Shown piece after piece: positions 1 through 64,000 of a DNA stretch of 64,000 bases. Source of the stretch: Cycas panzhihuaensis (Eukaryota > Plantae > Cycadophyta); the NCBI GenBank assembly GCA_023213395.1, contig CM041465.1, positions 30,139,741-30,203,740 on the forward strand. Direction: 5' to 3'. Position 1 is the first letter of the stretch; every line of letters begins with the position of its first letter. The translations under genes were made by a program, and so were the position numbers. Below the pieces are notes generated by a model. The model saw only the letters and a list, made by a program, of their open reading frames with translations. It ran no database searches and was not told the DNA's origin.

Positions 1-2936
1 AACAGTCTTGATCTTACTAGAAAATCCAACAACTGAATGGAGTGATGAGGGGTGGAGGACTAGGCAAAAGAGTTGGTCCAACCCTAATCTATAGAAGAGA
101 TCCAACAGTTGACCAAGCCAAATCTAGGACAAGGCAGGTAGGGTTGATCTGCATAGACGTACCATGCTTTCCGTGGGATTCACAGCCCCAATAACACCTT
201 TTTCGAACCTCCTTTCCCTCAAGCAACCTTAATTGTCATGCATTGATCGTACGGACGGTTGGTCCCCTATGGAATGCACTAAGCCTAATGTTATTTTAGA
301 GGCAATGTTTGAACCTTTTTGGGGCCTCTCCTACTTGATTTTAAGGTTCACTTTTAGAAGATTGAAGTGGACTTTAGAGTAGATTTTACTTGGATGATGT
401 GGATGCTTGATTAATGTTTACAATGAAAAAAAGCTTCAAAGAAAAGCAACCAAGTACATCACAATAAACACTTTGAGTGTTTTACAAGAGCACTTTATAG
501 TGTGAAGTAGTGTTATCAAATCCAAGTAAAAGAAGTGCTTGAGTACAATGTGAAAATGTAAGCACTTTAAAGAAGGTGCTAAGTGCTTCAACAAAAATGA
601 GCAAAGCCTTTGTATTGAAAAAATGCAAGTGGATTCCTTTTAATGCTTGAAGAAAAAAGAGGAAGATCACTTGCAAACTGAAGACGCCAAGCACCAAGTG
701 TTGGGACTTTGAAATAGTCCCAATGTTCAACAAAATGAGTGATTTTTATTAAGTAACAAGTCTCCTTGAGCCCTTTTTGAGACTAAAGGAAGTAGGTCAC
801 CATGCAAGGTGCCTTAAGAAAAGTGTTGAAATAGTGATGAGGATCACTTTAACAAGGTCACAACACTTAAAAATCACTTCTTTCAATGCCTTTTAACACT
901 TGCAAACATGAAATAAGTGTTTAAATAAGGCAAAGAGTGCCAAAAACAAAGGCTAAATTTTTTTTTTTTTTGCAACTTTGAGTAACAAGAACACTACGCA
1001 GGGAGCCTTGATTGAAGACTTTAATCAAATAATTTTAATCTCCAAAAATGAGTAACTGATTTAGCATTAGTGATTTGATGAAACCACTAAGTACAATGAA
1101 GATTTTAAACTCCAAAAAAAAAAAAAAAATTGATTTTTTCCTTAAAGGATTTAAGCCAAAAAGTCTTAAATGACTAAAAAAGCTTTAAAAAAAGGAAAAA
1201 ATATTACTTTTTAATGTGAAAAATACTTGATTTAGTCCCTATTGTCACAAAAGTGAAGCTAATGTAGTCACCAAACCAAAAAATTCACTGAAAAGTATTA
1301 ATTTTGACTTTAAAAAGTGATTTTTAGTGATTAAGAGGATGACTACGGTTAATGAACTTTATCAAAAAATGAATATTCGAAGGTATATTCTTAAAAACAT
1401 AACATAAAGTTAGTTTTATAAAGTGGAGACTTCATAATACTTTGAAATTTTTGAATTTTTGAATGATGGTGTGACTCGAGCGACTCTCGTGAACACGCAG
1501 GTGGAGAGAATTCCTTGGAGACAACTCGGTTCGAGCTGAAAATTCAGGTGGAGGGGCACCCAACCATCACTCAAGCGTCTCTAAAATCTCATGGCATTTC
1601 ATTCACTGTGCAGAAAGTTCCAAGCGTTTGATACTTTGGCTGATCGCACAGCCTTGAGGAGAAAAACGGGTTTGTATGGCTGTTGTAGGGCTTTAAACCC
1701 ACTGAATACTCATTGTATCTCTTCTCTTAAGTCTGCTACAGCTGCATGCAGGGTCAGAATGTGGGCAGCCAACTTGCTGTGAGGAAAAAAAGAGTGAAAA
1801 ACTTGATTTTTTGAAGTAGAAATCACTGAAATCAATGATAAATCATCTCAGATCTGATTAGAAACGTTAGATAATAGTTGTGGATCACTGATATCGACGA
1901 GGCGATTCTGATCGGGAACAAGCTAAATAAAATCAACATCAAAGATTTTGAGCCTTTTAGTGGGGTTTGAGGGTTGAAAATCCCAGAATTTATCCACAGC
2001 CTGCAAGAAGTCGGAAACTTGAAATAATCTCAGTCAGTGAGATTTAAACACCATCATAATACTCTAGCACTCTGATTTTGGAAGAAGAACCAACTGGAAA
2101 AATCAATCTTTAGTAAAAAAATACAAGAAAACTTAAGTAGATTAGCTCAAAACCCTTGAAGAAGATCTGAAAAAGAAAAATCAAAACCGAGTATAATGAG
2201 CTCCAGCCCCTAAACAATGCTCCAGAAATGTCTTTGATCTGTAGTGGTGAGCTTAAACAAACCTTGCATCTCCTTCGAAGAGCAAGGTCGTCACCAAGGG
2301 TTTGTAAAACCCACTCTAAGTCCCCCTTGAAGAAGAAATCAGAACAAAGGGAACTAGTCTCCTCTAGCTCTGATACGAAATGTTGAGAAGGCCAAAGGAT
2401 TAGAATGCCTAAGACCAATAAAATCCAAGATCATGAAGATAGTTCACTCTGGTTCTAGAAAGCATACGAGCAAAACTAAAAGATAAGTAAGACCAAGATC
2501 AAAGGAGCAAGATGATACCAAAGTATGAGGAGAAAGAATTAGTCCTACTCCAAAGAATACCAGTTGATTAGCAAACTGATAGCATAACATTACACTCCAA
2601 CTCTACATGTGAGATATGAGGAGAGGTCTCAATATATAGAGAAACTGAAGTTACCTAACAGCGTTGGATGTTCGACAAGTGACAAGCATCCAAGCTACAT
2701 GCAATGCATATCTTGCATGTCATGCATGAAGGACGTGTCCTTTTGGGCTCTCAAGTGAGCAAAGATGCATGAGGGTCCATTTGACCCTTTAGTTACAATG
2801 TTATATCACTAGGAGAAAAGTGGTGGGTGTGCACTTTATCACTTAAGTGATAAGTTACCCCATAAAGTACAAAATAATGAATGAAAAAAAAAAGTGAATA
2901 AAGTACATACTTAACATGTAAACATAAGGTTTAACA
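1..2936 (-). mobile_element. LTR retrotransposon, 5' part (5' LTR 2381-2936, Met-type PBS, long non-coding leader), truncated by window edge
   Basis: gctctgatacga (reverse-complement tRNA-iMet PBS, 1 mismatch) at ~2367-2378 precedes TGTT...AACA 2381-2936. The LTR is homologous to the solo LTR at 32147-32692. It interrupts the 5' LTR of the next Copia. Confidence 0.7.
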
Positions 2937-5900
2937 AGTCATGTATCATTCCCCCTTTCTCTCTCTGAGTGACAAGTGGCAAGATCATATTGAGTGATTG
3001 CCATTTGTCCCGTACAAGTTGTAATGTATTTATGGATTCATACCAATTAACAAAGCATTGAGGAATTCTCTCTACATGGTATTAAAGCCAGTTACGATTG
3101 TCTCGTCAAGAATCAATTTATGTCTGCATTTGGACCAGGAGGTCTTTACGGTTTTGAGAAAAATTTGACAAAGTCAATCTAAAGAGTAAAATCTCTCAAG
3201 GAGAATAATCAATCTGGAGCAATAAGTCATCTCAGCAGAAGAATTCGGCAAAAGAACGAGTGTATGGATGACATACAGACATTGTATGGACGCAAAAAAA
3301 TAAAAACTCTCAGATTGGTCTCAAATTTTACCAATAGAGTCGTGACAGTACAGATGTTATTTCTGTCCAAAGGAGTGACATGATCCGAAATCGTTTCGAA
3401 GGGTTTTTGCCCCATTTTTTAGAGGTGCAGGTTTGAAGAGTATTCTGCATTTTTCTTCAGTACAACTCAATCTATCCAGGTAAAACATATATCAATTTAA
3501 TCCTCTCATTAATACGAATATTTTGAGGCCAATTTTAAAGGCAAATTGAAAACATATTTTTTGTTTGGAGCACTTTTCACTTCCAGCCCTAGTTGCCAGA
3601 CTAAACTTCGATCTCCATTTCTGACAAATCTAAACATCTTCTGAAAAAAATAGTTGTAATTTTGGACTCCTCTTATCGAATACTTCGATTTGGACCCCTC
3701 TTTTCTTAAATCCGTACACCCGCAAAAATCCATACTTTTCTCTACCTTGTACGGCTATACGGCCCTGCAATCAAGTTTCTCTGTTGAGTTTTCTCATTTT
3801 TATCATTCAAACATGGCCTCCTCCGTTGTAGCTTTGCCTAAAGCCAATAAACTAACTGAAATGAATTTTAACATCTAGAAAATAAAAATTAAGGATCTTT
3901 TAAGAGAAAAACATGCCTAGAGAACCACTAGGGAAGAAAAACAACTCGCTAACATAGTGGATTTGTTAAATTGGGAAGAAAGTAACAACAATGTTGTATC
4001 AGTTCTCACACTCTCAATCTCAGATTCCCTATCGACCTATGTAGATGGTCTTGAAAAAACCCATAAAATTTGAAAAGTCATGTCCTCCATGTTTAGTAGA
4101 AAAAATGAAACCAAAATAGTTGCTCTCAGAGAACAACTATATAAACTCAAAATGAGCGAGGGTCAGTCAGTTTCGGATTTCATAGCCAAATTGACCAAAG
4201 TCAAGAATGCATTCCTCACAGCAAGAGATAAATTAACTGATACCAAATTGGTACTCAACAAGTTACCAAAGTCGTTTGACAACATGGTCAACATGTTAAC
4301 AGGTGGAGAACAAATAGCCACCATGACTTTCAATGTTCTTACAAGTCATATGCTTAACCAAGAACAAAGGAATCAGAGATATGAAGAGGATACTAAGATA
4401 GAAGAGGCACTCGTCACTAAACTAAACATAGGAGGGCGAGGACAAGGACAATACAATCCAAGAATGCGTGACAAAGCACCCATTAGCATTAGAGGTTGTT
4501 GGAATGAAGGAAGAGGGAGATGAAGACCCACTCCTCCACGTGATGCCAGAGTTTGCTTCAATTGTGGCAAATCTAGTCATTTTTCAAGCAACTGCAAAGT
4601 TTTTTATGTCTGCTACCACTACAAGCAAACAGACCACTACCCATATCAATGCTACCAAAGGCGAGCAGAAATTCAAAAAAGGAAAGCAAGTGTCAAGAAA
4701 CTACAACAAAGAACAAGACTCATTGGAAGATGAAATTGAAACTGCTTTTATAACAACGCTAGTAACTAGTTCCAGTGCATCAAAAAATTGGTACGTCGAC
4801 TCAGGAGTCTCCCACCACATGACTAGAGTTGAAGAATAATTTGAGACTCTGAAACCATATGATCTTAACAAATCTGTGGAACTAGGAGATAATTTTCCCC
4901 TTCACATAAAAGGGATTGGCTAGATAGCCATAAAAATTGATGAAAAAATTCAACGAATAGGCAATGTTTTCTTTGTCCCAGGGATGAAGAAAAATCTTTT
5001 ATCAATATCTCAGTTAAGTGAGAAAAAGGCTAAGAACAATGTTTGATGAAAATGGTCATTGTTATATTTTGGACATGAAAAAGAATGGCATTGTAATAGC
5101 TGAAAGGGTAAAATGCAACAGGCTTTACAAGTTGCTTCCACCCCTGTGTTGCCTGACAAAGGACCCACTAAATTCCCATCTGATGTAAATTCACTTACTG
5201 TGACAAGTAATGATACTAATGAAATGTGGCATTTGAAGTATGGTCATATCTTTCATGCTAGGTTAGAAAGATTAAAAAATTCAAAAATGGTGAATGGTCT
5301 ACCTAATATTTCATTCAACTCATTTGTATGCAAAAGCGACATGATGGGGAAACAACATAGAATTCCTTTTGCAAAAAGAACATGGCAAGCACAAAATAAA
5401 TTGGATTTGGTTCATACTAATCTTTGTGGTCCATTTACACCAGTCTCAACAACTGAAGAGAGGTACTTTCTAACCTTCATTGATGACTTTTCTAGAAAAA
5501 CATGGGTATATTTTCTGTTCAGCAAATCAGAAGCACGTGGTTATTTTAAAGAATTAAAAGCAAAAGTAGAATTGGAAAGCAACAAGAAAATCAAGTGCGT
5601 TCATTCTGATGGAGGAGGGGAGTTCGTATCCAATGATTTCCTTTAGTTTTATAAATTGCATGGAATTTGCAAACAAGTCACAACTCTATATACACCCCAA
5701 TCAAATGGTGCAGCGGAAAGAATGAATAGAACAATTTTAGAAATGGCTCAGTGTTTGTTGAATGACAAAGATATCACAAAGAAATATTAGGCAGAATCTG
5801 TTAATACAATTGTATATCTAATCAACAAGAGTCCAACTCAAGCATTGGACGAAGTGACACTTGAAGAAGCATGGACAGGACATAAACCAAATGTAAGTCA

Positions 5901-8132
5901 TCTTAAAGGTTTTGGTTGCAAAGCCTATGTACATATTCCTAATAACAAGAGAACCAAATTGGATAACAAAAGCATAAAATGTATGATGGTTGGATATAGC
6001 AGTCGCTCCAAAGCATACCCGCATCTTGATCCAAAGACAAACAAACATTATGTCAGCAAGGATGTAATATTTGATGAAGGGATAAGACACACCGAGACTG
6101 GGTATCAGGAAATGAACATAGATGATAAAAATTTGAATATAGTGCAACCAGAAGAAGAATCAGTTATTACTTCTGAAAGTGTTAAAGCAGAAAGTGATAC
6201 TTCAGAAGAAAAGACACCTGACATTAATCAGGTAAGTGATTCCAATATCAATCAAGAAGATGAAGAACTGAGACCATTGCAGGAACAAAGCTCTAAAAAG
6301 GTACCAAAGTGTTATCTTAAAACTCATGAATAAACAAAAGGAGAAGTGTTCGAGCACCAAACAAGGTCTTAGAAACCACATGCATTAGTTTGCTCTATTA
6401 AACCAAACACTTTCGAAGAAGCAAGCAAATTCCAAGCCTGGAGAACAACAATGGATACAAAAATGAAAGCCATCTACAAAAATGAAATTTGGGACCCTAG
6501 TAGAACCTCCTGAATATAAATCCATTAGGTATATAGAGTAAAAAAAAAACCAAATGGTGAAATCGAGAAGTACAAAGCAAGGTTGGTGGCAAAAGGCTAC
6601 ACACAGACAGTTGTAATTGACTACGAGGAAACATTCTCACTGGTGGCAAAATTAAACACTGTGAGAACAGTAATCACAATAGTTTCTCAGAAAGGATGGA
6701 AAATCTATCAGATGGATGTAAAAAGTGCCTTTCTGAATCGAGATCTCCAAGAAGTCTATATGCACCAACCAAAAGGGTACACAAAGCATGGACAAGAAAA
6801 CATGATCTGCAAGCTAAAGAAGGCATTATATGGACTCAAACAAGCACCAAGAGCTTGGTATACTAAGTTGGACACGTATCTAATCCAAAATGGCTTTCAT
6901 AGGTGTGAGTCAAATCATAATTTGTATGTAAAATTCAATCAAGGATAAGTCTCCATTATAGTAGTGTGTGTAGATGACATGTTGATCACAGGAAATGATG
7001 AAGATTCAATTGCACTCATCAAGAGGTAGTTTGAAAAGGTTTTTGAAATGACAGATCTTGGAATGTTACATTATTATATGGGAATAGAGATTGGACAAAA
7101 CAACAACCCTATTGTCTTGTCCCAATTCAAATACATCAAAAATGTGCTAAAAAATTCAATATGGAAAATTGCAATAGTGTTGCCACTCCCATGGAGACTG
7201 GGTGTGTGCCAAATGTTGAACAGAAAGCACAACCAGTTAATGCAACTACATGCAAACAACTGATCGAAAGCTTGATCTGTCTTACAGCCACCAGACCTGA
7301 CATTTCCTATGTAGTTGGTGTAGTCTCCAGGTTTATGGAAAATCCAAAGATACCTCATTGGAACGCTACAAAGAGAATTCTGCGGTACTTGAAAGGAACT
7401 ATAAATCTTAGATTAGAATATACAAAACACAATAATATGCAATTAACAGGGCTCTGTGATTCTGACTGAGCTGAAGATAGAATGGACAGAAAATCAACAT
7501 CAAGATATTGTTTCTTTCTAGGAATGGCTTTAATTTCTTGGAGCAACATATAGTTGCCTTGCCTTCAACAGAAGCTGAGTACAAGTCGACAGTAAGTGCA
7601 GCATGTGAAGGAGTATGGATCAGACAACTCCTAAAAGATCTTGGACAAAAAACAAACAGTACCTCCTCAGTTGTTCTGTGACAATCAGAGCACAATTAAG
7701 ATAACAAAGAATCCAATACTGCATGCAAGGACCTAACATATAGAAGTACATCATCATTTCATCAAAGAAAAAATTCAGAACAAAGAAATTGAACTTCTAC
7801 ATTGTACATCAGAAAATCAAATTGTTGATGTTCTTATAAAACCCCTAAGTAGAGAAAAAATTAGCACTTTTAAAAATAAGTTAGGAATAAAATAGATAAA
7901 ACATTAAGAGAGGGTGTTAAAAGTAATGTTTTATCTAGGATACTTTTAGAATACTTTGTAAAATTAAAGTGTACTTTAAAATGCTTTGTGAGGGTCATGT
8001 ATCATTCCCCCTTTCTCAGTCTCAGTGACAAGTGGCAAGATCATATTGAGCAGTTGCAACTTATCCTGTACAAGTTGTAATGTATTTATGGATTCATACC
8101 AATTAACGAAGCATTGAGGAATTCTCTCTACA
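2937..8132 (+). mobile_element. Ty1/Copia element 1, decayed. 5' LTR remnant 2937-3076, PBS 3077-3088, PPT ~7906-7914, 3' LTR 7915-8132
   Basis: LTR remnant matches the distal part of 7915-8132. PBS tggtattaaagc. Domain order gag-PR-INT-RT-RH. Confidence 0.93.
3813..7900 (+). pseudogene. Copia gag-pol with many stops and frameshifts
   Basis: UBN2-type gag (LREQLYKLKM), PR (WYVDSGVSHHMT), GAG-pre-integrase and integrase (LVHTNLCGP, FIDDFSRKTWVYF, SDGGGEF), RT (QMDVKSAFLN, LYGLKQAPRAW), RNase H. Confidence 0.92.
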
Positions 8133-8764
8133 GAAACAGGGATGCACAACAAACAAAGCCCAATATGGAACGTACAAAGGGATGCACAAGCCAGATTGAG
8201 CAGAACACAAGCCAAACAGAACTTGGATAGTATGAACACAGGGATAGATGATATTGCTTAGTGGCAATTGATGATTAATCACTGGATTAGCTATCAAAAG
8301 TCATGTGTTATGTTAAAGGGACAGTTGTGGCTTTTAGTCACAATCATTTCCCAAAAAGCACGCAAGGAGTATTTATAGGTTATTTCTCACCATTTTGGAT
8401 GTGAGAGTCGAGTATTTGAGTCCTATGGCACGTTTTCTAGTATGGATGGCAAGTATATTGTAAATTGGATAGTGGTTCAAGTAGGGAAAATCCATATGGT
8501 GATGTGAAATTGATGTAAAACAATGATATTACTTAATAAAATAACTGAGTTACATGGAACATGTGTTTCATATGTTATTGGTGATTCATTTGTGATGATG
8601 TGATGATTGATAATGATATGATGATGTGTAATTGATGTCATACTATGGACCTATGTGGCAGATTGTGTATAATTAACTCGTATGTTGACAAGAAGCCCCA
8701 AGCCTAGTCTACCATAAGTGTCCTTTGGCAAGTGCACCCTCTAAGGAGCAGAGGGAAGTCAACA
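8133..8764 (+). mobile_element. Distal part of a Gypsy-type LTR, distantly related to the LTRs at 48657/53323
   Basis: Shares the gtgagagtcgagtatt..tcctatggca motif and the agtcaaca terminus with the 48657-54208 LTRs. Ends exactly where Copia 2 integrase sequence resumes. Confidence 0.55.
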
Positions 8765-11249
8765 CAGGCATCAAACCAATAGTCAATTATCTTAGAACTT
8801 TTGGTTGTATAACATATATGCACATACCCAAGGAGAAAAGACAAAAACACGATGAGAAAAGTGCTAAGTGCATGTTTCTTGGATATAGTGAAGTGAGCAA
8901 AGCTTACAAATTATATGATTTACAAATAAAGAATGTTCACATATCACGTGGTGTGATCTTTTATGAAGGCAATCAAGAGATTAATGTGGACAAAGCAACT
9001 GAAGTACAACTGGAATCAAGTACTTCACATCAGTCTCATTCAAGGCAAATTGGTGAACTTGAAACTCCCATGACTAGTGAACATGAAAAAAGTGTTGTAC
9101 AAACACCCCTTGATGATGTTGAGGATGTGCATGTAAGCCCTACGAAGCTGCCCAAATGGTATTTGAAAACCATTTCAAATGCTACATTACCAAAAACAAG
9201 TGGAAAGTGCTAGTCAAAAATGCATGCTACAGAACAAGAGAATCTTGCACTTATGGCACAAGTGCTTAATGCAAATGAATCTTCCATTTTTCAGGAGGCA
9301 AGTAAGGAGCAAATGTGGAAAGATGTAATGGATGTAGAACTTCAAGTCGTTCACAAAAATCAAACTTAGGACTTAGTTGAATTGCCACTAGGAAAAAGGC
9401 AGTTGGTTGCAAATGGGTTTTTTAAAGTAAGTTCAAGGTAGATATTTCCGTTGATAAGCATAAAGCAAGGCTAGTTGCAAAAGGTTTCAATCAGTAAGAA
9501 GGAGTTGACTATCATAAAACATTTGAGCCTATTGCAAAGATGATGGCATTTCAAGTTATACCTGCACTTGCAACACAGTATAAATAGCAACTATATCAAA
9601 TAGATGTTAAAAATGCCTTTTTGAATGGTGATTTGATCGAAGAGGTATACACGGAACAACCTCCAAGTTATTCAGAAAAAGGCAAGGAACATCTAGTATG
9701 TCATCTCAAGAAAGCTTTGTGTGGATTGACGCAAGCACTAAGGGCATGGTACATCAAGATTGACGAATATTTCTTGAAACATGGATTTGTGAGACCTCCA
9801 AATGACTTTACATCAAATTTCAAGATAACAAAGATGTAATCTTTGTAGTGCTTTATGTTGATGACTTGGTGATAACTAGAAATAATACTTCAATGATTGG
9901 AGACTTTAAGTCAAGTTTGAAACAAAACTTCAAAATGATAGATCTTGGTCTACTTCATTACTTTCTCGGAGTTGAAGTATGGCAAACACTTGGAAATTTT
10001 TCATTTCACAAGCTAATTCACAAGATAAGTACACTTTGGAATTGTTGAAGGTGGCCAAGATGGAAGACTACAAATCAGTTCTAACTCCGATGGAAATAGC
10101 ACACAAACTTCTAAAATAGGATGCAAGAAAGCAAGTTGATGTAACATCATACAGGCAACTAGTTGGAAGATTACTTTACATGACTACAACAAGACTAGAT
10201 ATCACATATGAAATGGGCATCATGTCTAGATTCATGCAGAATCCAAAACAGAGCCATTGGGTTAGTAGCAAAATGCATTTTCAAATGTCTAAAGAGAACA
10301 CTACAATTTGGACTTATGTTCACTCAACGTGAAGAATTCTAGTTCCAAGGATATTCTGATTAAAATTGGGCAGGTTATATCGACAACAAGCATTCCGCAT
10401 CAAGATATTGCTTTAATCTTGGTACAATAGCAATTTCTTGAAGTAGCAAAAAACAACCAACCATTGCATTTTCATCTACAAAAGCATAGTACAAAATAGT
10501 AGTAGCAACAACATGTGAAACAACATAGTTGAGAAGGATACTAGAAGATTTGGGATTACATCAGGATAATGCAACAATGTTGTACTATGACAATTAAAGT
10601 GCACTCAAGAGAGCAAAAAATCTAGTTTATCATGCATGTACCAAGCACATACAGGTCCATCTTCACTTCATTAGAGAAAAAATCTAGAATGGAGAGACAA
10701 AACTCATCTACAAGCCAACCAATGAATAAATTGCAGATGTCATCACCAAACCTTTGACTCATGACAAGTTCAAGAAGTTTAGAGAAGGCATTAGTGTGAA
10801 GGCAAATGATGTAAACATTAAGGGGGAGTGTGAGAAATAATGTTTGCATGTGTAGTAGTCATAACTAAATGTTGTGTACCTAGGGTCTTAATGTCAATTA
10901 GTGGGTCATTTAATGAGCATCAATTGTGAATGGCTCAGATAAAGGTCATTGCCTACTAATCAAGTTATTGATGTCATGTCATTGGTCAGATGTATGACAC
11001 AATGTGCTATTTATACTTGTGTATATCATTATGTCAAGTGAAGTTGATAAGTGATTGTTCAAGAGCTAAGTCAGGTCATGATGTATTATCACAATGATGG
11101 TCATTACATACTGAGCATTTGAGCACAATAAATCACCTATTATTAGACCAATTGTACCATAGCATTTATTGAGAGAAATTAACTTGTGAGTGTTTGATAT
11201 TATTGTATGTGTTGAATGAATGGTATCAAACCCACCCAAAATTCTAACA
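8765..11249 (+). mobile_element. Ty1/Copia element 2, 3' half (INT C-terminus, RT, RNase H, PPT 10820-10828, probable 3' LTR 10829-11249)
   Basis: LRTFGCITYMHIP, KCMFLGYS, LYVDDLVIT, DLGLLHYFLG. aagggggag is followed by TG. The LTR end is inferred from ...ctaaca. Confidence 0.85.
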
Positions 11250-12212
11250 TATGCAACTCTACTTGAATCAAGGCTAGATGCCTCAACACTATTAAGTTGG
11301 AGGGGTACAAAGGCCCACAAATATAAAATGAAACAGTGGGATGTAGTAAACGATGCAATGCAAACACCAACACAAGAATATGCACTTGGTGACTCGAGGC
11401 CACAAAAGAATGCCACCACCCGAATCCATGGGAATGCTCAAAACATTACTTGCCCAAACATGTTATAGATAAATTGCTATGTTTATCCAACAGGCTTGAG
11501 GCAATGTTGGTCTTCACTCCATGGGTTTATTCAAAGTTCAAATGGAAGATTTGGAATTCCATCGAGGTATCACAATTGCCCTACACAAAATCCTTCCTTG
11601 CTTTGATACCAATTGTGATACTAGTTGTGGAGTACAATTGTCTTAAACGAAAGATAATCCATTAATTACAATAAGCAATCCAAATTTACAATCAACAAGG
11701 CACCCCAAACATGTGCAAAAGCCAACTATCCAAACCAAGAGATGATAAAACTGATGATCACAACACATTCATTACTACCTACAAATACTAGATAATAAAT
11801 TATTTTAGCCAAGTTGGCTAACTCAGTTGCGGGTCAGCAACAGATTCCCTCAATTTCAATATCATAACTGTAAAATACTCAATATTTCCCATTTTGAAAG
11901 ATGCCTTGGTCCATTTGGAGGGGTCAACACACAACAAATATGTCCATACAGACCTGCAGCAATCGTACAGTTATGTGTAGGCCACACAAACCTGTAACAA
12001 CACCATATGGCTGCATTAAAGGCCCAATAGGTCATATGGTTTAGAAACAATATGTACAACTTGTAGACAAACCATACAGCCCCTATGGGCTTGTACAATT
12101 GCTGTGCATTGTTATACAGACCTATAGGACAGATCTGTGCATCTCTCGCTCTTGCAAGCAATATAGTGGCCATGGGCCCCACCTAAGTAGGAAAATTTCT
12201 AAATCTGTAACA
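11250..12212 (-). mobile_element. Old LTR element: leader, Met PBS (11600-11611) and probable 5' LTR 11614-~12212
   Basis: gctttgatacca-at-TGTG is a PBS/LTR junction in reverse. The LTR end (tgtaaca) is tentative. Confidence 0.45.
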
Positions 12213-12802
12213 AAAATAAAAAATTAGCATGGAGGATGCATGTTGATGATTGGAGAATTTGATGATAAAAGGGAATTGTTTTGTCATTTACATGTTGAAC
12301 TACAAACTAGGGTTTGCATTAAATGATTATAGATAGTAAAAACTGCATCTATTTAGTAGTTGGACCATAAACTTTGCAGAACAACCCATGGGAGAGATTT
12401 TGCTTGAAACCCTTGTGATAATGATTTTTATGCTTGATTGCATTTAAATCATGGCCCTTTATGATTTTATGGAAAGCTTTTATAAAATTGCATTAATGGC
12501 AAATTCGAGGAACCATGAAGCTTGAGAAATATCTCATGAAAATTATATGACATCAGTTTTGATTATTTGGCTTCCATAGAAAATGAGTTATGGTTATTTG
12601 CATTCCATGGTGATTAATTGTAAAAAAATGAAAGAACCATGGCATTAATTGTGGCAAATAAAGGAGCCACGACATTAATTGTGGTGAATAAAGGAACCTT
12701 GGCATCCATTGACATTAGGGCATGGTCTATGAATGAATAATTGATTCTTTGTGAAAGGTACTTCCATGCCATTTTATTTCCGTTCTTCTTATTTAGTCAA
12801 GT

Positions 12803-13081
12803 TGTTAGGATTAGTAATTTGACAAGCACATCAAACCCTAATGGTGAGCAACAAAAGATGAAGTATGCACATAATAGACACCATGTTGGAGAATTGGCCA
12901 AAACTCAATTATGAACAAGTAAGAGTACATACTTATAGTACAACTTCACCACTAGAGAAAGAACCCCATTGGACTACTTAGAGGTGGCGCACATATCAAG
13001 GTGGCCCACAACTCTAATATAGAATACACAAGATAGAGAGAGTTTACATAGGGCTAATGGAATTGAGTATTACACCCAACA
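12803..13081 (-). repeat. 3' LTR of the young element
   Basis: Direct repeat of 16575-16853, adjacent to the PPT. Confidence 0.95.
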
Positions 13082-13134
13082 TTCCCCCCTGTAATAGTCA
13101 ATTACATAAATATCGTCACTTCAATGATAAGCTC

Positions 13135-13660
13135 AAGTCTCCAAAAATTCTTTGGATCGTAACTTTGCACATAATAGAAAGCTGCTGAAGTCCATATGAA
13201 GTAGAGTCCATCTACCGGAATGCATGGGTTATCAGCCGCTGCAACCGCCAGTTGGGTAGGAACTCCCTCTGTATACGTGGAGCAATCAGGAGCTGGCAAG
13301 AGTAGCTGTATAAGGTCCCACCCCTTGCTCATATGGGAGTGCAAGCAGGAAAATATATATAATAAGCACATGGCACATGGCACATGGCAAGAGTCTCCAA
13401 AAGTCTGCTGGATCATAAACATTGCTGGATCATAAACACTGCTGCACCGAATAAAAAGCTGCTGAAGTCCATATGAAGAGGAGTCCATCTACCGGAATGC
13501 ATGGGTTATCAGCCGCTGCAACCGCCAGTTGGGTAGGAACTCCCTTTGTATACGTGGAGCAATCAGGAGCTGGCAAGAGTAGCTGTATAAGGTCCCACCC
13601 CTTGCTCGTATGGGAGTGCAAGCAAGAAAATATATATGTATAAAGCACATGGCAAGCAAG
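13135..13660. repeat. Imperfect tandem duplication, ~278-bp period
   Basis: aaagctgctgaagtccatatgaag...gggagtgcaagca occurs at ~13178 and ~13455. Confidence 0.9.
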
Positions 13661-13775
13661 AGTAGCTTCTAAAAGTGTGTCCTACCTCTTGCTCAATAGG
13701 ACTAGCACTTCTTCGGCATCTATTGGCCGGAAATACAATGGCACTATGGCCTCAAACATGCCACATGGGCTAAAA

Positions 13776-13910
13776 TGATGCCTCATTGGGCTAACAACTT
13801 GCCACCATGGGCAAAAATAACCAGCATTAGAAATTTTTACATGATGCCTCATTGGGCTAACAACTTGCCACCATGGGCAAAAATAACCAGCATTTGAAAT
13901 TTTTACATGA
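13776..13910. repeat. 66-bp tandem duplication
   Basis: tgatgcctcattgggctaacaacttgccaccatgggcaaaaataaccagcatt occurs twice. Confidence 0.9.
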
Positions 13911-14734
13911 CTGAAAATGATATGTGACTTGTGTAGCACATGTGACTCTCTCTCATAAATGAAGTACAATATGATCACAATGGGTTCTCCAAGAGCTAAA
14001 AAGAAGTCCATAGTACATGTCATCCCCCCCATTCGGGGTACATTACATCAAGAAAACCTTGAAAATACAATATGTGCCTGAAGAAACTGAGAAAAAATGA
14101 AGATAAATAGGAACTTGTGACTTTGAACTTAAAAATCTCCATGAAAACAGCTCCAAAATGTGTCAAATGAAAGCTCTCTCTGTTACGGATCCAACGCAAC
14201 AGACGGAACTGAAATCGGACCTCCCAATCTCAAGATACAGTCAAAAACGTGAAGTACCCCTTAATAATGCCGAAAAAAGATGAAATAGGAGGTTAGCCCC
14301 CTTCATAAGTCGGGTCGCAGTCGTATTAAGCCTCCATATGACCAGGGCTAAAATGATGAGGAGCTAGACGGACCTGAAATCAATATCCAATTTGATTAAA
14401 TGTATTTTTTCAAATAAAAAATAATAATAACTTTTGATAATGAAATTACGTCCGTCAAAAACGCCCAAATTGAATAACAAAAAATATTAACCCTAAGTAG
14501 GGTTTGTTCGTCATCTTCAAAAAAATGTTGTCACCATAGTGTGCAGGTCTTGCCGCCCGCCATGATATGCAGGTCTCATATGTGCGAAGAAGGACCTCAA
14601 ATGTTCGGATATCTGTGAAATCAGCAGTATTTAAAAACTGCACATGAACGTTGCACTTGCTCAACACAGGGAGAGAATACTTTGGGGAAATACAGAATGG
14701 GTTGATCCCCCCGGAGCCATTAATGTTTAATTGT

Positions 14735-15104
14735 CTCAGACGGCGGTTGGTCTTCTTCAGAGCGGCAACCAGTCTATGTATGTGGGGCGCTCTTCCCCTT
14801 TCCCGTTTGGACAGCTTCAAGATCTGGAGCCTGTGATTGGCAATGGTGATCCCATGCTCTGCAGGAACTCGTGGTTGAAATACGTCGTGTCTTCCTCTTC
14901 CAGCTGGTTGCCTCCGCGGATGGGGTTGCTGGTACACACTGCCTCACGCAGGACACCCAGACAGAGCTACGCCCTTCGCGTGACTGATAATTTCACGCAT
15001 TTGTTGTCTTTTTCTTTCAGCTGGTTGTGTGCGAACAGTAGGTCATATTCGTACACTAAAGAAGGTTCCATGTCCGTCTGGGAGAGCCAGGCAAACCAAT
15101 CCAA
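14735..15104 (-). pseudogene. Captured fragment of a plant sterile-alpha-motif (SAM) domain protein gene, N-terminus
   Basis: Minus strand reads DWFAWLSQTDMEPSLVYEYDLLFAHNQL...NQLEEEDTTYFNHEFLQSMG/ITIANHRLQILKLSKRE. This matches the plant SAM family pattern MDWFSWLS...LVYEYGL.F.HNELEEED..YFNHEFLQSMGI.IAKHRLEILKL. One frameshift and a ~94-bp insertion. Confidence 0.85.
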
Positions 15105-15475
15105 TATCAATCCAGGTCACATACCTCTGCATCGTATCCAATAAACACACTGCTAACTGTGGCTTCAAATCTTTGTACAAAACTACCAAGTCATACCATG
15201 CTCTTACAACTCGAGGCACATTGTTGTCTCATCGCATCTTTTATCCGTGTTGCAAGTGTGATTTCTTCTGAGTTACGAGGATAATCCAAACTAATCAACT
15301 CATCGTCAAGGGCATTCAAAATTCGGCAAAACATATCTACAACCGTGGGACCTTTACTCAAGGAAGACAACAAATCCAGGAAGACTGACGGCCAACGCGA
15401 TGGGTACTCCATAAATATCAAAATAGTAAAAATCTGAGCTAACTTATTTCTCACAAAAACCGGTCTCTCTGCCCC
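15094..15475 (-). pseudogene. PSD: Captured intronless fragment of Exportin-T (PAUSED/Xpo-t/Los1 family)
   Basis: [26 protein letters not shown]...VVDMFCRILNALDDELISLDYPR...RIKDAMRQQC/PRVVRAWYDLV...LDTMQRYVTWIDIGLV matches the plant exportin-T N-terminal region. One frameshift near 15217. Confidence 0.9.
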
Positions 15476-15484
15476 ACAAAATCT

Positions 15485-15870
15485 CCTTGTGTATCTCGAA
15501 CTTCAACTGTTATAAGGCTACTTAGGCCATTCTTTTCAAAGTCCTCCCTTGCAGAATTTGCTCGAAGCTCATGGAAATCAAATGTATAAACATGACCTGT
15601 GGGTGCGACAGCCCGTGCCAATGCAGTGGTGAGAGAGCCACTTCCAGTACCAGATTCCAGCACCAAACACCCAATGACAGATTTCTAAAAAGGAGACGAC
15701 AAAGCTGATGTCTGCTATGTACAGGACCTGAGTCCTGTGGCCCAGAACTAGAGTCCATAACTCAGGAGTTGGTGCCAACAAATGCACAAAACCACTTTTT
15801 TTATTGAAAACCTTGCATCCAAAAGGCTTCCTAATACAGTCAGGGTGGGCAAAAACACCAAATCTGTTCT
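15485..15870 (-). pseudogene. TRM61: Captured intronless fragment of the tRNA (adenine58-N1)-methyltransferase catalytic subunit (TRM61/GCD14)
   Basis: NRFGVFAH...[78 protein letters not shown]. Includes the SAM-binding motif I ESGTGSGS. One frameshift near 15680. Confidence 0.93.
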
Positions 15871-15951
15871 AAGGCTCCGCCTCACAGTGGAATTCAATTA
15901 GACTGAAGCTTCTATATCTTCTTAACATAGCACCATGGAAGGAGAAAGCTC

Positions 15952-15971
15952 TTTTTTTTTTTTTTTTTTTT
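15952..15971 (-). repeat. A20 tract (element sense), possibly a captured poly(A) tail
   Basis: T20 on the + strand. In element orientation it follows U-rich 3'UTR-like sequence. Confidence 0.55.
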
Positions 15972-16574
15972 CGGTAAAAAAATACATGAGAACAGGCCAA
16001 ATTTTGAAGGCCTTAAATACAAAAAAAATTCTGAATATTTTTCACATAAGATGAGCACATATCAATAGAAGAAAAAATGACCTTTATCCACCTGTAGATC
16101 TGCAAAGAAAATTTGAAATAGAGTTACTCCTGGCCAAGGAGGACTCTCTCAACTGCTGTCAACGATCTGGGTTGCATTATTGTCCACTGACGTGCAACGG
16201 AGATGGTCTTCCAGTAATTGGAATCTAAACATAAGCTGTCATGGACTTTCACCTGCATGCAATATTATTGTGGCGCCACATGTGGAGAAGATGTCCATTT
16301 GAGCAGCATCAACAGGCTTCAAAACAGCTACAAAACTTCAAAATAGGCTTGAAAACAGCCTCTCATCATCATCAAAACAGCCCTTCAAAACTTGATAACA
16401 GTCCCATAACAAAATATGCATCAGATATAACTTGAAATAATCTTCAACTTGACAAAGTCATGAAACAGGTACATCAAAAAATTTACAAGTGTTGAAAGTT
16501 CAAAATGCACGAATGGCATGTACTAGGATTTGCAAGAAAGGCCTCCAAGGGTTGAACCTTGGGCTCTGATACCA

Positions 16575-16853
16575 TGTTAGGATTAGTAATTTGACAAGCA
16601 CATCAAACCCTAATGGTGAGCAACAAAAGATGAAGTATGCACATAATAGACACCATGTTGGAGAATTGGCCAAAACTCAATTATGAACAAGTAAGAGTAC
16701 ATACTTATAGTACAACTTCACCACTAGAGAAAGAACCCCATTGGACTACTTAGAGGTGGCGCACATATCAAGGTGGCCCACAACTCTAATATAGAATACA
16801 CAAGATAGAGAGAGTTTACATAGGGCTAATGGAATTGAGTATTACACCCAACA
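16575..16853 (-). repeat. 5' LTR of the young element
   Basis: Directly abuts the PBS (gctctgatacca 16563-16574) and is followed by the TSD. Confidence 0.95.
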
Positions 16854-16949
16854 CAAGTTAGTTTTGAGGGGCAAATAGTCTAATCATGAAACTAGATTTT
16901 GAAGCACAATACAAAAACTTGACAATCATAGCAAAACCTTAGCAATCCA

Positions 16950-17110
16950 TGTGCACAAGGATGCACATGGCTCCATGCATGGAGATGCACAATAGTGGAG
17001 AAGCTCATTTGCATTGCGATGCATATGACATCATGCATGGGAACGCATTAGAATACGGTTGTTCATATGCACAAGGATGCATATGACCTCATGCATGGGG
17101 ATGCATGAGG
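16950..17110. repeat. Degenerate ~59-bp tandem repeat, about 3 units
   Basis: tgcacaaggatgca(c/t)atg..catgcatgg.gatgca recurs. Confidence 0.6.
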
Positions 17111-20100
17111 AGCCTCAAGGAATGGAAGGAAACACCATCGTGCGGTGGATGAACTGTAAGAGCAAGGGTGACCTGTGCATGGGGATGCATTCTATTTTTC
17201 TCTTGGGTTTATGGTGGGCAAAAGAGAGAATAAGGGAATGTTCACAGGGATGAACTTAGAAGCCTGAAGTATCAATCCACAAGGATGGATTAGCACTAAA
17301 CCCACAGGGATGGGTTTGGGGAGTGGCATGTCGACAAGACTGGACTATAAGAGGCCAAAGCACCATAAAGATGGGGATCTCTAAACAAGAATGATAACCA
17401 ATTATCTACATGACTAGGAACTATATTTGCCGCTAAATTAAACACCATTTTGAAGCCAAAGAGCTTGAGTGCCCCCTCCATGCTTGAGGGAACATCCCAC
17501 CTTGAATAGTGAGATCTAATGCACCCAAGGAAGACACTACCCTACAGTAGATGATCTCATGCCTGAAAATGAGACCGGGGCACCATTCTTATGCTAATGT
17601 GTGGAAACATCACCACAAAGATGGACACTGCAGTGGGTAGACATAACACACCTTGAGTAGTCACCATTCTAGCTCAAGGAAGCAAGGGACAACACATATA
17701 GGAATGCTTAATGGCAGGTTCAAGCACATGGTACTGGAGCATCTCATTCCTAACCTAATCATTCTCCTTTCGTATTGTAATAATTTAAATAAACAATTCT
17801 CCTAATTAAAATGTTTTTTGTGTGTGGGTGTGCTGTTAAATAAAAAACTGGGGACAAAGTTTGTAATAAAAATGCTTGATTGCCAAGCAATATAGCTAAG
17901 TTGTACCTTCCCTGCTATTCAAGAAGTGTGCCGATTACTACAGATTGTCTGTATAAGTGGCAAATGACAAAGTCAGGCTGTTGAGTACTGAAATCGGTGC
18001 CCTCGGTTAATTATCAGCCTTTTGAACTAGATCTCAGTGCGCCCCTTGATGGTGTTGTGTGCTCACCTACATATGGGTAGCTGGTGCAATGACAAGCAAT
18101 AGCAGTCAATACAATTGCATAAGATTCAGGCACTGCATTGTACCCAGCACCCCCTTATTCTTAAAGAGCAACAAACGACAATTCACTTGTTGAATGCTCT
18201 GCAATAGAACACCTAAACTGGTTCTTGCTGGTATTAGGACAGCAACACTCTGGAAATTTGGTTGGCTATGAGCATAGTAGGCGTGCTCAAAAAATAATGA
18301 AACAAATTAAAAAAAAATCAGGAAAATACTATAATTTGAAACTTAGGGGGGTGGAGGGAACAATAAACAGACAAGGAATTCTTTTTCAAGTGTACATATT
18401 CATTATTGCACAAAAAATACAAATACCTTATATAGTTTTCCACAAGCAATGCTGTTTGCCATTTTAGTTTTAAACAGCTGATGAACAAAGTAACAAAGAT
18501 CAACCCCGTTAACTGACAAATATGCAAATGCCAAAAACATCATTAACCAACAGTGACTTTACTTCAAGCTTTCTCCATAAAAAATTCTGTCTGCTGCTGC
18601 TTCTCTGAAATTTGCTGTGCAGCTATCACCCGTTGATTCCCTTCATCAAAGCCTCTAATAACAGTTCTGAAAGTCGACTATCACAGAAGAGAGGCCCTCA
18701 AGCCTCAGATACACAATGTACAGTAAAAACAATGCCAAGATACACAGCATGCAGGGAGAAAAACAATAACAGAACCTAAGCCCCCTAGTCTCTACTTTAA
18801 GTTTCCACTTTCAGCTTAGTTTTTGCTGTCAGTCTCAAGCAGTTCTCTTTCTTCAAAGTCCATGTCTTTTTCACTTTAATCCCTCAAAAAAAATTTCATT
18901 TCAAGCTTCAGTCATTCAACTTAGTTTTTTATTGTCTCCAACTGCTCAATTTAGGTTTTTTTCCTTCTATTTCAGGCTTCAGACATACAGTTTAGTGTTT
19001 TAACAAAAATGGAGGCCGCCCTGTGGCATCTGAACATTTCTCTGATGCACAGTCAATGCAGCATAGTTGACATTTAATAAAATGGAAGTTTATTGAGTAT
19101 TTAATTTGGCCAACCCCCCAAAATTTATTAAAGGAAAGTTTTGTTTGATTAGGTCAAATATTGTTGGCATGGCTATGAGGACAGTCTATTTATAAGACAA
19201 AAGTAATGTAAGGATCCATTCAAAGCTTGTACATGCCCGTTCCATCTACAACTAGTGTAAATAGCATTTACTTGTCTGAGACTTCAAAGGCAGGCCTTCA
19301 ATGCAAAGACCAATCTACCAGCATAGCACGTTATCTGTTTTTTCTCTCACAATATTTCAGAATGGCTCTTTGTTTGCATCTGAGCTGATCCTCTATCATA
19401 ATTGAGACTCCTGTAGGATGGTAGGGGCTTTACACTCTCCATGTGCAGGAAAGATATTGCCCTGGCTTCCTCAGTTCCTCATACAGACCATAGGGGAAGG
19501 TGGTGCTACCCGCTGAAGGGTACATACCAAAATTTTCTGCAAGCTTGTTCGGTTTATCGTTCTTACTTGGTGACAATCTTCACAACACGGAGACAATCCA
19601 AGTAAAAATGGGAAATACAAGAGATTCTTTCTAAAAACTTAGGATCAATCATATAAGCTTTTATTTTGAATTAAGGGAAATTGCCTCAAAAATTTTTGTG
19701 AGATTATTCACCCACACCCCGCAGTACCGCACACAATAAACAATAAGCTGAAAAGGAAAGTTGGCAACTACAGGTCGTGGGAAAAGATGGCACACCTTGG
19801 TAATTCTGATCATTGGATCAAGATAATTGAGAACATTATATCTGTCCAAAGAGCTTGTAAAGAATGATGTGAATTAACAGATAACTCCCAACCATCAGAT
19901 TAGAGCAATTGATCAGATCCTAGCCATTGAGATAAAACAAAGAGAAGGCCCTCAGAGTCAACACAGAAATTTTTGAGAAGCCACCTTGCATTCCATGTCC
20001 CACGTCCTACATCTTGCAAGGAATGCTCACAAGGCAATGCAAGTCTAGCCTAAGGCACAAGTGCGTGTCTAAATGAATGAAGACTCCATCCTACATCCCG

Positions 20101-21186
20101 CACTCGCATCCCAAAGAACAAAGTTTGAAATCTCAACTCAGGCATGCCGGTGCAAGTGTGGTCCCCACCACGGTGAGGCATATTTTCACTCGTTCGAGGC
20201 AGATTTGCATTAATTCCCCTACTTAACTTGTTGATTATCCCACTAATCCTACATCTATTACTTCGAGCATGAGAATTTAATTCACCTATCACCCTCCTTT
20301 TTCACTCTGTCGAGTCATTGATCATCTCATTATTGCACCTAGTGAACCTTAGAAATTCTCAGAGTTTCTATAAGTGACAAATCTCTATTAATGCACAAGC
20401 AACAATAGGAAGACTATCTCACAAGTGAATGTTTTTAAATTTACACACTACTCCCTATGTTTTAATATTGCTTGCTCCCTGTGTTTGCCCTTCTTTTTTG
20501 TTAGCCCAGCTAGGTATTCAGGATGGAGGATTAAAGACCTTTCAACTCAAATGGTCGTGGCTGCCCAAAACAACATGGAGTCAGACCTGTCTAATAAATA
20601 CAATGGAGATACCTCAGTCACAAAGAGACTAAGAAGATGTGGCCTGCTTCAAACAGGCTATGCAGATGAAACAATGTTTATTCTCTATGTTATCAAGGAG
20701 CATGGCGCTCAGCCTAACAAAGATAATAAGGGAACCCACGATGAGGAAAATAAATCCTTTTACAATTTTGCCCTGCTGCACTCTCAAAGGATTTTGGCAC
20801 TGCCAAAATCCACTAAGACATTGTCTCCTAACTGAATTCTTTATGCTTCAAAGAAAGGTAATTCTCTGAATAAGATAATTGATCAACATCATGCGTATCT
20901 CTCCCTAAGGAGAAAAGGAAACTTGAAAAGGAAGAAAATGAAGGAAAAAAAGATAAAAGTTCATCATCAAAGAGTAAAAGAAAAGTGGGATAAAAATTTG
21001 AAAATACAAGTTTCACACCTACATACTGGGGAGGCCTGTTGAGTACTAGCGACTATGGGGTGAACACAAAGGAAGGTAGAACGAGAAATCCAAGCTAAAG
21101 ATAAAGCTCTAACTACTTTGGGCAATCCCGACAAAGAATCAATCAGACCACCATTGTTGTCCCACTCCTCAAAACCAAAGAGTACA

Positions 21187-24100
21187 TGTTAACCTGGCAG
21201 TTAATTATTAAGCCACCTAGTTAATGTTAATGCGCTTTAATTAAGCGAAAAGATGCGAAGCCAAAAGGTGCGACTTATTCGGAGAGTCACAACCCTAATT
21301 GGGTGACACCTCTTGGAAGAATATAAATGCCTTGAGGCCTTGTGTATTCGATGAATCATTGTATCAAGCCATTGTGAAATAATCAAGTGATCTATCAAGG
21401 ATCCTTTTATGGTGGGGTTTTTCCCGAAAGGGTTTTCCCACGTAAATCTTGTGTACTGTGCATCTGTTTTCTGTGTGTATATTTGTTTGCTTGCTGTGTA
21501 TGGTTAAAGATTTTGCGGACGGGAACACTTGTATATAATTTCATGTTCCTGAACATGGTATCAGAGCCGTAGGGTTCTACACAGTTGAAGCTTGACGTTG
21601 AGCAGGGCAGTAGGATCATTGGTTGTCGGGTAACGCCGTCTAATCTAAGACGAATCTTGAGGATCCATCAACTCCAACAACGTGTAGAAGCAGGCACAGC
21701 GAATCAGTGGTGGTTGAAGCTGTGAAATTCACTATTCAATGGGGAATAAGGGTTCGTTGGAGTCGATATTCAGGCGTCAAGACCATGTTTGTTGTTGGAA
21801 TTGACTTGTTGAAGGTCATCCAAAACCGGTTGAAGAACTGTAGTAGTAATTCAAGCCAGCAAGCACGCGTTGATGTTGATTCAGAGACTATAAGGAAAGC
21901 CAACCTTGTATACATGTAAAGTTGGTTCATTTCTCATCAAAGCCCTCAAAATTTATCCTCATCAAAGCCCTCAAAATTTATCAATGAAATAAGCCTGTGT
22001 TGCTATCAAATCTTCTTCTCTGCACTGGTGGACGTGATTGGAGCCAAGTTTTGGTGTTTTTTCTGTCCTTTTCTAAGTGCTGGCCTGAGTACATAGCAAT
22101 AGCAGCCATTGTTCATTGAGCAATTCGATCTTTGCATGAGTTAGAACCTCATTTACTACCTATATAAGCCCGCATCTGGGATATCTGTGGCTGTTTGTGG
22201 CTGCTATCCACATGGCTGGGCAGATTTTAAGTTGGCTGGGCACTTTATACAGCCATATCTGTGTGTGGTGTGTTGACTGGGCATGATTAAGAGGCTGCTG
22301 GGCGGAGCTGGGACTGTTTATCTGCCGTACTCAGGCATTTTTGGCCTCTCCAAATGCTGGCTGGGCTGCTTGTGTGCCTTTTTTGAAGCTCGTAAGAGCT
22401 GGCTGAGTGCTCTTTTATGGTGGCTAGGCGCTGGTTGTGTTGACTGGGTGCATCCTTGAGTGCGAGGGCCTTTTCTGTTTGTGTCTGGGACAGTCACTAC
22501 GCGGTTGGACTGTGTTTGGAAGCTTCTTACCAGCTGGAAGGAAGGGAGAAAGGCTGTGGACCTGCGCATAGAGTGTGGCTGCCATTTCTCTTCACGCGGC
22601 TGCCGCATTTCGTTTATGACTACGAAATGCATTAGATAAGAAACAACGCATATATTGCTTCATTAAACCTTTGCAACCTTAGCTTAAGGCTTATAAATAT
22701 TAATACTTTGATTTAAGCATGTGTGCGTTATGTTTTTTTAAGCCACGTAAGGAGTGAAAAGTCGTTACATTTGGAATATGCCTTTTAGCATATTCTCCTT
22801 TTAATATAACTTTATAAAAGGGACCCTTTATACCATTGATATCACACCTTTTACATATTGTGAAGTACTTTGAAGCTATTTGAAGCATTCTTCTTTCGTT
22901 TTGAGCACAGATCGAGGAGGATTATTGTGTTTTGTGACTTGGAGACCGTGCATCATCGCCTATGGAACCGTCCTTTGATTTGGAGCATGTTTTTTAAACC
23001 TTTATTTGTGTTAGTTGTGACATTTACATGGCTATTTAAGGTCGTTTGTTAACGGTTAATGAGGGATAAACAGTCAGTGGCTCACTTAACATGGGTATAG
23101 TCAGTGTTGGGTGCCCTTGGAAGCATGCTTGTGAGCCAAAAGAAGACATAGGGGTGTATTTCGTCCTGCAGATGTTCGTTTTTGGTGTCGATTGATTCAT
23201 ATTGAAGCTCATTTCTCGAGATGGAGCGCATTATGCCCAAAGTTATTTTTAATGGTAACAATTTCAGCGAGTGGAAGGCCAATATGGAGCTTATTTTGAT
23301 GGTGAATCAGCTCTGGAGTATCACCAAGGTGAAAGCAGACGCGATTCCCCTAAACCATAAGAAGCGAATTCGTCTCAAAGAGAAGAAATTTATGGCCATG
23401 GGACTGTTGAAACTGTCACTAGCGTCAGACTAGAGAGCATTGGTTTACAATCTAGACGAACCAGATAAGATATAGAGAAAACTGTGTGATACATTTGAAA
23501 AGAAGCAAATGAATAGGCGTCTTGCAATGATGTTGGAGTTACTCAACTCGCGTGTGGAGGATGAGAACAACATCAGCTCCTACTTTAACAAGATTACAGA
23601 CTTGAAGAATAAGCTAGAGGAATTGAAGCCGAACTCGATCGATGATGCGTTGCTATTCGTAATAATCATGTCAAAATTGCCGGCTGCCTTCACCACATTC
23701 CAGATCATTTATGGTAGAGACGCAGTGATGGAAGCAGAGACGTTTGATGGGCTTAAAAACCTGATTCTAACGGAGAATGCCAAGCTCAAACATCACAGTA
23801 TGCTTGGAGGTTCTAGTTCAAGTCAGGCCCTAGCCATGAAAACTCAGAGGAAGGAGGCCACTAAGGAGGAGAAGATCACACAGAGGTCAGGAGAAAGTTC
23901 TCATGACAAAAAGAAGTTCAACGGAAAATGCAATTACTACAAGAAGGATGGTCACCGCAAGAAGAATTGTTGGTTCAAGCGTCGTGACAAGCGCAAAGTC
24001 AACCAAGATGATAAAGGGAAGAACATTGCTCACTGCGTTCAAGCAAAAGCCTTATCAGTCGAGTCAAATCGGAGAGATTATTGGGTGCTTGACTCTAGAA

Positions 24101-27029
24101 CGCAGAAGCACATTTCTTACCAAAGGCGGACTTTAATACGATGACTTCAAATCAGAGTGGTGTTGAGATTGTCCTAGGAGATGCTCGTGTTTTGCTAGTA
24201 GAAAGTATCGGCGAAGTTTCCATTGCAGGAGGTAAATTTACCAAGGTATACTATGTACCAAAGATACAGTTAAACCTTCTTTCAGCCTGGGAAATCTGCA
24301 AACAAGGTATGAAGGTGGAGCTCTACGATGACAAATGCCTAATTAAGGATCTGAAACAAAACTTTGTCGTCATAGCTACTGGGAAAGTCAGGGACAACTT
24401 AGTTTCAATCTCAGAAGAAGTCCTATGCCGTTATTGCCAGTGCGGATGATGTAAGTTGTGGCACAATCGCCTAGGGTACATTATTTACAGGAGTATTGCA
24501 TTGCTGAAGAGGTTGAAGATGGTGGAAGGATTCCTGTCGATTACTTGCTCAGATGGTGTGTGCGAAGGGTGTATGTATGGCAAGCACCACTGCTACCCTT
24601 TTGCTCGAGATAATGCCTGCAGAGCCAAGGAGAAGTTGGAGCTTGTACATTCAGACATAATGGGTCCTCTTCCTAATCCTTCAATATTTGGAGCTCATTA
24701 TATCCTTGTATTTGTAGATGACTACACCAGGAAGACCTGGGTTTACTTTCTCAAGAACAAGTCAGACGTGTTTGATCGCTTTCGTGACTGGAAAGTGATG
24801 GTTGAAAATGAAAGTGATAAAAAGATAAAGATGTTAAGAAGTGATAATGACAAGGAATACGACAATCGCGCGTTCAATCAGTTCTGCGATTATAGTATAA
24901 AGTGGGAATTTACGGTCCCATATACCCCACAACAGAATGGAGTTGCTGAAAGAAAAAACCGTACCATGATGGAGATGGCAAGGTGTATGGTGTATGCTAA
25001 AATCCTGCCATCAAAGTTTTGGGCAAAAGTTGTAGCGACTGTTGTTTATATTTTGAATCTGGTACCCACTCAAGTAGTTCGCAGCATGACCCTCAAAGAA
25101 AAATGGACCAGTCGTAAACCTATCATTAGCCATTTAAGAACTTTTGGGTGTATTGCGTACGCCCACATCCCAGATGATACCCGCAAGAAGCTGGATCGGA
25201 AGAGTCTGAAGTGCATATTCATGGGGTATTGCACTGAGAATAAAGCCTACAAACTATGGGATCCACAAGGGGAGAAGATTGTGGTTAGTTGGGATGTAAA
25301 ATTTGATAAGTCATCGACATATCATGCTGACAAATCGTCAGAGGAACCTTTTTACCCCCCCTTCTCCCATTCCCAGATACATCAAGTGAAGAGGACAATG
25401 AGCCAATTGCTAGAACACCTGAGGAAGCAGGACCAAGTGGGATGAGTAATAGTGAGGAGCCGCCGCAAAATGAAGTACTTCCAGAAATAGGTCCTTCAAT
25501 ACCTTTATGGGCAAGGAAGACTCTCGAGGATTCCAGTGTGGCGATGCATATCTTAACTGATGATCAAAGAATAAGAAGTCAGTATGCCAGTTGAACTCTC
25601 TTGGTAGACACCAACAACTCCAATGATAATGATTCCTCCGATGAAGCGAAAGGAGACCCACGGTGGAAAGTTGCAATGGAGGAGTATAGTTCTCTACTGA
25701 AGAACAACACGTGGGATTTGGTTCCACTACCTTTGACGAAGAACCTTGTGGGATGCAAGTGGGTCTACAAGACAAAATCCCGCTCCGATGAAGAGGTGGA
25801 CAAGTACAAGGCCATACTTGTTGCTCAAGGATTCAAGCAGAAAGAAAGAATTGACTATAGGGAAATGTTTGCACCAGTCTCCAGAATGACAACGATCAGA
25901 TTGCTCATTTCCTTAGCAACTGCTTACGGTTGGGAGTTACACCAGATGGACATAAAGTCTGCATTCCTTAATGGAGATATAAAGGAGGAGATATATATGT
26001 CGCAACCTCTAAGATTCGTTAAGGATGGCCAGGAGCACCTTGTCTGCCATCTGAAGAAGTCAATCTATGGCCTGAAACAAGCACCTCATGCTTGGTATGA
26101 AAATATGGAAGCGAAGTTGAAAGCTTAAGGTTTCAAGATTTCAGAACTCGACCTAAATCTGTATGTGAAGAGAAGAGGGACTTCAATAGTTGCTTGCATG
26201 GTGTATGTGAATGATTTGGTCATCGGCGGTAACTGTGTCAAGGTTATTGCTAAAGTCAAATCCAATCTGGGAGCTTCATTTGACATGACAGACCTTGGGA
26301 GACTTCACTACTTCTTGGGCATTCAGGTCAAGCAGATGGATGGCAGGATGGTGTTGTTGCAGTCGCAGTATGTGAAGAACTTGTTGGAGAAATTTGGAAT
26401 GCAAAATTGCAAACCAGTTGCAACACTATGTGTAAAAGGCGCTAAGTTGCAGAAGGATATGGCCAAGCCCTCTGTAGATGGCACAAAGTATCACCAGTTG
26501 GTAGGGAGTCTGATCTATTTGACTCATACTAGGCCTAATATCGCATACGTTGTCGGGTTGGTTTCTCACTACATGCGGAATTGACAAGGATAAAGAAGTT
26601 GTAGGATAATCCCAACCTTCGTGATAACACAACTGTTGCAGTTGGTAGGCTCCCCACATTCACATTAAGGGGGGATGTTAACATGGCAGTTAATTATTAA
26701 GCCACTTAATTAATGTTAATGTGGTTTAATTAAGCCAAAAGGTGCGACTTATTCGGAGGGTCACAACCCTAATTGGGTGACACCTCTTGGAAGAATATAA
26801 ATGCCTTGAGCCCTTATGTATTCGATGAATCATTGTATCAAGCCATTGTGAAATAATCAAGTGATCCATCAAGGATCCTTTTGTGGTGGGTTTTTTCCCG
26901 AAAGCGTTTTCCCATGTAAATGCTGTGTACTGTGCATCTGTTTTCTGTGTGTATATTTATTTGCTTGCTATGTATGGTTAAAGATTCTGCAGATGGGAAT
27001 ATTTGTGTATGATTTCATGTCCCTGAACA
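21187..27029 (+). mobile_element. Ty1/Copia element 3 nested in the Tat 5' LTR. LTRs 21187-21555 and 26676-27029
   Basis: TSD GTACA, PBS tggtatcagagcc 21556-21568, PPT aagggggga. Confidence 0.95.
23221..26640 (+). pseudogene. Copia gag-pol, RNase H largely deleted
   Basis: FNGNNFSEWK gag start, CCHC knuckle remnant, WVLDS protease, LVHSDIMGP and PYTPQQNGVAERKNRT integrase, QMDIKSAFLNG RT. The reading jumps from ...VSHYMRN to the PPT region. Confidence 0.92.
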
Positions 27030-29706
27030 GTACATAACAAAACAAAGACAATCAACCATAGGCAATGGCTCATTGTCAATGATTCTTAAAATTTTGCAAA
27101 TAGTCCAAAGGCCTGTCCTTAGCAGTCTCAATAAGCTAAACTGGGACAATTGATGAAGTATCAAGGCCTACTTTTAAGAAAGAATGCATCCACTAGCCTA
27201 CTGAGGAACACACTAACTAAAGAGAAAAATTGGACCTATTTCAGAACACGTTCAAAGAAAATTCAAGCTCATTTGAACCAATTAGAGGCTTGCATATCAA
27301 TGATCAAGTTCTAGCCACTAAAAGATTCAAAAAATAAAACAAGTGGCAACAAAAGCTAGAAACAACAATTGAACATTTGAGTCATTATATAGTGCTACAC
27401 GATCATTTGTCATCAATCAAATGATGAGAGACAAAGATGGTTGTTGGGAGTAGGTTTCTTTTAAAATTCCAACTCTTCATCTTCTATTTTTTCTTGTTAT
27501 TTATTCCTTGGCTTTCTCAAAAAAGAAAAATGGAAAAAGAAGGGAGGAGAGGTTTTTGAAAAAAAAAAGAGAAAAAAATAGGATTTGGGTTTTGCAGCCC
27601 ATCCATCTTGTAAGCTTTGTGTGTTTTAGGAGCTCAGTATGTTTTTGGCTCTAAAAAGTTAGAGCTTGTAAGTTTTTCTCATAGAGTTTGGGAGCATAAG
27701 AGAGGGAATACTAGGTATATTCACTCCTCACCCTTTTGTACATTTCATGCTATTATGAATAAGAAAAATCCATTTGACTAGGTCTTTATGTTATCTAGAT
27801 GGACATTCATGATTATGTAATGGCCATTTAGTTTTCTCTCTTTTCCTTGCATGTTATGATGTACTCTCTTCATTTGATCTTTCACTTTTTTTCTCGTGTG
27901 ATGCTCATGTTCATCAACATGATCTTATTGTTCACGTATGAATAACTATTATATATCATGTACATAATATTGTGCAGTTCCCCACAAATATATTTATTTT
28001 AAGTTATCCCAATTTTTTTGTGATAGTATAGCAAGAACATTATGCAAACCAATCAATCTTAACTTATTAATCTTTTGCTAGAAAGGTACAAAAAACCCAA
28101 ATAACAATTTTGGCGAGCATACTGGGGAGGCCTTCTTTCAAGTTTTTTACCTATTTCTTCTACTTTTTGGTCCTTTCTTTTTCTATCTTTTATCCCCACA
28201 TAGTCCAATCTCTCCTTTCAATCTTAATTCTTTCAAAAAACCATATACCTACCCAGACAAGGCCTAGGGTGTAGAAGCACTCCTTCATTCTCCTTTTGAG
28301 AGAAAACCTTAAGGTATATCATGTCCTTCGACTCAAGACCCACGGTACGAAGCTAAAGAAAAGCTGACATTTCAATTCAAGAGTCCATTGGCCACCAAGA
28401 TAGAAAGTCTAACTCAAGTTCATCTACAAATATGGGAGATTAAGGTGTTGGTAGGGACTATAACCCACAGGTTGAGGATGCTCTTGCATGGTTACATAGC
28501 AATCCACTTGACCTTCAAGATGATTTGCACATCCTAAATAAAGCATGGGTTGTCGTGCCCAAATTTAGTGAAGGAGAGGCACCTTTCATAGATGAACAAC
28601 ACATTCATGCTCATATGTTTAACATACAACATCTAATGCAATTGTTAGACTTTTCATCCACACTTCAGAAGGAGAAGCATCTTTGTGGTATCAATCCTTG
28701 CCCAATGCCTCAATTCAAAATTGTAAAGAATTAATACCAATCTTTGAAGCTAAGTACTTTTGTAAGAAGACCATGCTCGCATTGGTTAAGAAGCTCGCCA
28801 ATAATAAAAAAGGGGCTCAGGAATCTGTCCAAGAGTACATTAAGCATTTCTCCAAACTTCTCAAGAGAATTAGTCCTAAATTCTGGCCAACAAAACCTTG
28901 TCAAGAGGAATGGTTCATCAAGGGTTAAGATAATGTAATTAGACCAATTGTGGTTCATAAGTTCCTCGTTAGTCTTAAGGAGGCCCAAAGTTAGGCCCTA
29001 GGATTGGAATTGGTAAATATTCAGAATGTGTTATCACTTCTTTTTTAGAAGACACTCCCACTATTAGGGCCAAGAAGGGAAGTGCTCCTAATTTTGATTC
29101 TTTCACATTACCTCAAATGGATCCTTAGACTTTCACTGCATACAAGAAGGACCTAAATGAAAATGCATACCTAAAAAGGATGCTTAAGGGCAACGATATT
29201 CAACAACCTCCAACTACAATATTGAAAAGGCCAAAGGGCAAGCCTACGAACAATGAGTAAGGTTTCTTTGATGATTTGATTGACAAGAATATGGTTAGGA
29301 ATCTTGTTCTTGAACCTGAAGAGACCTTAACTTCCTATAGTCAGCACCCTCTCCCAAATTTGGACGTGCCTAATTTCGTTAATGAAGAAAATCCTGAATG
29401 GGCATATGGGGGAGTGGCTGTTATCACTGAAGCCCAAGTTCTTAGGCTACACAACATGCTCAAGCACCTAGTTAGAGAAGCCAAAATGACCCCTCGATTA
29501 AAGTCCCAGCAAATGCTTCCCCTAACGTGGAAACTACAAAAGTCCTAGTGGTTTCTATAGGAATCCTACCCTAAGGAATTTTTTACCACCGCAAGGTCAA
29601 CCTATTTCCTCAAGCCCTGAATTTCGTTCCTAATAGGCCTTTCAAGGAATATTGTATCAGGAAAGACTTAATCCAATTTCAAGCCAATATCAATCTCGCC
29701 CAAGTA

Positions 29707-30213
29707 TTGAACCTCCCTAATCAAAGTGCCAAGATGATTAATTTGTTGAAAAGAAAAGATCCTATATTAAGAGCACCTATCCAAGGGGTAAATACTAAAG
29801 TGATAGCCATGGTCAATATTTCTTCTCCAACTTCATCCAATCTTGAACCATTTAATCTTTCCCTCCTAGTTCCCGATAAATACAATCTGCATAATTGCAT
29901 TGTGGACTTTGGAGTGGCATATAATTTGATGCCTTATGCTATCATGAAAGCTTTAAAGTTAAAATGTGTGAAATTGGTCCAGAATGTCCAAGGTTTTGAT
30001 GGGAGGAGTGCTACCTCAATTGGAATCATCCAAGATACGACAATGAAAGTCATTGCAAACCCTCTAGTGATAGCAGTAATTGATGTGATGGTTGTTGGCA
30101 TGAATCCTATCTACAAAATGTTGTTAGGAAGGCAATGGTTCGTTAATATTAGCATTGTACCAAATGTTTGTATGCCATACATCACTTTTCCTATCATGAA
30201 AGAATTGATTTAG
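29707..30213 (+). pseudogene. Gypsy aspartic protease, copy 1
   Basis: PFNLSLL...LHNCIVDFGVAYNLMP (decayed D-S-G-A) and MLLGRQW. Confidence 0.8.
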
Positions 30214-31335
30214 CTCCTAAGGGAGGATAGAGCAAAGAGACATATTGAACATCTAGAAAGAGACATTTTGGATCCCCCATGTCGACATACAAGATCAAGG
30301 ATATACACAATTTTAAATGATCATCACAATTACCCGTCCACAATAGAAGAAGAAGCCTACCTCTTACAAAGGGGTGCTTTTGACAATATTTGGATCATAC
30401 ACTTCAATAGGGCCAAGTAAGACACTAAAGACAATGGTCATCTTGAAATCTCCTCATATCAGGTCTTTTACTTTTTCTTATAAATTTTCATTTCAAAATT
30501 AGTCCTAAATTCTGGCCAACAAAACCTTGTCAAGAGGAATGGTTCATCAAGGGTTAAGATAATGTAATTAGACCAATTGTAGTTCATAAGTTCCTCGTTA
30601 GTCTTAAGGAGGCCCAAAGTTAGGCCCCAGGATTGGAATTGGTAAATATTCAAAATGTGTTATCACTTCTTTTTTAGGAGACACTCCCACTATTAGGGCC
30701 AAAATGTGAAGTGCTCCTAATTTTGATTCTTCCACATTACCTCAAATGGATCCTTAGACTTTCACTGCATACAAGAAGGACCTAAATGAAAATGCATACC
30801 TAAAAAGGATGCTTAAGGGCAACGATATTCAACAACCTCCAACTACAATATTGAAAAGACCAAAGGACGAGCCTACTGACAATGCATAAGCTTTCTTTGA
30901 TGATTTGATTGACAAGAATATGGTTAGGAATCTTGTTCTTGAACCTAAAGATACCTTAACTTCCTATAGTCAGCACCCTCTCCCAAATTTGGACATGCCT
31001 AATTTCGTTAATGAAGAAAATCCTAAATGGGCATATGGGGGAGTGGCTGTTATCATTGAAGCCCAAGTTCTTAGGCTACACAACATGCTCAAGCACCTAG
31101 TTAGGGAAGCCAAAATGACCCCTCAATTAAAGTCCCAACAAATGCTTCCCCCAAGGTGGAAACAACAAAGGTCCTAGTGGTTTCTATAGGAACCCTACCC
31201 TAAGGAAGTTTTTACCACCGCAAGGTCAACCTATTTCCTCAAGCCCTGAATTTCGTTCCTAATAGGCCTTTCAAGGAATATTGTATCAGGAAAGACTTAA
31301 TCCAATTTCAAGCCAATATCAATCTCGGCCAAGTA

Positions 31336-31842
31336 TTGAACCTCCCTAATCAAAGTGCCAAGATGATTAATTTGTTGAAAAGAAAAGATCCTATATTAAG
31401 AGCACCTATCCAAGGGGTAAATACTAAAGTGATAGTCATGGTCAAGCTTTCTTCTCCAACTTCATCCAATCTTGAACCATTTTATCTTTCCCTCCTAGTT
31501 CCCGATAAATACAATCTGCATAATTGTATTGTGGACTTTGGAGTGGCATATAATTTGATGCCTTATGCTATCATGAAAGCTTTAAAGTTAAAATGTGTGA
31601 AATTGGTCCAAAATGTCCAAGGTTTTGATGGGAGGAGTGCTATCTCAATTAGAATCATCCAAGATATGACAATGAAAGTCATTGCAAACCCTCTAGTGAT
31701 AGCAGTAATTGATGTGATGGTTGTTGGCACGAATCCCATCTACAAAATGTTGTTAGGAAGGCAATGGTTCTTTAATATTAGCATTGTACCAAATGTTTGT
31801 ATGCCATACATCACTTTTCCTATCATGAAAGAATTGATTTAG
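31336..31842 (+). pseudogene. Gypsy aspartic protease, copy 2
   Basis: Duplicate of 29707-30213. Confidence 0.8.
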
Positions 31843-32146
31843 CTCCTAAGGGAGGTTAGAGCAAAGAGACATATTGAACATCTAGAAAAAGACATTTTGG
31901 ATCCCCCATGTCGACATACAGGATCAAAGATATACACAATTTTAAATGATCATCACAATTACCCGTCCACAATAGAAGAAGACTACCTCTTACAAACGGG
32001 TGCTTTTGACAATATTTGGATCATACACTTCAATAGGGCCAAGTTAGACACTGAAGACAATGGTCATCTTGAAATCTGCTCATATTAGGTCTTTTACTTT
32101 TTCTTGTAAATTTTCATTTCAATATACTAGTAACAATGCTCAATAC

Positions 32147-32692
32147 TGTTAGAATGGGCCAAATGGCCTCATAGGTCCAAGATCATTAACAAAGCACAAT
32201 AAGCATACATGCATTAAGCATCAATCAAAATAGAACACAAAGAGAAAGAGGAGCAAGATTAAGATACCAAGTATGGGGTGTTGGAATTAGTCCAACCACC
32301 AAAGAATGCTCAGCTTGATTAGCAAACTGACAGAATAACAATGAGCTCCAACTCTTGAATGAACAACAATGAAGAAATGCCTCATTAAATAGAGGGAAAT
32401 GAGAGGCCAAAGGCTATTGCATGATTGACAAGTGTCAATCATGCAATGCATGCTTGCATGTAGGACAAGTGTCCATTGGAAGCTCTTGTGAGCAAAAGTG
32501 CAAGGGGGTCATTTAACCCTCAAGTGACATAAGTGACAACGTTATGTCACTAGACATAAAGTGGGTGTGTACTTTATCACTTAAGTGATAAAGTCACCCC
32601 TAAAGTACAAAAGTGCACATAAAACATTAAAGTGCACATAATACATAAACATAAAGTACATAAAGCTTAACATGTAAACATAAGGTTTAACA
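32147..32692 (-). mobile_element. Solo LTR, same family as the LTR at 2381-2936
   Basis: TGTT...AACA with perfect TSD AATAC on both sides. Confidence 0.9.
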
Positions 32693-32710
32693 AATACAAA
32701 GCTTTGATTT

Positions 32711-35700
32711 TGTTGAAATATTCAAAAGAGATCATTCAATATCAAAAACAATTGAACAAGTATCATGAACATAATGAAGATAGCATTAACTCATAATCAT
32801 AAATGTCTACATCATAACGACACCACAACAATAACACCACAATAAACTCCATCTTGACTCAGTGTCCTCTACTCTACCTTACTCACTTATTTATACATTA
32901 TAAGTGAGAATATGTGAAATGAGGTGAGGTACATGTGAGACTATTAACCTCTAACACAACTAATGACATAACACCTATTAATTGACCAATAACCTATTGA
33001 CCACCTACTTGCACAAATGTGCATTACATTAATATTATAATGTTAACCCTCTAAAGTCTGACACCTCCCCTTAATGCACATTTGGAGACTTCTTGAATTT
33101 GCATTGTCTTGATCTTGGAATTGTCTTGAAAATAATGTCTTACTTCGATCTTCATCTTCATTCCTGCAGTGATATCCTTGTAGTAGTTTTTGAGAGTAGT
33201 GGTCTTTGAACTTGACTTTCTTCATCTTCATGTGCAACATCGAATCCTTTGCCCTACAAATGGTGTAGTAGATCATAATTGGTCCAACTTGAGCTCGATG
33301 TAGATCTGACAAGTAATCATGTAGGTAATCATCAAAAGTATCTTGAAATTCAAAGTTTATATCAAGCATGTCTTCAATCATTGTTTCAATCACCTGTTTG
33401 CCTTCATTTTCTTCAACATGTAAACAATTAACATTAATTGAGCCAACATCAAAATTTGAAGGTAAGACATCAAAAGTAGAATCAACATCACTTGAAAAAT
33501 GAGCATCAACATCATGTATGAGTTCTCCCTCTTGATTAGTATGTCCAACAACAATTCTTTTAGCTTCTGGAGCAGAGTCTTCATCAACTTGTGAACAATT
33601 CAAATTTGAACCAATGGTCAAATCAGGAATTGAGTTTGTATCAACAGGTTTATCTTCAACAGAACAAACAAATTTGGATTCATCCTCCCCTAAAACAGTA
33701 AATTCTTCTAGAGAAACTTCTATTGCATGATCAGAATATTCAGTATTCAGTTCATCAATCTTAGTATGCTCAATGAACTCATCAGATTCAATAACAAACT
33801 CAATTGTAGTTTCTTCACATTCATCAATAGTCTCATCAATTTCTTGACATACCTTTTTACCTGTGTTATCAGTACTATCTTCATCATCTTCTTTACCTGT
33901 GTTGCAGCCATCAACAGTTTTGTTTGCTTTTTTAAGAGCCTCTTGAGGGCTCTTTTCATACACATCCTTCAAAAGATTCCATGCTTCTTTGGCAATACCA
34001 ACATTATGAATTGTATGAATGAGAAAATGGTAGGAAGAAGGAAGATTATCTTTATCAAATGCAACAAGCATAACATCAATTGTTATTCTATTCTTTTTTC
34101 TAAAACTTATTTTCCCCTTTACATCAATTAAGACAGCATCTTGTCCATCAATGATAAATTTCCATAACTTTTTGCACACAAATATACTTTGCATTTTGAT
34201 TGCCCAATATAGAAAGTTTGTTTCGGTGTATTTAGGTAAGGGAAAAGGAAAATCTGTTAACCAATACTCATTCCTTTTAGGTACAAAAATAATGATGTCG
34301 TCCAACTCCATGATGGAAGAATGAATTGATTAAAAGTACATTACCCAAGACTCATGCATCCATTTTAAATTAAAATAACTTCATCAAACCAATAGCGATA
34401 TACCTTAAATCATACTCTAGGTTGTAGTACTCTGAATGAGGATTCTGGCGGTTCAGACGGTTTGCAAAACGGATGCTTGGTTGAAGAGATATGAAGAAAA
34501 GTGTGCAAACATTCCTTGTTGAAGAACATATTGATGTCATTAGAAGATTAGCAGCAGGTCACATTGAGATTCTATATGACCAAAGGTTTAACCACTAGGG
34601 GGCTGGAAGACTTCAAAGTGGATTCCAATTCACTTTATTCTAGATTTGATTTTGCAAAAATAATTAAATCCGCCTAATACACTTTGACATCTGCAAATTC
34701 CAAATGGAGTTTCAAATCAATTAGATTTAACATATAATTTTAAAAAATCAATAACCCTACCTCAAAATTAAACCTACGCAAAATCAATCTTTCCTCTGCA
34801 ACACAAAATTCGTGGCGGTCTTCACTTCAGGCTCATCGACAGATGCAATCTCCACAACTATGACATATCATTATGCGCTTTCCATCAACAGCTAGTTAGG
34901 GTTTACACCTGCAAACCTTCGCTTCATTCTTTTGCATGTAGGTATGTGACTATCCAACGATAATTCCGGGAAACGAGATGTGATTTCAAAGTCGCTTCCA
35001 ACGGTATAATTCGAAGGTCCTCTCTTCTATATTTGGGAGGTACCCATTTACTTATTTTGCAAATCAAAATAGCTCAATTCTTGACAGCTCTTGGCTCCTC
35101 CTATGCCGTGAATCCACTGATGACTTTGCAACCTATTAAAATTGTGTAGAAATTGAGTTCTGAGTGTCGAGATAAGGAGAATTTCTTGAGTTTTATTAAG
35201 GCAGGAAGCTCATTGGTCCCATTGAGCAAGCCAATCTGTGCATCTTCTAGTCTTGGCTCAAAGAGATTCATGAGATTTGGCTCTTCTTCCACGCTTGCGA
35301 CTCTCTCAATCTACTCCATGCATGGTTGGGCTTTCCATGCATGCTTCATATACCTTGAGCTAGGGTTTCTTCATATCTATAGGCACCACTTCCTTAGTAG
35401 CTCTTTATTTACAGACATGCAAACCATCGGTCTTCAACTGGGCAAAAACGTGATTCATAAACTCTGATACGAAGTCAAAAAGGGGACAAATAGAACCACA
35501 TACCTTTTGATCTTCACTACTTTCAAGCAGCATATCAACAGCAGCAGGTTCAACTCCAACAACCTATGATGATAACTCCGTAGTACTCTTTTCCTGCTAT
35601 GACTTATGCATCAATAGCCCTTTCAGAATCATGTCTATGGATAATTACAAGGAGTACGTCCTGCTTCTAATCTATCTTCTCTCAATCTCACTTAATCTTC

Positions 35701-36574
35701 TATTTTAATACTTCATAGGGCTTATTCATGCAGCAGCTAGGGTTATACTAAAGTGGTTGACTTCTCTTTACATGCAAGATTTACTCATAACAGAATTTCC
35801 TCTATGAGAAATAATTTCACACAATTTAGGCAATTGATTTCAAATTTCACTAGTCAAATTCTCAACGATTTCCAACACAAACCCTAAAAGGTACAAAACC
35901 TTCACTTCCACCGTACAGAAGTTAATCGCCAACAAATTTAAAATCATTCATGTCATCAATTTTTTGACTTCAGATACTCACACCAACAAATTATCTACAG
36001 GGTAAACCCTAACACAAAAAGTGAACAACATTACCCGATAATAAATCTTCAATCACAGTCACTGACTTGGCACAATTTGTAACAATGATGACCTTAGGGG
36101 CTCACCTTCTAAAATTGGATCCTCAATCCGTTATACAACTCTACGGAGCCACCTCCACACACATCAACAAGATGGTAAACCTACACAACAATGGGCTTAA
36201 CAAGCAACCTGCTCTGATACCATGTTGAAATATTCAAAAGAGATCATTCAATATCAAGAACAATAGAACAATTATTATGAACATAATGAAGATAGCATTA
36301 ACTCATAATCATAATGTTTACATTATAATGACACCACAACAATAACACCACAATAAACTCCATCTTGATTCAATGTCCTCTACTCTACCTTACTCACTTA
36401 TTTATACGTCATAAGTGAGAATATATAGGATGAGGTGAGTTACATGTGGGACTATTAATCTATAACACAACTAATGACATAACACCTATTAATTGACCAA
36501 TAACCTATTGACCACCTACTTGCACAAATGTACATTACATTAATATTATAATATTGACCCTCTAAAGTCTAATA
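32711..36574 (-). mobile_element. Gag-only (TR-GAG-like) non-autonomous LTR element. LTRs 32711-33063 and 36223-36574
   Basis: TSD GATTT, PBS reverse complement 36211-36222, PPT next to 33063, a single ORF. Confidence 0.92.
33043..34311 (-). CDS. Copia-type Gag N-terminus (DUF4219/UBN2-like) fused to a long acidic domain, 422 aa
   Basis: NFLYWAIKMQSIF..KKLWKFI and AKEAWNLLKDVY, then a D/E-rich tract. No zinc knuckle or pol. The ORF runs through the PPT into the 3' LTR. Confidence 0.75.
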   Translation of the reverse strand: MELDDIIIFVPKRNEYWLTDFPFPLPKYTETNFLYWAIKMQSIFVCKKLWKFIIDGQDAVLIDVKGKISFRKKNRITIDVMLVAFDKDNLPSSYHFLIHTIHNVGIAKEAWNLLKDVYEKSPQEALKKANKTVDGCNTGKEDDEDSTDNTGKKVCQEIDETIDECEETTIEFVIESDEFIEHTKIDELNTEYSDHAIEVSLEEFTVLGEDESKFVCSVEDKPVDTNSIPDLTIGSNLNCSQVDEDSAPEAKRIVVGHTNQEGELIHDVDAHFSSDVDSTFDVLPSNFDVGSINVNCLHVEENEGKQVIETMIEDMLDINFEFQDTFDDYLHDYLSDLHRAQVGPIMIYYTICRAKDSMLHMKMKKVKFKDHYSQKLLQGYHCRNEDEDRSKTLFSRQFQDQDNANSRSLQMCIKGRCQTLEG

Positions 36575-37410
36575 GATTTGGGGCCTAAACAAGACCAAAG
36601 AACTAAAAGTGAAGGTCCTCAAGGTTTTTGGGAATTCTAAGTTGGTCATAAATCAAATCAAGGCTTTATGTTCTACTAGATGCAAGGGATTAGAAAACCA
36701 TAGAGAAAGTGCTAGAATTGATCAATTATTTTGAATCTTTCCCAATCTCTTATATCTCTAGAGAAGATAACCAACTAACTAATTCATTGGCAGTTACTAC
36801 CTCTCTTCTAGAAATATGTCTAGTTGGATCCATGAACTATACAATTGAGATCATTTCCAAACCTCGTATCCTCAACAATGTTAGTCAACAGTTGATTAAC
36901 GATGATGACCACCTCTTTTTGCAAAATAAAAGAAAGTATGTTAGTCAACACACTAAGGGATCTCACCCTCCCCTAAACAAAGCAGACGCATTTGATGAAG
37001 TGGGTGATGAACGCACCATTGAAATCAAATCTAACAAAATCCTAAGGAGAATGACAACTTTGGGATCCTTATTTAATGCGAATGATTCTCTAGGAATTAA
37101 GAGAAGAAAGTCTCAAGCCACATAAAAGTCTTTGGGGAAGAGTATATCAACTGACCTAGGCATTTAGCAAAAGCTTATGATGATTTACAACAGTCAAACA
37201 CACACCAAGGAGGAATAGGAAGAATTCATTAATACTAGCAAGGAATATACAAATTTTCTTGCTTGGAAATACTAAGACTCAAAGGTTTACAACCCCAAGT
37301 TAATCAAACATGACATCCCAATAAAACCCATGGTCAAATTCTTTTGACATAAGCAATGTCTTTGGGATCCAAGACTTGGAAAGTTAATTTGGACTGAGCT
37401 CAGGAATGTA
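36575..37410 (+). pseudogene. Tat additional RNase H (C-terminal part) followed by the beginning of RT
   Basis: Joined across the insertions it reads SNNAQY|KALIL|GLNKTKELKVKVLKVFGNSKLVINQIK (cf. TNNxAEYEALILGL...VFGDSxLV), then ISREDNQLTNSLA, then pre-RT LKVYNPKLIKHDIP. Confidence 0.78.
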
Positions 37411-38269
37411 TAGGGTTCTAGGTCAATTCTTCCAATTAGGTTTTTGCAATGGACAATCCCTTAAATTAATTCCAAGGAACCAATATGTACATATGTAAAT
37501 ACTCAAGTAGAAGAATAAGTGCATTCTTATAACCTGTTGGAGGTAATAACAAGCAAGGAGGCCAAATGTTACCTATTGAAGGGTACATACCAAAATTTTT
37601 CAATGAGCTCATTTGATTTATCATTTTTACTTGGTGATGACCTTCTCACCACAAAGACAATCCAAGTAAAAATAGGAAATAAAAGAGATTCTTTCTAAAA
37701 AATTGGAAATAATCGAATGAGTTTTTATTTTTGAATTAAGACAAATTGCCTCACAATTTTCTGTGAGATTATTCACCAACATCCCATAGTCCCGCGCATA
37801 ATAAATGATAAGCTAAAAAGAAACATTGTCAACCACGAGTCGAGGGGAAAGATGGTGCAACTAGGTAATTCTAATCATTGGATTGAGATAACTAAGAACA
37901 TTATATCCGTCCATTAGTAAGGAGCTTGTAGAGAATGATGTGAATTAACAGACAACTCCTAACCATCAGATTAGAGCAACGGATCCAATACTAACCATTG
38001 AGATAAAACAAAGGGAAGGCCTTTAGAGTCAACACTTAGAAATTGTTGAGATGTCGTCTCGCATCCCGCAAGGAAAGCTCACAATGCAATGCAAGTCTCG
38101 CCTAAGGCGTGGGTGCAAGTCTAAATGAATGATGACTCCATCCTACATCCCATGTCCTGTGATCAGAAGAACGAAGTCCCAAATCTCAACTAAAGCATGC
38201 TAGTGCAGGTGTGGTCCCCACCATGATGAGGCAAATTTTCACTAGTTCAAGGCATATTTGCATTAACTC

Positions 38270-41200
38270 TGCAATGATCCGATCCACGAGTTGCACTCAA
38301 GAACACATTGGGAGTATTTGGGAGCTCAAAAGATCCTTTATTATAAATTTAGAAGCACAAATACATCAATGGAGAGTAAGAAAGCTTAATGATCACCAAA
38401 AACGAAATGTACTCTTGTACAATCTTAGAAGATAATAAGATATCATGAGTGTTTATTTTACAATTGTTTGGCCTTATATAGACAAAAATGGCCGCTAACT
38501 CTAACATCCTATTGGCGGCCTCATGGGCCCTCCAATCCCATTAGTGGAGATACGTACTTGGTGCACACGAATAAACAATTGTCCTTAACCCTCTCTTCCT
38601 TAATCAAGTGGCTATGGTTTAGCCTTGACCTTCTCCAAGCAACCGAATGTTCTTATGCCACTAACCTTGGAATGTTACTTAATAGGTCCCACTCCTTGAG
38701 ATACTTTGTCCCCAAAACGCTGGAGGTATGGATGTTGCTAGATAAATTCTTCTGGCTCCCATATTGCTTCATCAGGGTCACAACTAGCCCACTGCAGCAA
38801 GTACTCAGAAATGGTTCTATTCAGAAGATGGCGTTGGTGAGAAGCTAGAATGCCCACTAGAGGGATCATAAGGATTGTTTCTTCATGGAGGATGGGAAGG
38901 GTTGTTTGAGGGATATCAACTTTTCCGAGATATTTCTTTAAGCATGACACATGAAAAACATTGTGAATTCTGGAGTACGGGGGAAGGTTCAGGGCATAGG
39001 CGACTTCACCAATTCTTTGAAGAACTTTGTAGGGACCGTAATAACAAGGGCTTAGCTTGTGGGATTTCTTATGGCATAGGGATTATTTCTAATAGGGTTG
39101 AAGATGAAGGAAGACCAAATCACCCATAACAAATACTCTCTCAGAGCGGTGGTGGTCAGCCAATTGCTTCATTTGGATTTGATTCATTGCTAGATTTTGC
39201 TTAAGAGTGTGTAAAATTTAATCCATGTTTTGCAATTTTTGTTGTGCTCTGGTTGTTCGAAGATTGGTAGCCAATGTGTGGTCTGGTGACAGGAGATATC
39301 CATAAAGAGCCATAAATGGGGTCATTCCAATGGAAGATTAATGGGAAGAGTTATACCGATATTCTGCTAGTGCCAACCAAGAAGTCCAATGATTTTGATG
39401 GTCTAATACAAAACAACGTAGGTATTTTTCCAATGTTTTATTGAGGGCCTCTAACTGTCCATCAATTTGGGGATGATACGATGAGCTCAGGTTAAAAGAA
39501 GTGCTAGATGCTCGAAAAAGGTCTTGCCAAGATGTGCTCGTGAATTTTGGATCACAGTCAAATATGATGGTAGATGGGAAGCCATGAAGACGAAAGATAA
39601 ATTGGATGTAGAGATCAGCCAGTCGGGGGGCTTTGTATGTTGTATGAATTGGTAGGAAGTGAGCATATTTGGTCAAGCGGTCAATGATGACCCTAATTGA
39701 GTCGTAACTTGCGGATAATGGTAGCCCAATAATAAAATCCATGGCAATGTCTTGCCATTTACCTTGGGGGATTTTCAACAATTAAAGGAGGCCAGGTTGG
39801 GCTTTGGTCTCAATCCTATTCTGTTGGCACGTTTCACATTCTGAGACATACATGAGGATGGTGGACTTCATGTGGGGCCAATAGAAGTCTGAACGAATTC
39901 GGCAGTATGTTTTATCAAACCCTGAGTGACCGCCAAGGGGGCTATTGTGGTATTCAGCTAGGATGCAGGGGATGAATGGTGATCCTTGATGGACAAAAAA
40001 GCAATTTTGATATAGAAGGTGATTATTATGCAGAGTCTAATGTTTATGATTCTAGGCTTTATTGGCCCATGTGGCAAAATCAGCGTGGGATTCGTTATCA
40101 TGGACAAGGTCATCCAGCCAAAAGGTTGGAGAAAGGAGATGGCTTGAATGGTTGGGTCTGTTAGAAGACAAGAAAGAACATCTGCAACAACATTATCTTT
40201 GCCCTTTTTATAAGCGATGGTGAAGTTGAAAACTTGAAGTCTGTCAACCCACTTGGCCTATTCCTCTGACAAAATTGGTTGGTCTAGTAAGCACTAGAGG
40301 TTATGATGGTCAATTAGAATGGTGAACTTGGATTCAATTAGATATTGGTGCCACTTATCCATTGCATGAAGAATAGCTCTCATTTCCTTTTGATATGTTG
40401 AGAGGCGACACTTATGGTCTTTGAACTTCTAGCTTTCAAATGCAATAAGATGGAAATTCTGCATAAAAATAGCTCCTATCCCAACTCTAAAGGCATCACA
40501 TTCTATCTAAAAGGGTTGTGAAAAATCAGGGGTGGTGAGGACTAGCGTAGAGGACATGAGCATTTTCAGGTGGTTGAAAGCATTGATAATGCTAGGTGAC
40601 CATTGGAATGAATCTTTGCATAGCAAGTTTGTTAAGGGGCTACTATAGAGGCATATTTTTTGACAAAACGACGATAAAATCCTATCAATCTAAGGAAAGC
40701 CCGTAATTGTGTGAGGTTTTTCGATGTGGGCCATTATATGATGACAAACATTTTGTCAAAGTCAACTTAGACTCCTTCCATGGAGATGATGTGCCCTAGG
40801 TATTGTAATTTAGTTTTGCCAAATTCACATTTGTACATTTTGGCATACAATTGGTTTTATTCAAGAATCTGTAAGGCAGACTCCAAATGATGGACATGGA
40901 GGGCCATAGTAGTACTATAGATGAGGATATCATCAAAGAAAACAAGGATGAATTTTCAAAGGTAGGGTGCAAAAATTTTATTCATCAGGGCTTGGAAGGT
41001 AGTAGGGGCATTGCATAATCCAAAGGGCATGACTTGGAATTCAAAATGTCCATGTTGGGTTCGAAAAGTCATTTTATGCTTGTCCTCAAGTGCGATAGGA
41101 ATTTGATAATACCCTAATTATATGTCAAGTCTTGAGAAGAACATGGCCCCATGGATTTCGTCCAACATGTCATCAATTCGAGGGGTTGGGAAATTGTTCT

Positions 41201-44200
41201 TAATGGTGAGTTTATTTAGTTCTCGATAATCAATGCAGAGCCAAAAGAAGCCATCGTTTTTTCAAACAAGTACAATCAATGCGATGTAAGGGCTCTTACT
41301 GGGTTGGATGATGCCTATATATCCAGAAGTTCAGTTGTGATACGCTCAATTTCATTTTTTTGAAACTATGAGTTTCGATATGGATAAAGGCTAATGGAGT
41401 TGTGTGGGTGTTTTAGTTCAATGGTGTGGTGGAATCCACGATCGAGGGGAAGGCTTCCTAGTAGAGGATCAAAAACAAACAAGTACTTAATGAGGATTGG
41501 TTGGATATCTAGATGAACCTCTGGTTGTGGTTGAATGTTGTTGATTCTAACAATATACCCAAGATTCCCATTAAATTGCCTACTCATTTGTTTAGGAGAG
41601 ATCAATTTGTTTGGCAGGGACCGGAGACTATACAATTTGTGAGTTTGTCCAAATTGGTCTTTAAACATCATAAAGGGATTGTTTGGAGAGTTGTTGGTAC
41701 TATAAGTGCCTAAGGTCTAGAGCCATTGGATGCCAAGGATCGTGTCTAACCCTCCAAAAGATAAAGCATAAAAGTCAAATCGGAGGTGATAAGTGCCAAT
41801 TTGAACTTGAAGATTACGAATAACCCTAGCACAGTGGAGACTATAATGGCCAGGTACAAAGCAATTGAATCCTATTTTTGATTCAATATATAGGTTCAAC
41901 TGCTTGGCAACTGCAATATCAAGGAAGTTTAGTGACATGCCACCATCGATCAAGATTGTAATGGGGGTCTTCCTTAAGTCCCTCTTACACATAATGGGTC
42001 AAGACAGGTAGAAGAGGAAACAGCGAATAGGGAAGGTTCAGGGGCAAGTTTAGGTTCTAGTGGGAGAGGGGATTCCAGGAGGGGCTCTTCTCCAATCTCA
42101 TCTTTTGAATCAGAGTCAAGGTCGATGGTAAATATTACTTTTCTAGCTTTGCAAAATCTACCATGCCCGTTGAACCATTTTTCTGCGCACTGAGTGCAAA
42201 GGCCAGCTGCCCAGCGCCTGTGTGCCTCCGAAGTGGGAACCCTTGCTGATGAGGTTTTTATTGGGGGACGTTTTGTTGGTCATTCTGTTGATTGTCCTGT
42301 GTAGTCGTCTGCTCGGAAACTTGGGGGCCTGTAAGGATCTGATTACCTTGGGCACTTGGACCATGTTGATTCTCTTCTAAAGTCGGCTTTTCGTTTTGCT
42401 GCAAATTCTACTTCACCGCCTTAACTGCACTAATAGCGTCCCTAACGTTGGGGGGAGAGACAATCTTGAGTCACATTTGTATCTGGTCTTTAGTCCAACT
42501 ACATAGGTTTCAATGAGTGTCTACTTATCAAAATGCTAAGCTACTCAACTGTGAATGGCTTGAAATTCATCTGTATATGCTTCAACTGAGGTAGATTGTC
42601 CTAGTCGAGTCCACTGACTAAAAAATGATTGATTCCAAATTTCTTCGTACTATTCAAAAGAGCATTTGTAGAAGACATCCCATGTTTGGTTTGCGTGATA
42701 TTCCCAAGCCCACCAATTATACCAATGGTGTGCTTTGCCTTCCAAGTGAATGGAAGCAAATGTCAATTAATCTACCTGGGACATCGGGTTAAGCATGAAG
42801 TAAGAGTCCAACTTGCTAATCCAGACGCGAGCAACATCTTTGTTGAGGTCTGGATCAAAGATGGGTATATTGATTTTGTGATTGAAAGTTGGTTGACAAA
42901 CAAACTGAGGGGGTGGGGCTCCACCCTAAGAAGTTCCGCCTTGGGAGGTGTTAGACGTAGCTGTCGATGAGAGATGAGGGAGTTGTGTACTGAAGGCTTG
43001 AAATTGTTGTGCCATATTGGTGATTTGCCCTGATAAGTCTGTGAAATTCTTGTTCAGCTCCGCTCTGAGTGAAGTGACATCAATTTCCAATGCAAAAATA
43101 TGCTCGCCTTAGGTGGATGGTGCCATCATGTAAATCAACAAGAAAGGGTTATGACAAAGTGGGATGTAGCAAGAAGAAGGGGATAGTAGAAGCGGGAGAG
43201 GCTAGATAGAATAGGAGTTTTTAAAGAAGTAGAGATGTATGAGAAAAGGGACAAGAGAGGGGGGAAACAAGGCATTAGGGTGTCAATAGAGTGTTGGCCC
43301 CAAATTTTAAGCAAATAAAGTCACCTGGTGCACTAAGATGAGTGCGAAAAGCTCATCAAAATGAGGGAGGTGGGATGTAATTTTCTCCAAAATTTGATGG
43401 TTAAAACTGACCAAGTGAATCTTTGTTAGCACAACATGCTGATTAAAATGGGATAGGTGAATTTTAATGTCAGCTTTGAAGCCGTGGACATTTTACTTTT
43501 TGCAACGATTACAACAATTCAGGTTATTTCAGATTCTGACTAGGTATTGAAAAAGTTATCGCCTTCTTTTTGCATGAATAGCAACAAATCAACAGAATCG
43601 ATAGACTCAATTTCATTGTGCAGCAGGAACATTCAAATGAGATTTACCAGACTCTAACTCAGGGATTGCTTGGCTCTGTAGGCCTTGCGATAAACTTCTC
43701 AGTTTGTTCTATAACTTGACCCAATATCTCAAGGCACTACCTACAAAGGAAAGACCATCTCTGTAAGGTCTACAATCATGCAGAGGTGTTCGCGCAAAGT
43801 GACTTACGGGCGCTAACCGCTAACCTATGCACCACAAAGGACAAAGGGTTAAAGGGTTACCTATTCTGAGCAAGGAAGGGGAAACCTAGAAGGGTCCTCC
43901 TATATAACCGAGGGCACATGGAAGCTCAATTCTGTATACAAGTTGTGTCTAATGCTTGGTTCAACGAAGTTAACCGAAGTCCTTCATGCAAGGGCAGAAA
44001 AGCCATAGTTTGCTTAGCTGAAAACAAAAAATCCTCCGCGATCTTTAGAAACCCCCAGAACAGGGTCTCTACCCATGGCGGATAGCTGCCACGTAGAGTT
44101 ATCTACCGAAAACTAAGGGAGGAGCAAGAGGGAAAGGAAAGGGTAGTTGCCAAGTAGCATTGTCTACCCTTTAACAAAACTAAAATGACAGAAATGAAAA

Positions 44201-44716
44201 CAGAAAGGGAAGGGTTACAAGAGTCACTGAGGGAAAAAAGTTTTCCCTTCTTCTTCGCTTCTGATTGCTCCGCAGGGTTCTCAAGCCTCGCTCTGATACC
44301 ACTTGCGACGATCTGATCCACAAGTTGCACTCAAGAACACCTTGGGAGTATTTGAGAGTTCAAAAGATCCTTTATTATAAATTCAGAAGCACAAATACAT
44401 CAATGGAGAGCAAGAAAGCTTAATGATCACCAAAAAGGAAATGTACTCCCGTACAATCTCAGAAGATAATAAGATAGCATGAGTGTTCCTTTTATAATTG
44501 TGTGGCCTTATATAGGCAAAAATGGCCGCTAACTCTAACATCCTATTGGCGGCCCCATGGACCCTCCAATCCCCTTGGTGGAGATATGTAGTTGGTGCAC
44601 ATGAATTAACAATTGTCCTTAACCTTCTTTTCCTTAATCAAGCAGTTGTGCTTTAGCCTTGACCTTCTCCATGCGATCGAATGCTCGTGCCGCTAACCTT
44701 GGAATGTTACTTAAAA
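38270..44716 (-). mobile_element. Ty3/Gypsy chromovirus (Reina-like) nested in the Tat 3' LTR. LTRs 38270-38684 and 44304-44716
   Basis: TSD AACTC/AATTC; the empty site aattc is seen in the 5' LTR at ~20213. Met PBS reverse complement 44290-44301. Confidence 0.92.
38690..43130 (-). pseudogene. Gypsy gag-PR-RT-RH-INT-chromodomain polyprotein, decayed
   Basis: ILIDGG protease, RT remnants, WQDIAMDFIIGLP and SSSYHPQIDGQ integrase, chromodomain EYLLQWASCDPDEAIWEP. Confidence 0.9.
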
Positions 44717-47483
44717 AATTCCCCCACTTAACTTGTTGATTATCCCACTAATCCTACATCCATTACTTTCAGCAAAAGAATTTAATTCACCCATCTCCCT
44801 TCCTTTTTGCTCTATTGAATACGTCAACCATTTCACCCCTCCAACTCGTTCATTGATCGTCTCATTATTACACCTAGTGGACCCTAAAAATTCTTGGAGT
44901 TTCCATAAGTGACAAATCTCTATTAATACACAAGCAACGACAAGAAGACTATCTCACAAGTAAATGTTTTAACTTTATGCACTACTCCTTGTGTTTTAAT
45001 CTTGCCTATTTAGTGTTGCTTGCTCCCTATGCTTTCCCTTCTTTCTTGTTAGCCCAAATAGGTATTTAGGATGGAAGACTAAAGACCTTTCAACTCAAAT
45101 GGTCATGGATGCCCAGAACAACATGGAGTCGAACTCCTCTAATAGATATAGTCAAGATACCTCAATCACAAAAAGACTAAGAAGATGTGGCCTACTTCAA
45201 ATGGGCTATGCAGTTGAAACAATGTCTATTCTCTATATTATCAAGGTGCATGATGCTTGGCTTAACAAAGATCCTAAGGGAATCCATGGCAAGGAAAACA
45301 AATCCTTTTACAATCTTGCCCCACCAAACTCTCAAAGGATTTTGGCGCTGCCAAAATCCACTAAGACATCGTCTCCTAGTGGAACTCTCTACGTTTCAAA
45401 GAAAGGTAACTCTCTAAATAAGAGAATTGCTCAATGTCATGCATCTCTCTCTAAGGGTAAAAGGAAACTACAAAATAAAGAAAGTGAAGAAAAAAGAGAT
45501 AAAAGTCCATCATTAGAGAGTAAAAGAAAAGTGGGACAAAAATTAAATGATACAAGTTTCACACCTACATACTAGGGAGGTCTATTGAGCACTAACGACG
45601 AGGGAGCAAATGAAAAGGAAGGTAGAACGAGAAGTCCAAGCTAGGATAGAACTCTAACTACTTTGGATGATCACGACAAAGAAACAATTGAATCGTCATT
45701 GTTGTCCCATTCTTGAAAACTAAAGAATACATAATGAAATAAAAAAATCAATCACAAGCAATGGCTCACCATCGGTAATTCTTCCATTTTTCTAGATAGT
45801 CCAAAAGCCTGTCCTTGGCAATTTCAATAAGCTAAACTAAGACAACTAATGAAGTATCAAGACCTACTTTTAAGAAAGAATGCATCCACCAGCCTATTGA
45901 AGAGCACACTAACTTAGAAGAAATATTGGATATGTTTCAAATCACGTCCAAAGAAAATTCAAGCTCATTTCAATCAATTGGAGGCTTATACATCAAGGAT
46001 CAAGTTTTGGTCACTACAAGATTCCAAAGAATAAAACAAGTGGCAACAACAACTAGAGACAACAATTGAACATTTGAGTCGTTATACAGTGCTACATGAT
46101 TATTCATCATCAATGAAGTGAAGAGAGGCAAAGAAGGTTGTTGGGAGTAGGTTTCTTTTAAGATTCTAACTCTTCATCTTCTATTTTTTCTCGTTATTTA
46201 TTCCTTATCTTTCTCAAAAAATAGAAAAGGAGAAAGGAGGGATGAGAGAGAGTATTTTAGAACAAAGGGAGATTGGGATTTTGCAAGCCATTTGACTTGT
46301 AAGCTTTGTGTGTTTTAGTGGCTTGGTATGTTTTCAGCTCTAAAAAGTCAAAGCTTGTAAATTTCATATATAAAGTTTGCAAGTATAAGAGAGGGAATGT
46401 TAGGTATATCCATGCCTCTCCCTTTTGCACATTTCATGCTATCATGAATAAGAAAAATCCATTTGACTAGGTCTTTTTGTTATCTGGATGGATGTTCATG
46501 ATTATGTAATGGTTATTTAGTTTTCTCTCTTTTCCTCCCATGTTCTGATCTGCTCTCTACATTTACCTTGTTTCATTCAACCTTTGACTTTTTTGCTCAT
46601 GTGTGATGTTTGTATTCATCAGAATTTATTTTGCCTTATTATATAGAAAGAACATTACGCTGACCAGTCTATTTTGCCTTATTAATCTTTTGCTGGAATG
46701 GCACAAAAAAATGGGATAACAAGTGGCTGTGACAAATTGTATTTTTTGTGTTGATGCTAAAACTAAACTCTTCAAGTGCTTCTCTTACTTCATATTCATT
46801 CCTTCTTTCCAGTCTTCCACCGGCAAAATCCAATAGATCTTATTGTTGCCATAGTGAGGGTGATCTAACTTGGACTTAAGAAAGAATCAAATGTGATGTG
46901 GTAGTTGACCCACACCAGCTTGTCAAGCATTGCCAACTCTCCCAAACCATGGGTAACATGGAGGGATAAAACATCCCTAGTGTTGAGTTCTAGAATTAGT
47001 AGGGTGTAATATGTCATGAGTGAGCTCTTTGGGTATGAACCATTACTTCATTCCCAGTCTCATGTTTGATGTAGTGTTCTGTGTATGCTTTTTCAATGTT
47101 GGGCCCCACACATGCATTAAGGTAAACGGCACCTGTCAATTTGGACACCTATTTGTAGAAGGCTCGATAACCTCCAAGTGTTGTTACTCTCCAAGATGAG
47201 GATCTTCATGTTGCCACAACATTTTCTTGCCCATTTTAGGCTTTGAGAACCTACTTTCTATTCTAGAAAAGGTCCCCTAATTGATATCCCTCCAAAGTCA
47301 TACAGGTGGATGCATTGACCTTTTCTACCTCTACTCAACTCTACATTTCCTTGACAAGGTTTAATAGTATACAAAGATTTTGTACACTCCCTTTATTTCC
47401 CTTGATAAGGATTCAAAACTAGTTCACATGGCTGAATATATTTGTTGTCAAACCAAACCCTTTAAGAGAATTATGAGTAGAGT

Positions 47484-48274
47484 TGTAAACAGAAATCTGT
47501 AATAATCCATAAACGATCAAACTGAGCACAAGAGTCATTTACATTAACTAAAACAATGGACAAAAGTATAATTGAGAGAAAGCTCGATCAATGAATATCC
47601 GAAAGGTATACTCTCAATGCATGAGAATCTTTCATTTTGAAGATAAGACTAAGCACGTGAAATATTTGAAATGTAGAGTATGATCTCTACAAGAAAAGAT
47701 AGTGATTGGAATGAAACCCAATGTGGTTCTTATACTTTAGTTCTCCTCAAACTAATCCAAGTGACACATGTAATAAATATCAAATTAGCATAAAAAGACC
47801 AACCCTACCTCACCTGCAACAGTAACCCTAACTAGACTTGCAACTAACCAATGATCACACTCATTCAAACCCCTATTTAGACCCTCGCAAATGCAAATCC
47901 ATTAAAAGTCTTAGCACATTGAATTATTACTATTGCATATACTTTGCCAATGATACAAAGTTAAGTGCAAGATTTAGATTTAAAACATGCCCCCTCAACA
48001 AGACTTTTCCCACGAAAGGTATGGAGGGACCCTAGAACCTGTTGTCTTAGTGGATCTATCCTCCTGGACTTTCTCCTCAAATGTCATTGATGACAATTCT
48101 TTGCCTCCAACATACCAAATGAGTTACAATGCTGCTAGTGCTAAAAATATCCAAGAGTTGAGTCACTAGGGTCCTTTCTAGTTGACATATTCAATGTTTT
48201 ATAGCTTTTTTTGTCAAAACCTTGAATTCCCAGTTGATTATGGTACATTTACAAAAATCTACATTGCCCGCCCC
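47484..48274 (-). mobile_element. Probable 3' LTR (~47484-47987) and 3' end of another LTR element
   Basis: aaca followed by tgccccctcaa is a reverse PPT/LTR junction at 47987. The left boundary is tentative. Confidence 0.4.
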
Positions 48275-48656
48275 TATTAGAACAATTTTGAATAGATGAA
48301 GAAAGTACCTGCATTCATTAATAAGAGAGAAATCCTCTCATATAAATGCATCATGTGCACATATGAGAGCCTATGCATGTAGGCCAAAGCGTCACAAGGA
48401 CATTAAAGAGGGGTTGGACACATAACCCTCAAGTTAACTTTAGAACACATAGATATAAAAGATAAAACATTATTACTCTAACACCGTCTCTTAATGTTTT
48501 ATCTTTTATCTTTAACACCAAGCAGATGCCTAAAGTATTGGAATTTGTCTTTTGGCAATGACTCTGTAAGAATGTCAGCAAGTTGTTTTTCGCCGATACA
48601 ATATAATAAATCTATCTCTTTTGCTTGTACTTTTTCTCTAATAAAGCGATGATGGA

Positions 48657-51600
48657 TCACATGCTAAAATTGACTCAATGGTCAGATTGACCAAAGGAAT
48701 GCAAGTACGGACCGCATGCAGGTACGCACAAGGTGAAACAAAGAAGAAATCAGCATTCGGTACGTATGACAAAAGCGCACTGAACGGGTACGCATGATGT
48801 GCACGCATCAAAGAGCGGAATGGAACCGAACGGAAGCGGTACAAATGACAGTACGGGACCAGTGGAGGCCTCGAAGTCGCCAGACGCACGCATTTTATCG
48901 GACGACGGACCTAAAGAAACATTAGTTAAAGTGTATAACTAATGATTAAGTGAAAGGGTACCTTGGTAACAAAAAGGTATGGTTATGACTTTGGGTCATA
49001 ACCTTTCATCCAAAAGGCATCAAAGGGACATATTTAATGGTGCTTTGAGGACCATTCCAGTGTGAGAGCCGAGTGATTCAATTCTATGGCATACTCTCAA
49101 GGGTGAGAGCCGAGTTATTCATTCCTATGTCATATGCTCGAGGGTGAGAGCCGGATATCACGGGTACGCAAAAGTGCAGGAGAGAGTACGCATGATGACC
49201 GATTGGAGCATGGATATGTGATAAGTACCATCCGCACGCATATGTACAAAAGGATCAGATCTTTGGAATGCTCGTGAATGCATTCTAGCCCTTGTGTAAT
49301 TGAACTGTTGAATTAATAAAAGAAAGAGTTACGTGGAAATTGGTGTATTCTTGGTGTGTGATGATGATTTGTCAAGTATGTATTGATTGCATCACTGCGG
49401 TACCATTCTGTGAATTTTATATGGAATGTATGTGGAATGTATATGAATAACCATGTTGACAGTGTCCTAAAACTAGACCATAGCGTTGTGTAACCTTGAC
49501 AAGTGAGCAAGGGGTGTCTTGTAAGTGTAATAAGACCCCCTACCAGTCAACATTGGTTCCATTGCCTACGTCCGTTGAGGAGGGACAGGGCCTAGGGGTC
49601 TCAAAGGAAAAAGAATGTGTAAAGGGCAGAGGACCCTGGCTGCCAGCATGATGGCGGGCTGTAACTAAGCCACCGGCAGCCAGGGGACCTTCCAATGCCA
49701 CCTAAAAGGCCTTCAAGGTCGGAAGAGCCCTAGAAGGATACTTCACCTAAGGAAAAGGAGACTAGTAGACAAAGGGCACTGAGATGGTCAAAAGAAGCAA
49801 AACTCAGAAGGGCGAGGAGGTTAAGTTCGCAAAACAACGAGTCTAAGGGAGGTCGTTGAAGGATCCGAGGCAAGTGGAGCCAGACACCTCGTGAAGAGGA
49901 AATCAATGGCGAACGCATGGTATTGACACCACCCCAATCGAGATGATTTGTTTAGCCCGAGATTGAAGGAAGCCATCGGTGAATGAAAACATAAAGAGAT
50001 CCTAACAGAGGGAAGTATACGGTGGAGGACAGCCAAGGACCTAGGGGACAGCGATAAGAAGGCGGAGGAAGGTCCCCAAGATATTGGGAAAATAAGCTAA
50101 CGAGACAAATTGCTTGAAGATTCGACGAAAGGGGATCGATCAATCTTACATTACGGTAACACCATTAACGATACAAGTTCCGGGTGTAGTGGAGCCAATA
50201 CACATAAAAACTCCATTCAAGAATCCGTTGTTTGGAAAAGATAGTGCGGTAGTTACTCCCAAAGGCATCCCCAAAGGACGAAGGAGGGAAAGATCACCAT
50301 CAGGTGGGGGAAAGTTGCAATCTCCCAAAATGGACGATTACAGAGACTTTGGGAAACTAACCTTCAATGATACTTGACGCAGCAGAGCATGTGTATTTGT
50401 TTCAAAACCTTATTGATGTCAAAAAGATTACGGATGAAGATGAAATCAAAGCACGCTTCGCTTGTACACTGAGAGGAGTACCCTTGGCTTAGTACAAGGA
50501 AATAAACAAAATGAGCCATGGGGAAGATTAAGAAAGCGTTTGAGGAGAGATTTCAAAAGTTTCGAGTAATGAAGTCGTGGAAATCGCATTGCAGAAATCG
50601 TGCAGAGGTCGGGAATGGCCCTAACTTACATTAGCCGAATGAAGATTATTGCAAAAGAAGTATGATCAACGAGACGATCACGGATCATAACATGAAGAAT
50701 TACTTCGTGAGAGGGCTGAATGAGAAGTTGCGAGCTATGATGCATGCTCATCCGCTAAAATCATTCAAGAATGCCCAGGATTTGGCATTAGATTTCGAGA
50801 TGGAAATGGATGCCCAAGCAGGAGGACAAGATTCCTTGCTGTTAAGATTGCAAGATGAGGTTAGAGAGCTGAAACAAAATCAGTACAATCGACCCTTCTG
50901 CCAGGTAGGGGTAGCAGAAGAGGAGTCAGAATTGGAGACACTGAGGAAAGAGGTAGCCCGATTGAAAATCAGAAATAATCGGGAAGAAGAAGAGACACCC
51001 AAGAAGAAAGAGCACACTGGAAGGGTAACCAAGTGGTGCCACATTTGTGAAGAAAACTCACATACCACCCGGGAATGTGAGTTGAATTTAAAAAACAGTG
51101 CGACGCACCAACAGGAGAAGTGGTGCCACATATGTGAGGTTGACACACACACAACCAAGGATTGTTTCTACAATTGTGGGGAAAGCATTCAGAGGTCGAG
51201 GTGGGAAGAGGTAACCCACCCTAATGTGTACACAACGAGGCGCACTGTAACCCTCGAGGAAAAATGTACCGATGGGGAGATGCCTCATCTGCCTCACAGC
51301 CTGTAATCGAAGTCCGAATGCCCAATGAAGCAAGAATACGAACAGAAGCCGTTCGTATGCAGTAATTGTGGCCCAAGCGACCACAAAACAGAGGATTGCA
51401 AAGGCAAAGCCAAAGCGACTAACCTAATGACAATCGTGCCAGAAACTAAGAATGTGAAATTACAGAACAAACAGAAAGAGAAATTGGATGAAGAATATCC
51501 AAACCCCCCAACAGAAATGGATCGGTACAAACAAGCGAAACAAGTGTTAGATGATTTAGTCCGGGAAGAGAATATACTACCAATGGGTAAACCGGAAACA

Positions 51601-54208
51601 AAAAATGTTTATGTTCGGAAAAATAGACAAAAAGAGCCAGAAAAACTACCGGAAGAACTTACAACAAAACCCCAAATGGTGCAAATGGAAGAGTTGTTTA
51701 AAGGATTACCAAAGAAAAGATATTCCTAATGTTGCTATTGATGGAGAATCTAGTGAAACAGTTGCAGTTAACTATTCCTCTGTCTCAGGTTATTGATTGG
51801 ATTAAAGGAGGAGTGTTACAGAAGGGAATTACCAAAAGTTTGAAGCAAATCATACCATCATTCGACATGGATCCGATGGTAACCATGTCAGTTTTGGGAG
51901 AAAAGTTTCCGAGAGTGATCGTTGATGGGGGAGCAGCTGTGAATGTACTACCCACCTCGACATGGCGAAAGTTGGGGAGTCCAAAGTTGGAAGCGGCAAC
52001 CTATTCGTTAAAACTAGCCAATGAATTGTTGGTGCGACCTGGGAAACCGCGGCGAACGCCAAGGTGGATGTGGCAGAATTGTCGAAAGATCGATTTTACA
52101 ATTGTGGAAGCGGAGAAAGGTGCAACTCCTTATCCGACTTTATTGGGAGACCATGGCTATACAAAACCCAATGTCTCCAAAGTTGGAAGACGTAACCTTC
52201 ACCTTGTCGATGAAGGAAATAAAGTAGTATTACCAATGTTGGGGAAGAACTCCATTGAGGTGATACGACAACGGATCAAGTACAACCGCTGTGAGGGAAG
52301 CAACAACTTCTTCACGTGACAAAGAAAACCTCTATCATCTCGCGAGAAGCCTACAACATCGACCCATTACCGTAAAGAAGAACCGACCTATTTTGGAGAA
52401 ATTTACAATTCTTCGATGATGAAAACGAGATGAGATTTGTGGATTATTGGCTACGGACGATTATGAAGTCAACCCTCATCCTATAGATGTAACCTACTTT
52501 CTCAGAATGTGACCGAAATAGTTGCCACTCCAGAAGATAGAAATCATGGAGAATATGTTGGAGATTATGTGAAGCCCTTTTATGAAGAACCACTATGTGG
52601 AATTTCCCATTCGAGACATTGTAGAGAACATCGGTTAGGAGAAGACCAATTAAGGGATCATAAGAAGAAATCGACAAAGCATACCACACCAAGGAAAAGG
52701 CGGAAAAGGACAAGGCACGACCGCCACGACAAGACATCGCATTTCAAGAAGGGTGATCGAGTATGGCGATTCGACAACAAATCCCAAACAACCCAAGGAG
52801 AATTGAAGATGCATTGGAAAGGCCCATATAGGAATGAGAAGGTGTACCGGAATGGCACTATCCAGTTGAAGAAACTATCAGGCCAGCTACTACCTGAAAT
52901 GGTCAAGGGTAGTAAACCAAACCCTATATCAACTAGGGTGGAGCAACTTACCGTAGAATCGGTTGGTTGTACCATAGCGTGTTGCATGAAGTTGTGGCAA
53001 AATCAAATTGCCTTGATACCGAACGTGATTGATTCGGTATGTAACATAAAATACAAAAATTAAAAAGCAGAAAAACAACCGTAACTCATATCATAAGCAA
53101 TATGGTGAAGCATGGAAAAAAGATATATCATCATATGGAAAATCAAGGGAAAGTTGAACAAAACAAAGCGCCAATAGATGAGGATTTATTAACCAAGAAT
53201 GGTGACCGAAAGAAGGAGCAGAGGCAACAGGAGCACTTTAGAATGAGAGGGGAGGAATACCCCAAATTTTGAATTTTTGTTGAGCAAGGATGCTCAACCC
53301 AATCATGTTGACCCGGGATAGATGTTGGCGTTAAAATTGACTCAATGGCTGTATTGACCAAAGGAATGCAAGTACGGACCGTACAGAGGTACGCACAAGG
53401 TGAAACAGTGAAGAAATCAGCATTCAGGTACGATGACAAAAGCGCACCGAACGGCACGCATGATGTACGCATAAAGAGTGGAATGGAACCGAATCAAGCG
53501 TGACGCATGACAAGACGGGACCGGTGGAGGCCCGAAGTCGTCGGACGTGCGTGGACGCATTTGAACCTAAAGAGACATTAGTTAAAGTGTATAACCAATG
53601 ATTAAAGTGAAAGGGTACCTTGGTAACAAAAAGGTATGGTTATGACTTTGGGTCATAACCTTTCATCCAAAAGGCATCAAAGGGACATATTTAATGGTGC
53701 TTTGAGGACCATTCCAAAGGTGAGAGCCGAGTGATTCAATTCTATGGCATACTCTCAAGGGTGAGAGCCGAGTTATTCATTCCTATGTCATATGCTCGAG
53801 GGTGAGAGCCGGATATCACGGGTACGCAAAAGTGCAGGAGACAGTACGCATGACCGATTGAGCATGGATATGTGATAAGTACCATTTGGGTACGTGCATA
53901 TGTACAAAGGATCAGATGTCCGGAATGCTCAGGAATGCATTCTAGCCCTTGTGTAATTGAACTGTTGAATTAATAAAAGAAAGAGTTACGTGGAAATTGG
54001 TGTATTCTTGGTGTGTGATGATGATTTGTCAAGTATGTATTGATTGCATCACTGTGTACCATTCTGTGAATTTTATATGGAATGTATGTGGAATGTATAT
54101 GAATAACCATGTTGACAGTGTCCTAAAACTAGACTATAGCACTGTGTAACCTTGACAAGTGAGCAAGGGGTGTCTTGTAAGTGTAATAAGACCCCCTACC
54201 AGTCAACA
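48657..54208 (+). mobile_element. Non-autonomous Ty3/Gypsy (gag, protease, integrase C-terminal tail). LTRs ~48657-49552 and 53323-54208
   Basis: ~890-bp direct repeats, PBS tggttccattgcc 49554-49566, CCHC knuckles (WCHICEENSHTTREC etc.), VIVDGGAAVNVLP protease, FKKGDRV...WKGPY tail. No RT, RH or INT core. Confidence 0.87.
50114..53063 (+). pseudogene. Gypsy gag-PR plus GPY/F tail, frameshifted
   Basis: ORFs at 50662, 51325, 51729 and 52509 carry gag (YFVRGL), knuckle, protease and WKGPY motifs. Confidence 0.8.
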
Positions 54209-54932
54209 TGGACTTCAATATGTTTTGTTCTTGCATGAAACATTGGATTCTTTATCATCTTGATAACACTTTGGTTATCACAAAAAATAGAGGTAAACTA
54301 ACTTTGTTGTTGCTTTAAATCTTTCAATAATTGTTTAATCCATACTGCTTCACACGTTGCACTAACAACTTCCTTGTGTTCTACTTCAATGGATGATAGA
54401 GCTACAGTGGGTTGTTTTTTGCTATTTTAGGAAGTAACAACAAACCCGAGTGAGGAACAATAACTTCTTGTAGATTTACTTTATTGTCGATCTCCAACCC
54501 AATCTACGTTACTATAGCTAGTTAGTTGAAGATTTGAAGCTTTGGTATTGTTAAGGCCCATTGTTGAAATACCTTTAATTTACCTAAGAATCCTCTTAGC
54601 AACATTCTAATGAAAAACCTTTGGATGTTGCATATATCTGGAAACTATTCCAACTGAATATGAAATATCTGGCCTAGTGGCTATAAGATAGATAAGACTA
54701 TCTACTAATTGTTTATACAAAGTTTCATCCACTGGTTGTCCATTATCATTAACAGTTAAAACACATCCCATTTCCATTGGAGTGACACATTTGTAGAATA
54801 TTTTTGTCGCTTAACTTCAATACCAAGATAGTAATAAAGCAAACCCATGTCTATCATTTCAAATTCCTTTTCCATCTATAACTTAATTTTACAAATTGTG
54901 TCATCATCATTTCCTATAAGTATCATGTCATC

Positions 54933-57671
54933 TGTTGGAAATCAACCTGCACAAGATAATATTCGCAAGCAGAAAAATAGAACCAAACACCACCTCATAG
55001 GATCGAACGGTACCCTTAAGGTACCTCCATTGTATTAAGAAAATATCATTACAACAACATTACAATATGATACACAACATTGTGTATTTATAATACAAGT
55101 CATATTGGAAGAGTAGGACCCACTTACATGTGGGACAAATCAAATGTGCATTAATATTCCAACACTCCCCCTTAATGCACATTTGGGTTATTTGTACTTG
55201 TAATGCCTTGTCCTTGGAAATGTCTTGAAAATGATGTCTTCAACTTAATCCTTGTCTTTGATCTTGTAGTGAAGTCTTTGCTGCTGAATGATGTCTTCAT
55301 CTTGATTTTTGTCTTCAATTCTGTATTGATGCCTTTGTAAGATGATATCTTTAACTTGATTTCCATCTTCAATTCTGTAGCAATGATGTTGATGTAGTAG
55401 CTCTAGCAAGTGCAAATCATGATTCTTCATTGTGCTTGGTCTAGTCTGATTTTGATGTAGATCCTGTAAACAACCATCTTCAATCACAACTTGTCTGTCA
55501 TCATTATCTTGTATAAACTCTTGAACACTATGTACAATAGTGATTTCTTCAACCTTAAGAGTGGAGTCTTTATCAACTTGCATACTCTTTGAACTTGAAA
55601 CAATACTCAAAGAAGAAATATCATTCAAACTTGAATCAATACTCAGAGTAGGAATATCATCAATATAAGACTCGTCCTTTATAGAACCATCGGATTCATA
55701 TTCAATCTCTCTTGAAATCATGGTGTCATCTATATAAACCTTTATCAACTCATCACTTTCAATGTCTTCATTAGTAGTTGTAGTCTCATCAATGCATTCA
55801 ACCATCGTTTCTTTATATTCAGTAGAAATGTCATCAATACTCATACATTCTTCATCTTGACATGCTGTTTCATTAGTGTTGACGATATTTTCTTCATTTG
55901 TTGTACTTGTACCATAACCATAACTAGCCTTAATTGCCTTTTCAATCATTCATTGTGTCTCTTCAGGGGTTTGTTCAAATACTTCCTTTAGAAAATCCCA
56001 AACTTCTTTAGCATTACTTGCATGTAGAATCATAGGAATGACAAAATGGAATCTGGAAGGAAGATCAACCTCATTGAATGCAGCTTGAATCATAATGAAT
56101 GCTTTTCTATCTTTCTTCTCAAGCATTTCCTTTTCTTCTTCATCCTTAGGGATATCATATTTATCAGTAACAATCTTCCACAAACCTCTAGCTATGAATA
56201 AACATCTCATTTTAATTGTCCAAAAGAAGTAGTCTTCAGAATTACACTTGGGTACTGGAAGAAACGAATCCCTTAAGTAATATTCATTTGTTTCAGGAGC
56301 ATATATAACCACATCATTATCCTCCATAATTGTAAATGCCATTTTCTAACACCATGTCCCTTTTCCAATCAACAAATTCACCCATCAATCTCAACAAACT
56401 TTCTCATGTCTCATGTCCCTCATATCACTGACTTCATCATCACATCATTGCCTTATGCATCTTACATATTACCAAATAGTCATATACAAAGAAGATCTGA
56501 AGTACTTTCTTCACCATAGAATCAAAGCTTATACCACATACATCTCACAGGAATCATGCATACCTCATGTCACCATTAAATCGCCAAGACACATCACACT
56601 TCACTTAATTGCCCAAAACATACCTCATGCCATTACACCACTCAACAATTTTGCTTCCCTCCAACTCAGGTATCTTCAACAAAAAAAACTCATCCTTTTT
56701 TGCCCATTCAATCAATTAGAACACATCATCAAACATGCTTGATCTCATCCTTAACACACCTAACAATTGCCCAATCTTGTCATGTAACCTCACATGCAAC
56801 AAGCACCTCATTGCCTCAAATCATTATCTTTCTTGCCCTCAAATTAGCTGTGTTATGCCCATCAAGTCCCTTCACGTAAATCACATTCCATGGAGTACTT
56901 AATTGTCATATTCCATCCAACTCATTCATGCAAACACATGTATTATCGCTTCATTACCATACTATGCCATCGTCACAATAGCTCTCTCATACAAACACAT
57001 GTAAGAAAGCATTCAAACTATCCTTAAACAATCACCATCATGCATCTCAAATCACTAATAGAGTGCCAAATATATTCACATCAACATGACTTAATGTCAT
57101 CTCACATTGTAACAATACTCTCCCAAGCACAACATATGTAAGAGAGCCTCAAACAATCACCTCATTACCATTGCCTCATTCATGTCACCATATCAATATG
57201 AAACCCTCAAATTCCCAAAAATACGGCGACGGAAAAAATGCAGGCCGAAATTAATTCTACTGCAATTTTCGCACTTTCACCCTAAAATCTATAGTGCAAC
57301 CACTCAAATTTTACAGAACGAGCTATTTCGTCTCAATTTTGCCATTACTTTTCAGAAATTTCAACGTTATGGCACCTCCCAAATCACTGCTCTAATACCG
57401 AACAAAAACACCTCTCTCAACTTAGGTACTCTAATACCATGTTGGAAATCAACCTGCACAAGATAATATTCGCAAGAAGAAAAATAGAACCAAACACCAC
57501 CTCATAGGATCAAACGGTACCCTTAAGGTACCTCCATTGTATTAAGAAAATATCATTACAACAACATTACAATATGATACACAATATTGTATATTTATAA
57601 TACAAGTCATATTGGAAAAGTAGGACCCACTTGCATGTGGGACAAATCAAATGTGCATTAATATTCCAACA
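54933..57671 (-). mobile_element. Second gag-only (TR-GAG-like) LTR element. LTRs 54933-55164 and 57440-57671
   Basis: 232-bp near-identical LTRs, TSD TCATC, degenerate Met PBS (actctaatacca), PPT 55165-55173. Confidence 0.93.
55172..56342 (-). pseudogene. Gag N-terminus plus acidic domain, homologous to 33043-34311, with one stop and a late frameshift
   Basis: NEYYLRDSFLPVPK..DYFFWTIKMRCLFIARGLWKIV..AKEVWDFLKEVF, an acidic tract, and the same FSR(H/Q)FQ..QMCIKG ending. Confidence 0.8.
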
Positions 57672-60633
57672 TCATCTACATAAACTACAATGATAGTTAT
57701 TAAATTGTTTTTGTTTATTTTAATATACAAACTAAGACTTGAGTCACATCTACAAAACCCTTTTTGATTTAAACGTTGATCCAGTTTTGCATACCATGCT
57801 TTAAGTGCTTGTTTTAAACCATACAAGGTGTTTTTTAGCTTGAAAACAAGGTATTCTTCACCCTTTTTTGTATATCCTACTGATTGTTGCATATATACTT
57901 CTTCAATCAACTCTCCATTTAGAAAGGCACTTTTAACATCAAGTCGTATGATGTTCCATCTAAATTGCGCTACCATGGCTATAATTGCCCTTACAGTTAT
58001 CAACTTAGTTGCAAGTGAAAAGGTTTCTTCGTAATCAATACATGCAATGACTGTAACCTTTTGCTATTAGTCTTACCTTGTCATTTTCAATAGTCCCATC
58101 AGATTTTTCTTTTATTTTATACACCCATTTGCAACCAACAATGGGTTTATCTTTGGAAGCATCAACTAATTCCCAGGTCTTATTTTTCTTAATAGCATTG
58201 ATTTCAACATCCATAGTCTTCTGCCATTCTAGGTGAACACATGCTTTTGAGTAGCTTTGTGGTTCAACAAAACACATTAAGCTTTGATGTTTTTGTAATC
58301 TAGTTCTTTGTTCAAAAACATTACCTTTTGATTCTTCAAGAGTCTTAATGTACCATTTTGGTAATTTCTTTGGCACATTATCATTGACTCTTTGAAAAGA
58401 ATCTTGTTCATCCTCGAAGAAATTTTGTTCAGCTTCAGACAACAGACAAAACTTGTTGCTATCTAGAAATACCTTGCTCGTTTCTTCCTGAAGTTCACTT
58501 TTTGATGTATCTTTTTCTGTTGTAGTAACTTCAGAAATTTCTTCAACTAGAACATTTGTTTTTTTATTTTTTTCAGCCAATCTTTGTATTATTTTGTCTT
58601 TTTGACTTGCATGTTTATCAAAAGTTACATCCCTACTAACATAGACTCTATTTGCCTTTGGATCTATGCATCCATATGCTTTGGATTTATTGTTGTAGCC
58701 AATTAGAATGCATTCAATACTTTTATCATCTAACTTAGTTCTTTTTTTATCAAGAATATGAACATAAGCTTTATTGCCAAAGATTTTAAAGTGACTTACA
58801 TATGGTTTTCTTTCGATCTAGGCTTCTTCAGCAGTCATCTTGTCTAAAGCTTGAGTAGAACTTATGTTAATAAGATAAACCGTTGTATTAACAGCTTCAG
58901 CCCAGTATGCTTTGGTCATTGCTTTGTCATTCATCAGAGTTCGAGCCATTTCCATTATTGTTATGTTCATTCGTTCCGCTACACCGTTTGACTGTGGTGT
59001 ATATGAAGTAATGACTTGTTTCTGTATCCCATATATAGTGTAGAAATGACAAAAGTCATTTGAAATGTATTCCCCTCCTCTGTCAAATCGTAGAATTTTG
59101 ATTTTACATTCACTTTCTAATTCTACTTGAACTTTAAACTCCTTGAAGTAATCCAAGACTTCAAATTTAGTGAAAAGAAAGTAACCCAGGTTCTTCTAAA
59201 AAAATCCTCAATGAAGGTAAGGAAATACCTTGTACCATTAGTAGAATTTGATGTTATTGGTCCATATAGATTTGTATGAACCAGTTTTAACCTTTTTTGT
59301 GCTCTCCATATACTTTTCTAGAATGGAGTTTGATGTTGTTTGCCAACCATACAACTTTTGCATATAAAAGAATCAAAAGACATATCAAGAAGACTTCACC
59401 ATATTAAAATTTTTTAGTAATTTTTTGCAATGTATCCATACTTTGAATGCCAGATTTCATTAATAGAGTTGTTAACAACAAGAGATTTTACAGATGGAGT
59501 AGGCAAAACAAAAGTGGAAATCAATTTGTAAAGATTATCAATCTCAACTCTTTCTGCTATTACAATGATTGTTTTTCATATCACATATGTAACACTTTCC
59601 ATCCTCATTAAAGATAACTCTAAGCCTCTTTTTTTTTAATTGAGGTATAGAAAAAAGATCTCTTTTTAAACCTGGGGCATAGAGGACTTTTCCAACTTTT
59701 TTAACTTTTATCACTGATTAGAATCGCAATTGTTCCTTTGCCTTTAATTTGTAAAGGAAAGTTATTACCAAACTCAATAGTTTTGTTGAGAAAATGTGGT
59801 CTCAACATCTCAAGCCAATCTTTTCTTCCTGTAATGTGATTGAAATCTTCATTGCTACTAGTGTGCATGGCCAAGGATGTGATGAAAGTAGTCTCTTCGT
59901 CTTCTTCTTCATTACTATAATTCCCCTTTATTCTCTTCCCTCTCTGAATTTTAGCTTGTTTTTTACGACAATTGTTGGAAGAGTGTCTTGATCTCCCCCA
60001 ATAATAATAGTTTAGCAAATTATGAGTTCTACAATCACTAGCAAAGTATCCATACCTTCCACAATGAAAACAAACTCTAGATTCTCAAGAGGAAGATCTA
60101 CCTCTCCCTTCTGACAACCATGCGGTTCTTCCTCGTCCTTCTGGAGACCATGTAGACCTATTATAATTTTCAGCTATAGTTCTTGACCATCCTCTGGTAA
60201 GTCTGCTTCTCCATCTTATTGTGCTTCTGGAGCAACCCCTACTTTCCAAACTTAGCCTTGAAAGAAAGATTTATTCAATGTTGTTCTCCTCCCTATATTT
60301 TTTATTTCTTTGTTCTTGTTGTAACATGTGCCCTATCAATGTTTCAAAGGACATATTAATTGTATGTCCTCCTATGATAAGCGTGTTTACCATAGTATCA
60401 AATGATTTTGGCAACTTATTGATTATAAGACAGAAAATTTTAAAATCAGCTATAATCTCTCCCATAGAAGCTAGATTGTTTTTAATTTCATCAATTTTAG
60501 TGACGAAACTTGAGATGGATTCCCCTTCATTTAAATGAATTTTATATAATTGCTCTCTGAAAGATATTATTTGGACTTCATTCTTTTGTCTGTGGAGTGA
60601 AGCTGAAATTCTCCAAGCCTCTGGGAAAGTAGT

Positions 60634-63600
60634 TGTTGGGATAACCCCCAATGTCCTAAGGAAATGTACGCATAAGGACCCCCAAAGCCACCTTTGGGGC
60701 TCCCTAGGACACCTAGAGCCTACCTAAGCCGTCATCAACCAACATATTCAGGTATGCTTTATTATTTTTATTTTTATTTTTTTTACAGCTAACTTGTAGG
60801 TGGGGTTGAGGTGCTTAGGCGCCTCCCCAAAATACTATTTAAAGGGTTGTACTACAACCTAGGTGTTTTTTCAACACCGCCTCCAACCTATATGGAAATA
60901 TGTTAATTGCAATGGCATCCTGACCCACTCTGCTCCTTTGCGAACAACATTTGGTATCAAAGCCCACGTTTGGCAACTTATGGTTGGCCACTAGTGTGAA
61001 ACAGGTGAATTCACGGCTTATTTTCTATCGCATATTGGTATGTGCAGTAATATTTTGATAGCCTAAAGTTTAAACTTTATAAATTTACGTTTATTATTAA
61101 TTTTTTACGTTTATATTCTTCGTACGGTTTTTTACCCGCGGCTACCTCGTGTTCGATTGATTTCAACTTTTCTATCTTCAGACGAAATCCTACTATATGA
61201 CCATTTGTTTCGATCAACACTAAGTCTTCTAGCTTGTGGAAAAGACTATTCGCAATTTGATCGCCTATTTTAAGAGATATCGCTCGCTGAACCTTAGTTC
61301 CCTATTTTAGGTGTTTTTACTCTTCTGCTTCGTTCTTCTTCTGTAAAGCTCTGTTTGTCATGAAAATTTACCAACAACTAGTCATCTTAGATATCTACCT
61401 CCCTCTAAAATTTCATGACAAACCGTCTCTCCATTGGTGAGATCTAGCCTCGGTTCCAGTTTCTCAAGTTTTTATCTTTTTTACACTGTTTTTCATAGTT
61501 TTTTGATATTTTTTTGTAAAACTCAGTTATTCTTGCTAGGGCGCCCTCCTATATGCTTATCTCAGCTCAAATCTAAGATTAATCAGGCCTCTTCAACTCC
61601 TGTTTAGCATCATTGTCTCCATTTGTTCACCGGCTGTGCGTCCACCCTCCTTCTTTTCATCAAATATATATATAATTTTAAATTGATTTCTTCACGCCTT
61701 TTTTCGGTCTAATCTAAGTAACGCTCTGTGGTACCCCCTCTCTGAGCTCTCTTAGTCCACTGGGTAACGATCAGTGATAATCTCTGAGATTACTGCATGT
61801 TCTATTTTTTGTCAGCAGCCATCCCTTTCTCACCGTTTTTTGTTTATTTTTAAAATATTTTTGAAAAATATCTTGCTTTATATCGTGGCGCCCCCCGTAG
61901 TAGATGAATCGATCCTCTTTTGGCTTGTATTTCGATCGATCTTAAGCCTTTGTTCATTGCGCAGGTCGTCGCTGTCACTCAGCGCGTTCTCATTTTTTGA
62001 TTTGATTGATTAATATAGTTATAAAAGGTTTATAAAAATTTAAACACATTTTATAACATTTCAGATCCGTGCATTAAGACTTAAGCCCCCTTAAGGGTTC
62101 CGCCCCGGGTCATATCAACTAACGCGACCACCAACTCGTTTGTTAAAGGGCCTTTCTTAATAAATTTTTTTTTTTTTTTTCTTAATACATAGGGTACCTG
62201 GCTCTTTTTCGCAATATCCTTTCACTAGGGTATCGGTTTCTGACGAAACCTGTCTCGTTGAGTCCAAAATTTTGTGGGCTTCAATTTTGACTGGTTATTT
62301 GCTACCTTTAAAGCCAATTTGACCTGATTTTAATCAGCTAAAGTCAATCATTTTTTTCTCGAAATTTTTTTGAGTTATTAACATAAAAAGTACCTTTCAC
62401 CTTTTTCGATATAACTTTTCTGATTCATATCAGATTTTAGATCCGTCAATTTCGTTGGGAAGCTGACTCATTTATCTTCGAACTGACATATTTATTTATA
62501 AATTTTGAAGTTTGCTTGCAGACTTTCAAGACTCCTAAAGTTGAGGTTTCATTCAAGTCCTAGTTGGACTTTCTTTAAGACTTTCGAGCCAAATTTCTTT
62601 CTAATTTTGAATATATTTCACTTGATATTTATATAATAGTGATCATTAACAAGATTTGTTAGTATTTATTGAGTTTTTAAGCCATTTTGCAACTCATTTA
62701 GCCTACTTTTGGGCCTCTAGAACAAAAGGAGCCCCTCTTTTTTATTTGATTCAGTAAACAGGTATTTCTTGTCATATTTTTCACTTTTATCAAATCTAGA
62801 ACTTATATAAACGTCCCTTTTGTGCTTGATTAAGAGATTATTTACACTTGTTTGTGATTATTAAAGAACAATTACCCCCCTCCATTCTCAACACAACCTG
62901 CTTACGAAACTTGATTAAAGGAGCTCACTTGGCTTTCATTTAGAAATTTTTTCATCTTTTTATATTTTTTAAAGGAAAAAGTTCTTATTTTTTACAAAGG
63001 AATCTAATACTTCAAAGGGGGAGAGCATTTTATTATTTCAAATTGCATAAATAGGGGCAATCATAGATATACATCTTTATTTTGAAAGGAAAGTGCATAT
63101 AGACTTCTTGGAACATTGAATAATTATTTTCTTTTAAAAAAGGTATTTGATTGATTTAAAGGTGTGAATATAGATTCAAATTTGCTCATAGTTTCCTTAT
63201 TGTGAGATTAATCATTTATACTTTCAAAGGAGAAATTTTGTTTTGAAATTGAAAGCATTCTTTTATTGAAAAAGATATTTCATACTTTATTTTTTCAAAT
63301 TGATATTTGAGTATTAAAAGAAATTTGATCTTTAGTCTTCATTTCCAAGTTTCATTTCAATTTTTTGTTCTAAAAGGAATCTTGTTTGTAAGCAAGACCA
63401 TCTATAATAAAAAAAAATTTACATTAAATCAAATAATTACCTGAATTGAACCTCCTTTTTTTCCAACCTTGCAAGGGGAACGGTTAGGACCTCTGAAGTT
63501 ACCACCCCGTACACACCACTTAGCCTACTCATATTGGATGAGTAAAGCCTTTGGCTATCAGGTGTATTCGGTGGCAGGCCGAGGTGCAGAACCTATTCCA

Positions 63601-64000
63601 TTTGTGGTGTTTGGAGACCAAGGCTAGACCTGGAGAGGGTGAGTGCCTTGGTTCGAGAACCTTCACCGCTAGATATGTCGCTAGGCGTAAGTCTAGCGCA
63701 GGTGGGTCAACAATTCAAGGGGGTGTAAAAGCCTTCTTAGCAGCCCGCGTACTAAGGTATATAGAGCCTAGCACTCACGTACCGGTGTATTGGGTCCCTG
63801 TTTTGCCATCTGTAGGCAGGTGCCACTAGACAGGATAACAACCGAAGGTTACCCCAGAAGAAACATAAACCTAGAGCCTAGCAAACGTCATTTAGGGACT
63901 AGGTCCACTTATAAAATGTTGGTTAAACTTGAAAAACCTTTTTTATTCATTTAACTAAAACCTTGGTGGGATAAACATATTTTATTTACTAAAGGATTAC
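60634..64000 (+). mobile_element. LTR element inserted in Copia 4 gag: 5' LTR 60634-60949, Met PBS 60952-60964, >3-kb non-coding leader
   Basis: TGTT...AACA then tt-tggtatcaaagcc. Copia 4 gag homology stops at 60633. Confidence 0.75.

Follow-up and report, generated by a model that had tools for sequence, protein, structure and literature searches.

A young non-coding LTR retrotransposon of Cycas panzhihuaensis with nested pieces of host genes, two of them acting on tRNA

Within the window (the 64,000-nucleotide stretch of Cycas panzhihuaensis contig CM041465.1 analysed here), one element raises the question of how a non-coding retroelement came to carry pieces of several host genes, and whether it matters that two of these genes act on tRNA. 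The element is confirmed as a non-autonomous LTR retrotransposon (Table 1). Its LTRs stand in direct orientation, have TG...CA ends and are identical at 279 of 279 bases, and CAAGT flanks the element on both sides (chance 0.25^5, ~0.001). On the minus strand, the 5' LTR is immediately followed by a primer-binding site (PBS) beginning TGGTATCAGAGCC, a motif that we take to be of tRNA-iMet type, and the 3' LTR is immediately preceded by a G-rich polypurine tract (PPT). In a Pfam profile search, gag, reverse transcriptase, RNase H and integrase models matched 0 of 20 internal frames at E<=1. Identical LTRs, a perfect target-site duplication, both priming sites in their expected places and the lack of gag/pol had all been named in the original prediction, and each was borne out. 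No long chimeric ORF is present, and the only ATG-started sense ORF in a donor frame covers 73 aa of exportin-T. A Cassandra TRIM was rejected, as Rfam gave 0 matches at E<=1 over 12000-17700 and thus no 5S rRNA-like LTR sequence. The element is also too large for a strict TRIM: it measures 4,051 bp (2,654 bp without 14575-15971) with 279-bp LTRs, unlike the gene-carrying TRIMs of 1,172-1,449 bp; 78% of TRIMs do not reach 1 kb, and those that carry genes stay below 1.5 kb (Gao et al., 2016; PMC4717578). The 319 nt next to the PPT fold no better than shuffles (z +1.32), the 64-kb window holds no autonomous partner sharing the LTR ends, and an exact scan for the PBS-LTR junction gave 0 matches in public metagenome and viral contigs.

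Table 1. Features of the element, in order along the window (element sense is the minus strand)
Feature	Positions	Strand	Basis
Target-site duplication, left, CAAGT	12798..12802		sequence comparison
3' LTR, 279 bp, same sequence as 5' LTR	12803..13081	-	LTR comparison
Polypurine tract	13082..13089	-	sequence reading
High-copy non-coding 3' backbone	13082..14290	-	summed contig depth 20,745-93,157
Medium-copy segment between backbone and cargo, origin unassigned	14291..14574	-	contig depth
TRM61 piece b, residues 212-245	14575..14678	-	tblastn, host-type contig
SAM-domain gene piece b, from ~residue 27	14679..14910	-	protein search, X12 records 2 and 3
RNA X piece, 91 nt, expressed RNA	14908..14998		X12 records 4, 5; X8 records 27-29
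SAM-domain gene piece a, start codon position to ~residue 28-33	15005..15103	-	protein search, X12 record 6
Exportin-T (PAUSED) piece, residues 109-236	15095..15475	-	Xpo1 profile, structure match, homologues, contig
TRM61 piece a, residues ~36-171	15472..15891	-	GCD14 profile, tblastn, host-type contig
60-nt segment, origin unassigned	15892..15951	-	no RNA-like contig aligned
A20 tract, element sense	15952..15971	-	sequence reading
5' internal backbone	15972..16561	-	contig depth
Primer-binding site, tRNA-iMet type	16562..16574	-	motif
5' LTR, 279 bp	16575..16853	-	LTR comparison
Target-site duplication, right, CAAGT	16854..16858		sequence comparison

TRM61, exportin-T and a SAM-domain gene had been proposed as donors, and the searches agree in all three cases. 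TRM61 is recognized by GCD14 profile matches (E 3e-26 and 5e-15) and by human TRMT61A (E 1e-14). A second TRM61 piece (b), overlooked in the first reading, has a weak GCD14 match (profile 150-179, E 0.05). A single host-type contig in each of the runs X12 and X8 matches both pieces, with 117 nt between them there against 803 in the window; the two are one capture, later split. Piece a carries an in-frame stop near 15870 and a +1 frameshift near 15675, and piece b a +1 frameshift near 14633. Aligned to the host-type contig X12 record 1, piece a shows 15 differences and 1 gap over 15482-15891 and piece b 3 differences and 1 gap, and 15472-15481 reappears in the loose end of the host contig. The exportin-T piece, with a 2-nt loss near 15216, matches the Xpo1 profile (E 2e-20), finds its best solved structure in exportin-T 3ibv (E 4e-4, against 0.08 for exportin-5), and has 120 listed homologues of which 118 carry PF19282. 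The match of 21 of 25 short homologues ends at residues 588-594, which suggests that this piece falls within a long first exon.

For the SAM piece, a word-index protein search returned nothing, and an exhaustive search recovered 77 protein matches, of which all 5 tested pass the SAM_2 cut-off. The piece has a frameshift near 14851; part b has an approximate lower end (contigs reach 14690), and at the end of part a the stretch 14888-14910 recurs in diverged form. Compared with TRM61, the SAM piece seems more diverged: 24 of 277 bases differ with one contig (p 0.003 versus TRM61) and 18 of 277 with the other (p 0.07), the true parent being uncertain. It is split by RNA X, likewise overlooked in the first reading, for which several related contigs of 0.4-3.5 kb exist. 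Three frames of RNA X gave 0 Pfam matches and one frame no usable protein-atlas match; two loci matching RNA X were rejected as GC-rich bacterial-type DNA in a frame not likely to be the gene's, as judged from the one of the two that was inspected.

In element sense, the cargo reads TRM61(a) > exportin-T > SAM(a) > RNA X > SAM(b) > TRM61(b). The order TRM61 > exportin-T > SAM-domain gene given in the original prediction holds for these three, but the arrangement is more nested, and the second TRM61 piece and RNA X had been missed. The three identified donors all lie in element sense and all are broken, each by frameshifts, as had been claimed. Three of the five inner junctions have overlaps of 3-9 nt, given as raw lengths: 4 nt at TRM61/exportin-T (15472-15475) and, from contig coordinates, 9 nt at exportin-T/SAM (15095-15103) and 3 nt at RNA X/SAM (14908-14910). 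The SAM(a)/X junction has no clear overlap, and SAM(b)/TRM61(b) is unreadable.

Outside this cargo, contigs of two DNA runs aligned to the element in large numbers (15,256 and 14,456), mostly on the backbone and mostly at less than 99% identity, and the element belongs to a dispersed multi-copy family. Summed DNA contig depth, which does not equal copy number, is 20,000-95,000 on the backbone versus 2-300 on the cargo. Of a predicted poly(A)-ended captured segment, the A20 tract is real, but the sequence preceding it looks like a continuation of the family backbone and is at most a putative captured mRNA. One family contig (X12 record 14) spans 15998-16283 without a break, and the 5' backbone is of medium copy near 16139 (depth 640-877) and of high copy from ~16190 (3,800 to >25,000). 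No RNA-like contig aligned to 15892-15951; the aligner trims reads beside the A tract. On the other side of the cargo, summed DNA depth is ~670-690 in the 14292-14482 bin; over 14400-14567 the DNA runs give depths of 20-200 and both RNA-like runs a depth of 0.

The original prediction held the insertion to be very recent and the captures to be older than the insertion. The LTRs are indeed identical, and at the rate used for Cycas the insertion would be younger than about 2.4 My, which is what 'very recent' amounts to. The TRM61 pieces differ from host-type contigs at 18 of 514 bases and the exportin-T piece at 7 of 381 (2 gaps, X12 record 7) while the LTRs differ at 0 of 279, an outcome with a probability of 0.007 at 1.8% divergence. 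A TRM61 capture older than that of exportin-T is not indicated by these counts (Fisher p 0.15, not significant). Diverged contigs with the same junctions come from DNA of organism A (X2 record 9, 14904-15062, 8 differences) and from two RNA-like runs of organism C (X8 record 26, 14804-15124, 3 differences; X5 record 27, 14649-15132, 12 differences, 1 gap). The label RNA-like is provisional, X12 and X16-X20 being guessed as RNA and X5 and X8 being of unrecorded kind. X8 record 26 has no gap and therefore has the same SAM frameshift. In X2, depth without the host-type gap is 18.9 of ~31 at 15675 and ~100 of 110 at 14633, and summed DNA depth over the TRM61 pieces is 75-300 versus ~4-6 for single flank contigs. 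Because diverged contigs in organisms A and C share these junctions, the data support a chimera that is older than the present insertion and has been recopied since, as had been claimed, and that is probably transcribed. The cargo is confined neither to one copy nor to DNA runs, since diverged chimeric contigs exist, also in RNA-like runs.

These sister chimeras are partial contigs, none of which covers the whole cargo; in organism C, the two outer chimeric junctions have a coverage of just 30-38 nt, at or below the aligner's 31-nt rule, and among the contigs listed none joins cargo to backbone with 31 nt on each side. The cargo also has private changes absent from all aligned contigs (e.g. 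14605, 14608, 14776, 15760). Among the joints listed, the empty-site check found one at 12723-17070 in X1 and X4, which differs from the expected 12802-16859 and lies in repetitive flanks.

We consider it likely that the cargo arose by LTR-mediated retroduplication through template switching, leaving a young non-coding element with host RNA pieces in its middle and cargo without function. Reverse transcriptase, working in particles that an autonomous Copia-type element likely supplied, would have switched templates so that host RNA pieces replaced the element middle, leaving TRM61 and returning ~90-117 nt further on, and leaving SAM and returning with a short re-copied stretch. These switches may have occurred in one round or stepwise, possibly via recombination between cargo-bearing family members. 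The chimera would then have been transcribed from its LTR and retrotransposed again, which would have reset the LTRs to identity and kept the older damage in the cargo, and the cargo probably rides along without function. Some 1.3 kb of cargo in one stretch derives almost wholly from exons and reads in sense. Such cargo would be a rare product of random DNA capture in a genome rich in introns and repeats, and from this we infer that an RNA-based origin is favoured. Against this, intron loss relative to the parental genes is undemonstrated: the exportin-T piece apparently lies in a single exon, and SAM-domain genes of this type may lack introns in plants. The cargo is colinear with mRNA-like contigs.

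Copying at the DNA level, whether through filler DNA in break repair or through synthesis-dependent annealing, into an element that was already integrated and later retrotransposed would account for cargo without clear intron loss, leaves microhomology likewise, and fits the preference of gymnosperm elements for first and second exons (Bao et al., 2026; PMC13477047). We regard it as very improbable, as each of the three identified pieces is coding sequence in sense orientation with no intron or promoter sequence, leaving and returning in this way demands several unlinked templates together, and no terminal inverted repeats flank the cargo (inverted alignment score 37; 167 of 300 shuffles as high), an absence that also led us to reject a nested Pack-MULE. 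With the same origin, the cargo might have been retained as a shield, since siRNAs against it would also strike essential host genes and selection would act against hosts with strong silencing of it, a camouflage or epigenetic conflict. For maize this idea is established (review, PMC13317346), the Arabidopsis embryo requires TRM61 (PMC7475180), and the chimera is multi-copy and probably transcribed. Such camouflage seems unlikely to us: cargo depth 2-3 orders below that of the backbone indicates that the cargo-free family is far more successful, elements with captured fragments in the conifer Platycladus show no overall drop in methylation (PMC13477047), and a shield requires essential donors, not tRNA donors.

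The link to tRNA suggests a further reading, in which RNA or siRNAs from the TRM61 and exportin-T pieces are predicted to let the element adjust how much of its own primer, tRNA-iMet, is available or how that primer is modified. Of the four donors, two act on tRNA (P(>=2 of 4) is 1.5e-4 for a single element and a 0.5% class chosen beforehand), TRM61 is present twice, its pieces have the raised X2 depth given above, and chimeric contigs occur in RNA-like runs. The gene class was, however, picked post hoc, the two TRM61 pieces are a single split capture, and the sense, broken pieces with private changes speak against conservation for base-pairing. In Arabidopsis, reduced TRM61 leads to reduced tRNA-iMet (PMC7475180), so that a knock-down would deplete the element's own primer. 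The retroviral plus-strand stop at m1A58 (PMC8599865), which the original prediction had thought relevant, is not directly transferable, because the plus strands of tRNA-iMet-primed Ty1/Ty3 halt after 12 nt of tRNA, short of position 58 (PMC5371799). With figures from Bao et al. (2026; PMC13477047), assumed class sizes and captures treated as independent, a gymnosperm genome is expected to contain 0.2-5.5 two-fragment elements whose donors both belong to a gene class of 0.2-1%. Since such pairs are expected genome-wide, only two of the four donors are tied to tRNA and TRM61 silencing would deplete the primer, the pairing is most likely coincidence; the functional link was not supported, and primer tuning appears highly improbable. 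It is equally doubtful that, in a cycad-like lineage, a transcribed sub-family amplifies TRM61/exportin-T fragments over several species and that cargo small RNAs alter tRNA-iMet modification or export. If true, the small-RNA reading would make this the first retroelement known to regulate a host tRNA pathway by captured gene pieces. Among mainly open-access texts, we found none linking retrotransposon capture with TRM61 or exportin-T and no cycad-specific account of such capture.

Template switching of the kind favoured here makes the element a clear further case of a process already known. As in the LTR-mediated retroposition of Tan et al. (2016; PMC5131818), partial mRNA copies (putative here) from several parental genes replace the element interior with short junction overlaps (there, microsimilarity of median 6 bp at 25 of 29 junctions), followed by further non-autonomous copying and transcription (here probable). 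Unlike those cases, the element sits in a gymnosperm, its backbone lacks any Pfam-detectable coding remnant, and later pieces split each of two donors. Maize Bs1 is likewise an LTR element of a plant and carries exon pieces from three unlinked genes; it is found in 1-5 copies with common switch points across related species (PMC5131818; PMC13317346). Secondary copies with common switch points thus occur in both (here as partial contigs), whereas Bs1 has a translated chimeric ORF and here every piece is broken, with no long chimeric ORF. The soybean gene-carrying TRIM GmaRetroS15 resembles the element in being non-coding, with a 5-bp target-site duplication and pieces of three genes, copied after capture; pieces of its type are exon-only (Gao et al., 2016; PMC4717578). 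Gymnosperm genomes hold ~400,000 captured fragments each, 13.68% of carriers have >=2, and 19.81% of captured fragments are transcribed in Platycladus; the main text of this survey, made in bulk over all element classes, describes no such nested architecture (Bao et al., 2026; PMC13477047). The locus offers a clean, dateable case of a gymnosperm LTR element that has captured pieces of several genes. Its nested order would reflect two or more leave-and-return switches, and the chimera has outlived a split between related organisms, still mobile and probably transcribed. It could be used to test whether cargo accrues from free host mRNAs or by recombination of cargo-bearing members, and whether captured pieces of the essential TRM61 influence donor methylation; it would gain far greater weight if family-wide cargo were enriched for tRNA-pathway genes.

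The 3' backbone, in which 13082-14290 has no Pfam or Rfam match of note, has duplications of its own, one with a 277-nt period (13166-13375 / 13443-13654, 94%) and a 66-nt tandem duplication (13775-13906). Each of these is omitted in some other family contigs, whose joints skip 279, 282 or 66 nt.

The element is a real, well-formed LTR retrotransposon, richer in structure than first described and of a kind already known. Its two LTRs (279 bp each) show no difference and are bordered by a perfect 5-bp TSD. On the inner side of the 5' LTR lies a PBS that we take to be of the tRNA-iMet type, and a purine tract stands just ahead of the 3' LTR. Retroelement models among the Pfam profiles matched none of the 20 internal frames, and an Rfam search of the element returned no match. 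The predicted anatomy, including the absence of gag/pol, is thus confirmed. At a rate of 2.2e-9, used for Cycas in an excerpt of PMC9023351, zero differences over 279 bp give a 95% upper bound of ~2.4 My on the age of insertion. The insertion is therefore young by gymnosperm standards, though not necessarily "very recent" as proposed. The flanks (12626–12715 and 16948–17105) hold CATG-rich degenerate tandem units with periods of 30 and 58, and the target seems to have been an older low-copy repeat.

Features of the element and its cargo, in element-sense order
Feature	Window position	Strand or order
LTR element	12803-16853	minus strand
A20 tract	15971-15952	first in element-sense order
60-nt segment between A20 tract and TRM61 piece a (donor not among identified genes)		element sense
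TRM61 piece a, residues about 36-171	15891 to about 15472	minus strand
Exportin-T piece, residues 109-236	15475-15095	minus strand
SAM-domain gene start (piece a)	15103 to about 15005	minus strand
RNA X piece (fourth donor), 91 nt	14998-14908	after SAM piece a
SAM-domain gene continuation (piece b)	14910 to about 14680	minus strand
TRM61 piece b, residues 212-245	14678-14575	last in element-sense order

Donor identification by Pfam, solved structures and homologue searches upheld TRM61, exportin-T and a SAM-domain gene, and revealed a richer structure than the original prediction, with the SAM and TRM61 pieces each split and RNA X inserted. With the exportin-T piece, protein Gb_29796 (Ginkgo, from its label) shares 90% identity and a Cryptomeria match 84%; of 77 SAM homologue matches, 65 run through the 39-codon (117-nt) insert without a change of frame. 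All or part of the stretch is present in 20 of 23 listed runs (8 organisms, 12 studies). Kinship with Ginkgo among gymnosperms, together with several near relatives, makes the host likely a cycad. Contigs resembling the parental genes without the chimera (host-type contigs) were found for TRM61 in runs X12 and X8 (one each, covering both pieces with 117 nt between them, versus 803 nt in the window) and for SAM in X12, X2 and X4, where the contig passes over the 117-nt insert. Because these contigs join pieces that lie apart in the window, two donors were each split by later pieces. In each RNA-like run (X12 being so treated by guess), RNA X matched at least three related contigs (0.4–3.5 kb), always beginning at 14998 and always ~100–200 nt or less from a contig end.

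The A20 tract of the predicted "poly(A)-ended segment" is present, but the segment before it looks like sub-family backbone (non-coding family sequence), because its summed DNA depth is medium to high (640–877 at 16139, climbing beyond 25,000 toward the PBS) and a single family contig spans 15998–16283 without a break. The tract, at which the read-laying tool cuts reads, may have begun as the poly(A) tail of an element RNA that was polyadenylated prematurely, or may be a plain A tract.

Overlaps were readable at four of the five inner junctions, measuring 9, 4 and 3 nt at three and absent at the fourth. Every identified cargo piece is broken (one stop and two frameshifts in TRM61, one frameshift each in exportin-T and SAM) beside undiverged LTRs, as predicted. 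Two of the frameshifts seem to recur in further DNA contigs from organism A; the one in exportin-T, like several substitutions, occurs in none of the X2 contigs compared. The re-copied SAM stretch (15005–15027 versus 14888–14910) carries three G-to-A changes (element sense) inside 10 nt. About five changes and one gap lie close together at 14722–14728; they are probably private to the window lineage, since all compared X2 and X12 contigs differ from the window at two of these positions.

Divergence from host-type contigs is 3.5% for the TRM61 cargo and 1.8% for the exportin-T cargo, against 0 between the LTRs, and chimera junctions recur in diverged contigs: X2 record 9 (organism A DNA; 8 differences in 159 nt), X8 record 26 (organism C; 3 in 321 nt, no gap) and X5 record 27 (organism C; 12 in 485 nt, one gap). 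The captures thus predate the insertion and the chimera has been recopied, as anticipated. The latter two contigs each have one end stopping 30 nt inside exportin-T- or TRM61-shared sequence, which we infer to be assembly-graph merging with the host path; under the tool's 31-nt rule, just their two SAM/X junctions qualify as bridged. In about half of each of two DNA runs, summed depth was 20,745–93,157 over 12764–14291, 19,593–94,749 over 16202–16774, about 670–690 over 14292–14482, 1.8–168 on cargo and 7–11 on the left flank; backbone and cargo are 2–3 orders apart, summed depth not being equal to copy number (tool warning). The kind of runs X5 and X8 is not on record, and both contain mRNA-like contigs. 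Backbone depth in X5 is merely 1–58 and most of the flanks lack cover, so DNA carry-over would not explain its chimeric contig of depth 8 (depth 4 in X8). Together, these contigs make transcription of a sister chimera likely.

Intron loss is the usual proof of capture via RNA. Among short exportin-T homologues, 21 of 25 end their match at residues 588–594, so the entire captured piece appears to lie within a long first exon. In Arabidopsis, TRM61 is interrupted by two or more introns (excerpt of PMC7475180), and the available part of PMC12196605 gives no intron positions. Host RNA pieces would have been captured by template switching inside LTR particles, a model that the anatomy fits as outlined in part of Tan et al. 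2016 (PMC5131818), and the chimera would then have been recopied as a non-autonomous element, like Bs1 (PMC13317346) and GmaRetroS15 (PMC4717578) in the sections available. A nested Pack-MULE around the cargo was rejected by a terminal inverted-repeat test, and the 64-kb window holds no autonomous partner. Relative to the adjoining pieces, the SAM piece is possibly the older, as would be expected had it come in from another family member with cargo of its own; a paralogous parent would explain this equally well.

The original prediction also linked the cargo to the primer tRNA, the element tuning the host tRNA pathway through its TRM61 and exportin-T pieces. For one element and a class chosen beforehand that makes up 0.5% of genes, finding two of its four donors in that class has P 1.5e-4. 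However, each gymnosperm genome contains some 400,000 captured fragments, with two or more in 13.68% of carriers (excerpt of PMC13477047), so 0.2–5.5 such pairs are expected per genome by chance at assumed class sizes of 0.2–1%, and the many equally telling-looking classes outside this expectation would add more. Lower TRM61 also means lower tRNA-iMet (PMC7475180, in part), the wrong direction for the element. Further, m1A58 is a plus-strand stop in HIV-1 (excerpt of PMC8599865), whereas in tRNA-iMet-primed Ty1 and Ty3 the plus strand ends 12 nt into the tRNA and the tRNA sequence is not inherited (PMC5371799 and PMC7472051, in part); by analogy, plant Copia elements would behave as Ty1/Ty3. 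The functional link is not borne out, and such tuning is highly improbable. Shielding of the element by its cargo is possible, but cargo-free backbone is far more abundant than cargo by DNA depth, which is not copy number, and captured fragments in Platycladus show no methylation drop in the available text of PMC13477047. Both proposals are unlikely.

Elsewhere in the window, a 1.63-kb tandem duplication (28868–32125, 96.5% identical) has a 212-aa frame in each unit, with no Pfam match in the one copy examined. A decayed plus-strand Copia at 21186–27029 (LTRs about 370 bp, 89% identical; iMet-type PBS at 21556; gag and integrase matches) was rejected as the autonomous partner because its LTRs differ from those of the element. 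The minus-strand element at 32711–36570 (349-bp LTRs, 93% identical; iMet-type PBS at 36222) has a 428-aa acidic frame without a Pfam match at E<=0.01, by eye resembling the gag-like frame at 54933–57671. The latter, a 2.7-kb minus-strand element (232-bp LTRs, 97.4% identical; TSD TCATC), has a Copia gag-like frame (Retrotran_gag_2, E 4e-6), with an acidic region after it, as its sole coding, and looks like a gag-only element, presumably TR-GAG-like.
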